Assembly (NCBI GenBank): GCA_023334545.1
Contig: JAADVB010000117.1
Coordinates: 1-54,021 of the forward strand
Length of the DNA: 54,021 nt
Source: Salisapilia sapeloensis CBS 127946
Taxonomy: Eukaryota; Protista; Oomycota
Direction: 5' to 3'
The notes under the pieces: generated by a model
What the model was told of the DNA's origin: nothing
The model's input: only the letters and a program-made list of their open reading frames with translations
Databases searched by the model: none
In this document: one piece after another, positions 1 through 54,021 of the stretch
Numbering within the stretch: position 1 is the first letter of the stretch
How the letters are laid out: every line of letters begins with the position of its first letter
Translations under genes and position numbers: made by a program

Positions 1-486
1 ATGTGGAATAATAAAATAACTGCCGGACAATTGTGGTAAGGGAGGAGAGCATTTTCGTATCGATAGAGAGTCATTGTTACGGTATCTGCTCTTTTAGTGT
101 ATGCAGAGTTTGTCACCCCATCTACTTCATCTCAGGAAGAGATATTGATGACGTCAATGTGGGCTTAGAGGTTGATCGACGCAGTTTCTTGTTGGTGGAC
201 AAAGTTTGATGTTGATCACTGCGTTTTCCGAGTAGTTCAGTTGGTACAGCAAAATGATTGAATCATATACTGTATATTGCTTAATGCAATGTGGTTAACG
301 AAAGGCTACATGTAATTGAAGGGTTAGAAAGGATATTTATAGGTATGAGGTTGAAACCACTGTACTCAGATCTGGCTGGATGTACCACCTTCCACTTGTG
401 CTTATCCTTGACCAGACCAGGAGTCTGTAAATGATGTTAGAGCGAGACGTTTATGAGCCGCATAAGTACGTCATTTCGATCTTGTA

Positions 487-1922
487 ATGCCACGACGAAG
501 CGAGAGTTTGGATTCTAGCTCGCTAGAGTCTAGTGAGTTAAATTATTCCAGTTCTTCTGTGTCAGATGATGAAGGTTCACGAGAGGATGAAGAGGAAGTA
601 GTCATTGTACAAAAGAAGACATTGCGTGAAAGGCTCCTACAGCAGAGGCAACAATGGCTCAAAGATCGTCGTCATCCCCTTTTAGAAATGAGAGAGCAGG
701 CAAGATATCACGCTATAATGTCAAAGGTTTGGGCTGATGAGGAACGCGTCAAGCAAGAGAATCTCTTACGTAGTCAAGAGCGAGTAGCTAGTAGAGAGCG
801 GAAAGAGAAGCGACAAAAGCAACGGCATGTCAACCGGGAGATGAGATTGGAGTATCAACGCCAAATCCTTGAATCGGATGAACAAGTTCGACAAGCAGTA
901 GCAAGAGACAAGATTTTGACGGAATTTGCACTTGAAGATCGCGTTAGGCAGCAAGAACGAACGAATGCAGACTTTGTAGCAATGCAAACAAAAATGGCCC
1001 ATGAAGAAAAGGATCGAGTATGCACTACCATGATTGCAATTCTTAGGTCTGAAGACTAAAGTATCACGTATCACACGTTTAGATCCAATCTGCTATAGAC
1101 TTGGAAAATTCTCAGAACCTCGCTAAAGAAGAAGCTCTCAGCAATATCATACGTGACACAGAGGAGATCGGAAGGAGATATGGTACTCTTCCTGCATTGC
1201 CTCGATCAACATCTTCAGCAATACAACAAGCAACATCGGACGGAACAACACTGCATCTGAGTCCCGCATTCAAGATACCTCCTTGTACGGCATCCAAACC
1301 ACAGTCAATGTCAGTGAGTATGAGCCCAGGGTACCAACGTATGCTTTCAGCTAATTTGGACGAATGGCCGCATGTAAAAGAGATTCAAGCTCGTGATATA
1401 AATGATTCTGGTGGATGTGAGCTGGCGCATTACTTCAAAAATGGGTGCTGTCAGAAATTGGAGGTACTCTCACTCGGATATGCCCGCCTCAAATCAACTA
1501 GCATCGCTGCTCTGAGTGACAGTTTCAGAGTCGATGGTGCTGGCGGTAGATTGAAAGTACTTGATCTGAGGTACAATTATGTGGACATCAAGTCACTACA
1601 GTTCATCCTTGATGCTATCTCATGCCAGAAATTGCCAGTGCTTGAGAAGCTGTACTTGCAAGGCAATCTATTTGGGGATAAAGGGGCTAAACAGCTTGCT
1701 CATGCAGCTTTAGCTGGTGTCCTAAAAACTTTACAAGTCATAGACATCAGGCACAATCAAATCTGTACGGCAGGAGCGTTAGCATTGTGGCATGCCTTCC
1801 GTCCAGGATGCATCTCCAAACGCTATTGTCCAAACTTGGAGCTATTAGACGTTCGCCGGAATGAGATACCAGCCAAGGTAGTACGAGAGTTTATTCCCTG
1901 TCCAAAGTACATTAGTTTCTAA
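487..1922 (+). CDS. Acidic/coiled-coil N-terminus plus RNI-like (ribonuclease-inhibitor-type) leucine-rich-repeat protein; join(487..1017,1083..1922)
   Basis: ORFs 487..1059 and 1101..1922 join in frame through a 65-nt GTATGC...TTTAG intron (1018..1082, phase 0). The C-terminal half has RNI-type repeats (LKVLDLRYNYVD, LEKLYLQGNLFGDKGAKQLA, LQVIDIRHNQI, LELLDVRRNEI). The 5' end is uncertain because an upstream ATG near 431 with a GTACGT donor could supply another first exon. Confidence 0.75.
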
Positions 1923-1980
1923 TATGATGAACGTTGGTTTCAGATGACATAAGTGTAATAAACGATTTGATTAAACAAAG

Positions 1981-2853
1981 CTATTCCGCTTCACTTTCAT
2001 TCTGGATACTGTAGCTGACCAGCGTGAGGACCAATGCGAGGGCAAGTGCCAAAAATGGTGTCCATCCAAACATATTTATCAACGCAGGTAACAGCGGTTG
2101 ATGGTTGTTCTCTGGGACTTTTGCTCCGCGAGACACGGGCTCCTCTTTTTCCGTTTTCTGAAGCAGTTTTCCCGACCACAGTGCTTTATCCTTCTGTCTT
2201 TGTAGGCGCTCCTTTTCTTTCAATTCTCCAATTGACTAGACAAGTTGCTTAAGTAAAATCCGTAGCATTGGTATCACTTTTGGTAGGCATATACTTTGCG
2301 AACGCAACGATCTTGCGGAGATATTTTGGCACACCGGAACAAGTAACTCCTTGCTTTCTCCAAATCGTTTTGGAGCAAATTTGCTCGGCCAGCGTACCAT
2401 AACGACTTTGAGTCTTCCGAATTAATTTGGAGTGCAGCTTCACTGTGCTCCAAGGCTTTCGTCGCGTCCGACTGAAGGTAGCACAAGCTGAGATTACGAT
2501 GAGCTGGTAAGCGTATATGATTAACGATAATTCGATGTTTGTCAAGAAACTCAAAGTGATAAACTGCTTCATCGAAATCGACGTGGAAGAGCGCCCGTTT
2601 TAAATACATGATCGCGTTCTCCACATCTTCGTTATTATAGCTCGTAAGTCCCTCTGACATGCAATGACCAGCACGACGAACGCACGTCTCAAAGATAGAG
2701 GAGCGTTCCTAATTTAAAGACACGATAAACAGATGAGGAGGTCTAATGTAAATGTGTTAATAAGTTGGCTAGATTTACTCCGTGAAGAATTACGTCTTCG
2801 GATTCTCCTTCATACGCGTGGGTGGATTCGCCATTTTCATCATTTGTGTCCAT
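1981..2853 (-). CDS. TPR-repeat protein with C-terminal tail-anchor helix; complement(join(1981..2235,2295..2708,2779..2853))
   Basis: Two phase-0 GT-AG introns join MDTNDENGES... to a TPR-like block (RNLSLCYLQ...ALEHSEAALQINSEDSKSLWYAGRANLLQNDLEKARSYL), then ELKEKERLQRQKDKALW and a hydrophobic tail (WTPFLALALALVLTLVSYSI). It resembles the TPR-plus-tail part of FKBP8/FKBP42-type proteins, but no PPIase domain is visible. Confidence 0.75.
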
Positions 2854-3206
2854 TGCTGCGTTTTGTGTTGGAGAATAGGTTGTTTGGATAAACCTAACGC
2901 TCATTTCTAACTGTCATTCTCTGGAAACTTGGGATATCAGGTAGATCGATACCCTGAGACTCATCGACTTGCATAATAAATAGAAAATTCTGTGAAGAGG
3001 GCATGGATCAAATAATTTTAACTCACTATTTCCTTTTGGTTTACTCACAACTAACCTCTACTCTTGTAGACGCATGTCTGAGTTCTCTGCTTGGCGTTTC
3101 CTTCTCACTAGTGTCCATGATCTGGCGCTAGCTCAGTCTCATTTCGAGAAGTGCTACTAGAAATACTGTGACTCATGATGTAAATCTTCATTTTGAGTAT
3201 ATTGAA

Positions 3207-4979
3207 CTACATAATTCCTGAGCAAGCTGCTAGTAACTGCAAGACTAGCAGCACGAAGATAACGACAAGTACTTTGCGTATAACTCCATTCACTCGGCCA
3301 TACGCTTTCAAGTTCTCCATGTCAAGCTTTTGATGAGGTAAGAGTACCCACACGGGTACAAAAGCTATTAAATGTGCTGCCGCAACCACTAGTACGAGCA
3401 TCAATACTACTGTGTTCGAGTTGTTGCTTCCGAGACTTTCGAGGATGGATATGCGTGATATCGTGAGTGTTGTAGACTTGACAACAGATACAAAGGATAG
3501 GAAGAGGCCAGACATGGTGCCTTCTCCTCCTGGACAGAGTACCTCAATAAGAGGTAGGAAGAGGATAAGTTCCGCTACTGCTGCTACGAATCCTCGTAGA
3601 CCATCGAGGATGATGAATAAAAAAGGCAATCCTTGTAGCCAACCCATGGAAATTGGTACTTGAATAACGATCTTGATAACAGCGTTCATGGTGGCAGCAA
3701 CGATGCCAAGTCTGTTCCAGCTGCCGTTCATTAGGTACATAAGCCATAACACGAACATGACGAGAAGGAGGAGCCGCCAGATAATTGCTCCGCAGTAGAG
3801 CTGAGCGATAAGAGTGATGTTAACAAGACGAGACACGGCCGTGTCAACGTCTTGGAGGTGAAAACTCATGCAAAAGTTCCAACAGACGACAACGGTGAGT
3901 ACTCGTGTTACGACTTCATAGGATAACGCGTACCATACCTTCTTTACTGGCTCGAATATAGTGGATCGAGAAGGCTGTACGAATGGTTGCGTACTCGAAC
4001 TGAGTATGACGAATAGGATCGTTACCAGAGATATGGCGGCCATGATGATAAGAGGGATGTTCATCGAGAGTTTGCTTTGGTAATCATGAGCGTCCGGAAT
4101 CATACTTTCGTTCCTACTTACCATAGCATTACCTTCTTTTGTAACTGAATAAGAGAAGGTGATGGCAACCACTTGAAAAAGCTTTTCCAGCATCAGAAAC
4201 TTGATAAGCAAAGACCCTCGACGGCAAAGCGGTTCCAACTGACTGATTTCCATTATAAAAGCAATTGAGACGACACGAATGCCAACTAGCGCCATATCTA
4301 GACTCAATGCAATGATCATGTATACGGAAGATAAGCGAGAGCCGTAGTCGACATCCATCTTGTCATCAAACATTGTAGTTAGCATGAACAAAATCATCGA
4401 TAAAAGGTACGCCCAGATCCAACATCCGGCTAATCCTATCTTGCGTTGATTAGCTTGCCGCGGTATTATGTCTGATAACATGCCTAGAAAGAGAGAGCAG
4501 CTCTCACTGGCATGAAGAAATTGTGACGTGTTATGTGTGTCCAAGAAAGCGTTTTGTGAAGTGCTGATGATCGTTGGTAAGACGCAGCTAGCAAGAAGCT
4601 GACGGATGAATGCAGATGCAACTATAGATAAGACAACTCCAGCATTCGCAAGGGAAAACAGCGTGGATGTTGAGGCTACATCGGACGCATTTCTTCCTTG
4701 TGAGTTAAATATACTTGAGGAGGCAACTGGTCGTAAGTCAAGTGCTTCGGTCGATATGGATGAGGTCGACTCCATAATTACCACATCCGCTATTTCCTGT
4801 GAACTCTTCTTTTCTTCTCGAGAAGAATGTAATTGTTCAAAAGCAGCGATACGATTCGTACTAGTCATATCCCCCATACTAAGAGATGACTTCAGGTCAC
4901 CATTCATGAAGAAGTCGGGAAGCGACGCTAGTCCAACGTGCTCTTGTTTCGTTGGCCGAGCCTTTCTCTCGCTTCCCAT
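3207..4979 (-). CDS. Multi-pass membrane protein, MFS-like (oomycete folate-biopterin-transporter-like family), single exon, 590 aa
   Basis: Uninterrupted ORF with a hydrophilic N-terminus followed by about 12 hydrophobic segments. The family assignment rests on overall architecture only. Confidence 0.65.
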   Translation of the reverse strand: MGSERKARPTKQEHVGLASLPDFFMNGDLKSSLSMGDMTSTNRIAAFEQLHSSREEKKSSQEIADVVIMESTSSISTEALDLRPVASSSIFNSQGRNASDVASTSTLFSLANAGVVLSIVASAFIRQLLASCVLPTIISTSQNAFLDTHNTSQFLHASESCSLFLGMLSDIIPRQANQRKIGLAGCWIWAYLLSMILFMLTTMFDDKMDVDYGSRLSSVYMIIALSLDMALVGIRVVSIAFIMEISQLEPLCRRGSLLIKFLMLEKLFQVVAITFSYSVTKEGNAMVSRNESMIPDAHDYQSKLSMNIPLIIMAAISLVTILFVILSSSTQPFVQPSRSTIFEPVKKVWYALSYEVVTRVLTVVVCWNFCMSFHLQDVDTAVSRLVNITLIAQLYCGAIIWRLLLLVMFVLWLMYLMNGSWNRLGIVAATMNAVIKIVIQVPISMGWLQGLPFLFIILDGLRGFVAAVAELILFLPLIEVLCPGGEGTMSGLFLSFVSVVKSTTLTISRISILESLGSNNSNTVVLMLVLVVAAAHLIAFVPVWVLLPHQKLDMENLKAYGRVNGVIRKVLVVIFVLLVLQLLAACSGIM

Positions 4980-6847
4980 GCTCTATAATTTGTACTGGCA
5001 ACGATACAGGTGATCAGGAAGTGAACTAGACGTGACTGATGCACAGAGCTAGAGAAGCACCTATGAAGTCATCTACGGTTGGGTATCTGGATATTCTCTA
5101 GAAGCTAAAAAGCATTCGATATTCTTGTCTGCATTTACTCCTTTCGATAAGAACCCGGTAAAGTTTTTATAAGTGTTCTATACGAAAGCTTAAGTAGGCA
5201 CCTGCACCTATGCGCATTTTCATGTAAACCAGATAGATTTCTCTGCGTACAACATGTCTTAATGTTTAAATATGAATTTAAAATGCAATGTACTTTAAAA
5301 AGTAGGACGGTTTCGACAAGGTAAGCTCATTTTAAGTAAGATAGGAAGCGTGCATATCGGAAGGCACCATAGTCGTATGAAGGAAGTAAACGTACGATAA
5401 TCGATATTTTTTGGGAACCAGCGTCTGCAGCAAAGTACGATGTTTCAACTAACTTTTGTTCAGCTGGTAAGACGTCTAAGGTATAGTCGCAATCACCTCG
5501 AAGCTTTGCATTCGAAAAAGAAATTGTAGAGTCTAGTCCAGGATCTGCTCGCATAATAATAATACGACGTGGAGCTGCTTCATCTCAATTTGACCTTTCG
5601 CATCGCTACTAGGAATATCTCGGCGTTCATTTTAATTATAATGGTACAACGTATGTGAGCCAAAGTTGGAACCCAAGTTAATACTTGAAGCATGCATGAC
5701 AGCACGCACCCAGTTAAACGTTTAACAATTTGCAAATTAAGCCATCGTAAATGAGGACTTTCACGATTTGCCCTTGCATGATCCATAGTAGGCCTATTCA
5801 ACCCAAAACGCCTTTACCACTCTGAGGTGTCTAGAGAGCACCGCAATGAGTGATACCTCGGGACGTAGAAAATGGCTAACTTCTATTAATCCCATCGCAA
5901 ACGTCAGGCCGTGTTCGCGCTAAATACCGATTTGGCATAATTGGGGATTCACCTTATATAGCTCTATAAACGATAATCGAATCCGGAAATTCTGCCTTCG
6001 TTCAGAATAGCCGATTTTGCTTTGCTATTTGCCACTGGAAAGCTTACGTATCACTTCAATGTATCTTTTCCGCCAAGCTAGGAGCACAACAGCAAGTGGC
6101 CGGTGCTAGCAATGGAGATGACACTTTATGTTATTAATACATATCGGCCCTCGTGTTCTATCCTATGTTAAAATTGAGATTCCCGTTGCCATGCTCGCTG
6201 TAGCATGAGTAGTGTGGAATTTGCAACACATAAATGACGTTTTCGGCGCAAATTAGGCCTAAATCGATATACCCTTTGACATAATCTACCTTTCCGTCGG
6301 TTAATAAAGAGCGATTATCGAGGCATAATACCGATGAAGATTTTATCGTTTTTGTTTAATTAACGCCTATTCTTCCCCGCATATTCCCCGATTATCTTCT
6401 CAACGAACATGGCTTCAATCTTCAACTTTTTTTAACCATCTCCAAGTTACCGGTAACTGAGTTGATCGTACTGCAAAATGTCGCCTGATAGGCAGATTGA
6501 AACCAAGTATCGCTCAAGTACAGAGCGTAACGATTCGCTTTCTAGGTGCCATGCTTCTTTCTCCGTGTAAAGCTTTGCGTACGAGAGCGTATTCCATGAA
6601 GCGATAGATCGAAAGCATATGTATGAAGTATCCCAACCTCAACTAGGACACGCTTGATCGCCTTCATGCTCATGCAAAGCATCACCTGCGTACAGACTGC
6701 TAACGTAGCTCAGTCGATCAACAAGTACCTCCATCACACGACGGCAGCCAACCAAAGAACCGTATTCAATTGAAACCCATTGTTTTTGCTTGTTTCTTAT
6801 CCCTCCGTCATGTTCACTCAAAGAATAAAAGAACCCTCGCGTCGTGC

Positions 6848-9804
6848 TTACTGGAAGAGGGCGTCGGGGTAATAGCCAGGCGGACACAAGTCTTCGTCGT
6901 CCAGGTACTTGAGCGGGAAGTAGACGGCGTGGCCCATGATCTTCTCCAGCTCGTCCTTGGACTCGAGGATCTCTTCGTCCGAACGCAGGTAGCCCATCAT
7001 ACTGTTGTTCTGGTCCTCCATCTTCTTCGTCTTCTCCTCTCGCTCGTCCTCACTGTGCTGACGCTGCGACTTCTGGCGCTGGGGCGACTTGACGCCGCCA
7101 AGCTGGTCACTTTCCGCCAGACGGCTGGCAAAGCCGCCCTCCTGGCCGCCCGGTCCGAGCGTGTCGGGCACTGTGGCCTTGTTCTCTGAGTCGGTGTGCT
7201 CCGCGCCGAGCTGCTCAAAGCTGCGGACGCTGTCCGTAGGCTGGCACGTGAACACATTCTCGTACACCCACGTGTTGCGCATGGCGTGATCCTGGAGCGT
7301 CAACCAGCACTCGAGGTTGACCGGATCCGTGTACATCTCGTAGCGTTCCGTACCAGGCTCAATGCCAAAGTGCTCCGCGAAGAGACGCATGCGGAACGAG
7401 TGGCCGAACTTGCCAACCTGGCCCTCTCCGTCGGCGATCGAAGCGTCGGCCATCTCGTGGTCGTCAATAACAACAGCAATCTCCGAGTCACGGTCTCCGT
7501 TCTGCGAACGCTCGTTGATGTTGGCAGAACCAACGATGACGTGCTGGTCGTCAACGATCATCGTCTTGTTGTGGATGTAGATTTCCTCTGTCTCCGGCTT
7601 GCCGTGGCGAATATCGTACTTGCGCAGACCGTAGAAGGCAATGTACTTGAACGGGTCGTCCTCGAGCTCTTGGAAGAGCCGAGAGTAGATGGAGCCTTCG
7701 CCGCGGCAGATCGTACGGTACTGCCAGTACATGACACCTCGGAGACTGAAAGCGCCCTTTTCACCAGGCATGCCTTCAAAGCCAGGCATCAAAGGCATCA
7801 TGACCATCACACGGAACTGCTCGTCGTTCGCAGCGGCGCGCTTGATACGCTCCACGATGGCCTCCGCAATTCGGTTCTGCGTGCCGTCGTCGCCTTCCAG
7901 TCCAGAGATGAAGAACTGGTTCTCAATGTACACAAAGTGCTTAGCTTCGCTAATGAGACGAATGTAAGCGTTCTGGATGCTCTGCTCCGTCGGCGTACCG
8001 GCACTCCACCACGTGCACGAACGGTGGATCTGCGTCTGGCACGGAACACCGCGTGCAACGGCCATAGAATCGTCGTCCATGCTGTAGCCTTCCGTCTCGA
8101 CATCCACGTCTTCCAACTCGACGCCTTCTTCTTCGTGCAGACGCTTGAGAGTCGTGTAATCGGTGCGCGGGATGAGGTGGTACTGGTCCTCCTTGAGCTC
8201 GCGCGTGGACACGGCGTAGTTCCAGCGCTGGACAAAGTGCCGAGCTACATCACGCGCAGGTTGTCCCTCCACACGGGAGTGGCAGTCATGCCATGGCATG
8301 CGGGGGCATGTGTCACGGTCCATCAGGTCCTTGTTCGGTTGGTTGACCTCGACAAAGTCCTTGATACGAGGGTTGGAAAAGTCCTTGCCAGGGAACATGG
8401 AGTCTTCACCTTCCTCATCGTACAGCTGGTGGTCTCCAGTGTCCCAACGGCCAAAGCAAATGTCCAGACCTCCGACGAAGGCCACCTTTTGGTCACACAC
8501 AACGATCTTCTCGTGATGCGAGTACATGCCGAGCTGCTCCAAGATAAAGTCTGGGTCACGCAGGACATGCATGTTCTTATGCAGACGCGACAGAACGTTC
8601 TTAGAGAACTCCGAGTTGAGCGTCAACGCCATGTCGACCTCCTTGTACATGAGCACGTAGACCTGGACACCTTCAGCAGCCTTGTTCTGGAGCAATTGAT
8701 CCAGACGCGACTCGGGGTACTTGTGGAATGGACGCTTAAGGTAGATTGTGGGGCAGACCCACCATCCGGCGATGAACACTTGGTCTTTGGCCTTCGAGAT
8801 CTCGTCGAACATGGCCTCGTAGGTGCCCGAGCCGTCGACGAACCAGCGAGCGTATGAAGGTACATCAGTTGGGGTACGCGTAATTGCAAAGGAGTCGTCC
8901 GTGTGGTCGAGAGTCCACTCGGACTTGTTCGCCGCCTCAATGATGGCATTGTTCCACTTCGCAATGGATTGCTTGGTCTTGGCCTCCATTTCGACAATGA
9001 ACGAAGTGTTCGAGAGCGAGAGAGCAGCGCGGTAGCCCATGGTGGACGAATCCGAATGGATGTTGAACGACTTATCGAAGAGGAAGACGTCCAACGGATG
9101 CTTGTCCGTGATGTTCTCGTAGATAACAATGCACGAATGGTGCAGGACGACCCAGCATTGCTTGGCGCTGGAGCCGGTGAACGTCGAGGTGAACTTGTTC
9201 CACAAGCTCTTCGCCTGCAGCTCTTCATTCTCATTCTCCTTGAGTCGCATCGACACCTTGAGGAATCCTTCACGAATGGAGGTGACGCCATCTTCCTTGT
9301 GGAAGGTCTTGTGACTCACTTGGAACAAGGCTGCCACGAAAGCCGTGTTCAAGACCTCGGGGGTGGCCGCCACCTTCCTCAAGTACTCTTGCACAAGCTC
9401 CTTGCTCTCGTCCGAAGTCGCATCATCCGCCTTGGACGCGAAAAGCTCGCTGAGCGAGGGGAAGTCTTCCTCCGATTCATCGTGGAAGGTCTTGTAGTTC
9501 CGCTTGACGAACGACCAGAGTGACTCGATGGACGAGCGCGGGATCTCGACCTTGCGCGTGAAGCCCTGGTACTCGATCTAGAGACAAACGTACATTAGAC
9601 AAGATTGTGGATACGGCAGAGGCAAGGTTCAACCTCGACGGCGTACTCGACGTGCTTGCGCGTCCAGCCTTCATCGATGCGTGCGTCGGTGACACGAATG
9701 TCCGGGGTCTCGTTGAAGACGCGGAGCTCTCCTTCTTCGGCAGCGAAGTCGTGCGCGCCCTGCTCCTCTTCAGGTTCTTGGTCTTCGGGACGGGGATCTG
9801 ACAT
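6848..9804 (-). CDS. PLD: Phospholipase D, PX-PH-PLD type; complement(join(6848..9577,9634..9804)), about 966 aa
   Basis: Two HxKxxxxD motifs (SHHEKIVVCD, YIHNKTMIVD), RMPWHD, YIENQFF and GSANINERSQNGDRDSE are present, with PX-like and PH-like N-terminal regions. A 56-nt phase-0 intron links MSDPRPEDQE...VEYAVE to IEYQGFTRK, which is in frame with ORF 6848..9394. Confidence 0.95.
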
Positions 9805-11088
9805 CTTGGATGAAAATCTTGGAATGAGCCCAGGAAAAATCAGCAAAGATATGGGTGGGCAGGAGCATACAAACAGTAAGTACAGAGAGTCAATTTATTA
9901 CGTGTGTTTGAAGAGTGTCGTATACGAAGTGTTTTCTGGACATGCACCAGAGACGATGGTACGGTGGTGGTACGACGCGCCCTCCAGGGCTACAGGTTGC
10001 TGTCTGTGGATGGTTGTGGTAGTGGAGGATTCGTTGGAAGGAGGACATTGACGGCAGCTTTTGGCTGTGTGCTTGAGATGGAGAGAAGCATTATAAGCGA
10101 TTGAATATCAGTAGGCGAGTTTGACATCTTATAACTGATTTTCGGTTATGATCGTCAGGATTCAAAAGTATCTTCTACATCCTTGTCAGCTCTATGCTAC
10201 AATTTTTGAAGTGCAATGTACCAAATGACATTTGATTGTACTTTGCTACTGATGTGGACTTCTATGGTCTCGTTGATCCTACATTTTAATTTAGATTAGA
10301 CAAGTCACTGTCGGACTGCAAATGGTCGCTCCGAACCGATTGTATCCGGGAAGGACACTTTGAGACCAATCGAAGTAATGTTGTCACGCTTATTAATGAA
10401 TTTCAAGAAACGATGCAGCTACTGTAGTTTGCGTAACAGACGACACACTGGAGAAGTAGTTGATGCACGAATGTTTCCTCAAAACCAATACGATATGACG
10501 TCGTATCAAGTGAGGGAAATACGAGAGTCATCATTGCTTGCTTGCTTTTGTCGAATGATGCAACTTTCCACACTGAGGCAGCCTGGGTATTAAATAGATC
10601 TTTAATAATGTAAATGTTGACAGAGAATGTACATACGAGCTAGCTATGCTCTCTTCCTCCCCTTCATGCGTCTAAGAGACAAGGATTATTAAAGTTGTGG
10701 TCTTAACATCTTGCCTTTTCGTCGGTAGCTTTGTATAGCATCGATTTACCGTCTCAATTACAATTCTTCAAATGGATTTCTAATACGGTTAGCTGAAACG
10801 TGATGACACTTTCTATTCTTTGTCCAAGACTGTCGTGTTAGCTTTGCATCTTCATCTAATCCGCCTAATTCTATGCTAAGCGAGTGCATTGTTGCAGTGT
10901 CCGAGGTGTATGAAATAGCTTTAATATCTAGAGTTGACGTTAAACTTATGAGAATGTAGCTTAAACAATGCCAACGTAACAAATGCAAAAGTAGGTTAGT
11001 GATGTCGGGACCGAAAAAGTTGTATTGAATGCTAGTGCCGTGTTCGGTTGACAGTTTTCCATCCATGTGAGTTATGCACTTTGCTTTC

Positions 11089-13152
11089 TCAACAGTAGGC
11101 TTTGGCAAGCCGGCTATCCGATTTACCAGAAGAAACGTCGTCCCCAAGATACAGAGCTTTATCCCAGCCTGCTTCCAGAACATTCATCCCCCATGGGTCG
11201 ATTCTAGTATCCACAAACAAATTAATACGATATAATCTATAAACCTAGTGAGTCGAAGCACCACTAAAACATACATTGCGCTGTCCTCGCTCTTCGTGTT
11301 CATGGGTACGTAAACCTTATCGCTGTTAAGATAGTTGCCGTCGACATTGCTATTCCAAGTAAATATATTCCAATTAGTATATGCGTGGAGCATTGCAATC
11401 GACTAGCTTCTTTCATACAGATACTCTAGGCACAGCGTCTCCGGATAGGTCCAGCGAAGATACATTTTGATTTGTTTACCATCCTCATCCTTGTCGAGAT
11501 TAAAGGACAAATCCCTACGCAAAGGATGTCAAATTGTTCTAGGGTTACGAGAAGGCACGCAAGACTTACAAATACTTTAGCCTCGGCAGCTTAATCTTGT
11601 AATGTGACGAAAACGACAAGAACCCATCCCTCGCTTTACGTCTCGGTTTCGGCTGAAATCTGTTTTTAACGAGCTTGTTGTGCTTGAGATACCTACAGCG
11701 TACAAAGTGTTCACGTGGAGCACCATTTATAAGCACAAGATCTTCCTTATATTATTTAACACGATGTCATACATTTTTTCGATCACTGGAACCCACGCGC
11801 CAACAAAAGTTAAACGATTGTGCTCCATATACCTACATCCGATGTATCCGATTTTAGAATAAAAATAGATTGTCAGCCGAGGTATACGTACACTTCCCTC
11901 AGGTTTAACCAAGAGCCATCCCACGAGTCTAATGCCGCGTGATCTGCGAAACTGTCGTACGTTCAGGATGCGAGTTTCTTAGATTGGAAATTCAATTGTT
12001 ACCACGTACAGTATTGTAACCGAGCCGAGCACATGAGCTTGTGGATTATCAATCTTTTCGATGATGTTATAGCTTAAATCGCTATTGAAGCCATTCAGTC
12101 TCATGCTTCAATAAATGCAGATCAGTACATACACAGTTTCGAGGCTTGAACACTTTCCTCCGTGCAAACTGTCCTTGGTCAACTTATTTCTCGAAAGATC
12201 CCTGTCATCGACATTTATAAACTCTAAAAAGCTAAAAGTCTTGCAGAATGTGTCTTACAAATGCGCAAGTTTTGTCTCGGCGCAATCAAAATCTGTGAGC
12301 TGATTATCTCGAAGACTCCTATTTTGTGCGTAGTGAATTAGCTATACGGCAATAGGGCTTACTGCATGTGTCTTACGCTGTCCTGGCCTTAGGTATCTTT
12401 GCTTCGAACGTATGAAGTTTGTTCTCTGCCAAGTCCCTGCGTTGGTACAAACTGTAAGTTAATGCCGTAAATCGACAGTAATAAAAGACTTACAATTGTC
12501 GTAGTTGTTCCCAATTGCCAGTGATACTGCCCAATGAAGACGTATTGACTTGGCTAGAGTTTGTGTTTGCAATATTAATATTCGACCATCAAGATTGTAG
12601 TGTCAGTAGAAATACATACAGTTTTCGAATATTCGGAAAGTTTGCTCCATCAAGGCTCTCGATCGACGTACTGGCCATGTATCTAGTGACATCCGCTCTA
12701 TAGTAAGTATCTTGCTTCACACAACTCAAGATCATATCAGACGTACAGCTCTTCCAGCTTTGGAAACTTTCCAGACATCTCTTGAAGTGGGACATTCTTA
12801 AGAACACTGCATTCGCTCAATCAGTCAAGCTTTAGTCCCTGATAAATAATGAAAGTCGCTGTACAGAGTTTTTATGTGCTGAAATTGGGCTCCATCAAGC
12901 TTTTTCATTTTGTTTCCACTCAAGTCGCTACGATCAGAAATTAGTAGAGTATTCATTAGCAAAATGTTTATTCACCTACATTTTTTCCAAGTCGTAAGGA
13001 AAAGATATAGCGGACAACATTTTATCATCAAGCTCCTTATGGGCAAACTCATCATACGAATAGTCGTAGGCTTCTGGTGCCAAAGCTTGCCACATAGCGA
13101 CAATGAGGAAGAGCAGCATGGCTTGCACACTCCGGCGCTTCATCCAAATCAT
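11089..13152 (-). CDS. LRR gene A: predicted secreted LRR protein, 15 exons, about 402 aa if it ends at TGA 11089-11091
   Basis: Manually spliced exons: 12980..13152, 12865..12927, 12747..12806, 12620..12682, 12494..12553, 12377..12436, 12259..12318, 12133..12201, 12010..12081, 11892..11951, 11773..11832, 11570..11692, 11419..11514, 11275..11349, 11089..11203. All 14 introns are GT-AG and phase 2, and the spliced frame stays open. It has a signal-peptide-like start (MIWMKRRSVQAMLLFLIVAMWQALA) and repeats such as DLSGNKMKKL, DLAENKLHTF, SLRDNQLTDF, DLSRNKLT and DLSYNII. The true 3' end is uncertain. Confidence 0.85.
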
Positions 13153-13201
13153 GGTTTGCAGAGTGGAAGTAAAATGAAATGTGAAAGCATATACTATCCG
13201 G
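13153..13201 (-). promoter_or_regulatory. Putative core promoter of LRR gene A (oomycete initiator-like TCAYTYY, pyrimidine-rich)
   Basis: The minus strand reads CCGGATAG...TTTCACATTTCATTTTACTTCCACTCTGCAAACC-ATG. TCATTTT fits the oomycete initiator consensus, and the stretch is homologous to the upstream region of gene B. Confidence 0.45.
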
Positions 13202-14400
13202 TGAAAACATAAAGAATCAGCTTATGCACAGGAAGTGACCACACTCGAACAGCCGAGCAAATGTTCCAGTCCCATGGTTTCAAATTTGCTTGAGGTGCTT
13301 AAATGGTCACTTGCCATTGCATACACACGATGGGCGGTTGGGAGTTTACAACCACAGAAAACCATGACTGCATATATTTCTGTCTACACTTTGACTTTGT
13401 ACCTTCAATACGTGCAGTCGAGACATCATCGGTCCAAGCTGAATAGCTGACGAATGCACTAGAATGGACACACCTGCGCAGCATAAAAGTGAAAGAACAA
13501 TATCATTTTGGATCCAACCCATTTTTATCGCTCAGAGTCGACGCCGTACAGCTACATACCACAATGGGCATCTCTTCAAACTACACAAATGTATTCAATT
13601 ACACCGATGAAGAAGCACACACGACATACTGTGCTCCATCCACATCTACTTAATTGTCTTATTACTGGTAGCCTGCTCTAACCGGACGTGACGACCGCTG
13701 ATCGTTCCGTCAGCCAGTTTCGATCGTTCGTGTCCTGATTTTGTGTTTGTTCAGTCTGTTCATATGTTGAGTAAAGGCAGACTAAAAGGAAGTGAAGGTT
13801 TCTTGACAGGATTTTAGTATGCTGCATAGAAATATCTGTACAGACCAAAAAACACAAAATCAGGACACGAACGATCAAAACTGGCTGACGGAGCGATCGG
13901 CAGTCGCCACGCTCGGCTAGTGCCGATTGACAGCGCAAAGACGAGCAAGTAGATGTAGATGAAGTATAGTATGCTATGTGTGCTTTTCCATCGGAGTAAT
14001 TGAATACATTTGTGTAGTTTGAAGAGATGTCCGTTGTGGTATGTAGCTTTACAGCGTTGACGCTGGATACGAAGTATGCATTGAACCTGGAAAGTTACAT
14101 TTAACTTTTGTGAGTACAGTATGCGAGTGCGTGGCTTTTCATGTACTTGGTGTCGTTTTTGCCTGAGCCGATACATTTCCTCATTGCTAGTCATTGAAGG
14201 TACAAAGTCAAAATGTAGACATGAATTTATGCGTTCATGGGTTCCTGTGGCTATCAACTTACACTCGTCTGCCATGTGTAGTTAATAGCAAGTGAACAGC
14301 TGAGCACCTCGGGCAAATTTAAAATCATGGGGCCACAACATTTCCTCGGTTGTTTGAGTATGGTGACATCCTAGGTATAAGTTGATTCTCTGTGTCTATG

Positions 14401-14445
14401 CCGGATAGCCTAGGACTTCACTTTTGATTCTACTTCTACATTGCA
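14401..14445 (+). promoter_or_regulatory. Putative core promoter of LRR gene B (initiator-like TCACTTT)
   Basis: CCGGATAGCCTAGGACTTCACTTTTGATTCTACTTCTACATTGCA-ATG, which mirrors the gene A upstream sequence. Confidence 0.45.
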
Positions 14446-16859
14446 ATGACAACTATAATGAAGCATATTATCCGACATGTTCTCCCCCCTCTCATCCTCC
14501 TGAGCGTGTTGACTGGCACGCATGCCAACAACATTAACCTATTTCGCACCCCGTATCGGAAGAGAGGCATTGACGACATTCATCTTTCAAACTTAACCTT
14601 TTCATACGACATGGAGCATATGTAGATAAACATATAAAACGCCAGTAGAACATAATACTAACTTTTCTCTCACTGTAGTGACCTGAGACAGAACAAGATC
14701 ACAAAGCTTCATGCATACCAATTCCCACACGTCAAAATCCTGTACGGATATTGATATCGTAATAAATTACGCACATCTAGACTTATTTGATGCATGCAGT
14801 GACCTCGCCTGGAACCCTATCGAAGAAGTGACCGGAACGTTTTCAAACCTAGAGGAGCTGTACGTCTGATTGGGTTATGTCCAATGTGAAGTTCTGCACA
14901 AACTAAATTTTGATGCTACTAGGGATGTCAGCTCCTCGAGATTAAAAGTACTGGATGCAGCAAACTTTCCCAACCTTCACACAATGTAAAGCTTTATAAC
15001 TACGACCCTAGTTAGTCTATCACGTATTGACCCCTTAGCATGCATATATTAGCAATTGTAGTCATGGAAGTCTCCAGGAAATTCGTGGTAAATGGAGAAA
15101 CCTTAATAGCGCGTATGTACTATTATTTGCAGTACCATTGGTGTTCATTATTCGAAATACATACGAACAAGGCTTCTAAGGTTTCTCATATTTTAGTTTA
15201 TTAAGCAACAACAGCATTTCAACTTTCGACTCGGAACAATTTGGACACGCTACATCTATGTAAAGTGATTTGGTCTATATACTTAAAAGTAAGCCTTGGC
15301 TTACCGCATCCGTGTAGTCGCATTGACGCAAATCCAATCAAAACAATATTTGGAAAATTTTCAAATTTAAGAGATTTGTACGTCGGAGGTGATTATGACT
15401 AGTGCCCATACTACGCTGACTAAATGTTTCATGAAACAGGCACATGTCACGTACACTTTTCTCTGATGTGAAAGGAAAAAGTTTTCCTAACATTCGCAAG
15501 CTGTACGTATTTGTACCAACATTGTGGCGTAGATAATTTGCTATCATTTCTCTACCTTACACAAATTAGACGACTGAACGGAGGCAAATTAAAAAGAATT
15601 TCTGGCAGCTGGAACCTTCTCACCAGTTTGTAAGACTTCGACTATTGCCAGTTTACGACGGAATTTTTACTCTCTGGGTATACATAGGAATCTGGAAAGT
15701 AACCAGTTACACAGCTTTACAGCGAAGATGCCTAAGCTTCAAGAGGCGTAAGATATGGAAAGTAGGTCATTTTGCCTACGTTACTGACGCCTCATGTGTG
15801 AGCTAGGTATATTTCAAACAATAAGCTCACTGATTTTGACTGCGCCAAGATGAAGCTTCAGTACTTGTAAGGTTTATCTAATGTGTTGGGTGGCTTTGTC
15901 TAAATCTTGCAAATTTACTGCAGGGACTTGTCATCGAATTTACTGACGAAAGACAGTTTGCATGGAGATAAGTGTACAAGCCTCCAAACTGTGTACGTAC
16001 TAATGTGTTTTTCCTAGGCAGCATGGTACTAATCAGTTTGGATAGTGTTTTGAGTCGGAATAGCATTAGCACAATTGGCGATCCGCAAGCTCATACTCTC
16101 GGTTCGGTTTCAAAGCTGTACGTGACAGTACTTCAATATTTATCCTATAAAGCTCACATACTGAACGTATAACAGTGTCGCAGATCAAACGAAGTTAGAC
16201 TCATGGGATGGATCTTGGTTAAAGCTGAAGGAAGTGTGCGTATCTATTTACTACCAACGCTCCTCTTTACTCTGATATCGGATAAATTGAATGCAGATCT
16301 ATGGAAGATAATGGCATGACCGACGTTAGCGCATACATACCAGTGATCGAGAGAATGTATGACGTTATGCTAATTGACATTAAAACACTTTGTGCTAATA
16401 CATGGCACTTATCATGGACACTTTGTACATTCTAGGCAACTAAGCAACAATAAGCTGGCTGGTAGGCGATTCTATCCCAAGCCAAGGGTGAAGGAAGGAG
16501 GCTCAGGGTTTTTCTACACGAAAAAGAGCTGGTACTCGAAGCTCGCAAAATTGAAGTATCTGTAAGTAGACGTCTCAACATATTAAGTTTAAAGGCTGAA
16601 TAATGCTTCGATAACCGCATAGATATTTGAACGATAACGTAAAAAGAGATGAGAACGGCAATAAAATCAAACTGGAGATAAGGTTACGGATACCCGATTC
16701 ATGCCTAAAAGAAGTGTAAGTACCCTGTCTGTTGGTCGTGCCAGTGACATTTTGCTGCAACTGACTCACTTTCTCCACATTAGCTACCTCTTTCGCACAA
16801 AGCACGATTCAGACGATGTCATGGAACATCTCTGCTCCGATGCCGACTACGGAAAGTAG
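14446..16859 (+). CDS. LRR gene B: predicted secreted LRR protein, 18 exons, about 447 aa if it ends at TAG 16857-16859
   Basis: Manually spliced exons: 14446..14621, 14679..14741, 14800..14859, 14923..14985, 15053..15112, 15197..15259, 15318..15377, 15440..15502, 15570..15629, 15688..15747, 15807..15866, 15924..15992, 16046..16117, 16176..16235, 16297..16356, 16436..16561, 16623..16715, 16784..16859. All 17 introns are GT-AG and phase 2, with an open frame. It has a signal-peptide-like start (MTTIMKHIIRHVLPPLILLSVLTGTHA) and repeats DLRQNKITKL, DLAWNPIEEV, NLESNQLHSF, YISNNKLTDF and DLSSNLLT. A possible donor at 16856 means the gene could continue. Confidence 0.85.
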
Positions 16860-17540
16860 TTAAGGAAGCTTTTGCCTAAGAATTTAAAGTTCCTTGTCTC
16901 TTTAGCCTGCTTTCGAAAAGTCATTCTTTTACTATTCAGCATTCGCATATCCTTCTAAGAAGACCAAGAGACGACCAAGTTTAAAAGTGCTCAACTATGC
17001 TACATTTGATACGGGAATGATTTAAAAAACGCAAAGAGTAATTTGAAAATATTTCCTTTGTCACTACCTCTATAAGAAACCGCTTGTATGAACTTGTTTT
17101 GCAACCTTCATTTAAAAGTTATGGTAGGCGTCGACCGTACAGCTTCTTCAAGCAGTAAGCTCGATGTACGATACCGAATAGAATACGGATATACAATATT
17201 TCTGAAATTTCAGAAGGGAGCAAAGCATAGCAGTATAAAAGCAGGCTTTAAAATCACAAAGTGGTATTATTCATTCACCAAAATAAAATCTCTATTTGAA
17301 CAGCGTCCATAGTCATTTCTATTTTATTGTGCTAACGATACGAACTCGTCAGAAAACCATCTCAATCGGGAATGTATCATCAGAAATGTCAACTTGAAAT
17401 TAGCAATCCTCCATTCTCAAGGTTCCATCTGTCTAAAATCCAAAGTTGCTAAATCAACTTGCCTCATGAAGATGTTTTAGTAATATATATACATTCTGTA
17501 ATTCAATGCGTTAGTATATCTAAACTAGATGTAGAAATAA

Positions 17541-19020
17541 ATGACAACAAATAGTGACACAAACGCGAAAATGAACCGAACGAAGGAATTTGAGGAGCTT
17601 ACAGCAGGCGCAGCGGACGTGGTAGCTCCCAGAGCACTTCCGTCGCACCTTAAAACTTTTTCCGAGGAAGCCTCTACACTGGTAGGCTAAGTTAACTGCA
17701 TCTTTAACAAATTGCAAACGGTTATCGCTAATCTATGAGCTACGTATCCTCCAAAATGGCTACTTCGGAACTGATAGAAAGGCCATTTGGTAGCCATGGA
17801 AGCAGTGATGAAAGAAATGAAGCCAAAATACCTTACACCGAAGCGCGTTATCCGATTGAAGGGCTCCAATCTTCCAGAAAGCGATAAGGATGAATTTGAC
17901 CATGTACACACAACCTGTCTTGGCATTAATCTGCTTCGGCTATAAGGAGGTAATTTTTGCTCATTTTGACGCTGTATATAGAATATGACAGAGCTGGTCA
18001 AGCGTTTTGGTGTCAAGATTGATGAGCTGAAAGATTTTACATCAGCAAGCAGACTCTCCGTGACGCTCGTGGAGCATGAAAAAGAAATCGTCACATATCT
18101 ATTAGAGGTTTGGTTATGCCATTCCTAGTCGCTGATATTCCATTTGTTAATTGATTGATATTGCAATGCTCAGCGACTTAAAAGTCTGGCGGATACGACG
18201 AAAAAGATGCAAAAAGTGCGCTACGAGCAGCCGTTTCTGCTTTCTCCTCGGTAGAAATTGTGCATGCTCGAACTATATATTTCGGTATTTATTTTGATTG
18301 CATACACTAGACTACTTCCGGAAGAAGAGCGAGCAGATCTTGCATTCATTGAAGAGAAAGCTAAAAGGGAAGCGACGAGACCACTCTCGAAGACATGGGC
18401 GGACCAAGAGCTTTCATCACTTGATGAAAACAAGTCTACTCAACAATCAGTTGGCAACAACAGGAGCGAAGTCGCTAGAGCAAAAGCGTCTACAAATGAT
18501 TTCGAATATCAATTGCCAGAATGGGAATCAGATCATGAAGACGAAGTGAATCAATCGAATGGACTGGACAATGAAGAAAACAGGAGATTTCAAGCAGAGC
18601 AAATGCGGCTACATCGCCATTTGCAGGAAAACGTCGAGGATGCCAGGTACATATATACGCGACAGTTGTCTTGCTGAAGTAGCAGGTATCATTTAAATGG
18701 ACAAATAGACTTATGGAGACGAAGATGGCCGAAATTTCAAGCTTGATGGGCCAGTTTGCCGACAAAATCACGGAGCAGCAATCTGAAATCGAACTGATTC
18801 AGGAGCATGCACAGAGTACAAAGTCCAACCTCACAAAGGTAGTTTATCTCCACTTGGATTCTATGAATACCAGTTTACCAACGAATGACGGTGCTATGAA
18901 CAGAGCAATGAGATCTTGGAGAGCGCACGACAAATCGGAAGTGGATACGGCTTTATGATTTTCTGCATCTACGTCTTCTTCTCCATCCTTTTGCACTTGA
19001 TTCACTACATCAATAGATAA
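17541..19020 (+). CDS. STX18: Syntaxin-18/Ufe1/SYP81-type ER Qa-SNARE, 7 exons
   Basis: N-peptide MNRTKEF, helical region (LPESDKDEFDH; HEKEIVTYLLE), SNARE motif METKMAEISSLMGQFADKITEQQSEIELIQEHAQSTKSNLTK-SNEILESA, and a C-terminal TM (FMIFCIYVFFSILLHLIHYINR, stop at 19018-19020). Exons join through GT-AG introns. Confidence 0.85.
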
Positions 19021-19068
19021 ATGAATCATCTTTTGTCAACTACGACCTCTTCGTGTTGCGATATAGTC

Positions 19069-22000
19069 CTAGATGGCATCGATAGTCTCCTTGTCCAAAC
19101 CCTCGTAGCATGTGAGACCATCCGCATTGACCAGATCGTCCCGGGCTCCTTTCTTGAGCAAGTAGTCCATCAGGTCGTGGAATCCATACACATGACAGTA
19201 ATGAAGTATGCTTTGCCCATTGACCTATCGTAAAATTATCATGACATATGCCCAGGATAGCCAAAAGGATGACAGACGTACGTTCTGAGTGTTAATGTCG
19301 GCTCCCCGACGCAGACAGAGCTTCGCAATGCGCTTGTTGTTATTTTGACAAGCAACAGATAGCAACGTGTTTCCCAGCGCGTCTTTCGCGTCGATGTCTA
19401 GTGCCCAATCTGGACTAGTGACCATCTGCTCGCGCACGTTTCGCTCAATCCACTGTGTCAATTTCTTATAATATCGAAATACATACCGCCTCGAGCTCTT
19501 CATACTTGCCGTGACGACAAAGACTGAACAAGGAGTCAAGCTGCTGAGCGTGCAGCTGCTCTTCAGATACTTTTGCTGCCTGGTCACCCATGGTAGTCGG
19601 CTTATCACTGCCAATGTCCATCTTTGACAAGTAGTCTCCTCCCTCGGATATCTCTGACTGCTGAAGTAGGTTGCTTATAAACTCTGTGTTGAATACAGAC
19701 CGACCGGCTGACCAGGGAGAGTATCCCATGGCTACCCACTCCTCCAACGACGGCTTTGGCCAGATGACTCCAACTCCTTTGCCAACGTTCTATTATAGTC
19801 AAATACTTTTAGATACATGCTTGTGTTCGTATAGCTGATTTGAAAGTCTTTACAGTGTTCTTGTGAGAAGGCAAGTAGCTCGCTTCGAGAGGGCACGTCT
19901 TCGTTCCACTCACGACTTCCAAAAAGTCAGTTGGTAGTGTCGATACGTGCTGATGCAACTGTCCATCCGTGCCTGGCACCGCCGTCTGACTCTCGCCCGT
20001 GGCATCTACTGGCCGAGGTGTCCATGATTCTCCTTTACCAGGCAGTTTACGTCCTAGGAACCCAGGTTTCTTTTCATTCGAAATGTCGTTTTCATCTACA
20101 ATATCCGGTGGTGGGACGTCGGATGTAGATCGACTTGTAGAAAGAGGTGGCTCCGAACTCTCCTGCGATCGACTGGATAGCGCGAAAGACGGTAATAGTT
20201 CAATATCGTCATGAGAAGACTCCTCCGCTTGCTTCGATCCTTCTTTCCGAATGCCATCACTCGACTTTGGTCGCTGTTTCTTCCCCAGCGCTAGTCCCAT
20301 GCCAAGGCCAATGCCCAGCTGCAGCATTTCGCCACCTTTTGTGTCTTTCTCACTCTTCACATTCAACGCTTTCGTTATCGTCTGGATCCATCGTCTTGTT
20401 TCCGAATCAATATTGTCATCATTGTCTACGCTGGCATCGATTTGTATTGTACTAGCCTCTCGAGCTGTTTTCAGCTTGGGCTTAGCTTCTTTTGAGCCTA
20501 CTTTATTCGAGCAAAAGGAGAGTGCTGGGACTTGAATGCGCTCAATACCTTTTGGTTTGATCCTTTGTAATCCTCCCTCCTTTCTATCTTGCAATGATAC
20601 GCTAATGTTGTCCTTCTTGGCACTTACAGCAACCAATCGAAGTCTCCGATCTCGCATTTCGCTGTCCTCCATTGCCTTGTTCATATACTTCCGAACGTGC
20701 TCCTGTGAATAGCGAGCATTGTCAACACCCACTCCGACGGAAGCTTTTTCTCCGACACCATCCGCAACCACTCCGTCAACCTCACCATCCTTGCCTCGAT
20801 ACTTTTCAATTGGCAGAACAGGTCGACTCCAGTACGTCTCACCTGTGATCCGGTCGAACCAATACGGGATCCCATCATCCGTCTGGAACTGCTCATACGG
20901 ACTCGACTGAGCATACGCCCAACTACGATAGACAGTCCCACTGCAAACACCCATGGCGCCGTCCGGATCTGAGTTCTTCATGAAGTCTCCAGGTTGCTGT
21001 TGGCCTAGCGTCGTGAAGAACTGGGGCTGGTTGCGACTGGACTTGCCAATCCACAACAGGTGAACGAACTCTGCAGGCGAGTTCTCTTTCGTAGTAGCAA
21101 CACAAAAAACATAGTACCGATCGACATGAGTCGTTTGTGTCGGATTACGGGACGGTTGGTTGGCGCTCACGACGTCGCCTGACGGTCGGACAGCCACAGC
21201 TTGCACTACCGCCTCATCACTTCGATCCAGCTCATCCAAGAGTAAAAACGTCCGAAAGCCGTGACCTTCTTCTTCACCCGTTTGCTCTGGACGGTTGTAA
21301 GGAAAGCGTCTTCTTCGAAGCGCATCGGCCTCCGTCTCATCTTGCCTCCTCTTTGTTGCTAGTACAATTGTGGGTGGGCGACGGACATTCAGGGCATGCT
21401 CTAGCGGACGATATACATACGCTAAAGTTGTCGGATCCACTAGTAGGCATGCGTATTGTGCATTGTGATCTTTTGTGATGGATGGACAGATAGCTCGACG
21501 GTCGAATACGACAAACAGACCGAATTGGGCTGGCACGTACGTTGTGACGAGCATGTGGATCAGCAGTTGGACTGCAAACCCACCTATAGCCATGCCGTCT
21601 CCAGTCGGTTTCCGTTCAAACGTGGCAAAGAGAACGACAACGGGAGTAACGTGCTTTGTCCGGCGTGCTTCCGTGACTCCAACTGGGGGACTGCATGCCT
21701 TAATTTGCAAAAGAGCTTTCCTCGTTGCAGCGATTCCAGTACGAGCGCAAAGTCGTTCACACCAACTCACAACGTCCGCAGCATCCATAATAACATTTCC
21801 AACCGGAAGTGGAAGGTCATGAAGGTAGCTCGGTGTTGGCATCGGGACGCATCGTTTCGGTGGGAGCTCATAATGCCTAGGTTTATACAGTTCGATTGGT
21901 GTGCAGTATTCCGTTGCAAAGACCCAATTACACTGTTGAGGATAGGAAGGGTTCACCAAGACGACGTTTTGCAGCGTCTTAAATGACTGACCAGAGTAAT

Positions 22001-24127
22001 CCTTTGACGTGACAGGTGCAACTGGTAGATACTCACGCACTGATGCCGAGTACTTACTGCACCACTTTCCATTCTGAAGCGTTGTTTTAAGTCGCATCAT
22101 GGACGGAACTGCCGACCGCTTTGCCTGGTTTACCAGTCCAGCTTGCAATTGTTCGAGGAATGAACGTAACCAGCTCCTGGCTCGAAGCGTCCGTCGAAGG
22201 CGAGCATTCCAACCGGACAGTATTGCACTCGTTGTGCGATAGATTGGATGTCGGCACTCTGTGACGGTAATGTACTGCTTCAAGCTTTTATTGTATCGAA
22301 GTGAAGCGCTTTGTCGAGCAAATATCTCCTGCAGCTCTTCTGCTCGATACTTTTTACGCAACTGATTCAATTGCCAATTCGAGCACATGAGCATACTTTC
22401 CGATGGTTTTATCAACAGTGAACTGGTTGATGTATGAGCTTCACAGTTTCGACCTGTGGATGAACTCCAGCAATTGAAGCAAATGGATGTGCTCTCCTTT
22501 GGATTGGACATTTGGATAGTTTTACTTGGATCTGACACAGCTTGGAAACCCATGTCGGTCATGTCACGTATCGGAGGAGCTGAGGAAAGTGGATTTCGAG
22601 TAGCTGATCGAACTTCTTTCTGAGGTGTCCGATTCACTCTCAACTGTTTCTTTGATTGCTTTGACTTGTCTTGCATCGCAGCAACGAAAGCAGGAGCTTG
22701 CCTCTTCCCAAACACAACTTTTCTGGATACTGATGTTGCTTCTCCATCGCGTTGATTGTGCTGGGAATGATCCATTCGACTTTGGGCAGTTTGGCTCCAT
22801 AAGGATGGATCCTTACGCTTGAGCATGACCGACGAAGACAGGAGTGATGAGATGGAATCAAACTTTGAGCTGTGCAGAGCCTCTCGTACAGTCTCTCTCA
22901 GCTTGGAAATGTTTCGACAACCGTCAGCCCTAAAGAGCTTATCGTTACAGTGCCAATCCGTATCTGCTTCTGGACCTTCCTCATCATTCATCCTTTCCGC
23001 GTCTTGGTGAAGCCTCATGCTGTCCACACTTCGTCCTGTGCCAAGGACCGAGTCGTCACTATTGATGACAGAATCGCAGTCAGTGGGCTTTAGTGTGGCT
23101 GTCCATGATTTGTCGCTAGAATGTAATGACGGTAGCGTCGGTGTCAGTGGTCGAGGCGTCAGTGTAGAACGGGATGAGTGGACAGATGAAGACGATGGAG
23201 ATACAGGAGGTAGCTCTACTTTAAGACTCGGAGTTGACAAAGCTGGTGTGGAAACTGAATGTGTCAGAGGTTCTAATCGAGGAGATGCGGGTGATAATGT
23301 CGGCAAAGCCACTTGTGATGCAGTCTGGAACGCAGCAGGAGGTTCCCATTGACTATTTCCTGTAGAAGAATTATAATACCACACTTCCTGCTTGTGTACA
23401 TCTCGTATCTGATGCCAGTCTCCATATACAGCATCCGTTACGGAGGTGGGAGCATCGGAGGCTTGAGCCGATGGTTGGGTCCTCTTCTTGTATCGCTGTT
23501 GCATTTGTCTACGCGTCTGAGAGCCTCGAAACAGCGATTGGATCTACCATGTGCGTCAAGATGTTAGAATCAAACGCAAAGAAGTCACGAGCAAACACAA
23601 AACTATACTTTTGTTGCGTGCAGATCCATTGGATTCGCACGTTTCCTCACTCGAAAATGCTCCTTTGCCTTCTCTTTCGCTACCTCCTTCATTGCTGCTT
23701 TCGCTGCCTTATCATGCAGACGATGCTGCTCACCTGCCAATTTCTGCTGCTGCGATGCCAATTCGTGCTTCGATGGAGAGTAGTCTGGCACAAATGTATC
23801 CGTATTCATGACAACGCGCATCTCTTCATCTACAAAGTCGCTTTCATTCGAGTCTATCAACTGCGCTGAGCTATCTGGATACGAAAAACTGGTCGCACTT
23901 GGCACTGCTCTCTTCGCAAATGTGCTGGACGTCACTTGCGTGTCTTCGTCATCGACTTCCAATATCTGGATGGTGGTTCTTGGCTTTGGAACATGAGGTG
24001 AACGAGCCGGGCGATTGATACGATGCAATAGCTGTGCTGTCTCATTCTGAAGTTGCTGAAGCTCTGGAGACGCATCCAAAGCCCTCGCTTCTTCTCGTCG
24101 ACGCCTACGACGAAAGAGCAGCGGCAT
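19069..24127 (-). CDS. Large IQ-motif, WW-domain and ankyrin-repeat protein, 5 exons
   Basis: Exon 23609..24127 joins the 19854..23543 exon to create an IQ motif (ATKIQSLFRGSQTRR). WW-like segments are GDWHQIRDVHKQEVWYYNSSTGNSQWEPP and PYEQFQTDDGIPYWFDRITGETYWSRP. C-terminal ankyrin repeats (DALGNTLLSVACQNNNKRIAKLCLRRGADINTQN; NGQSILHYCHVYGFHDLMDYLLKKGA) end at TAG 19069. Confidence 0.85.
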
Positions 24128-24264
24128 GATGTCCAAGTAGGATGAAGTACTGCGATAGCTTGCATGAAACGGTACAAACATCAGAAATAGATTCACCTGG
24201 TTAAGTAAAGAAACTAGCGTGGCACTACGAAAACTCAGTAGCTTGGTAGAGCATACTGTCGTGT

Positions 24265-24747
24265 CTAGAGCAGCACAATCTTCTCCCGTTTGACGGGAGC
24301 TGGAGGCAGGGCAAAGTCCTTCAAGTTATTTGCTATCGCGGAGGGTTCTGTCCTCTCATCCCAGCGACTAATTGACCTAGATTCCTGAATCGCCCGTACG
24401 AGCTTACAAGCTTCAGCGACATACTCCGCGTCGAGCCCAGCATCCCGCATGAGCGTTTCAGCTCGGTCGAACGGCGAGACCCAAAATTGGCACATCGTGC
24501 GTTTTCGACCGTCCGACTTGCAAGCAATGACGACAGTCTCGTCCGTCGTATCGCAACAAGAGTCTGCGCCATCTGTAAGGTCGCTCTCGCAGTCGCTCTC
24601 GCCATCGATGGGGAGCCAATAGTGACGCAAGGGCTTTCCCACAAGTCCGATGGGCGGTCCGCCACTCTCCGGGACGCAGCACGGTGCGTGGCCGACCTTG
24701 AATTCCCAAATCTCAGCCTTGTCGAAACGCACTCGTTTCTGGTCCAT
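24265..24747 (-). CDS. Small protein with N-terminal KRVRF (RVxF, PP1-docking-like) motif, CSRNP-N-like
   Basis: MDQKRVRFDKAEIWEFKVGHAPCCVPESGGPPIGL resembles the KxVxF...VPSxGGxxLG pattern. 160-aa single-exon ORF with GC-rich codons. Confidence 0.6.
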   Translation of the reverse strand: MDQKRVRFDKAEIWEFKVGHAPCCVPESGGPPIGLVGKPLRHYWLPIDGESDCESDLTDGADSCCDTTDETVVIACKSDGRKRTMCQFWVSPFDRAETLMRDAGLDAEYVAEACKLVRAIQESRSISRWDERTEPSAIANNLKDFALPPAPVKREKIVLL

Positions 24748-24915
24748 ATTGCGGTCGAATCGGAACTGGCGCTAGCTGTCAACTGGGTGCATGGTCAATT
24801 ACGAGCTTGACACCTGGGCACTTTACTTTTGTATCGCATACAAAGTCCAAGACGACCAGATACGTTGGGTCCATATGGTACATGGACGGTACAAGAAACT
24901 CAAATCAGAACACGA

Positions 24916-26306
24916 ATGCAGGAGCAGCAATCGGCAGGAGCTACCGCCAAGGAACGCCGAGAGCAGAGCCTCCGGGCGATAGCAGAAACGCTGCAAGTTG
25001 CTCGGGAGACTGCTACAGAGCTGAGCACGCAATCTGGTGATTGAAGATTTGTATCATCTAAATGATGTGGCTTGCTTATCTTGGAATTTTGTAGAGCAAT
25101 TGGGAAGGAGCGAACGCAGACTGGATGATGCTCAGCACACCGTGGACCAATCGAAGCGTGTTCTTCGGTGTGTGCAGTGGAAATATTCAGCCTAAATTTT
25201 GCTTTCTGACCTTGTTTACTGCGAGCGTAGTGGCATGACCTGGTCTGGATGGCTCTTTAACGCCGTCACATCTGGACCCAAGCGTACTGAGCAGCTGCCG
25301 AGCACCAACTCCTCTCAGACCAAAGCTGTATGTGTTTTATGACCGCCACTAGGTTTATAGTGAATTTTAATGCAGAATCTATTCGTGCGTACAGATCGCC
25401 GTTGGCTTCATTTGTCCAGAATGTCGCGTGCAATACCAGTCGCAAAGCCAATTAGCACACCACTACGACACTGCTCATCAAAGCATAGCTGAAGAAAAGA
25501 CAGAGCCTGATACACCATCCTTTCAGCCGCTTCCGCAAAACGCCAGATCACAACCTTCGACGGATAAGACGTCAAAAGAAGTGGCAGAAGAGCAATACGA
25601 AACTTTGCGTGAACAAGATAGATTTCTAGATGAGCTTTCACCTCAATTGGAAGAGCTAAAGCACTCTTCCATGGCTATTGGAGACGCTTTGACGAGTCAG
25701 AATGAGCATCTGGAGACCATCGAATCAAAGTCGGAACGTTTGAATCGAGAGACGCAACGATTGTCTGTTCGAACGAAGGAAATGTCGTCCAAGTGGTTGC
25801 AAGTGGACTTGTTGATGCGATGTGCTTTGCAAGAGGTTGGCAGCGGTCGATTTCTGTGCGAATGGAATGGTCTTCCAATTCTCAAGTGCGTCTAGCCAAT
25901 ACACATACTATTGTAAGTGAATAACGTCCTGGATAGACCAGAAGTGGTGCAGGACCATTGCAAGTTCCGAGCATACACACTGGGCGGTGATGCAGAGTTG
26001 TTCGGACTGCAGAGTGAAGTCACGAAAATGTTCTTTGGCATAAACCGATTTGGGTACCTGAGGATTCAGGGCAAAGGACTGTATTCGTACGAACGACTGT
26101 GGATAGACCAGTCACGCGAGACGACGCCGATCCTTTGTCTCGCCAGTTTCTTTGGTATCGGTGGATGGGTGACCAAGAAAAGTGAGGAGGCGGATGGGTC
26201 AGCCAAATTGACGCTCATTCGAGGCACGGAAGAGAACAAGGAAAAAGCACTTCAGTTTAAAATCGTTGTTTTAAAGGACTCGGACGACTTCCAGTCGAAG
26301 AAATAA
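24916..26306 (+). CDS. SNAP-25-like Qbc-SNARE with internal C2H2 zinc finger and C-terminal beta-trefoil-like domain; join(24916..25036,25095..25167,25231..25327,25395..25885,25937..26306)
   Basis: Qb helix (SLRAIAETLQVARETATELSTQSEQLGRSERRLDDAQHTVDQSKRVLRGMTWSGW), zinc finger GFICPECRVQYQSQSQLAHHYDTAH, Qc helix (EQDRFLDELSPQLEELKHSSMAIGDALTSQNEHLETIESKSERL). Four GT-AG introns keep the frame open. Confidence 0.85.
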
Positions 26307-26364
26307 ATAGTATATAAGCAAGTGATTCATCCGTTTCATATCATCCGAGAGTTGGTTCTAAGTC

Positions 26365-29300
26365 ATGGAGCCGAATGTTGCGGCCATGGAGGCAGAGATG
26401 GCGGTGCAGTCTTCGATTGCTGTGCGAGAAAGGTATAAAGACAAGCTCAAGGATCTGATAGCAAGTCTGAAAGATCACGGTGTGGCACCAGTATCGGCAA
26501 AGAAGATATTTGGTGGAAAGCAAAAGCAACCCAAGGAGAAGCTATTACAAGTAATAGGCGATTGGCTTTTACTCGTCCGGGCAGCTTCGGTGGATGTAGT
26601 GGAGGCAGTTGAAAGGTGGTGGATGTTGGTGAACGATGGAATACCAAAAGACTACGTTTATGACGACAAGAACTACTTACTAGAGATGACGACAGATCTT
26701 GATTTTCTGGACAAAGTTCAGGAACTCAGATCTTGGCTAGGCTTTTCGCTATTGCGAAATCCATTCATTACGTCAACGACACTGGACGACAGTATCCGCG
26801 AACGTTTCCAAGGTAGCTCAAAGGAATTGCATGCTCCTTGCATGGATAGCCAACATCAATTGAAGGACAGTTGTACGCATTTGGCGTCATTGAATTCTAC
26901 GTCTACAGTACCGCCCGCAAAGTCGACTGTCAAGCAAGATACAGTGAAATTTGATCGTATTGTAAAGGCGCAGATGACTTTAATCGAAGAAGAAGGTATG
27001 CATGGACGAGTTGCCACTTTCCGCAAGGCAAATGCATTTCTCCAGCAAAAATACAAAAACAGAACCTTCAAGTTCGGAGAAAGCAAAGGTGATAAGGAAA
27101 GCATCTTAATGAATCAAAAGCGGTAACAAGTATATATCAAGTCACTTGACGGTAACGTGACTCACGGTCAACTTGTTGATGTAGTCACTTAGAACACAAG
27201 ATGAGTGCAGTAAGGAAACAATTGGCTACTGCGGCTAGAATCTTGGATGAATTAAACATTGGGGTACGGTCTAAGTCTTGCTAGCAAAAGTTCTTTCGTC
27301 CTCATTGGAAATCTTATCGTTTAGCTCAAGTGGATGCGTCGCTGCCAAGTACAGGATTTGTCAAAAGCTTCCAACGTTTGGTAAGCAGCACATTACACTC
27401 ACTTTAGGTTGAAGTGTGCTGATGTTATTGAAGGAAGTTTAAAGAGAACTACCGGAAAAAAGCGATGCATAAAGCCTACTTTGTTCAAGAAGCTCTGGAA
27501 GAACGGCGAAATGTCCTTCAGGAGGAAATGGACAATTTGGTTGCTAAAGCTGAGAGTGTCAACTTAGCAATTGCAGAACTACAACGAGTAAAGGTAAGTA
27601 GATATGCATGCACGCATGTGATTAAGTGCTAATTAAGCACGTGTAGAAAGAAGCACGGCAAAAAATAGAGGAAGATCGTCGACAGCAAGATGAGGAACGG
27701 ATGCTACTCATTCGAGCTCGAAAAAATCTTCCCAAGGTGTCAAGGAGCAATCGCCGAAAAGAAAAACGTCAAGGACTGGATGTAGGAAATGGTACTCAGA
27801 CTGAATTGGAGGGAAAAGATGAACTGAACGAACATCCAGTTCAAGACCTTGTCAAGGACATAAATATGGACGAGGAAATGGGTAAGGTAACGAATATTGA
27901 TTGTCAAGGCTTGGATGCCGTGGACGAAGTAGATATGAAACAAGAAGTTGTGGTATTACCATTCCAAATCAATTCCTACAGATCAGAGCCGTGTAGACTA
28001 GAAGCTGCTTTGATGAAAAGAGAGGATTTGTTGTCGAAAGCGATAGCCCGACATTTACGAATACAGTCGAAATCGAGGGAAACTCTAACTTTACTTCAAT
28101 GCCCTCAAACCCGAGCCGTTTTCTCAACGCTTAAAGAATTCAAGGGTCAAATGTACCGCATCAGCGTATATGATATACGAGGATACGAGAAATCATCTGA
28201 CATCGTCCGGATCACAGCCAACAGGCTTTTAAACCAAGGGCGCTATATACTTGATGTCTCGCGATCAGAGTTTCTTGCCTTGCAGTATCCTCGCAATCGA
28301 GATGGTATGTCTAGGTTTTGCAACTACCTCTATATTACGTACGATCAAAGAGAAAGAAAACACAGACTCGTTTGGGCCGGAGATCCGTGCCCAACACCAC
28401 TTCGAATACGCGATAGTGACCCAACACTTGTTTGTTTACACAAGGAGGGTGTGAGGCTACCCACTACCTTTTCGCTTGAGTTTGCGATTGTAGCAGCTTA
28501 CATTCGAACCACAGATACCACAAATATACATTTTGTCGTGAGCTACCTCATGGGCATCTCTACCAGAATGGATGAAGTTTCAGTTTCTGCATCAAATTTA
28601 ATTATTGGTAATGATTTACTTGAGATGAAGAGCACTAAATCTAATGATTCAGAGCACATTGCTTGGAGACACAAATGTGAGGGACGTAATAGCATGATTA
28701 ATTTTGCTACCGATACAAGCCAACGCTACATCATCAGACTATCCAAGTTTGGCATGAAGATCGGGAGTAGTTTCTACGTTTGTACACTTTCAATTTTACG
28801 CCCGTACGAATCATTTAAGGCACGTATGCACTTGTCGCTCACGGCGACATCCAGCCTGTGTCGAGTACATGAATTAACGATCAACATTTCTGAATTCTTG
28901 CGCTGTCAGAATGTATGGAGTAGACTGTTTAACGAACGAACTAGCTCTGACGACAGCGGATGCCCACAGTGTTCTTCCAAGTTTCTACGTGAAGAAAAAG
29001 AGAAAGTTGAAGCAACTAGTACGTCCATTCAAGCTACTATCAAGTGTTGTGATTCTGAGCACGAAGCACGCATGCACCACCTTCAGCATCTTTTGCAATA
29101 CAGCAAATTCGACTTGAACTTGCTATCAGAAGTCCGTCGCGGTCATTGCTCTACATGCGACGCTAAATTACCTACATTGGTTTTGTTTACAAGCCCAAAG
29201 CGTGATCACACTGATACCATGTTGCTGGAATTGCTATCTCAGCACTTTGCAACACTCTTCGAAAGCACCGGATTTGTAGATCTGGAAGATATTGTCCGTC

Positions 29301-30019
29301 AGAAAAGTATTGTTGTTATTGTCAGTAGACACTACATTTGGACAGTAGATGATGCAACTGCCGTTATAAGGAGTTGCAGTGGACAGCTAAATGCAGCACA
29401 GGTGCCGTACGAGCGCATATTGCTTGTGAATCAGACGGAAACAGCCAGCGGTATGAAGACTCTGGTTGAGGATGAACGACCGGAGTCAATCGAAAGCGCC
29501 ATAGGAAAGCTAATGGATACTTTGGAAGAACTTGGGTCGCAACCGACTGTCCATATGAGCATTGAGCATGCGACTCTGAATTTCGAAGCCTATCTCGTGA
29601 GTGAAGCTCTATTAGTGGAAGCCGCAAGAGTGGTGTTGCAGCCTGAAGTGCATTGGCGACCTCCAAGTACAGTAGTCGGGGCGTCTAGTTGGGAGTGTGC
29701 TTGTGAGTTCTTACAGAATCCACTACGTCTGAGCTCCCGCTTGATGTGTTGCCATCCACTCCAGATCTCTCAAATGACGAAAGACCTTGTATACGCATAT
29801 GCCCATCATTCGAAGCGAGCTATTAAGCATCAGGACGTGCGAAGTATATTCCATCCCTTGCTCGACTGGTGGCTCCACTTCCTCCACGTCATCCAACTAG
29901 CCAATGACCATGGTGGTGTCATTTCAAAGCAATGGAACGAGAGCAGGATAACAGTCAGCATACATGAACGAGATGTAAGCGTACGAGTGATTAGATGCCG
30001 AATGAATGCGTCTGCATAG
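26365..30019 (+). CDS. Large multi-exon protein of unknown function with coiled-coil middle region
   Basis: ORFs 26365..27126 and 27701..30019 are linked by small GT-AG exons between 27184 and 27650 (HLEHKMSAVRKQL..., WKFKENYRKKAMHKAYF...). The N-terminus has a YVYDDKNYLLEMTTDLDFL motif. The exact 3' end is unresolved because of a GTAAGC donor near 29973. Confidence 0.65.
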
Positions 30020-30079
30020 CATACACAAAGTGTATTCATCATCTTTTCAAAATGATACTGAAAGCATCTTTGATCACCC

Positions 30080-32157
30080 CTACTGCTTGAACGTAGCGAC
30101 ACGCAGTCGGTTGATCGCAGCAGCAAGCTATGCATTTGTTCGAATCTTTAGTATACCATTCAACAAACCTAAAATATAGAGCCATATACCTCATATCGAC
30201 GTGGTCGGGCGTAAAAACCAACTTTCTTGTGGGTGCCGATGACGTCCAGCGACTTAGTGCGCTCCACCTCGCTCTCTAGCAAATCCAATATTTCCTACGA
30301 TGATTGATTTATGTAAATGAAATAGTTATGTTCTAGTCAGTGTTGCACGTACACTGAGTGACTTCGTTCCGTCCATGTATTCACGGCACTTGAGAATAGC
30401 GTCGGCAATTGCTCGCACCTGACTCGCCTCGACGATCTGCTCCACGCCATCCAGCTGCAGATCCGCCTACATTTCAATCATGTCAGATAAAGTCGACAAT
30501 TAGTATCATATTAAATGTCGTACGTCACCGAATTGGATGCGGTTCAGGCCACGAGACTGGACTTTGCCAGAGGTATGGAAACCCCTAGGGTCTGGCACAC
30601 GCTTCGTGACCCCTCCGAACAAGTCTTCGACTTGGATCTCACCATGCTTGCTGGCAATCTCCTTGGCCTCTTTCGTCACATCCTTTGGCACGTAGCTGTC
30701 CATCATAACGACGTGGTCTGCGACGGAAAAGTAGTCTCCAGCTCCTCCAATGACCAGAATTGAAGACACGCCATGCTGCTTGTACAGGGCCTGGACTTTC
30801 GAGATGAAAGGCGTAATCGGCTCCTTTTCCTTGGCCACGAGCTGCTGCATCTTCCAGTCCCGAATCATAAAGTTGGTGGCGCACGTGTCTTCGTCAATGA
30901 GCAGCGTCGAGGCGCCAACTTCCAGCGCTTCTACGATGTTAGCGGCCTGAGACGTACTTCCAGATGCGTCTTCCGTGCTGAACTGCGTGGTGTTCTGACG
31001 GTAGGGAAGATTGCCGATGAAAGGGCTGATGTCGCAACAAGAGACGTAGCGAGAGTCTTCCGATCGGATCTTGACTGCGTTGGGGTCTGTCACGACGAAC
31101 TCTCGACCGTCGCCTGGGATGTGGTTATAGACACCTACCTCGAGAGCCTTGAGAATGGTGCTTTTACCATGGAATCCTCCTCCGACAAAGAGGGAGACGC
31201 CAGCAGGTAGACCCATGCCTCGAATGTCACCAGAGTTAGGCAGACTGAACGATGTCTCCAAGGATGGGGGAGAAGCGAACTGAACTGCTTTTTTGGGAGA
31301 AAGAGGACGGTCAGAGGCACCGCTTGTGCGCGGTAAGATGGCACCATTGGCTACGAAAGCGACGAGTCCAGCAGACTTGAGCATGGACCGCAGAGCTTCC
31401 TGGTCCTCGATCGACTGGATGTGGCTCCATACGTGGTTAATATCAAGACTGCTAGCCACAAGAGACTGATAGACGAGGGACGGGAGGGTGTCCACGAGCA
31501 CGGTACTTGCCCAATCTCCACAAATGCTTCGACCTCGAGCTGGGAGATTCATGTTAAATCGAACTTCTACAACGCCAGAGTCGGACACCATCACTGACGT
31601 TCGTTCCAAGACGTGCTGTCCAGGAGTATCGATGGACAAGTCTCCTCCTTTTGCACCATGCCACGAATTGCTCTCTACACATCAATGCATCAGTCATTTC
31701 GCTCTATCTCTTGATTTATAAAGTTCATACTGGTTTTAGCATCTGCGCCAGCATCCTTTGCACTATCGGCAAAGTGCCGAGTCAGGTAGTCGCACAGGGC
31801 AACGTTGCGTGTCTTGGTCGCGTACGTTTCACGTGGAAAGTTGGCACTCGCAGGATCCACTTGGACGTGAGCTCTGGATGGACTAGCGAACGGATCTCCT
31901 TGGATATGGTCAAACTCGAGGTTAAATGCCAACTGTCCTTCCGAGAAAGAAAAGACCCGTTCTAACTCGTGGTAAGCTGGATAGCTCTTTTGATCAATCG
32001 CTTGGAGCACTTGGCTCAAGTCCTGCCAGTTCCCAGGCGGCTTTCTCTGTCGTTCACCGCCACGCCCTCCGCCTCTTCCGCCACCTCTCCCTTCTCTTCC
32101 TCCGCCACGACCTCGTCCGCCGCCGTACTTGTTCCGATAGTACTCGCCTCGACCCAT
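30080..32157 (-). CDS. ABC-class ATPase domain protein (PF09818/COG3044-like, MRB1590-like) with N-terminal RGG region, 5 exons
   Basis: Walker A GGGFHGKST, ASGSTSQAAN, Walker B LLIDEDTCATNFM, family N-terminus (YPAYH...HIQGDPFASPS) and a spliced C-terminus RPRRYE-LAAAINRLR ending at TAG 30080. The protein starts MGRGEYYRNKYGGGRGRGGGREGRGGGRGGGRGG. Confidence 0.9.
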
Positions 32158-32317
32158 TCTGAAGGTTCTGCTTGTGTGTGGCAGCAGATTGTGTCGGCTA
32201 TTTTACGTGCACCTCTTCAAGATCCTATGTATAGAACGTAAGTGTAAATTTAGTCTTTTATGTATTTTGGTTCAAGATTGGTGGCCTAGAATCGAATTGG
32301 GCAGCACGGCCAGAGCA

Positions 32318-35300
32318 ATGGCGAGGAGAGATGAACGGCGGAATCCGCTCGTGAAGCAACTTGTGCTGGAGAATGCTCGTCCGGCAAAGATCAGCCACCT
32401 GGGCTTTGGTCTGATGGACGACGTCGAGATGATGCGCTCTGCGAATGTCCGCATCCACTCCAAGTACGTTTTCAATGGACTTTTATAGCTCTCGTCAAAG
32501 CTTACTCCTTGCGTAGAGATCTGTTCCAAATGCCATCTCGAGATCCTGCCAAGGATGGAGTGCTGGACAAACGACTCGGTGTCTCGAGCAAGACGGACGT
32601 TTGTGAGGTATATTGAATGCGGATGATTGGTAGTGGCATGGCATTGACACAAGACACTCGAATAGACTTGTAACCAGAAGCTGGCGGATTGTGTCGGACA
32701 CTTCGGCTATATAAAGGTACTTCTGGCTTTGATAAGACTTGCTATTGGGTACAAACGTCCTAATTACGAATATCTTAGCTGGAGCTGCCTGTCTTCCACA
32801 TTGGCTACTTTAAGATGATTCTCGAGATCCTCCAAAACATTTGCAAGAACTGTTCTCGAGTTCTCTTGTCTCCACAAGACCGAGAGACGTACTTGCGTAG
32901 AATGCGCGACCCAAAGTCCGACGCTTTGAGGCGACAGGGACTTCGAAAGCGTATCTCGGCCATGTGCAAAAAGGTCGTCCAGTGTCCTTACTGTCAAGAG
33001 CCCAACGGCACAGTCCGAAAGATCACTAGTACGACTTTGAAGCTAGTGCATGAAAAGTTCCGGTCGAAGCAAGCGCAGGACCTGCACGAGGTGTTCATGG
33101 CCCAGTTCCAAGAGGCGCAGTCTGTCCATCCGGAGATTAAGCCTCACTTGCCGAAAGCTCAGGAAGACCTCAGTCCACTAAAGGTGCAGCAGCTCTTCCA
33201 GCAGATCCCAGACCAGGATTGCGACCTCTTATGGTCCGACTCCGACGCTGGCCGACCGGAGAAGCTGCTTTTGAACTCTGTTCTCGTTCCTCCAGTGTGC
33301 ATCCGGCCGTCTGTTGCGATGGACACTGGTGCTGGAAGTAACGAAGACGACTTGACCGTGAAGCTGCAGGAGATTATCCAGGTGAACGCTGCGTTGCGAG
33401 CAGCTCTGCTCAAGGGAGCGAGCTTGAAAATGGTCATGGAGGACTGGGACTTTTTGCAGATTCAAGTGGCGCAGCTGATGAACGGAGACACGCCTGGTCT
33501 GGTCAAGCCGCCAGGAACCAAGACCAGCATCCGAGGTCTGTGCCAGCGACTCAAGGGTAAGCAAGGTCGGTTCCGAGGTAACTTGTCTGGAAAGCGTGTG
33601 GACTTCTCCGGTCGAACAGTCATTTCGCCTGATCCGAATCTTCGGATCGACCAAGTGGGTGTCCCGATCCACGTCGCTCTGACCATGACGTATCCAGAAA
33701 AGGTGACGCGGTACAATTTGGCCAAGCTCCAAAAATGCGTCGAGAACGGTCCGAAGCAACACCCTGGCGCCAACATCGTTCGGGTGGAAGGAGATAAGTT
33801 CACAAAGAACCTAGCGTACGGTGACAGGAAGAAGCAGGCCAAGCAGCTCAAGATCGGAGACATTGTCGAGCGCCACTTGGAGGACGACGACATTGTGCTG
33901 TTCAACCGACAGCCTTCCCTCCACAAGATGTCGATCATGGCCCATCGCGTCAAGGTGGTGCCGTGGCGGACGTTCCGATTCAACGAGTGCGTCTGCTCTC
34001 CGTACAACGCAGACTTTGACGGAGACGAGATGAATTTGCATCTCCCGCAGACGGAGGAAGCACGTGCAGAAGCCATCCAGCTCATGGGGGTCGAGCAGAA
34101 TCTAATTACGCCTCGGAACGGAGAGCCTCTTGTCGCTGCGACGCAGGACTTTTTAACTGCCAGCTACTTGCTGACGCAGAAGAACCAGTTTTTCAATCGA
34201 GAACAGTTCTGTCAGCTACTTGCCTTGCTTAGCGACGGAGACGAGCACTTTGACCTGCCGTTCCCAGCGATTCTGAAGCCGATGAAGCTTTGGACTGGAA
34301 AGCAGGTGATGAGTCTGCTCATTAAGCCCAACAGCAAGTGCTCTGTTCTGGCCAATCTCGAACTCAAGGAACGTAACTACACGGACAACAAGTACATGTG
34401 CCATAAGGACGGATACGTCTGCTTCCGGAACAGTGAGCTCGTGTGTGGAAACTTGGCGAAGAAGACGTTGGGAGACGGAAGTAAGAAAGGTCTCTTCTAC
34501 GTCCTCATTCGAGACCACGGACATGAAGAGGCTGCGAGGTGCATGAACCGGCTGGCAAAGCTCTGCTCCAGATGGCTGGGCGACTACAAGGGTTTCTCTA
34601 TCGGTATCGACGACGTCATGCCGTCGCAGGACCTCGTGGACGAGAAGATGCAGTTACTCCAGAAGGGATACGACGCAGCCAACGAGTCCATTGAGGCTTA
34701 TAGGAAGGGAAAGCTGGCGCTCAAGCCTGGCTGTAATGCGCTTCAGTCGCTCGAGAGCGAGTTGAACGGTCTGCTCGGTAAGCTTCGTGAGACGGCCGGT
34801 GCGGCATGCATGCAGTCGCTTCCGTTCCACAACAACCCTCGCATCATGGCCGAGTGCGGGTCCAAGGGTTCTGCTTTGAACATTTCGCAGATGGTTGCGT
34901 GTGTCGGGCAGCAGAGTGTTGGCGGATCGCGTGTCGCCGAAGGGTTTGTCAACCGGACGCTTCCGCATTTCCTACCGCATGCTCTCCACCCTGCTGCCAA
35001 GGGATTCGTCGCCAACTCCTTTTACAGCGGTTTAACAGCGACAGAGTTCTTCTTCCATACGATGGGCGGTCGAGAAGGTCTAGTCGACACGGCCGTTAAG
35101 ACCGCCGAGACGGGGTATATGGCTCGACGACTGATGAAGGCGCTGGAGGATCTGAGCTGTCAGTACGACCGGACGGTCCGCAACTCAGAAGGCACGGTCG
35201 TCCAGTTCACATACGGAGACGACGGTCTGAATCCTGCATTCATGGAGGGAGACGACCGGCCGGTGGACTTTGATCGACTGCTGCAGCACGTGCAGCACAT

Positions 35301-36963
35301 TCTTCCGGACCACGAGTCTCCTGCTCTCATGCCCAAGGAGCTTCGTGATCTTGCCAAGGACGTGGTCCAGCGAAAGGAGTTTAGTAAGATCCTCCCGACC
35401 GGACGCAAGTTCCTGGCCGAAGTCGAGTCCTACTTCGGTGCGTTTGCGTCTCAAATGGCCAAGGTGCGGCAGGACGTCGGCATCGAACGATTGGATGCTC
35501 AAGTCAGTACGTACGCTGATGTGTTAGAGCAGGAGTTTGACGCGGAGGTCGAAGGCGTTGAAGTCAAGCCTCGTGTCAAGGAGGACGACAAGATGGACGT
35601 CGTGAGCGATGAACTAGAGGAGCTCAAGGAAAGAGGGCTGCACAAGGTCGGCACCAAGCAGTACGATGCGGAAAGGTTCCCATCATCTAGTAAGAGCATG
35701 GAGTGGAGAAAGAACGCCAAGGTCGCTGGCAGTAGCGAAAAGGAAGAGGAGGCGTGGCTCGTGGCGCATCATGTTTGCCGAGTGACGAAGAAGCAGGTGG
35801 AGAAGCTAGCCGAGATGGCTCTGCACAAGTATTATCGAGCACGCATGGAGAGCGGAGAGGCCGTGGGAGCCATTGGCGCCCAGAGTATCTCGGAGCCTGG
35901 TACGCAGATGACGCTCAAGACGTTCCACTTTGCCGGTGTCGCCAGTATGAACGTGACACTCGGTGTCCCTCGTCTCAAGGAGATCATCAACGCCAGTAAG
36001 AAGATCAGTACGCCCATCATCACCGCAGCGCTTGTGAGCAAGAGCGACGAGCGGTCGGCGCGTATCGTCAAGGGACGCATCGAGAAGACCACGCTTGGCG
36101 AGATTGCCGTCCACATCAAGGAAGTCGTGGCGAAAGACCAGGCCTACTTGTCTGTGAAACTGGACCTCCACGCCATCGACCAGCTGCATCTGAACGTGAC
36201 TGCCAAGTCGGTCCGACATAGTCTTCTTCACCCGCTCATGGCGCCTGCTACCGGCGGAGCTCTCAAACTGCTGAAAGAGCAGCACGTGTTGCTTAACGCC
36301 AGATGCCCGGACAAACTACGGATCCTGGCGCCTCCCAACTACAGAGGGTCCAAGGGAGAGAGCCGAGGAGCGTACTTTTGTCTGCAGTCACTCAAGCAAG
36401 AGCTCCCGGGCGTCATCGTCCAGGGCATTGCCAGTGTCAACCGTGCTGTCATCAACTACGAGGAAGGCAAGGAGAAGTCGCACCACTTACTTGTGGAAGG
36501 CTACGGTCTCTTGGACGTCATGGGCATCCCTGGCGTCGACGGTCTGCACACCAAGTCGAACCACATCATCGAGGTGGAGCATACGCTCGGTATTGAGGCT
36601 GCGAGAGAACTAATCTCGGCAGAAGTCAGCTACATCATGCAGGCGTACGGTATCGGTATCGACCGTCGACACTTGATGCTACTGTCGGACGTGATGACGT
36701 TTAAGGGCGAGGTGCTCGGCATTACGCGCTTCGGTATCGCCAAGATGAAGGAGAGTGTGCTTATGCTGGCGTCGTTCGAAAAGACGACGGACCATCTCTT
36801 CGACGCCGCTGCACACGCGAGAACAGACACTATCAACGGCGTGAGCGAGTGCATCATCATGGGCGTGCCCATCGGCATCGGCACGGGCATGTTCCAGCTG
36901 ATGCGGCAGGTGGACAAGCCTCGCGTGCACAGCCGGAAGCCACTACTCGGGTACCAGATTTAG
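32318..36963 (+). CDS. RPC1: DNA-directed RNA polymerase III largest subunit; three short 5' exons plus one long exon
   Basis: Catalytic YNADFDGDEMN, GRFRGNLSGKRVDFSGRTVISPDP, GLVDTAVKTAETGYM, EPGTQMTLKTFHFAG and C-terminal LASFEKTTDHLFDAA (Pol III type, no CTD heptads). Upstream exons give [30 protein letters not shown]. Confidence 0.97.
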
Positions 36964-37021
36964 GTTACGAATGAAAAGCTTGTTGGTTTTACGTAAAACA
37001 CGAATCCTTCCTATGTACTCT

Positions 37022-38227
37022 TTAGACTTGACTGACGGGAGGCGTGTAGTCCGAGTGGGCGTTCCCAAACTTCTTCTGGGCCTTGGCAGCTTTCTTCCGC
37101 TCGTGCTTCTTGTCCGTGTAGTTCATCACGAGAGCAAAGATGATCGCACTGAGGCCGTAGAGCGCTAGGCAGGAGCCGCTGGCAATCCAGATCGCAGACG
37201 TCTCGGAAGGACCAAAGTCCGTGTACCGAGGCAGCAGCAACGCCAGTGCGATGCCAATGGCGCTTTCGATGAACCTCCAGGCGTGCACGACGACGAGTTT
37301 GGAGCTGCCGAGGGTCTTGGACGCCTTCCCTTTTCTCCACGTGACGTGACTCGCATCGACGATAAAGAAGACGAAGAACGGGAAGAGGATTAGGCTTCGG
37401 AAGAGCTGTTTCATGATGGAAGAGCGGTCTGGATGAGCCAAGCGAAGTGTGACCGTGGACACCATGGACGTGATGAAGATGACGATGCTGTAGACGATAA
37501 TGGTGTAACCCGTGGTCATCGCTACGAGCAACACAGCTCCTAGTCGGAAGGCGAACTGGCCCAAGACGAAGAAGGTGCTGACGATGCCAATGAACTTTTT
37601 GTCTTTCTTGCACAAGTACAAGGTGATGCCTCGGATCAGCGTCACGGACGTCGAGACGACTGCCCACAAGTCCAACAGTTGCCACTTGCGGTAATGGATA
37701 GTGGCGTTCGCCTGCAAGATGAAGATCGGAGCATCTCGCATGACGGCCTGGAGGAAGTTGACGTACTCGAGCTGACGTTGAGCCGCCTTGGCCGTGTGCC
37801 TAGGACTGGAATCGGCATTTTGCTCGTACTCATTACTGATGATCGGCAATGGATCCTTATCCGATGAACTGGACGAGCTGGATGAGCTAGAGCTGCTACG
37901 ACGATTTAGTTGCTCCTTCTTATGCTTGCGCTTCGCGACGACAGTGACCAGTGTCTCCGATAGAACTCGAAATTGGAAAAGCCCGATGAAGAAGGAGAAG
38001 AAGCCGTTTAAAAAGGAGGATACGAAGAACGTATTGCGTCGCGACTTGTAGTCGAGGTAGACACCGATAAACCCCAGCAAGACGCCATTAAAGACGAGAA
38101 ATATGATGGATAGAATGTACTCGTCAATCCAGTCACGCTGGATATACTCGTAGTTGAGCACAATGTCCGTCGTCGCTGTGCTCGCTTCATACACCGCTCC
38201 AAGCACTTGCACAACCTCCGAAATCAT
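37022..38227 (-). CDS. Multi-pass membrane protein, XK/CED-8-related-like, paralog 1
   Basis: ORF from MISEVVQV with about 8-10 TM segments. FLQAVMRDAPIFILQAN resembles the XK-family ExxxExxPQxxLQ motif. Clear paralogy with 43080..44249. Confidence 0.7.
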   Translation of the reverse strand: MISEVVQVLGAVYEASTATTDIVLNYEYIQRDWIDEYILSIIFLVFNGVLLGFIGVYLDYKSRRNTFFVSSFLNGFFSFFIGLFQFRVLSETLVTVVAKRKHKKEQLNRRSSSSSSSSSSSSDKDPLPIISNEYEQNADSSPRHTAKAAQRQLEYVNFLQAVMRDAPIFILQANATIHYRKWQLLDLWAVVSTSVTLIRGITLYLCKKDKKFIGIVSTFFVLGQFAFRLGAVLLVAMTTGYTIIVYSIVIFITSMVSTVTLRLAHPDRSSIMKQLFRSLILFPFFVFFIVDASHVTWRKGKASKTLGSSKLVVVHAWRFIESAIGIALALLLPRYTDFGPSETSAIWIASGSCLALYGLSAIIFALVMNYTDKKHERKKAAKAQKKFGNAHSDYTPPVSQV

Positions 38228-39213
38228 GGTCTTCCAGTCCAGACGAAAATGGAAAATGCGTCCAGGGGCTGGAGGTTTCAAAGTGGATTCTGCTCTCGAC
38301 TTATACAAACTTCAAGACTAATATGGGTTCAGAATCGTTTGGACGAGCGATCGAGCGCGAAAGTACGAGTAACACGTGGTAATGCTGACGTTTGATTAAA
38401 GGCACTAGTCTCCGATAGGCGAGGCGCGAGTGTCTGCTTGTCTGCGTATTTATCTGCGGACTACGACTGCACTGATAAAGCATGGGGCATGGAGCGCGTT
38501 CTGGAATTGATGTGCGTGCGCAAGATTGGCACAGTGGGATGGGCTGACGACATGTAGCCATGATCGACCATCAGCGACCAATGCTTACAGGTATGCTGGG
38601 TGAACGCTCCTCGTAAGCAGACGCACTTTCTGTGTGTAGATCTCAAGTAGCAAGACGAGTGCTGCGGCGGTTAAACCGCTAGCGCATGTTCATCCTCCGT
38701 GCCATTCGAAGTGGGTGCAACGACTGTAGAGAGCACAGAGGATTTTTGGATTCCCTGAGATTAACCGTTTTTTTCGGGATGGCAAATGTGCATTGCAAAG
38801 TGGCAGTTTATGATTAGCTGAGCGTATCCGCCCGTCACAGGCGTCAGGTACAGCGACGAGCCGATGTCGAGGATGAGCAGTCTTCACACAGAATCACTTA
38901 ACATTCCTTGGTAGCGACTCTTCTTTGATCATGAATGTTAACATCGTCCAGATATATATTTGCCGAGAATAGCATCATGGTCATCGGCGCCTAGTTTCAA
39001 GATGAATGCGTTCTCTTGACGTTTTACAAATGTACGAAGGTCGGTCAAGTCGTTTGATGGCTCACAGCTCCACTTGACAAGGTTGTCACTCGTGACTGGT
39101 CTATTGGTGTCAATGTCATAGAGCTCTGCGCCATCAATGGTAAACTTCTTTCTTGCCGTGCAAGCATCTCTCGATATCGTTCTTGAAGCCTCGAGCAGAT
39201 TAGAAGACGCTAA

Positions 39214-40052
39214 ATGCGGCCTCCAAGCATTTATGTCAGAAATGTCGCTGATGCTTTGGTGGTCAGGTCGTTTGCCGAGTACATCGCCATCGATACGTAC
39301 AGTGCAAGCGCCCCAAGCATATTTCCTGTGCTCGATTTTACATGTCGAGTGCGTTGGGTCAAGTTGGGGCCCCTTGGTCGGATGGTAAGTTCCCGTAACT
39401 GCTACTGTGGGTGCTATCAGCCACTTGATCGAGTAGCCTTCTCGGGTTGGCTGAATGTCATGACATTGTCACGTACAGATCGAACAAGAAGATTTTACAA
39501 AAGAACTGGATGGGAGCAACCGATTGAGTACAGCAGATAAGATCTCAGATAGGTGGAAAGAAGTGGATGGAGTCGGTTGTATCTTTCAAGTCAGTTGCTA
39601 TTATCAAGCTCCATGCCACCGTGAAGAACGTAGCGACCTCTGGGCAAGTACTCTTCTTTACTTGCAACTCAGTTGATATAGGAGGCTAAGGTACGCTTGG
39701 TGTGAGTGTGCTTGCGCTAGATTCGTGTTAAATGTGATAATTAGGGAGTGTACACCTCTGGCTACCTTAAAGCATATCGAATGTGAAACGCAAGACCGAA
39801 TATAGTTTAAATCTAGCAGAGTCTTCTTTAGAAGCGCAAACTGTGATCAAAAAAGCACAAAAAGAACTGGAGAGATTGGAAAGCAATTTCAACACTATCC
39901 GTCGCATCCACAAGAAGCGTATTGACAATGTCTGCGAGAGCTTTTTAAAGATAGAACGGATACATTCAGACACTTGCATAACTTTTTCAACGCGTACTAT
40001 TTTTGCGTCTACATTACAAAAATATCTTTGTTGGATGATTCAAGGTGTGTAG
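39214..40052 (+). CDS. Probable multi-exon gene fragments, model unresolved, including a coiled-coil exon
   Basis: A GTAAGT donor at about 39385 and an ACAG acceptor at about 39478 join ...PLGRM to IEQEDFTKEL in frame. ORF 39783..40052 is coiled-coil-like. A complete model could not be threaded. Confidence 0.3.
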
Positions 40053-40786
40053 ATGACCTTACAAGGTGCTTGTGTATGTTTCTTTCGCATTACAACATGC
40101 GGGTACTTGTAGAACCCTGCATCAGAGCTGCCGATACAAGTCGTCATCTCTCCTTGTCTATGCTTCTATCGCCGACAAAATCGAAGCGTCATGGCGCCTT
40201 TCTACCATCTCATATAAACCTTGCGTTCTGCTGACGGAATTGCGTTTCCCGTCGGCCTGAGGCGAACTTCAAGTCGTCGATTGCGCATCCTGACGTCGAA
40301 GGCTCCGGAAGCGCGTTGGGGACCTGAGAAAGCCCTCCATCTGCGAAGCGTAATGCCAGTTTCATTCTCCTGGCCTTGAATTCCTTGTGGCTATTACGGT
40401 CGCGTCGAAAAGCTTCCTAAACCACCTTCCCACACCCCTGTACCAATGCGCTTCAGAAACATGCGCACGACGACGTGACTGACTTGACTTTTGTATGATC
40501 GGCCGCAGTTTCGTCTGCACCCTTCAAAATTGTGTAAGGGCACCAAACAAGTAGTCCAGAGCTCCCGCCATTCTCCCTTTTTCGTCCAGCTGCGCTCCGT
40601 TCCGTCGATGGTCTTCGTAGATACGTCTGCTTAGCTTCTTTCGACACTCGAATCGGTGCTCTACACGGGTCTTTCAGCGACAAGACCACACGCGCTCGAA
40701 CTCTGTACATGAAAACGACCGCGATCCTGCAGTGGCAGCGTCTCAAAGCCTGGAGTCTCGTCCATCCATCCTTGCCAATCAACACC

Positions 40787-41965
40787 ATGAACGACTGGGA
40801 CCTCGTCTACCCCGCCATCCAACCGACAAAGTCCGCCTCGACCACCTCTCTCTCCAGCTCTGCCTGCACGTCTCTGTGTGAAGATGACGACATGCGCAGG
40901 AGCAAGAACCCGGTCGTCTTTGACCTACTCAAGGTCATTGGCGCCGGGTCCTTCGGAACCGTCCTCCTCAGCTGTCTCCGGAACGACCCAACTAAACTCT
41001 TTGCCGTCAAAGTCGTGCCCAAGCGCAAGCTGCGAGAAGCCCACTGGGAGCTCGACTTGCGCCGTCTCGACACGGAGAAAAAGGTCATGGCGATCGTCGA
41101 CCATCCCTTCATCACATCCCTCTACTGCGCCTTTGAGACGCGAGAGAGCCTCAACTTTGTTATGGAGTTCTGTCCTGGTGGAGACCTCTACTTCCTCCTC
41201 GACAAGTTCCAGAACAATCGACTGCCGGAGAAACCCCACGTGGCTTTCTACGGCGCATGCATGGTGCTTGCCTTGGATCACCTGCACTCGATGAACATTG
41301 CCTACCGAGACCTCAAGCCCGAGAACCTATTCATCGGCGCCGACGGTTTCCTTCGTCTGGGAGACTTTGGCTTTGCTCGTCCAGAAGTCGAAAACGACAG
41401 CACCTGCACCAGCTTCTGTGGGTCGGAAGACTACATTGCTCCGGAAGTGATTGCTGGGAAGGGGTACGGACTGGCGGCCGACCTCTGGAGTCTTGGCTGC
41501 GTCCTCTATGAACTGATGACCGGCTTCCCGCCGTTTTACACGAACCAGAGTCGCGAGGCAGGCAACCTCTTCTCGCGCATCCGACTGCAGCAAGTCAATT
41601 ACCCTGCCTACCTCTCGAAGCAAGCCAAGAGTTTGCTCAAGGGGCTGCTGGCGAAGGACCCGGCGGACAGACTTGGCAGCCGGAGCATGCAGGACGTGCT
41701 GGACCACCCGTTCTTTGAAGACATCAATTGGAACCAGCTCATGGCCAAAGAGGCGACGCCCCCCTTTATCCCGAAAATGAAACACGACCGCGATACGCGC
41801 CACTTTGAGCAGCAGTTCACGCAGCAGCAGGTGCTCGGTCGGACACTGTCGTTTCACCTCGACCGAACGGACAGCGACAGCGATAGCGAGAACTCGTTCA
41901 CGAACGAAGACACGCGCTGCTTTGAGGACTTTGACTGGTGCGCCGAGGATGCGCAGCTACGATAG
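40787..41965 (+). CDS. AGC-family Ser/Thr protein kinase (S6K/SGK/Akt-like), single exon
   Basis: GAGSFG, FAVK, YRDLKPEN, DFG, APE, AGC C-tail PPFIP and hydrophobic motif FEDFDW. ATG 40787 (MNDWD) is preferred over 40709. Confidence 0.92.
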   Translation: MNDWDLVYPAIQPTKSASTTSLSSSACTSLCEDDDMRRSKNPVVFDLLKVIGAGSFGTVLLSCLRNDPTKLFAVKVVPKRKLREAHWELDLRRLDTEKKVMAIVDHPFITSLYCAFETRESLNFVMEFCPGGDLYFLLDKFQNNRLPEKPHVAFYGACMVLALDHLHSMNIAYRDLKPENLFIGADGFLRLGDFGFARPEVENDSTCTSFCGSEDYIAPEVIAGKGYGLAADLWSLGCVLYELMTGFPPFYTNQSREAGNLFSRIRLQQVNYPAYLSKQAKSLLKGLLAKDPADRLGSRSMQDVLDHPFFEDINWNQLMAKEATPPFIPKMKHDRDTRHFEQQFTQQQVLGRTLSFHLDRTDSDSDSENSFTNEDTRCFEDFDWCAEDAQLR

Positions 41966-42178
41966 ACAGGAGACTTTAAATTAAATCCAAGCGTGCTGTC
42001 CACATTGTGTACCTATGCTTGTTGGTCGACTCTTCTCGTATGTGACTCTACTATCGATGGCTCAAGGGAGGGAAGGACGATAGGCTGCAGATGGCTGCAT
42101 CGTGGACGGCATCGTAGAGGAGAGTGGCGTCTGTCGATCGAATCGAAGATAAGAGTGCTGCCGACCTTTGTACCAGAT

Positions 42179-43031
42179 CTAAGTTTGGCTTTCAGATATT
42201 ACCGCTTGGTGAGGTAGTCTGTTGCCCCCCAGTCGCCTTAATTTTCTTTTGAAGGCTACCGAGGGCCCGCACCCGGAACACCGCACAATCTTCAGGATGC
42301 GACTCAGCCCACCAGACATCAGACATCACTTTGAAACAATCTTTGATAAACCTCTCCTGACTGGACTAGTCGACCTTTTCTCGACTGTTCGATCCAGCCA
42401 ACGTTAACGTCAAGGTGGAAGTTTCTCATCGACCTTGGAACTCTAGGTTAACCTTCACCAGATTTGGAAGAAGTGATTCGTCTTGAATCCAGTCACGAAC
42501 TCTTGTTGAAGTAGCAGCAGTCAAGTAGGAGTGACGATCGTGCCACATGCGCCACGATACAAGAGGAAGATGTTTTGCGAAATGAGCCATTTTATTTATC
42601 CTTGGACATGTCGCTGCCATAATTTGCTTCGTAGAGGTTGTATCGTCGGACTGCACCCACAATACAAATCTCATCCTACCAAGTGAGTAAGACGGGGATG
42701 CAGTGTCCGTAGCTGTACAAATGAATATCTGGGAATGGATTAAAAGCGCATCCAAAGATTCGAAATGACAATGATAGCACTAAATACTCCATTCGATCGT
42801 ACTGATGTGCATTTCTTCCAGTCTTGCGATTTGATCGCTGCCAAGGACAACCGCAGTACCTCGACCGAGTTAATACACCAAATTGGTCCATTAAAACAGC
42901 GTTATTTATGCCAACAAGCATCGTTTTATATTCGAGACGCATTCGAGTTGAAGTAAATCCCCAGGAGTCGCAGATGCAATGAGTGGCGAGTTTCTTTCCA
43001 AAGCACAGAAAATGTGTCGCTGGCTCTCCAT
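42179..43031 (-). CDS. Possible small multi-exon gene, unknown function
   Basis: Protein-like open segments (MESQRHIF..., GTAVVLGSDQIARLEEMHI, RFVLWVQSDD...QDESLLPNL, SSQERFIKDCFKVMSDVWWAES...) are flanked by plausible GT/AG sites. Junctions are not verified. Confidence 0.3.
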
Positions 43032-43079
43032 GGAGTGCAGCAATGCTATTCAGTAGGTAATTCGAAGAAATAAAGCTGC

Positions 43080-44249
43080 ATGGTACGCGCGGCGGAGATA
43101 TTCATGCTGCTCGCAGCAGTGTATGAGCTGTCGACGGTATTGTCGGATGCGATTCTAAACTTTGAGTACGTCCAACGTAACTGGGTGGAAGAGTATATTC
43201 TGTCACTGGTGGTACTCGTGCTCAATGGTGTGGTGATGGGGGTTATTGGTATGCGTTTGGAGGCGAAGCATAGCAAAAATCGGTACTGTGCCAACAATAC
43301 TATCAACGAAGCAATTGCGTTCATCCTCGGTCTGTTCCAATTACGAGTGCTGGTGGAGACATACTTTAGTATATGTGAACGTCAATGTCAAGAGCGCAAT
43401 GAGCCCCATTCCAATGAACAGGGTCTGAGAATACCAGACCGAGGCGAAGTTCGAAACGCAGATATACAAGAAAGCGGTCGTTTCAGCCAAGATCTGCAAT
43501 TTGTCACATTCGCGCAGGCTGTAGTGCGAGATATCCCGTTATTTCTTATTCAGGCAAATGCGACTATTCATTACCGCATGCTCGCGTTCCTGGATCTGTG
43601 GGCCGTCTGCTCCTCTGGACTCTCCTTGTTGCATGGTATCGCCAAATACCTCACGAGATTCGATCCGAAGCTAGGCATTCGTCTTGCTGGTAGCATGTGG
43701 CTGTTTGGTCAGTTTGTGTTCCGGTTTGCTGCGATCCTGACGATTGCCCTGACGCTAGGAAGTTACATGATCTACTACTTTACCTTGACTTCGATCATTT
43801 CTATCCTTACGAATTGGGTGCTAGGAATGACGCACTCTACATCTTCCAAAGTGAAATCGCTAGAGTATGCTGTGCTTTACTTTCCATTCTACTACATCTT
43901 CTGCGTGAATGGTGCCAATGTGCATGGCAAAGAAGGCAGTACAATGGATGTGTTGCATAGCCGGAGAGTACATGCTGTCAGTGGATGGCGCTTTCTGGAG
44001 AACGCAGCAGCCATAGCTATCGCAGTCATCGTGAAGTGCGACGAAGAGTTTGGAAACGTAGATAAGACGGTGGTGCTGTCCGTGGGAATCATCTGTGCGA
44101 CGATCTACGTGGTAACTTGGATGTGGTTTGCAGCCGTGGCTGTTGCTTATACGATACAGAAAGCCCATTGGGAAGTTCACCAGATGCACAGCAACATGGT
44201 GAGGGAGTCGAGAACGAAGGAGGTGCCCGTGGAAGGGTATTTGGTGTAG
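43080..44249 (+). CDS. Multi-pass membrane protein, XK/CED-8-related-like, paralog 2
   Basis: 389-aa ORF sharing QRNWVEEYILS, FAQAVVRDIPLFLIQANATIHYR, LDLWAV and GQFVFR with paralog 1 (QRDWIDEYILS, FLQAVMRDAPIFILQANATIHYR, LDLWAV, GQFAFR). Confidence 0.75.
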   Translation: MVRAAEIFMLLAAVYELSTVLSDAILNFEYVQRNWVEEYILSLVVLVLNGVVMGVIGMRLEAKHSKNRYCANNTINEAIAFILGLFQLRVLVETYFSICERQCQERNEPHSNEQGLRIPDRGEVRNADIQESGRFSQDLQFVTFAQAVVRDIPLFLIQANATIHYRMLAFLDLWAVCSSGLSLLHGIAKYLTRFDPKLGIRLAGSMWLFGQFVFRFAAILTIALTLGSYMIYYFTLTSIISILTNWVLGMTHSTSSKVKSLEYAVLYFPFYYIFCVNGANVHGKEGSTMDVLHSRRVHAVSGWRFLENAAAIAIAVIVKCDEEFGNVDKTVVLSVGIICATIYVVTWMWFAAVAVAYTIQKAHWEVHQMHSNMVRESRTKEVPVEGYLV

Positions 44250-45091
44250 CATAGAGTAAGTAAGGATGCAATACAGACAAGACGATTTTCAGATCGATTG
44301 GGCCCTCTTTATCTGGGTCTACAAGGTCGTGGTAGCCTGCCAGTGCGGGTGGAAGAGAAACAGTAACTTGGACTCGACAATATGATCTCTGGTAGTGCAA
44401 TTAACAAGAAACAAAGATGGAGTGAAGACTGGCAGTACTGATCTTGTCCTGGTCTACGATGCTTTTTGCTTCCCATGCATCGTTTAAATACCTATGACAA
44501 CCTTGTATAGGCTCAAGACTCGACAGTGCAGCCCACAACGAAGACAGTTGGAAGAAACGCATTGATCTTGTGCGATCATCTTGAGCGTCGAAGTGAAAGG
44601 TGTTGGATTAATCAGGTCATCGATGTCACTAAAGGTACCACAGTCTAGAGTAACCTCGGATTCCACCAAATAGAAGATAAATGTATCCGGTCATTTCGCT
44701 TCCCGCTGCTTGACCTTTTGTGATGCTCTACTCAGATCTGGGCTCATCAAGTCCCGGCACGACTACTATATAGCATGAAACCCCAGAATCTAGAAACTCA
44801 TGAACAACAATACATTTCTACTCATTCCCGGATTTGCTCCTAAACTCCGACTTCCAACTTCTCTCTCAACCCAATCGTCCAAGACAAGGTAGCTACGGGG
44901 GCATAGCTACTTTGGAAAGCTCTCTAAATTGACGGAATCTTTTGCTGCAACGTTGGGTTGACCAGCTCTGATTGAAGGAGACCAACCGTAGCAGGGCGTG
45001 CGACAGAAAACAACATATATTGTGAGTCTATGTGATCAAAGAAACCATATCCCTTTCATTCGAACTTTTGCAGTCAGAACTAAACGTCACG

Positions 45092-47098
45092 ATGGGGATT
45101 AAAGGACTTGAAAGCTACATTGCGAAGAAAGTTGATCACTCGTATCTTCATACGTTTTCACAGGATACCAGGCGAGATGACGACTATAAGAACACGCTAG
45201 CTGTCGATTTCGATGGTTTCATCTACTGGGTGTGCAGAAGGCTTTGCGATAGCAATGGTATTGAGCAAAACCAGTTATCATCAGGAGCATGGATTCTATT
45301 TGGCGGATGCCTCGACTACTTGGAAGCGTGGTTGACGGATTGGATTGAGACACTTCACAAAAAGAAGGTGTCGCTTGTGTTTGTGAGAGATCCACCCAAG
45401 TGCTTTGGTGGTTGCCTGGAAGATCATCGCAAGGGAAAAACGCATCAAATGCGTAGGAAGGAGAGTAAAGAACGAGCTGACAAAGTAATGAGAAAAGTGT
45501 TCAATTGGGAAGTAAACCTCGTGGATGCGGAAACTGAGATAGAGTTATATGATGAGCTTCGGTCATCAAGCACCATGATACCCTCTGCGCACGAGAGAGT
45601 GGTGGCTGTACTTCGTAAATTCGATATTAAGATCGAAGTGGCAGAACGAGAGGCTGATGAAACTCTAGCTCAGAAGGTGCGGTCGAAAGAAGCTTTTGCT
45701 ATCCTTGGTGAAGACTCCGACTTCTACTGCATGAAGGACGTATCCTACATTCCTTTCGCGAAGTTATCGGTTCCGACAAGCGAATCTGCCGACAACGTGA
45801 CTGCTCATGTGTACTCTTCCGACTCCCTCGCCAAAAAATTCCGCATTAAACCAAATCAATTGGTTGACCTCGCGATCGCTCTTGGCAATGATTATAGCAA
45901 CTCACTGGACGACTACGAACCCAACTTTTCTGTTCGAATGAAACTCCCATTTTTGAAAAGAGGAAAAGAGGTAGAGGGTGCTGTCAAGTGGATCAAGGAC
46001 AAGAAATCGAACGGAGAAAAAGACTGTATTTACCAGAATCCGCGCATGCGAGGCTTTAAGAGAAACTCGAATCTTATGACTGCTCTTTATGAAATCTATC
46101 GCTTCTACGGTCAGGGGGATGAATTTTTGAAGACTCTTGCCGATAAATCAGTCATAAAGCCAAAGGCGATGGGGGAAGAAAGACGGCAGAAGTATACTAC
46201 TCTGATTGAAGAATCCGGCTACAGCCCTATGCTGTGTGATATCCACCAGACCAAGCAACGTGTGCTACCAACAGGAATTGACCCACTAAGTGTCAAGACC
46301 GAGACTACTTTCGAAAGTGTTTGTTCAGGAGTTTGGAAACTTCTGTATGCAGCACTTGAGCTTGACAGCGTATCTGAAATCGATCCGCTTGGTGGCATAC
46401 CGAAGACTGTCACTGTCGAACCTTACTCTTTTCTATCTGACTTCTTGACGACCCGGTCCGACCGCAAGTCAGAGGAAGATGTCTCGAATATCTTGAAAGA
46501 TCTGGTCTCCAGTTTGGAGTCTGTTGATAGAGAGCAAATCGAAGATGTAAAGGTGGCTGTTGGCGGTATGGAGATGACTCCTTGCAGCCATATTGCACTC
46601 TGCACTGTCATATACGCGCTTTTAATTCTCCAAGGTAGTGGTGCGGTAAAAGTGAACGTGCAATCGGTTCTTACACGCAAACGCATGGATGCCTTGTTGC
46701 TGACAGCTCTCACTTGCCTCCATTTGAAACCAGTTCAAAAGCGCTTCCAGTCTGATGATGAAAGAGGGGTCGTCGTATCAATCAAAGACGTGTGTTGGGG
46801 AGACTGTGCCGTGGGTCTTACCTATGCCCATATCATTCAAACAATGGGATCTTTGCGGACAGTCCTTGGAGAGCCGATTGACACTGACGGAGGATCGTTG
46901 ACATACTATTCGGCCGTCATATTCACCAAGTTACTGGTGCGGACATCCGAATTGGACCCATCGAAGAGATTTGAACCGGCTCTTGTCCAAGAAGTAGTGA
47001 CAGCCTATAAGGATGATTTGAAGGTTTCGCCAAACATTTTGGTCAAATTATTTGAGGATATGCGAGGCTTGCTAGAGCCAAAAGCCCGGGTAGCGTAG
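45092..47098 (+). CDS. FEN1-like PIN-domain protein, asteroid/FAM120-like, single exon
   Basis: MGIKGL start, LAVDFDG, LVFVRD, EREADETLA, ILGEDSDFY and LAIALGNDY match the XPG/FEN1 acidic active-site pattern, followed by a long helical C-terminus. Confidence 0.8.
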   Translation: MGIKGLESYIAKKVDHSYLHTFSQDTRRDDDYKNTLAVDFDGFIYWVCRRLCDSNGIEQNQLSSGAWILFGGCLDYLEAWLTDWIETLHKKKVSLVFVRDPPKCFGGCLEDHRKGKTHQMRRKESKERADKVMRKVFNWEVNLVDAETEIELYDELRSSSTMIPSAHERVVAVLRKFDIKIEVAEREADETLAQKVRSKEAFAILGEDSDFYCMKDVSYIPFAKLSVPTSESADNVTAHVYSSDSLAKKFRIKPNQLVDLAIALGNDYSNSLDDYEPNFSVRMKLPFLKRGKEVEGAVKWIKDKKSNGEKDCIYQNPRMRGFKRNSNLMTALYEIYRFYGQGDEFLKTLADKSVIKPKAMGEERRQKYTTLIEESGYSPMLCDIHQTKQRVLPTGIDPLSVKTETTFESVCSGVWKLLYAALELDSVSEIDPLGGIPKTVTVEPYSFLSDFLTTRSDRKSEEDVSNILKDLVSSLESVDREQIEDVKVAVGGMEMTPCSHIALCTVIYALLILQGSGAVKVNVQSVLTRKRMDALLLTALTCLHLKPVQKRFQSDDERGVVVSIKDVCWGDCAVGLTYAHIIQTMGSLRTVLGEPIDTDGGSLTYYSAVIFTKLLVRTSELDPSKRFEPALVQEVVTAYKDDLKVSPNILVKLFEDMRGLLEPKARVA

Positions 47099-47514
47099 GG
47101 TGGGTGCGGTTGGAGTGGCAACGAGAGCAATATGTGTTTCATTTATCCAACTCGGTAATTTTCGTTAGTTTTATTGCTCAGGCTAGTCTACTCTACCTCT
47201 GTTATCGTCGGTGCTGGCAAAGTTGAGCGAGGGTAGATTGGCACCGGTCATGTTGAAGTTTCCATATCATCTCAATCTTCTACGGTCACTTGGATGATCT
47301 GGCGCTCAAGCACTAACGAAGACATCAGAGGCGGAAACCAACGTCTTTGGGACAAGTTGGCAACTACTCCCGACCCGGATGACTCTGGCAGCGTATAAAA
47401 CCCGCATACTACAGTGAAATCTCGTCGTTGTCTCCAACGGCAAGCGCAGATTACGCTTTAGCTAAATGTACCTCTGCCTTTTGCAGCAACTTTAGCAAAT
47501 CTGCAAGCTGCGAG

Positions 47515-48668
47515 ATGCCTCTGTTCCTAGCCAATTTAGCTCTTTCATCCTACTTTCTGGCTCTGTGCTATGTGCTAGCGACCGTGGCCTGCGTCAATCG
47601 CCTGCTGTCCATACGCAGAGTTGTGAATACGGAAGACCACCGTCGACGCCGAGGTGGATGGAGCACCGTGCAGCTCCTGCTGCTGAGTCTGTCGCTCGGC
47701 TGCCTCTTTCGAACAGCCACATTCTCCACGCTGTGTATCTTTGACTCTCTTTCAGGACACGAGTTTCCAAGTAGTGGGGAACACAACCCAGGTGTGTATC
47801 GACCGAACGAGTGGAGAGACAATGGCGAGCCGAGCGAAAAGGATCTTGACTTTTACAATCAGGTGGTGGCGGTGCTCTTCAACCTGCCTGATTTCCTCTT
47901 CGTGTCATCCTACGCTCTCCTGGTGCTCGTATGGGCCGAAGCCTTCCAGTCAGTATGTACAAACCATGCAATGCATGTTGACATGAGAGTAATTGAGTGC
48001 TGCATAGAGTCGTCGTCACTGGTTCTCGGCCGAGGCCTTTCGTCGGCGCTGGATGATCTTCTACCTCATATTCAACGGAGCTCTGTATTTAACGCAGATG
48101 GTATTGTACGCCATGCTGTTTCTGGATGGAGAAGCAGGTATTTTTACAGATGAAGACCAAAATCACCTGCGACTGGTACGTCTACAGTTGACACTAGTTT
48201 TGATAAAAGATTAAGCAAGTGCGTAGGTCCCTTCCTTGATCTTTGACGTCGTCGCCGCCATGGATCTTCTCCTCCCACTAGTCATCTTTTGCGCCTGGGT
48301 CTACCTGACACTCAGTCTCTCGGGCTTTCCGTCTAAGTCGACTTCAGCTAGGAACCGACTGCGGCGTGTCGGCCACGTCACTCTGGCCTGGAGTCTCGCC
48401 CGCATCGTCTACAGCGTCCTGACGCTGCTCACGTTCACTCAGGTATGCACTTTGATCCCTTCGACTCGTGCTCCTATCTATACTGATCGTGCCCTAGGGC
48501 TGGTTCAACGTGAACCGAGGGAGCCTGACTCTCCAGTCGATGCTGCTGGTAGTCATCTTCCTCAGCACAGAGCTGCTTCCGATCGCCCTGACGCTGGACT
48601 CGAAACTCGTGGTGCTGCTGTCGCTGGAGGAGAGCGACCCGAGCCTCGAGTCTCAGATTGGTAGTTAA
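47515..48668 (+). CDS. TOM1/TOM3/THH1-like (DUF1084) seven-TM protein, 4 exons
   Basis: WSTVQLLLL and LFNLPDFLFVSSYALLVLVWAEAFQS resemble the plant TOM1-family WTTQK and LFDLPGLLFFSTYTLLVLFWAEIY motifs. Three phase-0 GT-AG introns give an open frame to TAA 48666-48668. Confidence 0.75.
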
Positions 48669-48716
48669 CGTAGGACAAAGCAAGTCGTAAGAAATGGATG
48701 GTTTCACATTATCAAG

Positions 48717-49853
48717 TCACGAGGAAAACTGAAACAGAGGTCGGACCACGAGCGACTCCCAGTCCACTAGTTGGAAGAAACTCTCGAGCATTGGCAATCG
48801 GTTCCCGGCCACCGCAGACGTGCTCCCGTACTTGCCTTTGATCTGCAGCGTAAACCCACTCGCTTTTCTTGTGAACGTCCACAGAGACACTTCGTCTGTC
48901 CACACGAGATGCTGTGCGTCCGAGGCTGGCGGCGGAAGGCTTTTGGTCAGAATGCCGAAGCTGTTCTGGTCTAACGAGACTCGACACACGAGAGTGAGGG
49001 CATGCCGGGGGAAGCTCTCGCCCGTGAACTGGTGAATGTGTCTCGTCAAGAACATGCTCTCGTCCACTTTCTTGATCACGACGAACTTGGTGCGTCGACG
49101 GAAGAGCTCTTGCTGGACGTTTTCGTCGTGAAAGTAGCGCCAGGTGCTGTCGACGATCTGCTGCATGTCGTGCGAGTCGTCAAAGTCCTTTTCGGAGCTC
49201 ATGTGGAGGTACATGGCCTGGGCCTCTCGCCTCGTCCGCCACCCAATGTACTGCTCACCTTCCGACGATCCGCTGACGTCATACGCACGCATCTCTTCCA
49301 GCGCCTCTCGAGTCGTCTTCTGCAGCTCTGAGACGGTCGGTGGCTTGACGTTCTTTAGAAACTGCAAACTATCCGTCGAAGGCTAAGCGTACGTCGTTAG
49401 CAGATTACATGGTTGATAATTGGTATGGACGTACGGGCATGGCTTGCTGAACTTTTTCAGCAAAACGCTGACGCTTGCGGTTCTCGTTCAGTAGAAACTC
49501 CTTTTGGCGACGAAGGCACTTGGTCAGTTCCATGACTTCGACATACTTTTCGATCTTACTACTACGCTCTACGGACAAAGACGACGTGGATGGGTCCTGC
49601 TGCGACCGAGCGGCAATTCGATTCGACAGCACGCTTTCCAATCGCACGATCTCGTTCCTCATTTGGTCATTGTCTCCCTAGTAGCCATATTTAGTCATCT
49701 AGCGAAACGCAGTGAAAAGGAGTGAATTACGTTTCCGTTCTTCGAGTATGGGCGGACGGCATAGGAAGAGGAGTTGTTGTTGTTGCTGCGTGTGGATGAC
49801 GTGGAGGGGCTCGTTGGCGGCGGTAGCGTCAGCGCAAAGGACTCGGCGCTCAT
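48717..49853 (-). CDS. Oomycete M96-like protein (coiled coil plus START-like domain), 3 exons
   Basis: Ser/Pro-rich start, coiled coil (QMRNEIVRLESVL...LLNENRKRQRFAEKVQ), then a START-like region (YIGWRTRR, IVDSTWRYF, VIKKVDESMFL, VWTDEVSLWTF). Two phase-0 introns. Confidence 0.65.
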
Positions 49854-51457
49854 CTCCAACTCCGGTTTTTCTGGTTCTGTCTCGCACCCGCCGACATTCA
49901 ATCTCATATAAATGTATAATTTGTGCTTGTGGTCCAATTTAATAGTTCTCCTGCATGTTAAATCCGGTGACAAGTACGGTACCTTGGTTGTGCCAGTGTA
50001 CGCTGCCTGCAAATGCAAGTCGAGTTTTGCCGATACCTTGGAGCTGACAGGCATCAAGGAAAAGATAGATCGAATTTGAAAAAGTTGTTGGAAGATGCAT
50101 TCTTAATAATGCTAACACAGCGAATGTTTCTACCTAGAATTTTATATGTAGGTTGATGTTTTTGACACATGGGCAAAACGCATCAGATCTGGTCATTCCT
50201 CGATGCCGATGTATAGACAGTAGTTGTCTGGTAAAAGGTAGATTGTCCATAAGGACTTTGCTCGCAGTATAACCACTTACTAGCTTTCATTAGGTGGCTT
50301 TTAATTATTATTTTACTTTCGTTTTGTCCCTCCACCTCCAAATTGCGCCACATCAGTCTCGTCATCTTCCAGACGCCTGACTACATTTATCAATCTTGCT
50401 CGGCGGAAATCTACGATGACTAGTATGCACTAAATCCGGTCGATCATTGTGGTTGGACTCACTGTTACCTCCTTTCTAACTGCATCTGTTGGAATATCAA
50501 GTCTGAGCTTCAGAAGGGAAATCGGAGAGTGATTCATTTATCCTTTAATATGCAAATATAGAATACGCATTCGGTCCATGTGATGACTGCTTCAACAGTA
50601 GTATCGAGTGTCCAGATTGTTGAGTCGTCCTGGCTCCTTTGATGCGCCAGATCTGGGTCTGATGTCATCTTGGGAGATCACGAGGGGCTCCAAGGAACTG
50701 CTTACTCCAACAGCATCAAATTGTCGCGGACAGTGTGGCAGCAGTGCGTACTGCAAGGAAAAGCACAGTGGCACTTCCACTAGCTCTTCTACTTCGTCGA
50801 CTTTGCCAAGTATACATGCCAAAAGCGATCCGAAAGCTTACATCGTTTTATATTGAAGTTGAATGGCATGCCAAAAGCTCTTTTTGAGAAATACCTCGAT
50901 GTCGGATCTCACAAAAGTGCTCGCGTGTTGGCGGTCTACATACCCAAGTGAAGTGTTTAATTTGGCAGACGGTCTGCTAGACTGAAGCACAGAAACTCGG
51001 GATTCGAACGTGGAAGAGCGAAGATGGGCGAGGGCATGGGCGACGACCGCCGCCACCAGTACGCCTCAGATCCGCTCACGGGTAAACTACTAGTCTATAT
51101 GCTCGCTGCGATTCTCGACACTGCCCGCGAGACTCGACGTGGCGAGTGGCGTACTGTGAAGCGACGTGCAATCTGATCCTTTGTTCCGCCGAGTAGAAAT
51201 GACCGAACTGGATGGCATGGTCTCGTACAGGAACCTCAAAGACGGTAGTCACGGCCCGACTCGGCAATATCCGTGTGGAAGTGGCGATCAGGACTGGGAT
51301 GGAGGCTACATACGTCGCCAACCGCAGGTAGGACCACTCCTTTACGATTGATTGGAAGACAGTTGCTGACTCATGTACTCGGAACAAGCAGCGGGTCATG
51401 CGGAATGACCGGACGCCGTTAAATACTCCCTACACGCCCCAATTGGCCTCTCTCCAC

Positions 51458-51993
51458 ATGAGTGGCCACGAAGAGTTTTATGATGAGGCAGAGGAGGATG
51501 GACGAACGATCGCCCAGAGCATCGGACACGGCGCTGGCATCGTCGCGTCCACACTCTCTGCTCCTGCCCGATCCATTCGGTACGACGCCTACACTTAAAA
51601 TTCAAATGTCTCTTACAGAGTGTATCGCAGGCAGGTCGTGTCAGCACTCGTGAGCCTCGTGCTTCCGCAGCGACTAGTCCAGTCGCCTCTTTACCAAAAG
51701 GTACCTCTCTTCAGATTTGTTTATCTGCTGATATAATCACAAAACTGTTTTAGTACGGAGTGCGGATGGAGTGGTGCGTCTCGTGCATTGTGTGCATCCC
51801 ATTTCTGCTGCTCTTGAGTCCGTTCTGCATCGCCATCTGCATCTCGTCGACGCCAATCTGGATCGCCATGGTCCTCATCCTGCTCATCCGCCGTCTCCTT
51901 CCGAGCAACTTGCCTCTGGGGGAGGAGGATATGTCGATGGACATGTCGAGTCCGATGGCGTACCGACGGCAGGAGATGCCGCACCGACCGTAG
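51458..51993 (+). CDS. Small membrane protein with a long hydrophobic hairpin; join(51458..51579,51619..51700,51754..51993), 147 aa
   Basis: Two GT-AG introns (39 and 53 nt) give an open frame from MSGHEEFYD through WCVSCIVCIPFLLLLSPFCIAICISSTPIWIAMVLILLIRRLL to TAG. Confidence 0.6.
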
Positions 51994-52078
51994 CTCTTTG
52001 CATTTGTTTTTCTCTTCATTTCGAATGTCGTGTCGGACAGTTTAGTCGGAGGGTAATGAATCAACTTGTATTTGCCAT

Positions 52079-53452
52079 TTAAGGGTCCAGGGGATACGCG
52101 TCTTCATCTGGCGTCGGTAGGATCTCCAGCACAGAGCCTAGAAAGTCAGAGATGGGCGTCTCGGAGGGTCGCCGCGGGAACAGATCTGTTCTGGTCATGG
52201 GCGTCGCGCGCAAGTACTTTGGGTCGAAAGCGTTGAAGAGAGCGTCTAGGTTTTTCGATTTGGAAGGACTGCGAAGGAACTCGAGTGCCGAGAACGTGAA
52301 CTTGTCGATGAGCGCTACGCCGAGCTGAATGCATGGAATAAGATACACGTAAATGGATAGAGAAAGGTATTTCGTACTTCTGGGTCAGAATGAGCTGCGT
52401 ACGAGTCTTCATGTGGTTGGGAAGAACCCAGCGCAACGACGTTTGGGGACGTGATGGCAGGAAAAAGAGATCCTGCGTGGCACGTGTCGACCATGAGAAA
52501 GAGTTCATGGTATCTACATTAAATAACTCTAAGTACTGCTTAAAAGAGTACGAACAGGAAACGAAGGGACCGATTTTTAACATGCATCTCGTGGATGGCG
52601 TCGGCAATGTCCTGACTCGAGATCTCTTCAAAGTCCTGCTGCAGCGTCAGTCGGATGATTTCTCTAGATTACCATTCAACTCGTACCTGAAACTTTAAAA
52701 AGTCTTCTCCACCATGACCAGTAAGATAGACCTAGGACGATACAAGAGATGAACATTACAAGCACAACTGCTGGCGCATGAGAGTATAGGCATACAAAGA
52801 CGTTGCTGTTGCCATCCGAATCGAGTTTCTTTGACGATGGTGTGTTCGGCTGGTGACGGCCTATACTGCCGGATGAGTTGAATGCAATATAATTCTGTAG
52901 CTTGCTGTTCACCTGTGAGGACGGTAATGAGGTTGTCGACGCTGACCTCGGCCCCACGGTAGTCCACTTCGACATTCTTTCCATAGCTATATGCAGCCCA
53001 ATATTAGATACACTACCAAATAAAGTCTAGGGACATATGCACACAGGTTGAGTTGGCTTTCTTCCGATCGAACGTTAAAGGTTTGGCCTGGAATGCAGTT
53101 GCGAGCGTTGCAAGGGACTTGATCGCCGAGCATCATGATGATCTACTTGACACGCATTTTAGCTTTAAGTGAGACTTTGCTTCAAGCACTGCACAAGACC
53201 TGGTTGTCAGGAATCCCCATCTGCTTCACAGAGTGATAGAGGGAAAGCGTGTTGGCAACATGCCGGTAGTTTCCCCAAAAGCGTGATGTGTCCACCTGCG
53301 TACAGTACCACCTTAGGAGACAACTAAGCATGAATACAGAATCGTGAGCGCACCAGCACTGCCCAGTTATTCGTGTGTCTACTTCCACGGTCTTCTGCAT
53401 GCACGAATACGACCAGATACGTCAAGAGAGCAAATACCGTAAGATGCCACAT
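52079..53452 (-). CDS. GPI8: GPI-anchor transamidase catalytic subunit (peptidase C13), 8 exons
   Basis: Signal peptide, HTNNWAVL-VDTSRFWGNYRHVAN, YGKNVEVDYRG, catalytic His in VYLTGHGGEDFLKFQ and catalytic Cys in MVDTCHAGS. Stop at 52079. Confidence 0.93.
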
Positions 53453-53535
53453 CTCGTCTCTTTTGGTCTCTCTTATGTGTGGTTTGGTCAGAAATAGTAA
53501 CTATATATAACTTATGAAGCGTCGAAGTTACTAGT

Positions 53536-53619
53536 GGTATCTTGCCCGAGTGGTCTAAGGGGGCGGACTTAAGATCCGCTAGACATTTGTCTGCGTGGGT
53601 TCAAACCCCACAGATACCA
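53536..53619 (+). tRNA. tRNA-Leu (anticodon TAA), long variable arm, no intron
   Basis: Acceptor stem GGTATCT/AGATACC plus discriminator A, D-arm with GAGTGGTCTAAGG, anticodon arm GCGGA-CTTAAGA-TCCGC, variable arm AGACATTTGTCT, T-arm GTGGG-TTCAAAC-CCCAC. Confidence 0.96.
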
Positions 53620-53624
53620 TTTTT
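53620..53624 (+). terminator. RNA polymerase III terminator (T5)
   Basis: TTTTT immediately follows the tRNA discriminator base. Confidence 0.75.
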
Positions 53625-53670
53625 GCTTGAATTAAATGTGCCTATTTTACACTGTACGATACGGAGCTAA

Positions 53671-53850
53671 TAGGGGATGTCAAACCTGCCAAAAAGTGCC
53701 TCATTTTTCGGCTCTATTGATCTTATTTGGAGACTGACTGATTCAATTGCGCTCGAAATAAAACTTCTGATATTTTAGGTCTGTGCCCGATTGTTTGGCA
53801 ATTAGACACCTCAGTATATTTTGCAACAGTAGCAGGTTTGACACCCCCTA
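53671..53850. mobile_element. 180-bp MITE-like element with 19-bp terminal inverted repeats
   Basis: Left end TAGGGGATGTCAAACCTGC (53671-53689) versus the reverse complement of the right end TAGGGGGTGTCAAACCTGC (53832-53850), 18/19 identical. The interior is AT-rich and non-coding. No 8-bp TSD is seen, and the terminal TA could itself be a TA TSD. Confidence 0.7.
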
Positions 53851-54021
53851 ATGACGCTATTGTCCTTTATCTTTTGATATATAGCAAAGACGACTGTTCC
53901 TCTTGATCGCTAGCGAGGGAGACCCATAGCTGTCACATATAATAGATATACCTTAACAGTGGAAACTTATAGAAAATGTCGATATCGTATTGTAATAAAG
54001 GCTTCAAATCAGTACCTATTG

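What the first reader, a model, noticed from the sequence alone, without database searches (positions are those of the whole stretch)
11089..16859. A ~5.8-kb ancient palindrome carrying a head-to-head pair of hidden secreted LRR genes
Seen in sequence: the region folds back on itself about 13798-13801. Symmetric positions sum to about 27598 (13678/13920, 13602/13996, 13569/14029, and the two start codons 13152/14446). Homology runs through the 1.3-kb intergenic region, the core promoters, exons and even some intron ends (GTACGTCTGAT after exon 3 in both genes). Neither gene shows in the ORF track because the exons are about 60 nt. Inference: one fold-back duplication produced two divergently transcribed, signal-peptide-bearing LRR paralogs sharing a mirrored bidirectional control region. 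They may form a co-regulated pair of extracellular recognition or effector proteins. I do not recognise a described oomycete locus with this combination, but cannot confirm novelty without a search.
Basis: partly seen in the sequence, partly recalled or inferred. Interest (0 to 1): 0.92.

Follow-up and report, generated by a model that had tools for sequence, protein, structure and literature searches.

The report
Mirror-image pair of secreted LRR genes
An old mirror-image duplication in an oomycete genome holds two expressed genes that point away from each other; each encodes a probably secreted leucine-rich-repeat protein built from one repeat per tiny exon, a design known from brown algae and vertebrate receptors and, as far as my literature searches went, not described in oomycetes.

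Summary
Window 11.3-16.9 kb is a diverged inverted duplication. Its axis is at 13799/13800, with no spacer (blastn E 3e-133 and 2e-104).

It holds two intact genes that point away from each other:
- Gene A (minus strand): 15 exons, 402 aa.
- Gene B (plus strand): 18 coding exons, 447 aa.

Transcript contigs from four RNA runs of another study support every splice junction. All 31 coding introns are in phase 2, and each internal exon encodes one 20-24 aa leucine-rich repeat. Each protein has one N-terminal signal-like hydrophobic stretch and no other.

The duplication is old. Synonymous sites are saturated, introns are at shuffle level, protein identity is 45% and dN/dS is about 0.15.

- The "1.3-kb intergenic region" is almost all transcribed. 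It forms two long, uATG-rich 5' leaders, and B's leader has two introns. Only about 72 bp at the centre has no RNA.
- The leaders are 71% identical (blocks over 90%), more than the introns or the first exons.

Predicted concave-face residues differ far more between A and B than the rest (27% vs 63% identity), which suggests different binding specificities.

The one-repeat-per-phase-2-exon design is known in brown-algal ROCO genes and gonadotropin receptors. Here the exon size, intron position and protein type differ.

No homologue search with the spliced proteins was possible. Unchecked scan notes report similar genes, and a second palindrome, elsewhere in this genome.

The parts
11092..13152 (-). 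Gene A coding region. 15 exons, 402 aa, 14 phase-2 introns of 51-80 nt. Signal-like N-terminus, about 13 LRR units, and a C-terminal tail of two non-LRR exons.
   Evidence: All 14 CT..AC junctions are present in the RNA contigs of X2-X4. Model and translation.
13153..13776 (-). Gene A 5' leader. About 624 nt, unspliced in all four runs, with 17 upstream ATGs. RNA ends at 13759-13776.
   Evidence: The RNA contig runs continuously from exon 1 to 13598-13602, and an overlapping contig runs from 13573 to 13759-13776. uATG list.
13777..13848 (.). Centre of the palindrome (axis 13799/13800). This is the only stretch without RNA contigs and is the presumed shared bidirectional core promoter. The innermost 45 bp or so are only about 55-60% alike.
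   Evidence: Ends of the RNA pieces in four runs. Gap-free arm alignment starting at the axis.
13849..14445 (+). Gene B 5' leader, with two GT..AG introns. Intron 14039-14119 is spliced in X3-X5 and retained in X2. Intron 14200-14281 is spliced in all runs. 10-17 upstream ATGs, depending on isoform.
   Evidence: Junctions 14037/14119 and 14197/14280. uATG list.
14446..16859 (+). Gene B coding region. 18 exons, 447 aa, 17 phase-2 introns of 53-84 nt. Signal-like N-terminus and about 17 LRR units.
   Evidence: Model. Junction 14621/14679 and exon 16436-16561 seen in RNA. The exon sum of 873 nt equals the transcript contig distance. The total of 33 junctions matches the model.
13533..13751 (-). 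Best-conserved leader block, arm A. Mirror partner: 13847-14065, 83% alike.
13847..14065 (+). Best-conserved leader block, arm B. Part of it (14036-14079) has about 3.5 times single-copy depth in the DNA run, so similar sequence exists elsewhere in the genome.
   Evidence: table 8: X1 piece 7 has depth 117 against 33.
14923..15629 (+). Stretch where B carries four more LRR exons than A (B05-B08 in a global alignment). Exon lengths alternate 63/60 nt. A exon 4 resembles B exon 4 in its first half and B exon 8 in its last seven residues.
   Evidence: Protein alignment, exon table, register shift of about 525 nt.
11570..11692 (-). Gene A exon 12. A long, basic, non-canonical unit (41 aa) that interrupts the repeats. 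It matches B exon 16 (16436-16561, 43% identity).
16436..16561 (+). Gene B exon 16, partner of A exon 12.

Best explanation
ORIGIN. An ancestral multi-exon gene for a secreted LRR-only protein was copied in inverted orientation. The breakpoint lay a few tens of bases upstream of its transcription start, which produced a palindrome without a spacer. A fold-back or template-switch mechanism is inferred, not shown.

PRESENT STATE. Both copies survived under purifying selection and are transcribed outward from a core of about 72 bp at the axis. Each mRNA starts with a long leader rich in upstream ATGs. Because the arms mirror each other, each leader also lies about 75-650 bp upstream of the partner gene's start site. 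These leader sequences are kept far more alike than neutral sequence. I read them as a shared, mirrored control module, acting as DNA elements for both genes and/or as translational or stability control through the leaders.

PROTEINS. They are read as entering the secretory pathway and forming curved LRR solenoids made of 20-24 aa units. The two copies have diverged mainly on the predicted concave binding face, so they most likely bind different extracellular partners. The ligand and the biological role (adhesion, recognition or an effector-like role) are unknown.

EXON DESIGN. Every internal exon is one repeat, is a multiple of 3 nt, and is flanked by phase-2 introns. Whole repeats can therefore be gained or lost in frame, as in the four-exon difference between A and B.

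SHOWN: the palindrome, the gene models, splicing, expression, the age of the duplication, purifying selection, leader transcription and conservation, and the concave-face divergence.
INFERRED: secretion, the binding role, the shared control module and the mechanism of origin.
For: - Palindrome.
- Splicing and expression in four RNA runs of a separate study.
- Gene models, 31 phase-2 introns and symmetric exons.
- LRR nature: the unit consensus is xLxxNxLxxhxGxFPxLxxL. A profile of 24 exons hits solved LRR proteins: designed LRR 4r58 at E 2.6e-11, then internalin B/J and repebodies.
- Signal-like N-terminus, no other hydrophobic segment, no hydrophobic tail, no RxLR near the signal peptide, no LxLFLAK motif.
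- Age and constraint: pS 0.74 (saturated), dN 0.47, dN/dS about 0.15, 43% identity at four-fold sites. Matching introns score 56-68% against a shuffle baseline of 52.5 +/- 4.5%.
- Leaders: 460 of about 650 columns identical, with 60-nt blocks at 52-55/60.
- RNA covers the region between the start codons except about 13777-13848; two plus-strand GT..AG introns lie in B's leader.
- Concave-face positions 16/60 identical against convex/loop 62/99; Fisher p = 1.7e-5.
- A:B depth ratio of 3.3-4.5 in all four runs.
- Host is an oomycete: RPC1 is 72-77% identical to every sequenced oomycete order alike.
Against: - Secretion rests on rules of thumb only. No signal-peptide predictor, no structure model and no Pfam scan could be run on the spliced proteins.
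- No homologue of the spliced proteins could be searched, so family range and conservation of the arrangement are unknown.
- The RNA data are unstranded contigs without local depth. Start sites are therefore approximate, and a second start site close to each ATG (Inr-like TCAYTYY motifs lie there) cannot be excluded.
- Ten to seventeen upstream ATGs would be expected to hinder translation of the long-leader mRNAs.
- The first leader segment of B (13849-14025) is 1.7-6 times deeper than the B body. The simple 'one promoter, one mRNA' picture does not explain this.
- Leader similarity could come from gene conversion rather than function.
- Only four runs (three samples) of one study support co-expression.
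Confidence: 0.7

Rival explanations
1. The high similarity of the central 1.3 kb has no function. Arm-to-arm gene conversion, typical of palindromes, or conversion from other family loci, homogenised the centre after the duplication.
For: - Similarity is highest near the axis and drops outward.
- Part of B's leader (14036-14079) is present about 3.5 times in the genome's DNA unitigs.
- DNA contigs branch to other sequence at 12761 and 15844, so donor copies exist.
- The peptides of the position-conserved upstream ORFs are not conserved: 6 of 14 residues differ in the best case.
Against: - The similar stretch stops exactly at both start codons. Exon 1 is 61% alike at the DNA level and 24% at the protein level.
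- Similarity is patchy: blocks at 87-92% sit next to a 120-nt stretch at about 47-63%.
- The innermost 45 bp or so, which a conversion tract across the axis should include, are the least alike.
Confidence: 0.3
2. The centre is a hairpin-RNA or small-RNA source. A transcript reads through the axis and folds into a long double-stranded stem.
For: The arms 13533-13751 and 13847-14065 could pair (83%). Rfam long-hairpin plant MIR models give sub-threshold hits on both strands (best 68 bits against a gathering score of 180).
Against: - In all four RNA runs the contigs stop at 13759-13776 and restart at 13849-13858. None crosses the axis.
- B's leader introns show plus-strand RNA running outward.
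- Each leader on its own folds no better than shuffles (z = -1.1 and 0.0).
- The Rfam hits are what any long inverted repeat gives.
Confidence: 0.05
3. The palindrome is an assembly artefact, or one of the two copies is a dead pseudogene.
For: The only DNA run that holds the region may be the sample the assembly came from.
Against: - The arms differ by 17-40%, so they cannot be collapsed or mis-joined copies.
- A short-read unitig crosses the axis.
- RNA from another study matches each arm perfectly.
- Both reading frames are open and fully spliced, and dN/dS is about 0.15.
Confidence: 0.02
4. The proteins are not secreted soluble binders. They are membrane-anchored (signal-anchor) or intracellular LRR scaffolds translated from another start codon.
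For: No predictor was run. The hydrophobic cores score only KD19 1.5-1.7. The long leaders hold many ATGs.
Against: - Every upstream ATG is followed by a stop before the main ORF, in all leader isoforms.
- Both N-termini have a charged n-region, a 12-14 residue hydrophobic core and small residues at -3/-1 (ALA|P in A, THA|N in B).
- Neither protein has a second hydrophobic segment or a hydrophobic tail.
Confidence: 0.12

Closest known systems
Brown-algal LRR-ROCO genes and LRR-only genes with 'shuffling' LRR exons (Zambounis et al. 2012; Teng et al. 2024, PMC11378527)
   Same: Also from a stramenopile. One LRR per exon, all introns in phase 2, symmetric exons that allow in-frame gain and loss of repeats, and variable residues on the concave face (one search compared).
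   Different: - Exons here are 60/63 (69, 72) nt, not a uniform 72 nt.
- The intron sits inside the LxxLxLxxN core (it splits the codon of the second L). In brown algae it lies about six residues before the core, so the introns are not at the same position.
- The proteins here have a signal peptide and no ROC-COR GTPase.
- No alternatively spliced LRR exons appear in the contigs.
- The brown-algal genes are not described as palindromic pairs.
Gonadotropin (LH/FSH) receptor genes of vertebrates
   Same: Similar-sized exons that each encode one LRR, all in phase 2. This is taken as evidence of growth by exon duplication (as cited in PMC11378527).
   Different: Those are animal G-protein-coupled receptors with a seven-helix domain. 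They are unrelated in sequence, are not secreted LRR-only proteins and are not arranged as inverted pairs.
Secreted LRR-only proteins (sLRR) of fungi and Phytophthora infestans, e.g. ZtLRR (bioRxiv 10.1101/2025.08.22.671746)
   Same: A signal peptide followed by a single LRR domain in a filamentous microbe. An oomycete example exists.
   Different: Sequence relationship was not tested. Those proteins were tested for suppression of plant immunity, whereas nothing is known here about host or function. Their gene structure and pairing were not reported in the passages read.
Head-to-head paralogue pairs from inverted duplication that share a bidirectional promoter (general genomic pattern)
   Same: Mirror arms, divergent transcription from a short shared core, and a stable expression ratio.
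   Different: There is no spacer at all. Almost the whole inter-ATG region is transcribed as two mirrored leaders, and these are better conserved than introns and first exons.

Membership tests
Leucine-rich-repeat proteins | Tandem units with the core LxxLxLxxNxL | tested here: met
   Consensus of 20 units. Alignment of 24 exons. The profile hits solved LRR proteins at E 2.6e-11 down to 1e-3.
Secreted LRR-only proteins (sLRR) | N-terminal signal peptide | tested here: inconclusive
   Only hydropathy and the -3/-1 rule were applied. No predictor is available for the spliced proteins.
Secreted LRR-only proteins (sLRR) | No other domain, membrane span or lipid anchor | tested here: met
   No second hydrophobic window and hydrophilic C-termini. 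Repeat units fill most of both proteins. A Pfam scan of the spliced proteins was not possible.
Secreted LRR-only proteins (sLRR) | Sequence or fold relationship to ZtLRR or the P. infestans sLRR; suppression of host immunity | not testable with these tools
   Their sequences are not held, and spliced queries cannot be handed to the search tools.
Brown-algal shuffling-LRR-exon genes (ROCO type) | One LRR per exon, all introns in phase 2 | tested here: met
   31 of 31 coding introns are in phase 2, and all internal exons are multiples of 3.
Brown-algal shuffling-LRR-exon genes (ROCO type) | Uniform 72-bp exons with the intron upstream of the LRR core | tested here: not met
   Exons are 60, 63, 69 or 72 nt, and the intron splits the second L of the core.
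Brown-algal shuffling-LRR-exon genes (ROCO type) | ROC-COR GTPase domains after the LRRs | tested here: not met
   The proteins end 60-110 residues after the repeats, and no further exons appear in the transcript contigs.
Brown-algal shuffling-LRR-exon genes (ROCO type) | Alternative splicing of LRR exons | tested here: inconclusive
   Exactly 33 junctions were found, all constitutive except one leader intron. Contigs drop rare isoforms.
DNA palindrome / inverted duplication | Two arms significantly alike in reverse complement about one axis | tested here: met
   E 3e-133 and 2e-104. Coordinate sums are 27598-27599. The alignment is gap-free from the axis outward.
DNA palindrome / inverted duplication | Junction confirmed by independent DNA molecules | tested here: inconclusive
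   A short-read unitig (13573-14025) crosses the axis, but the run may be the source sample. No long reads are available.
Hairpin-RNA / microRNA-like locus | A transcript through the axis; a match above the Rfam gathering score | tested here: not met
   No RNA contig crosses 13777-13848. The best Rfam score is 68 bits against 180 needed.
RxLR / Crinkler oomycete effectors | RxLR(-dEER) or LxLFLAK motif shortly after the signal peptide | tested here: not met
   None near the N-terminus. The single RxLR string in B is at residue 201, inside a repeat.

The most novel reading that the evidence does not exclude
The pair is one unit of an expanded, lineage-specific family of cassette-built secreted LRR proteins in a deep-branching oomycete. 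On this reading the family is an extracellular recognition or effector repertoire. It diversifies on the concave face and by in-frame gain and loss of single-repeat exons, and it arose independently of the brown-algal ROCO system, because the intron position differs. Its mirrored, transcribed, uATG-rich leaders would be a conserved regulatory module shared by family members, gating expression after transcription.
Probability: 0.2. Interest if true: 0.65.

Novelty: new variant of a known kind. Interest (0 to 1): 0.42.

Why it matters
- Oomycete genes are mostly poor in introns; in this window the neighbours are long single ORFs. A family with 14-17 phase-2 introns, one per repeat, is therefore a clear case of repeat growth by exon duplication. 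It parallels brown algae and vertebrate receptors but has a different intron position, which suggests the design arose more than once.
- Ordinary ORF scans miss such genes, so secretome and effector catalogues of oomycetes may undercount them.
- The pair offers a compact natural test system for two questions. How does a spacer-less palindrome become a stable bidirectional transcription unit? Why are mirrored 5' leaders kept more alike than the coding exons next to them?
- If the proteins act at a host or prey interface, their divergent concave faces mark the likely specificity surface.

Tried and rejected
HOMOLOGUE SEARCH
- The tools take only contiguous window translations, and every exon frame closes within 22-83 aa. 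Only pieces could therefore be searched.
- A profile of the two 41-aa 'island' exons was run against 1.84 billion representative proteins. It gave three spurious repeat-peptide hits. An earlier job was lost.
- The protein atlas gave nothing usable for the same exon.
- I did not type the spliced proteins into any tool, so there is no Pfam scan, structure model or family search for them.

LOOK-UPS OF NEIGHBOUR GENES
- Neighbour ORFs 19809-23504 and 40709-41965 are not on record as called genes.

SYNTENY
- The PXPH-PLD neighbour has orthologues in Pythium oligandrum and Saprolegnia parasitica. No LRR pair lies upstream of them and no other neighbour is shared. The Albugo look-up failed. This shows only that local gene order is not kept at this distance.

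OTHER CHECKS
- Other family members in the window: none. The only other LRR ORF (1101-1922) is an unrelated, intron-less RNI-like LRR_6 protein.
- RNA structure in the leaders: not better than shuffles.
- Conserved upstream-ORF peptides: positions are kept but residues are not.
- B's internal four-exon duplication: DNA similarity between B02-05 and B06-09 is at baseline. It rests only on the length pattern and on motifs.
- Literature: no oomycete report of LRR-per-exon genes or of such palindromic pairs was found.


Full report

The repeat finder on 9-19 kb returns six collinear inverted-repeat pairs about one axis. The best are 13533-13751/13847-14065 (83%) and 13156-13409/14193-14446 (75%). 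A sensitive blastn of the reverse-complemented left half against the right half gives two hits:
- 13787-12598 against 13812-15010: 66% over 1221 nt, E 3e-133, coordinate sum 27599.
- 12887-11629 against 15237-16498: 62%, E 2e-104.

The second hit is shifted by about 525 nt, because the right-hand gene has four extra exons. Aligned from the axis outward, the arms stay in register with a single 1-nt gap over the first 240 nt, so there is no spacer.

2. BOTH GENES ARE REAL, INTACT AND EXPRESSED

Four RNA runs (X2-X5, one 2019 study) and one DNA run (X1, 2022) of the same coded organism hold the region. Laying their contigs on the stretch gave 33 junctions.

- Gene A (minus strand): 14 junctions with CT..AC ends.
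- Gene B (plus strand): 17 coding junctions plus two more in its leader. Only 17 of the 33 junctions were displayed: all 14 of A, the two in B's leader and B's first coding intron.
- From A's junctions I built a 15-exon, 402-aa model, coding 13152 down to 11092.
- Gene B was modelled from GT..AG sites as 18 coding exons and 447 aa, 14446-16859.
- B's modelled exons between 14621 and 16436 sum to 873 nt, exactly the distance in the transcript contig. The displayed pieces (14280-14621, 14679 onward, 16436-16561) have the predicted ends.
- The junction count leaves no room for exon-skipped isoforms in the contigs, although contigs drop rare forms.
- Introns are absent from the RNA contigs and the axis is uncovered, so the signal is RNA and not contaminating DNA.

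3. GENE ARCHITECTURE

All 31 coding introns are in phase 2 and are 51-84 nt long. Every internal exon is a multiple of 3 nt: 60, 63, 69 or 72 nt, plus one of 123/126 and one of 93/96.

Each short exon encodes one unit of the form xLxxNxLxxhxGxFPxLxxL. The intron splits the codon of the second L in the LxxLxLxxN core. A profile of 24 such exons finds solved LRR proteins: a designed LRR at E 2.6e-11, then internalin B/J and repebodies. The units are therefore leucine-rich repeats of the short, internalin-like length class.

Each protein begins with a charged n-region, a 12-14 residue hydrophobic core and small residues at -3/-1 (ALA|P in A, THA|N in B). Neither has another hydrophobic window, a hydrophobic tail, an RxLR motif near the N-terminus or an LxLFLAK motif. 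Secretion is thus inferred, not shown.

4. AGE AND SELECTION

- A and B are 45% identical over 363 aligned residues.
- Exons are collinear: A01-05 with B01-05, and A06-14 with B10-18.
- Matching introns score 56-68%, against a shuffle baseline of 52.5 +/- 4.5%.
- Synonymous sites are saturated (pS 0.74). dN is 0.47, so dN/dS is about 0.15. Four-fold sites in identical residues are 43% alike against 25% expected.

The duplication is therefore old, at roughly one substitution per neutral site or more, and both copies are under purifying selection.

The constraint is uneven across ten matching repeats:
- Predicted concave-face variable positions: 16/60 identical.
- Convex/loop positions: 62/99 identical (Fisher p = 1.7e-5).
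- Core L/N positions: 35/50 identical.

This pattern is expected if the two proteins kept the scaffold and changed what they bind.

5. THE CENTRE IS NOT AN ORDINARY INTERGENIC REGION

RNA contigs run from A's exon 1 without a break to 13598-13602, and on to 13759-13776. On the other side they start at 13849-13858 and connect to B's first coding exon through two plus-strand GT..AG introns. Intron 14039-14119 is retained in one run. Intron 14200-14281 is removed in all runs. Contigs break only where the arms share exact 31-mers.

Only about 72 bp (13777-13848) has no RNA. The 1.3 kb between the start codons therefore consists of two mirrored 5' leaders: 624 nt in A and 434-597 nt in B. They carry 10-17 upstream ATGs, and every one is closed by a stop before the main ORF.

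The leaders are 71% identical overall, with 60-nt blocks at 52-55/60. That is clearly above the introns and above exon 1 (61% DNA identity, 24% protein identity). The similarity ends at the two ATGs. The untranscribed innermost 45 bp or so are the least alike.

Some upstream ORFs keep their start and stop positions in both arms, but their residues are not conserved. Neither leader folds better than shuffles.

My reading is that the leaders are constrained as a shared control module, with odds of about 2:1 over gene conversion. Because of the mirror symmetry, each leader is also the upstream region of the partner gene. The conversion rival is kept because DNA unitig depth shows that at least 14036-14079 exists about 3.5 times in the genome, and DNA contigs branch to other sequence at 12761 and 15844.

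6. EXPRESSION

Contig depths for the four runs:
- Gene A: 45.5, 41.2, 68 and 27.1.
- Gene B: 11.6, 12.3, 16.7 and about 5.5-6.6.
- A:B ratio: 3.3-4.5.

The first leader segments are about equally deep on both sides (22-45 on the A side, 29-46 on the B side). The B-side segment is therefore 1.7-6 times deeper than the B body. One possible reason is a symmetric promoter followed by unequal processing or decay, but the contigs cannot show that. I list it as unexplained.

7. CONTEXT

The neighbours are long single ORFs:
- PXPH-type phospholipase D at 6848-9394.
- A WW-domain protein at 19809-23504.
- RNA polymerase III largest subunit at 32815-36963.
- A protein kinase at 40709-41965.

The polymerase is 72-77% identical to those of Peronosporales, Pythiales, Lagenidium, Albugo and Saprolegniales alike, and nothing closer is present. 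The organism is therefore an oomycete far from every sequenced genus in that database.

The LRR genes have GC3 of about 0.50, against 0.70-0.76 in the conserved neighbours. The PLD orthologues of Pythium oligandrum and Saprolegnia parasitica have no LRR pair next to them and share no other neighbours with the window. Synteny therefore says nothing about how old the arrangement is.

8. COMPARISON WITH WHAT IS KNOWN

One LRR per exon, with all introns in phase 2, is published for the LRR-ROCO and LRR-only genes of brown algae. Those authors note the same design in gonadotropin receptor genes (PMC11378527).

The present genes share that logic but fail three defining features of the brown-algal family:
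- The exons are not uniformly 72 bp.
- The intron lies at a different place in the repeat.
- There is no ROC-COR domain.

They work like that family without being a member. The different intron position argues for an independent origin of the design.

Secreted LRR-only proteins are known from fungi and from Phytophthora infestans (bioRxiv 10.1101/2025.08.22.671746). Whether the present proteins are related to them could not be tested. My literature searches found no oomycete report of such cassette genes or of a palindromic pair of them.

Unchecked first-stage notes of this scan report several more one-LRR-per-exon genes, and a second palindrome, on other pieces of the same genome. The DNA-depth evidence independently supports the existence of paralogues.

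9. LIMITS

The spliced proteins could not be given to the search, family or structure tools. Searches with pieces failed. The RNA data are unstranded contigs. Start sites, minor isoforms and local depth remain open.

10. VERDICT

This is a real and well-supported structure: an old, spacer-less inverted duplication carrying two expressed, probably secreted LRR paralogues of cassette design. The palindrome and the divergent pair are ordinary kinds of genome feature. Three points are of moderate interest: the cassette LRR architecture in an oomycete, the concave-face divergence, and the transcribed, unusually conserved mirrored leaders. They can be tested directly.

Noticed in passing
window 13849-14025: The first leader segment of gene B is 1.7-6 times deeper in RNA contigs than the body of gene B (46 vs 12, 43 vs 12, 29 vs 17, 31 vs 5.5). 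The A-side segment is at or below the level of the A body. Unexplained. It could reflect early termination, isoform loss or a separate short RNA.
   Followed up: partly
window 14036-14079; also 12724-12761 and near 15844: DNA unitigs of run X1 show about 3.5 times (14036-14079) and 2 times (12724-12761) single-copy depth, and contigs branch to other sequence at 12761 and 15844. Near-identical pieces of the B leader and of LRR exons therefore exist elsewhere in the genome.
   Followed up: no
window 13675-13922, both strands: Sub-threshold Rfam hits to plant long-hairpin microRNA families (MIR5998, MIR2630 and others; 41-68 bits against gathering scores of 83-195). They are an effect of the inverted repeat itself, not evidence for a microRNA.
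   Followed up: yes
window 1101-1922 (+): An intron-less ORF with RNI-like repeats (Pfam LRR_6 at 1.3e-09, LRR_8, LRR_4). It is unrelated to the cassette LRR genes.
   Followed up: partly
window 6848-9394 (-), probably extending to about 10.3 kb: A PXPH-type phospholipase D, about 50% identical to the PXPH-PLD of all oomycetes. The ORF lacks about 250-300 N-terminal residues present in the orthologues, so the gene continues toward the 3' end of gene A.
   Followed up: partly
window 32815-36963 (+): RNA polymerase III largest subunit. It is 72-77% identical to every oomycete order alike, with no closer relative in 5.8 billion protein clusters. The genome therefore belongs to a lineage without sequenced close relatives in that collection. 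The Pfam match starts at profile position 89, so an upstream exon is likely.
   Followed up: partly
window 10-19 kb against 7-10 kb and 33-38 kb: Composition mosaic. The LRR pair and its flanks have 38-44% G+C and GC3 of about 0.50. Conserved neighbours have 55-58% G+C and GC3 of 0.70-0.76.
   Followed up: partly
window 53536-53619 (+): A tRNA gene (Rfam RF00005, 57.7 bits).
   Followed up: no
window 12620-12682 against 14923-14985 and 15440-15502: Gene A exon 4 resembles B exon 4 in its first half and B exon 8 in its last seven residues (FPNIRKL). This would fit an in-register unequal exchange that removed, or in B added, four repeat exons.
   Followed up: partly

Follow-up and report, generated by a model that had tools for sequence, protein, structure and literature searches.

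The divergent genes A and B, which lie head to head within the stretch analyzed here (the window, 54,021 nucleotides in all), are each cut into mini-exons of one leucine-rich repeat (LRR) by introns that are all in phase 2. In the reading that we favor, at a probability of about 0.75, A and B are old paralogs encoding secreted LRR-only proteins, their architecture arose by ancient tandem exon duplication and has been stable, and each gene yields one mRNA. The architecture looks like a historical footprint, not a working diversification mechanism, at this locus.

Gene models were obtained by splice-site scoring and then from RNA joints, which corrected two sites in B and four in A; a gene model maximizing coding length was rejected, as its exons were frame-mixed. 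Gene A comprises the following features:

11089..13152, minus strand, coding span of gene A (ATG at 13152, stop at 11089-11091; 15 exons and 14 phase-2 introns; from spliced RNA contigs, translation, and hydropathy)
12980-13152, 12865-12927, 12747-12806, 12620-12682, 12494-12553, 12377-12436, 12259-12318, 12133-12201, minus strand, gene A exons 1 to 8 in transcript order
12010-12081, 11892-11951, 11773-11832, 11570-11692, 11419-11514, 11275-11349, 11089-11203, minus strand, gene A exons 9 to 15 in transcript order
11773..12927, minus strand, LRR mini-exon array of gene A, exons 2 to 11 (ten exons of 60-72 nt, with one LRR of 20-24 aa each)
11275..11692, minus strand, irregular C-terminal exons of gene A (123, 96, and 75 nt), with LRR-like xLxxN motifs at the start and flanked by phase-2 introns
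11001..11088, minus strand, 3' UTR of gene A (from RNA contig extent; pieces start at 11001-11014)
13153..13602, minus strand, 5' UTR of gene A (at least 450 nt, unspliced, entering the intergenic inverted repeat)

Gene B comprises the following:

14446..16859, plus strand, coding span of gene B (ATG at 14446, stop ending at 16859; 18 exons and 17 phase-2 introns; from RNA joints, translation, and hydropathy)
14446-14621, 14679-14741, 14800-14859, 14923-14985, 15053-15112, 15197-15259, 15318-15377, 15440-15502, 15570-15629, plus strand, gene B exons 1 to 9
15688-15747, 15807-15866, 15924-15992, 16046-16117, 16176-16235, 16297-16356, 16436-16561, 16623-16715, 16784-16859, plus strand, gene B exons 10 to 18
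14679..16356, plus strand, LRR mini-exon array of gene B, exons 2 to 15 (fourteen exons of 60-72 nt)
14066..14445, plus strand, 5' UTR of gene B (one UTR intron at 14198-14279; contig pieces 14066-14197 and 14280-14621 adjoin in the record)

Both genes are transcribed. The RNA evidence consists of assembled Logan contigs, which drop rare isoforms, from one study with at most three samples (runs X1 to X4). All 14 joints of gene A were present in four RNA runs, as CT..AC on the plus strand, equivalent to GT..AG on the coding strand, and spliced contigs of 1730-1747 nt from runs X1 to X4 span all of them. The contig piece reaching into the gene A 5' UTR extends over 12980-13602 in X1, X3, and X4 and over 12980-13598 in X2. 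For gene B, introns 1 to 14 were represented by GT..AG joints in three RNA runs, and the joint of intron 16 was seen directly in RNA contigs. Removal of intron 15 follows from an RNA contig that passes from 16357 directly into exon-16 sequence, and removal of intron 17 from contig arithmetic, with 93 nt between the pieces 16436-16561 and 16784-16895. A total of 34 joints were counted in the RNA contigs, two of which have no intron assignment, both outside 14560-16440. Each RNA run provided one fully spliced contig for gene A and one for gene B, and the DNA run X5, a single run that is possibly the source of the assembly, contained colinear unspliced sequence with none of the joints. The possibility of pseudogenes or an annotation artifact was rejected because both frames are intact and the transcripts are fully spliced.

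A preliminary description of this DNA had reported 31 introns, all in phase 2, separating exons that could be skipped, duplicated, or exchanged without a frameshift, and both statements hold: the 31 coding introns (14 in A and 17 in B) are without exception in phase 2 and bounded by GT..AG, and each of the 29 internal exons has a length that is a multiple of 3. The internal exon lengths it listed (63, 60, 63, 60, 60, 60, 69, 72, 60, 60, 123, 96, and 75 nt in gene A; 63, 60, 63, 60, 63, 60, 63, 60, 60, 60, 69, 72, 60, 60, 126, and 93 nt in gene B) were reproduced to the base by our own models and by the spliced RNA contigs. Intron lengths range from 51 to 80 nt in gene A and from 53 to 84 nt in gene B, and the splice sites are strong and uniform, with GTA donors in 30 of 31 cases and YAG acceptors in all 31. 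At each junction, the upstream exon supplies two bases of the split codon, the first and the second; at 28/31 junctions they are NT, giving Leu, Ile, Val, Phe, or Met, and at the other 3/31 they are GC (Ala), so that whichever exons were joined, the core residue would remain hydrophobic or small. For independent introns, such uniformity would arise by chance with a probability of approximately 1.6e-15, and a chance origin was rejected; independence does not hold, however, since the repeats are descended one from another.

Intron density in the A/B family is approximately 12 per kb of coding sequence. Elsewhere in the window, uninterrupted open reading frames (ORFs) of 1382, 1231, and 848 aa were found, in keeping with the earlier remark that introns are far denser in the pair than in the other genes. 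An RPC1 ORF in the window shares 72-77% identity with oomycete RPC1 proteins, bearing out the oomycete setting that had been proposed, and the host is an oomycete without a close sequenced relative. The neighboring 772-aa ORF has only weak COR/Roc/TIR look-alikes (Atlas, score 0.64).

Across 20 units, the repeat consensus is LxLxxNxLxxFxGxFPxLxx, in which the first Leu is the junction residue. The position of the intron is constant, as the preliminary description had also stated: it always falls inside the first Leu codon of xxLxLxx. A profile of 24 exon units searched against the PDB matched LRR proteins only (best E = 2.6e-11, 8 stretches), comprising designed 22-aa LRR proteins, internalins B and J, and repebodies, and the LRR identity first suggested for the genes is thereby upheld. 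Judged by their translations, A and B are LRR proteins of tandem units with the motif LxxLxLxxNxL. The irregular C-terminal exons (A/B lengths of 123/126, 96/93, and 75 nt) contain one LRR start and, in addition, an insertion, that of the first such exon in gene A (123 nt) being a basic insertion, or "island." A search of 1.84 billion representative proteins with a profile of the family-specific "island" exon (A12/B16) identified no relatives, the output being three weak, repetitive matches (E of 2e-5 to 2e-4, 4-6 short stretches). In the A and B translations, no further domain (ROC-COR or other signaling) was found after the irregular exons. The products, of 402 aa for gene A and 447 aa for gene B, begin with a signal-like hydrophobic segment, and hydropathy revealed no second hydrophobic stretch in either. 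With this lone N-terminal segment they are probably soluble, secreted LRR-only proteins and would most likely serve as extracellular binding or adhesion modules.

The exons of A and B pair one to one in collinear order (A2=B2, A3=B3, and A5-A13=B9-B17), with a single four-exon indel as the sole exception:

14923..15502, plus strand, region with four exon-equivalents in gene B that are absent from gene A (246 coding nt, 82 aa; from a global protein alignment and the exon identity matrix)

The breakpoint of this indel is only roughly placed, because exon 4 of gene A is similar to exons 4 and 8 of gene B alike. Synonymous sites between A and B are saturated (pS 0.66, dS about 1.5), which together with a dN/dS of about 0.23 indicates that the duplication is old and has been under purifying selection. 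Identities between exons and between introns within each gene are about 45-55%, equal to background, while a few orthologous A/B introns reach 64-69%. Nothing in the identity matrices points to exons having been recently duplicated, converted, or swapped at the locus; with values at background level, recent intragenic duplication or gene conversion was rejected. Closely related exons in noncollinear positions were not found between or within A and B. The window contains no LRR-like exons outside the annotated ones (best outside match, 7.6 bits; true exons, up to 22.6), and introns of 51-84 nt leave no space for silent cassettes. The variable x positions of LxLxxN are identical between A and B in 0-2 of 9 pairs, versus 6-9 of 9 for scaffold positions, and the face positions are the most diverged (dN 0.77 versus 0.28), a comparison of two sequences only with dS saturated; this divergence would also fit selection for new specificities. 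The head-to-head pair is an old inverted duplication, and an inverted repeat occupies the space between the genes:

13156..14446, no strand assigned, intergenic inverted repeat between the divergent genes (arms 13156-13409 and 14193-14446, 75% complementary; 13533-13751 and 13847-14065, 83%)

RNA contigs lie over this repeat at 13573-13770 and 13853-14025. Another RNA contig, derived from a closer paralog, has the exon 7/exon 6 junction in common with gene A (loose end at 12314).

In the favored account, the ancestral unit would have been an exon plus its intron, and the LRR array would have grown by tandem duplication of that unit; such growth would explain why each 20-24-aa LRR sits on its own symmetric (phase 2/phase 2) exon. 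With each duplication, the intron that splits the first Leu codon of xxLxLxx would have been copied along with the repeat. Blocks of two and four exons may have been duplicated too, as suggested by the 63/60-nt alternation, which occurs four times in gene B (exons 2-9) versus twice in gene A. Over evolutionary time, exon blocks could be gained or lost in frame, and A and B differ by one four-exon block.

An unlikely alternative is that the family diversifies fast in the germline, by unequal crossing-over between short introns or similar exons, with A and B as old stable members. Exon number and order would then be expected to vary among paralogs and strains, and both the four-exon block separating A from B and the junction seen in the closer paralog are consistent with this, but nothing at the locus is recent, with synonymous sites saturated, identities at background, and the order collinear, and silent or inverted LRR exons are absent nearby, unlike in Ectocarpus (PMC3341825). 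The four-exon difference may also go back to a single ancient event passed on to two subfamilies. In a broader form, rather unlikely in our judgment, genes of the A/B type would make up an oomycete LRR repertoire for recognition or host interaction, in which exon blocks are gained, lost, or exchanged without a frameshift and exons are perhaps skipped under certain conditions; if true, this repertoire would have evolved separately as a counterpart of the ROCO system of brown algae, in a lineage whose genes otherwise have few introns.

The preliminary description had favored an active diversity-generating system, which the findings at this locus do not support, given one contig per gene per run, collinear paralogs, and no recent exon duplication. 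We consider it very improbable that symmetric exons are skipped and combined by alternative splicing to give many LRR isoforms per gene, as proposed for brown-algal ROCO genes. The frame neutrality of every exon and a junction codon that stays hydrophobic whichever exon comes next would permit it, and alternative splicing of LRR exons is known in Ectocarpus ROCO genes (PMC11378527); against it stand the strong, uniform splice sites, the exactly one fully spliced contig per gene in each run, and the finding of no alternative joints in 14560-16440 among the assembled contigs, from which minor isoforms are dropped. The same description had held that a single isoform and an identical exon order across strains and paralogs would leave only a historical intron pattern, and this is largely what was observed, with a single spliced form per gene among the contigs and the same exon order in A and B save for one four-exon block. 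That A and B are truncated derivatives of an LRR receptor kinase ectodomain of the same exon build, acting as secreted decoys or co-receptors, is in keeping with their having no transmembrane segment and no kinase but is most improbable; no relatives of the C-terminal "island" exons could be detected.

Oomycete genes are usually intron-poor, and against this norm a density of approximately 12 introns per kb, with phase and position within the repeat unvarying, makes the pair a clean record of repeat growth by exon duplication. Such a footprint of exon duplication in LRR genes has precedents in plants, brown algae, and ciliates; in the literature searched, a one-LRR-per-exon architecture was not found for oomycetes. 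Annotation can easily overlook genes of this mini-exon kind, which lack a long ORF, and oomycete secretomes may for that reason include more secreted LRR proteins than have been counted.

The best structure matches of the exon-unit profile (4r58, 4r5c, InlB, InlJ, and repebodies) are short LRRs of the internalin or SDS22-like type (20-22 aa); the likeness is in repeat class only, these proteins being bacterial or designed and without exons, and no orthology is implied. The glycoprotein-hormone receptors (LHR, FSHR, and TSHR) are animal GPCRs whose LRR ectodomain lies on exons of similar size with all introns in phase 2, according to the account of them in PMC11378527, and they resemble A and B in exon size pattern and phase. 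Tetrahymena has tandem 90-bp LRR exons with almost only phase-2 introns, read as clonal exon expansion (PMC6564038). Tandem LRR exons of equal length and phase-2 introns are common to Tetrahymena and A/B, but the ciliate exons of 90 nt occur in thousands of genes as young, species-specific expansions that keep nucleotide identity, whereas A and B have old exons of 60-72 nt that have diverged from one another. The ROCO and LRR-only genes of the brown algae Ectocarpus and Saccharina have 72-nt LRR exons with introns described as phase 2, and these algae, stramenopiles like the host of A and B, likewise have one LRR per symmetric exon and loci with LRRs only (PMC3341825, PMC11378527). The claim that the intron occupies the same motif position in brown-algal ROCO genes proved wrong, since the 72-nt exon reads GxxPxxLxxxxxLxxLxLxxNxLx, which places the intron at another point of the repeat than in A and B (PMC3341825). 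The algal loci have also been shuffled recently and carry silent and inverted LRR exons within their introns, neither of which was found for A and B. Several splice variants and positive selection are likewise described for the algal loci; for A and B, the assembled contigs gave one spliced form per gene, and the face positions were the most diverged in a comparison of two sequences with saturated dS. The algal ROCO proteins are cytosolic LRR-ROC-COR proteins, whereas A and B are without ROC-COR.

In ERECTA and SERK, which are LRR receptor kinase genes of plants, every LRR occupies a separate exon of 72 nt. In the group 5 LRR-kinases of rice, each LRR likewise has its own 72-nt exon, phase-2 introns split the first Leu of xxLxLxx, and the architecture has been explained by exon duplication plus shuffling; the analogy drawn earlier with plant LRR-kinases is therefore sound, as intron placement and phase are equal (PMC3050792). 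Plant LRR-kinases share with A and B the single LRR per exon, the phase, and the identical placement of the intron but differ in having 24-aa repeats on 72-nt exons, with a transmembrane segment and a kinase after the repeats, whereas A and B have repeats of 20-21 aa on 60/63-nt exons and are predicted to be soluble and secreted. Oomycetes thus join plants, animals, brown algae, and ciliates as lineages with phase-2 introns in LRR arrays, and because the intron is placed exactly as in plants, it becomes a sharper question whether this arrangement is ancestral or has arisen repeatedly; on a rather unlikely reading, the exact match with plant LRR-kinases would reflect shared ancestry of the LRR exon rather than convergence.

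Genes A and B lie head to head within 11089-16859, in models that were predicted from the sequence with a splice-aware approach and then corrected by RNA evidence:

Gene A, ATG at 13152 to stop codon at 11089-11091, minus strand, 15 exons, 402 aa; internal exons of 63, 60, 63, 60, 60, 60, 69, 72, 60, 60, 123, 96, and 75 nt
Gene B, ATG at 14446 to stop codon ending at 16859, plus strand, 18 exons, 447 aa; internal exons of 63, 60, 63, 60, 63, 60, 63, 60, 60, 60, 69, 72, 60, 60, 126, and 93 nt

The introns, 31 in all, are uniformly phase 2 and measure 51 to 84 nt; the donor is GTA in 30 and the acceptor YAG in every one. The preliminary description had listed the same exon lengths, to the base, and the same 31 phase-2 introns.

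The transcript evidence comes from the assembled contigs of four RNA runs, all from a single study of 2019. Sampled words of the 11089-16859 stretch were found in these runs at a proportion of 0.41 to 0.44, approximately the share expected from exons and untranslated regions (UTRs). In each run, the 15 exons of gene A are found spliced together in a single contig of 1,730 to 1,747 nt, whose 14 joints read CT..AC on the plus strand, i.e., GT..AG on the coding strand. For gene B, an alignment restricted to 14560-16440 revealed 14 GT..AG joints in three runs, in agreement with the prediction to the base. At intron 15 the contig passes from 16357 straight to exon 16 sequence, intron 16 is among the joints listed in the RNA contig alignment, and intron 17 was deduced from the contig record, where 93 nt lie between the pieces on either side. 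The wider alignment counted 34 joints, 32 of them listed; the remaining two may belong to the intergenic palindrome. The DNA run (X5) gave one colinear contig over 14560-16440 with no joints. As the spliced joints are found in RNA and are absent from this DNA, genes A and B are real, expressed, and spliced as modeled.

The exons encode the repeat unit LxLxxNxLxxFxGxFPxLxx, mostly 20 or 21 aa, with the junction residue at position 1. A profile of 24 exon peptides compared against solved structures matched LRR proteins only, namely, designed 22-residue LRR proteins (E = 2.6e-11, eight stretches), internalins B and J, and repebodies. The intron position is constant: the codon for the first Leu of xxLxLxx is always split behind its second base, which leaves two bases in the upstream exon. 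These two are NT at 28 of the 31 introns and GC at the other three; thus, regardless of which exon follows, the junction codon specifies Leu, Ile, Val, Phe, or Met, or else Ala where the two bases are GC. That the upstream exon limits the junction residue in this way gives one direct reason for the exchangeability of such exons. In both proteins the only hydrophobic segment is N-terminal and signal peptide-like; translation and hydropathy revealed neither a transmembrane segment nor a kinase or a hydrophobic tail, suggesting that both proteins are secreted.

The modular, frame-neutral nature of the exons stood, while the proposal that they form an active diversity-generating system found no support at this locus. 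No alternative joints were found in 14560-16440, and each gene is represented by one fully spliced contig per run; as contigs lose rare variants, this rules out abundant isoforms only. Exon order is collinear between the paralogues (A2 with B2, A3 with B3, and A5 to A13 with B9 to B17), with the sole break being a block of four exon equivalents (82 aa) present only in gene B; exon 4 of gene A is similar to both B4 and B8. Their divergence is old, with a pS of 0.66 (dS of ~1.5, saturated), a dN of 0.36, and a dN/dS of ~0.23 over 179 collinear codons. Within each gene, exon-exon and intron-intron identity is 40 to 60%, the level of unrelated pairs, and only four pairs of orthologous A/B introns attain 64 to 69%. 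When the exon profile was run over all six frames of the entire window, no silent LRR cassettes emerged (at most 7.6 bits outside annotated exons versus up to 22.6 inside), and the introns are too short to conceal exons. These five tests (isoforms, order, age, duplication or conversion, and cassettes) therefore returned most of what the preliminary description had named as counting against its proposal, a single invariant isoform together with the same exon order in strains and paralogs. The exon pattern at 11089-16859 is historical and stably conserved.

Two observations still speak for diversification. Between A and B, conservation is lowest at the x positions of LxLxxN, those that make up the concave face of known LRR structures (identical in 0 to 2 of nine pairs versus 6 to 9 of nine at scaffold positions). 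The dN at these positions is 0.77 versus 0.28 elsewhere, a two-sequence comparison with saturated dS that is indistinguishable from relaxed constraint. In addition, a contig from RNA run X1 departs from gene A at 12314, within exon 7 (12259-12318), and continues into similar but nonidentical exon 6-like sequence. A closer paralogue that shares this exon junction is therefore expressed from another part of the genome. Gain and loss of exon blocks at the family level is plausible.

Between the genes, the arms of the inverted repeat at 13156-14446 are complementary at 75% and 83%, far better kept than A/B synonymous sites (pS, 0.66) or introns (background). This indicates either selection for upstream or 5' UTR sequence common to both genes or conversion between the arms close to the center of the palindrome. 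From the RNA contig coverage (12980-13602, 13573-13770, 13853-14025, and 14066-14197), the 5' UTRs of both genes are long and reach into the palindrome, each from its own side, and they may overlap as antisense or hairpin-forming RNA. A UTR intron (14198-14279) is spliced in gene B, whereas the mirrored arm of gene A is unspliced.

Other ORFs in the window include the following:

32815-36963, plus strand, uninterrupted RPC1 ORF
27701-30019, plus strand, 772-aa ORF, ~11 kb from the LRR pair
6848-9394, minus strand, 848-aa ORF with two phospholipase D motifs (PLDc and PLDc_2)

RPC1 shares 72 to 77% identity with its counterparts in Peronospora, Globisporangium, Lagenidium, Pythium, Plasmopara, Albugo, Aphanomyces, and Saprolegnia alike, confirming the oomycete assignment, and is about equidistant from Peronosporales, Pythiales, Albugo, and Saprolegniales. 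Identity is 58% to brown algae (full length) and ~57 to 63% to diatoms (part of the query in several matches). No close sequenced relative was present in the protein database compared by RPC1. These distances, and X5 contigs summing to ~23 Mb, are in keeping with an oomycete lineage that has no near sequenced relatives and perhaps a small genome. The 772-aa ORF has no Pfam match; the closest Atlas clusters, COR-A/COR-B/Roc/TIR proteins, score only 0.64, a weak lead toward a putative ROCO-like protein. GC content is 54 to 58% at 7001-10000, which holds the phospholipase D ORF, versus ~40 to 45% around the LRR genes.

In rice LRR-kinases, phase-2 introns split the first Leu of xxLxLxx and set apart single 72-nt LRR exons, a pattern put down to exon duplication and shuffling (PMC3050792). 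This placement is that of genes A and B, so the analogy drawn with plant LRR-kinases holds. Brown-algal ROCO genes likewise carry 72-nt LRR exons, and their introns are described as phase 2; recent shuffling, silent exons, splice variants, and positive selection are reported for them (PMC3341825; PMC11378527). However, their exon frame, GxxPxxLxxxxxLxxLxLxxNxLx, puts the intron at another repeat position, contrary to the same placement claimed for them. In Tetrahymena, 90-bp LRR exons number in the tens of thousands and >96 to 98% of the introns are phase 2, a pattern interpreted as clonal expansions (PMC6564038), and gonadotropin receptors are cited as all phase 2 (PMC11378527). The one-LRR-per-exon, phase-2 architecture is thus already known; no account of it in oomycetes turned up in the literature searched. 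Here it is notable for standing out against the long, unbroken ORFs of neighboring genes and for matching the plant intron position exactly; the secreted LRR genes may belong to a possibly large hidden family.
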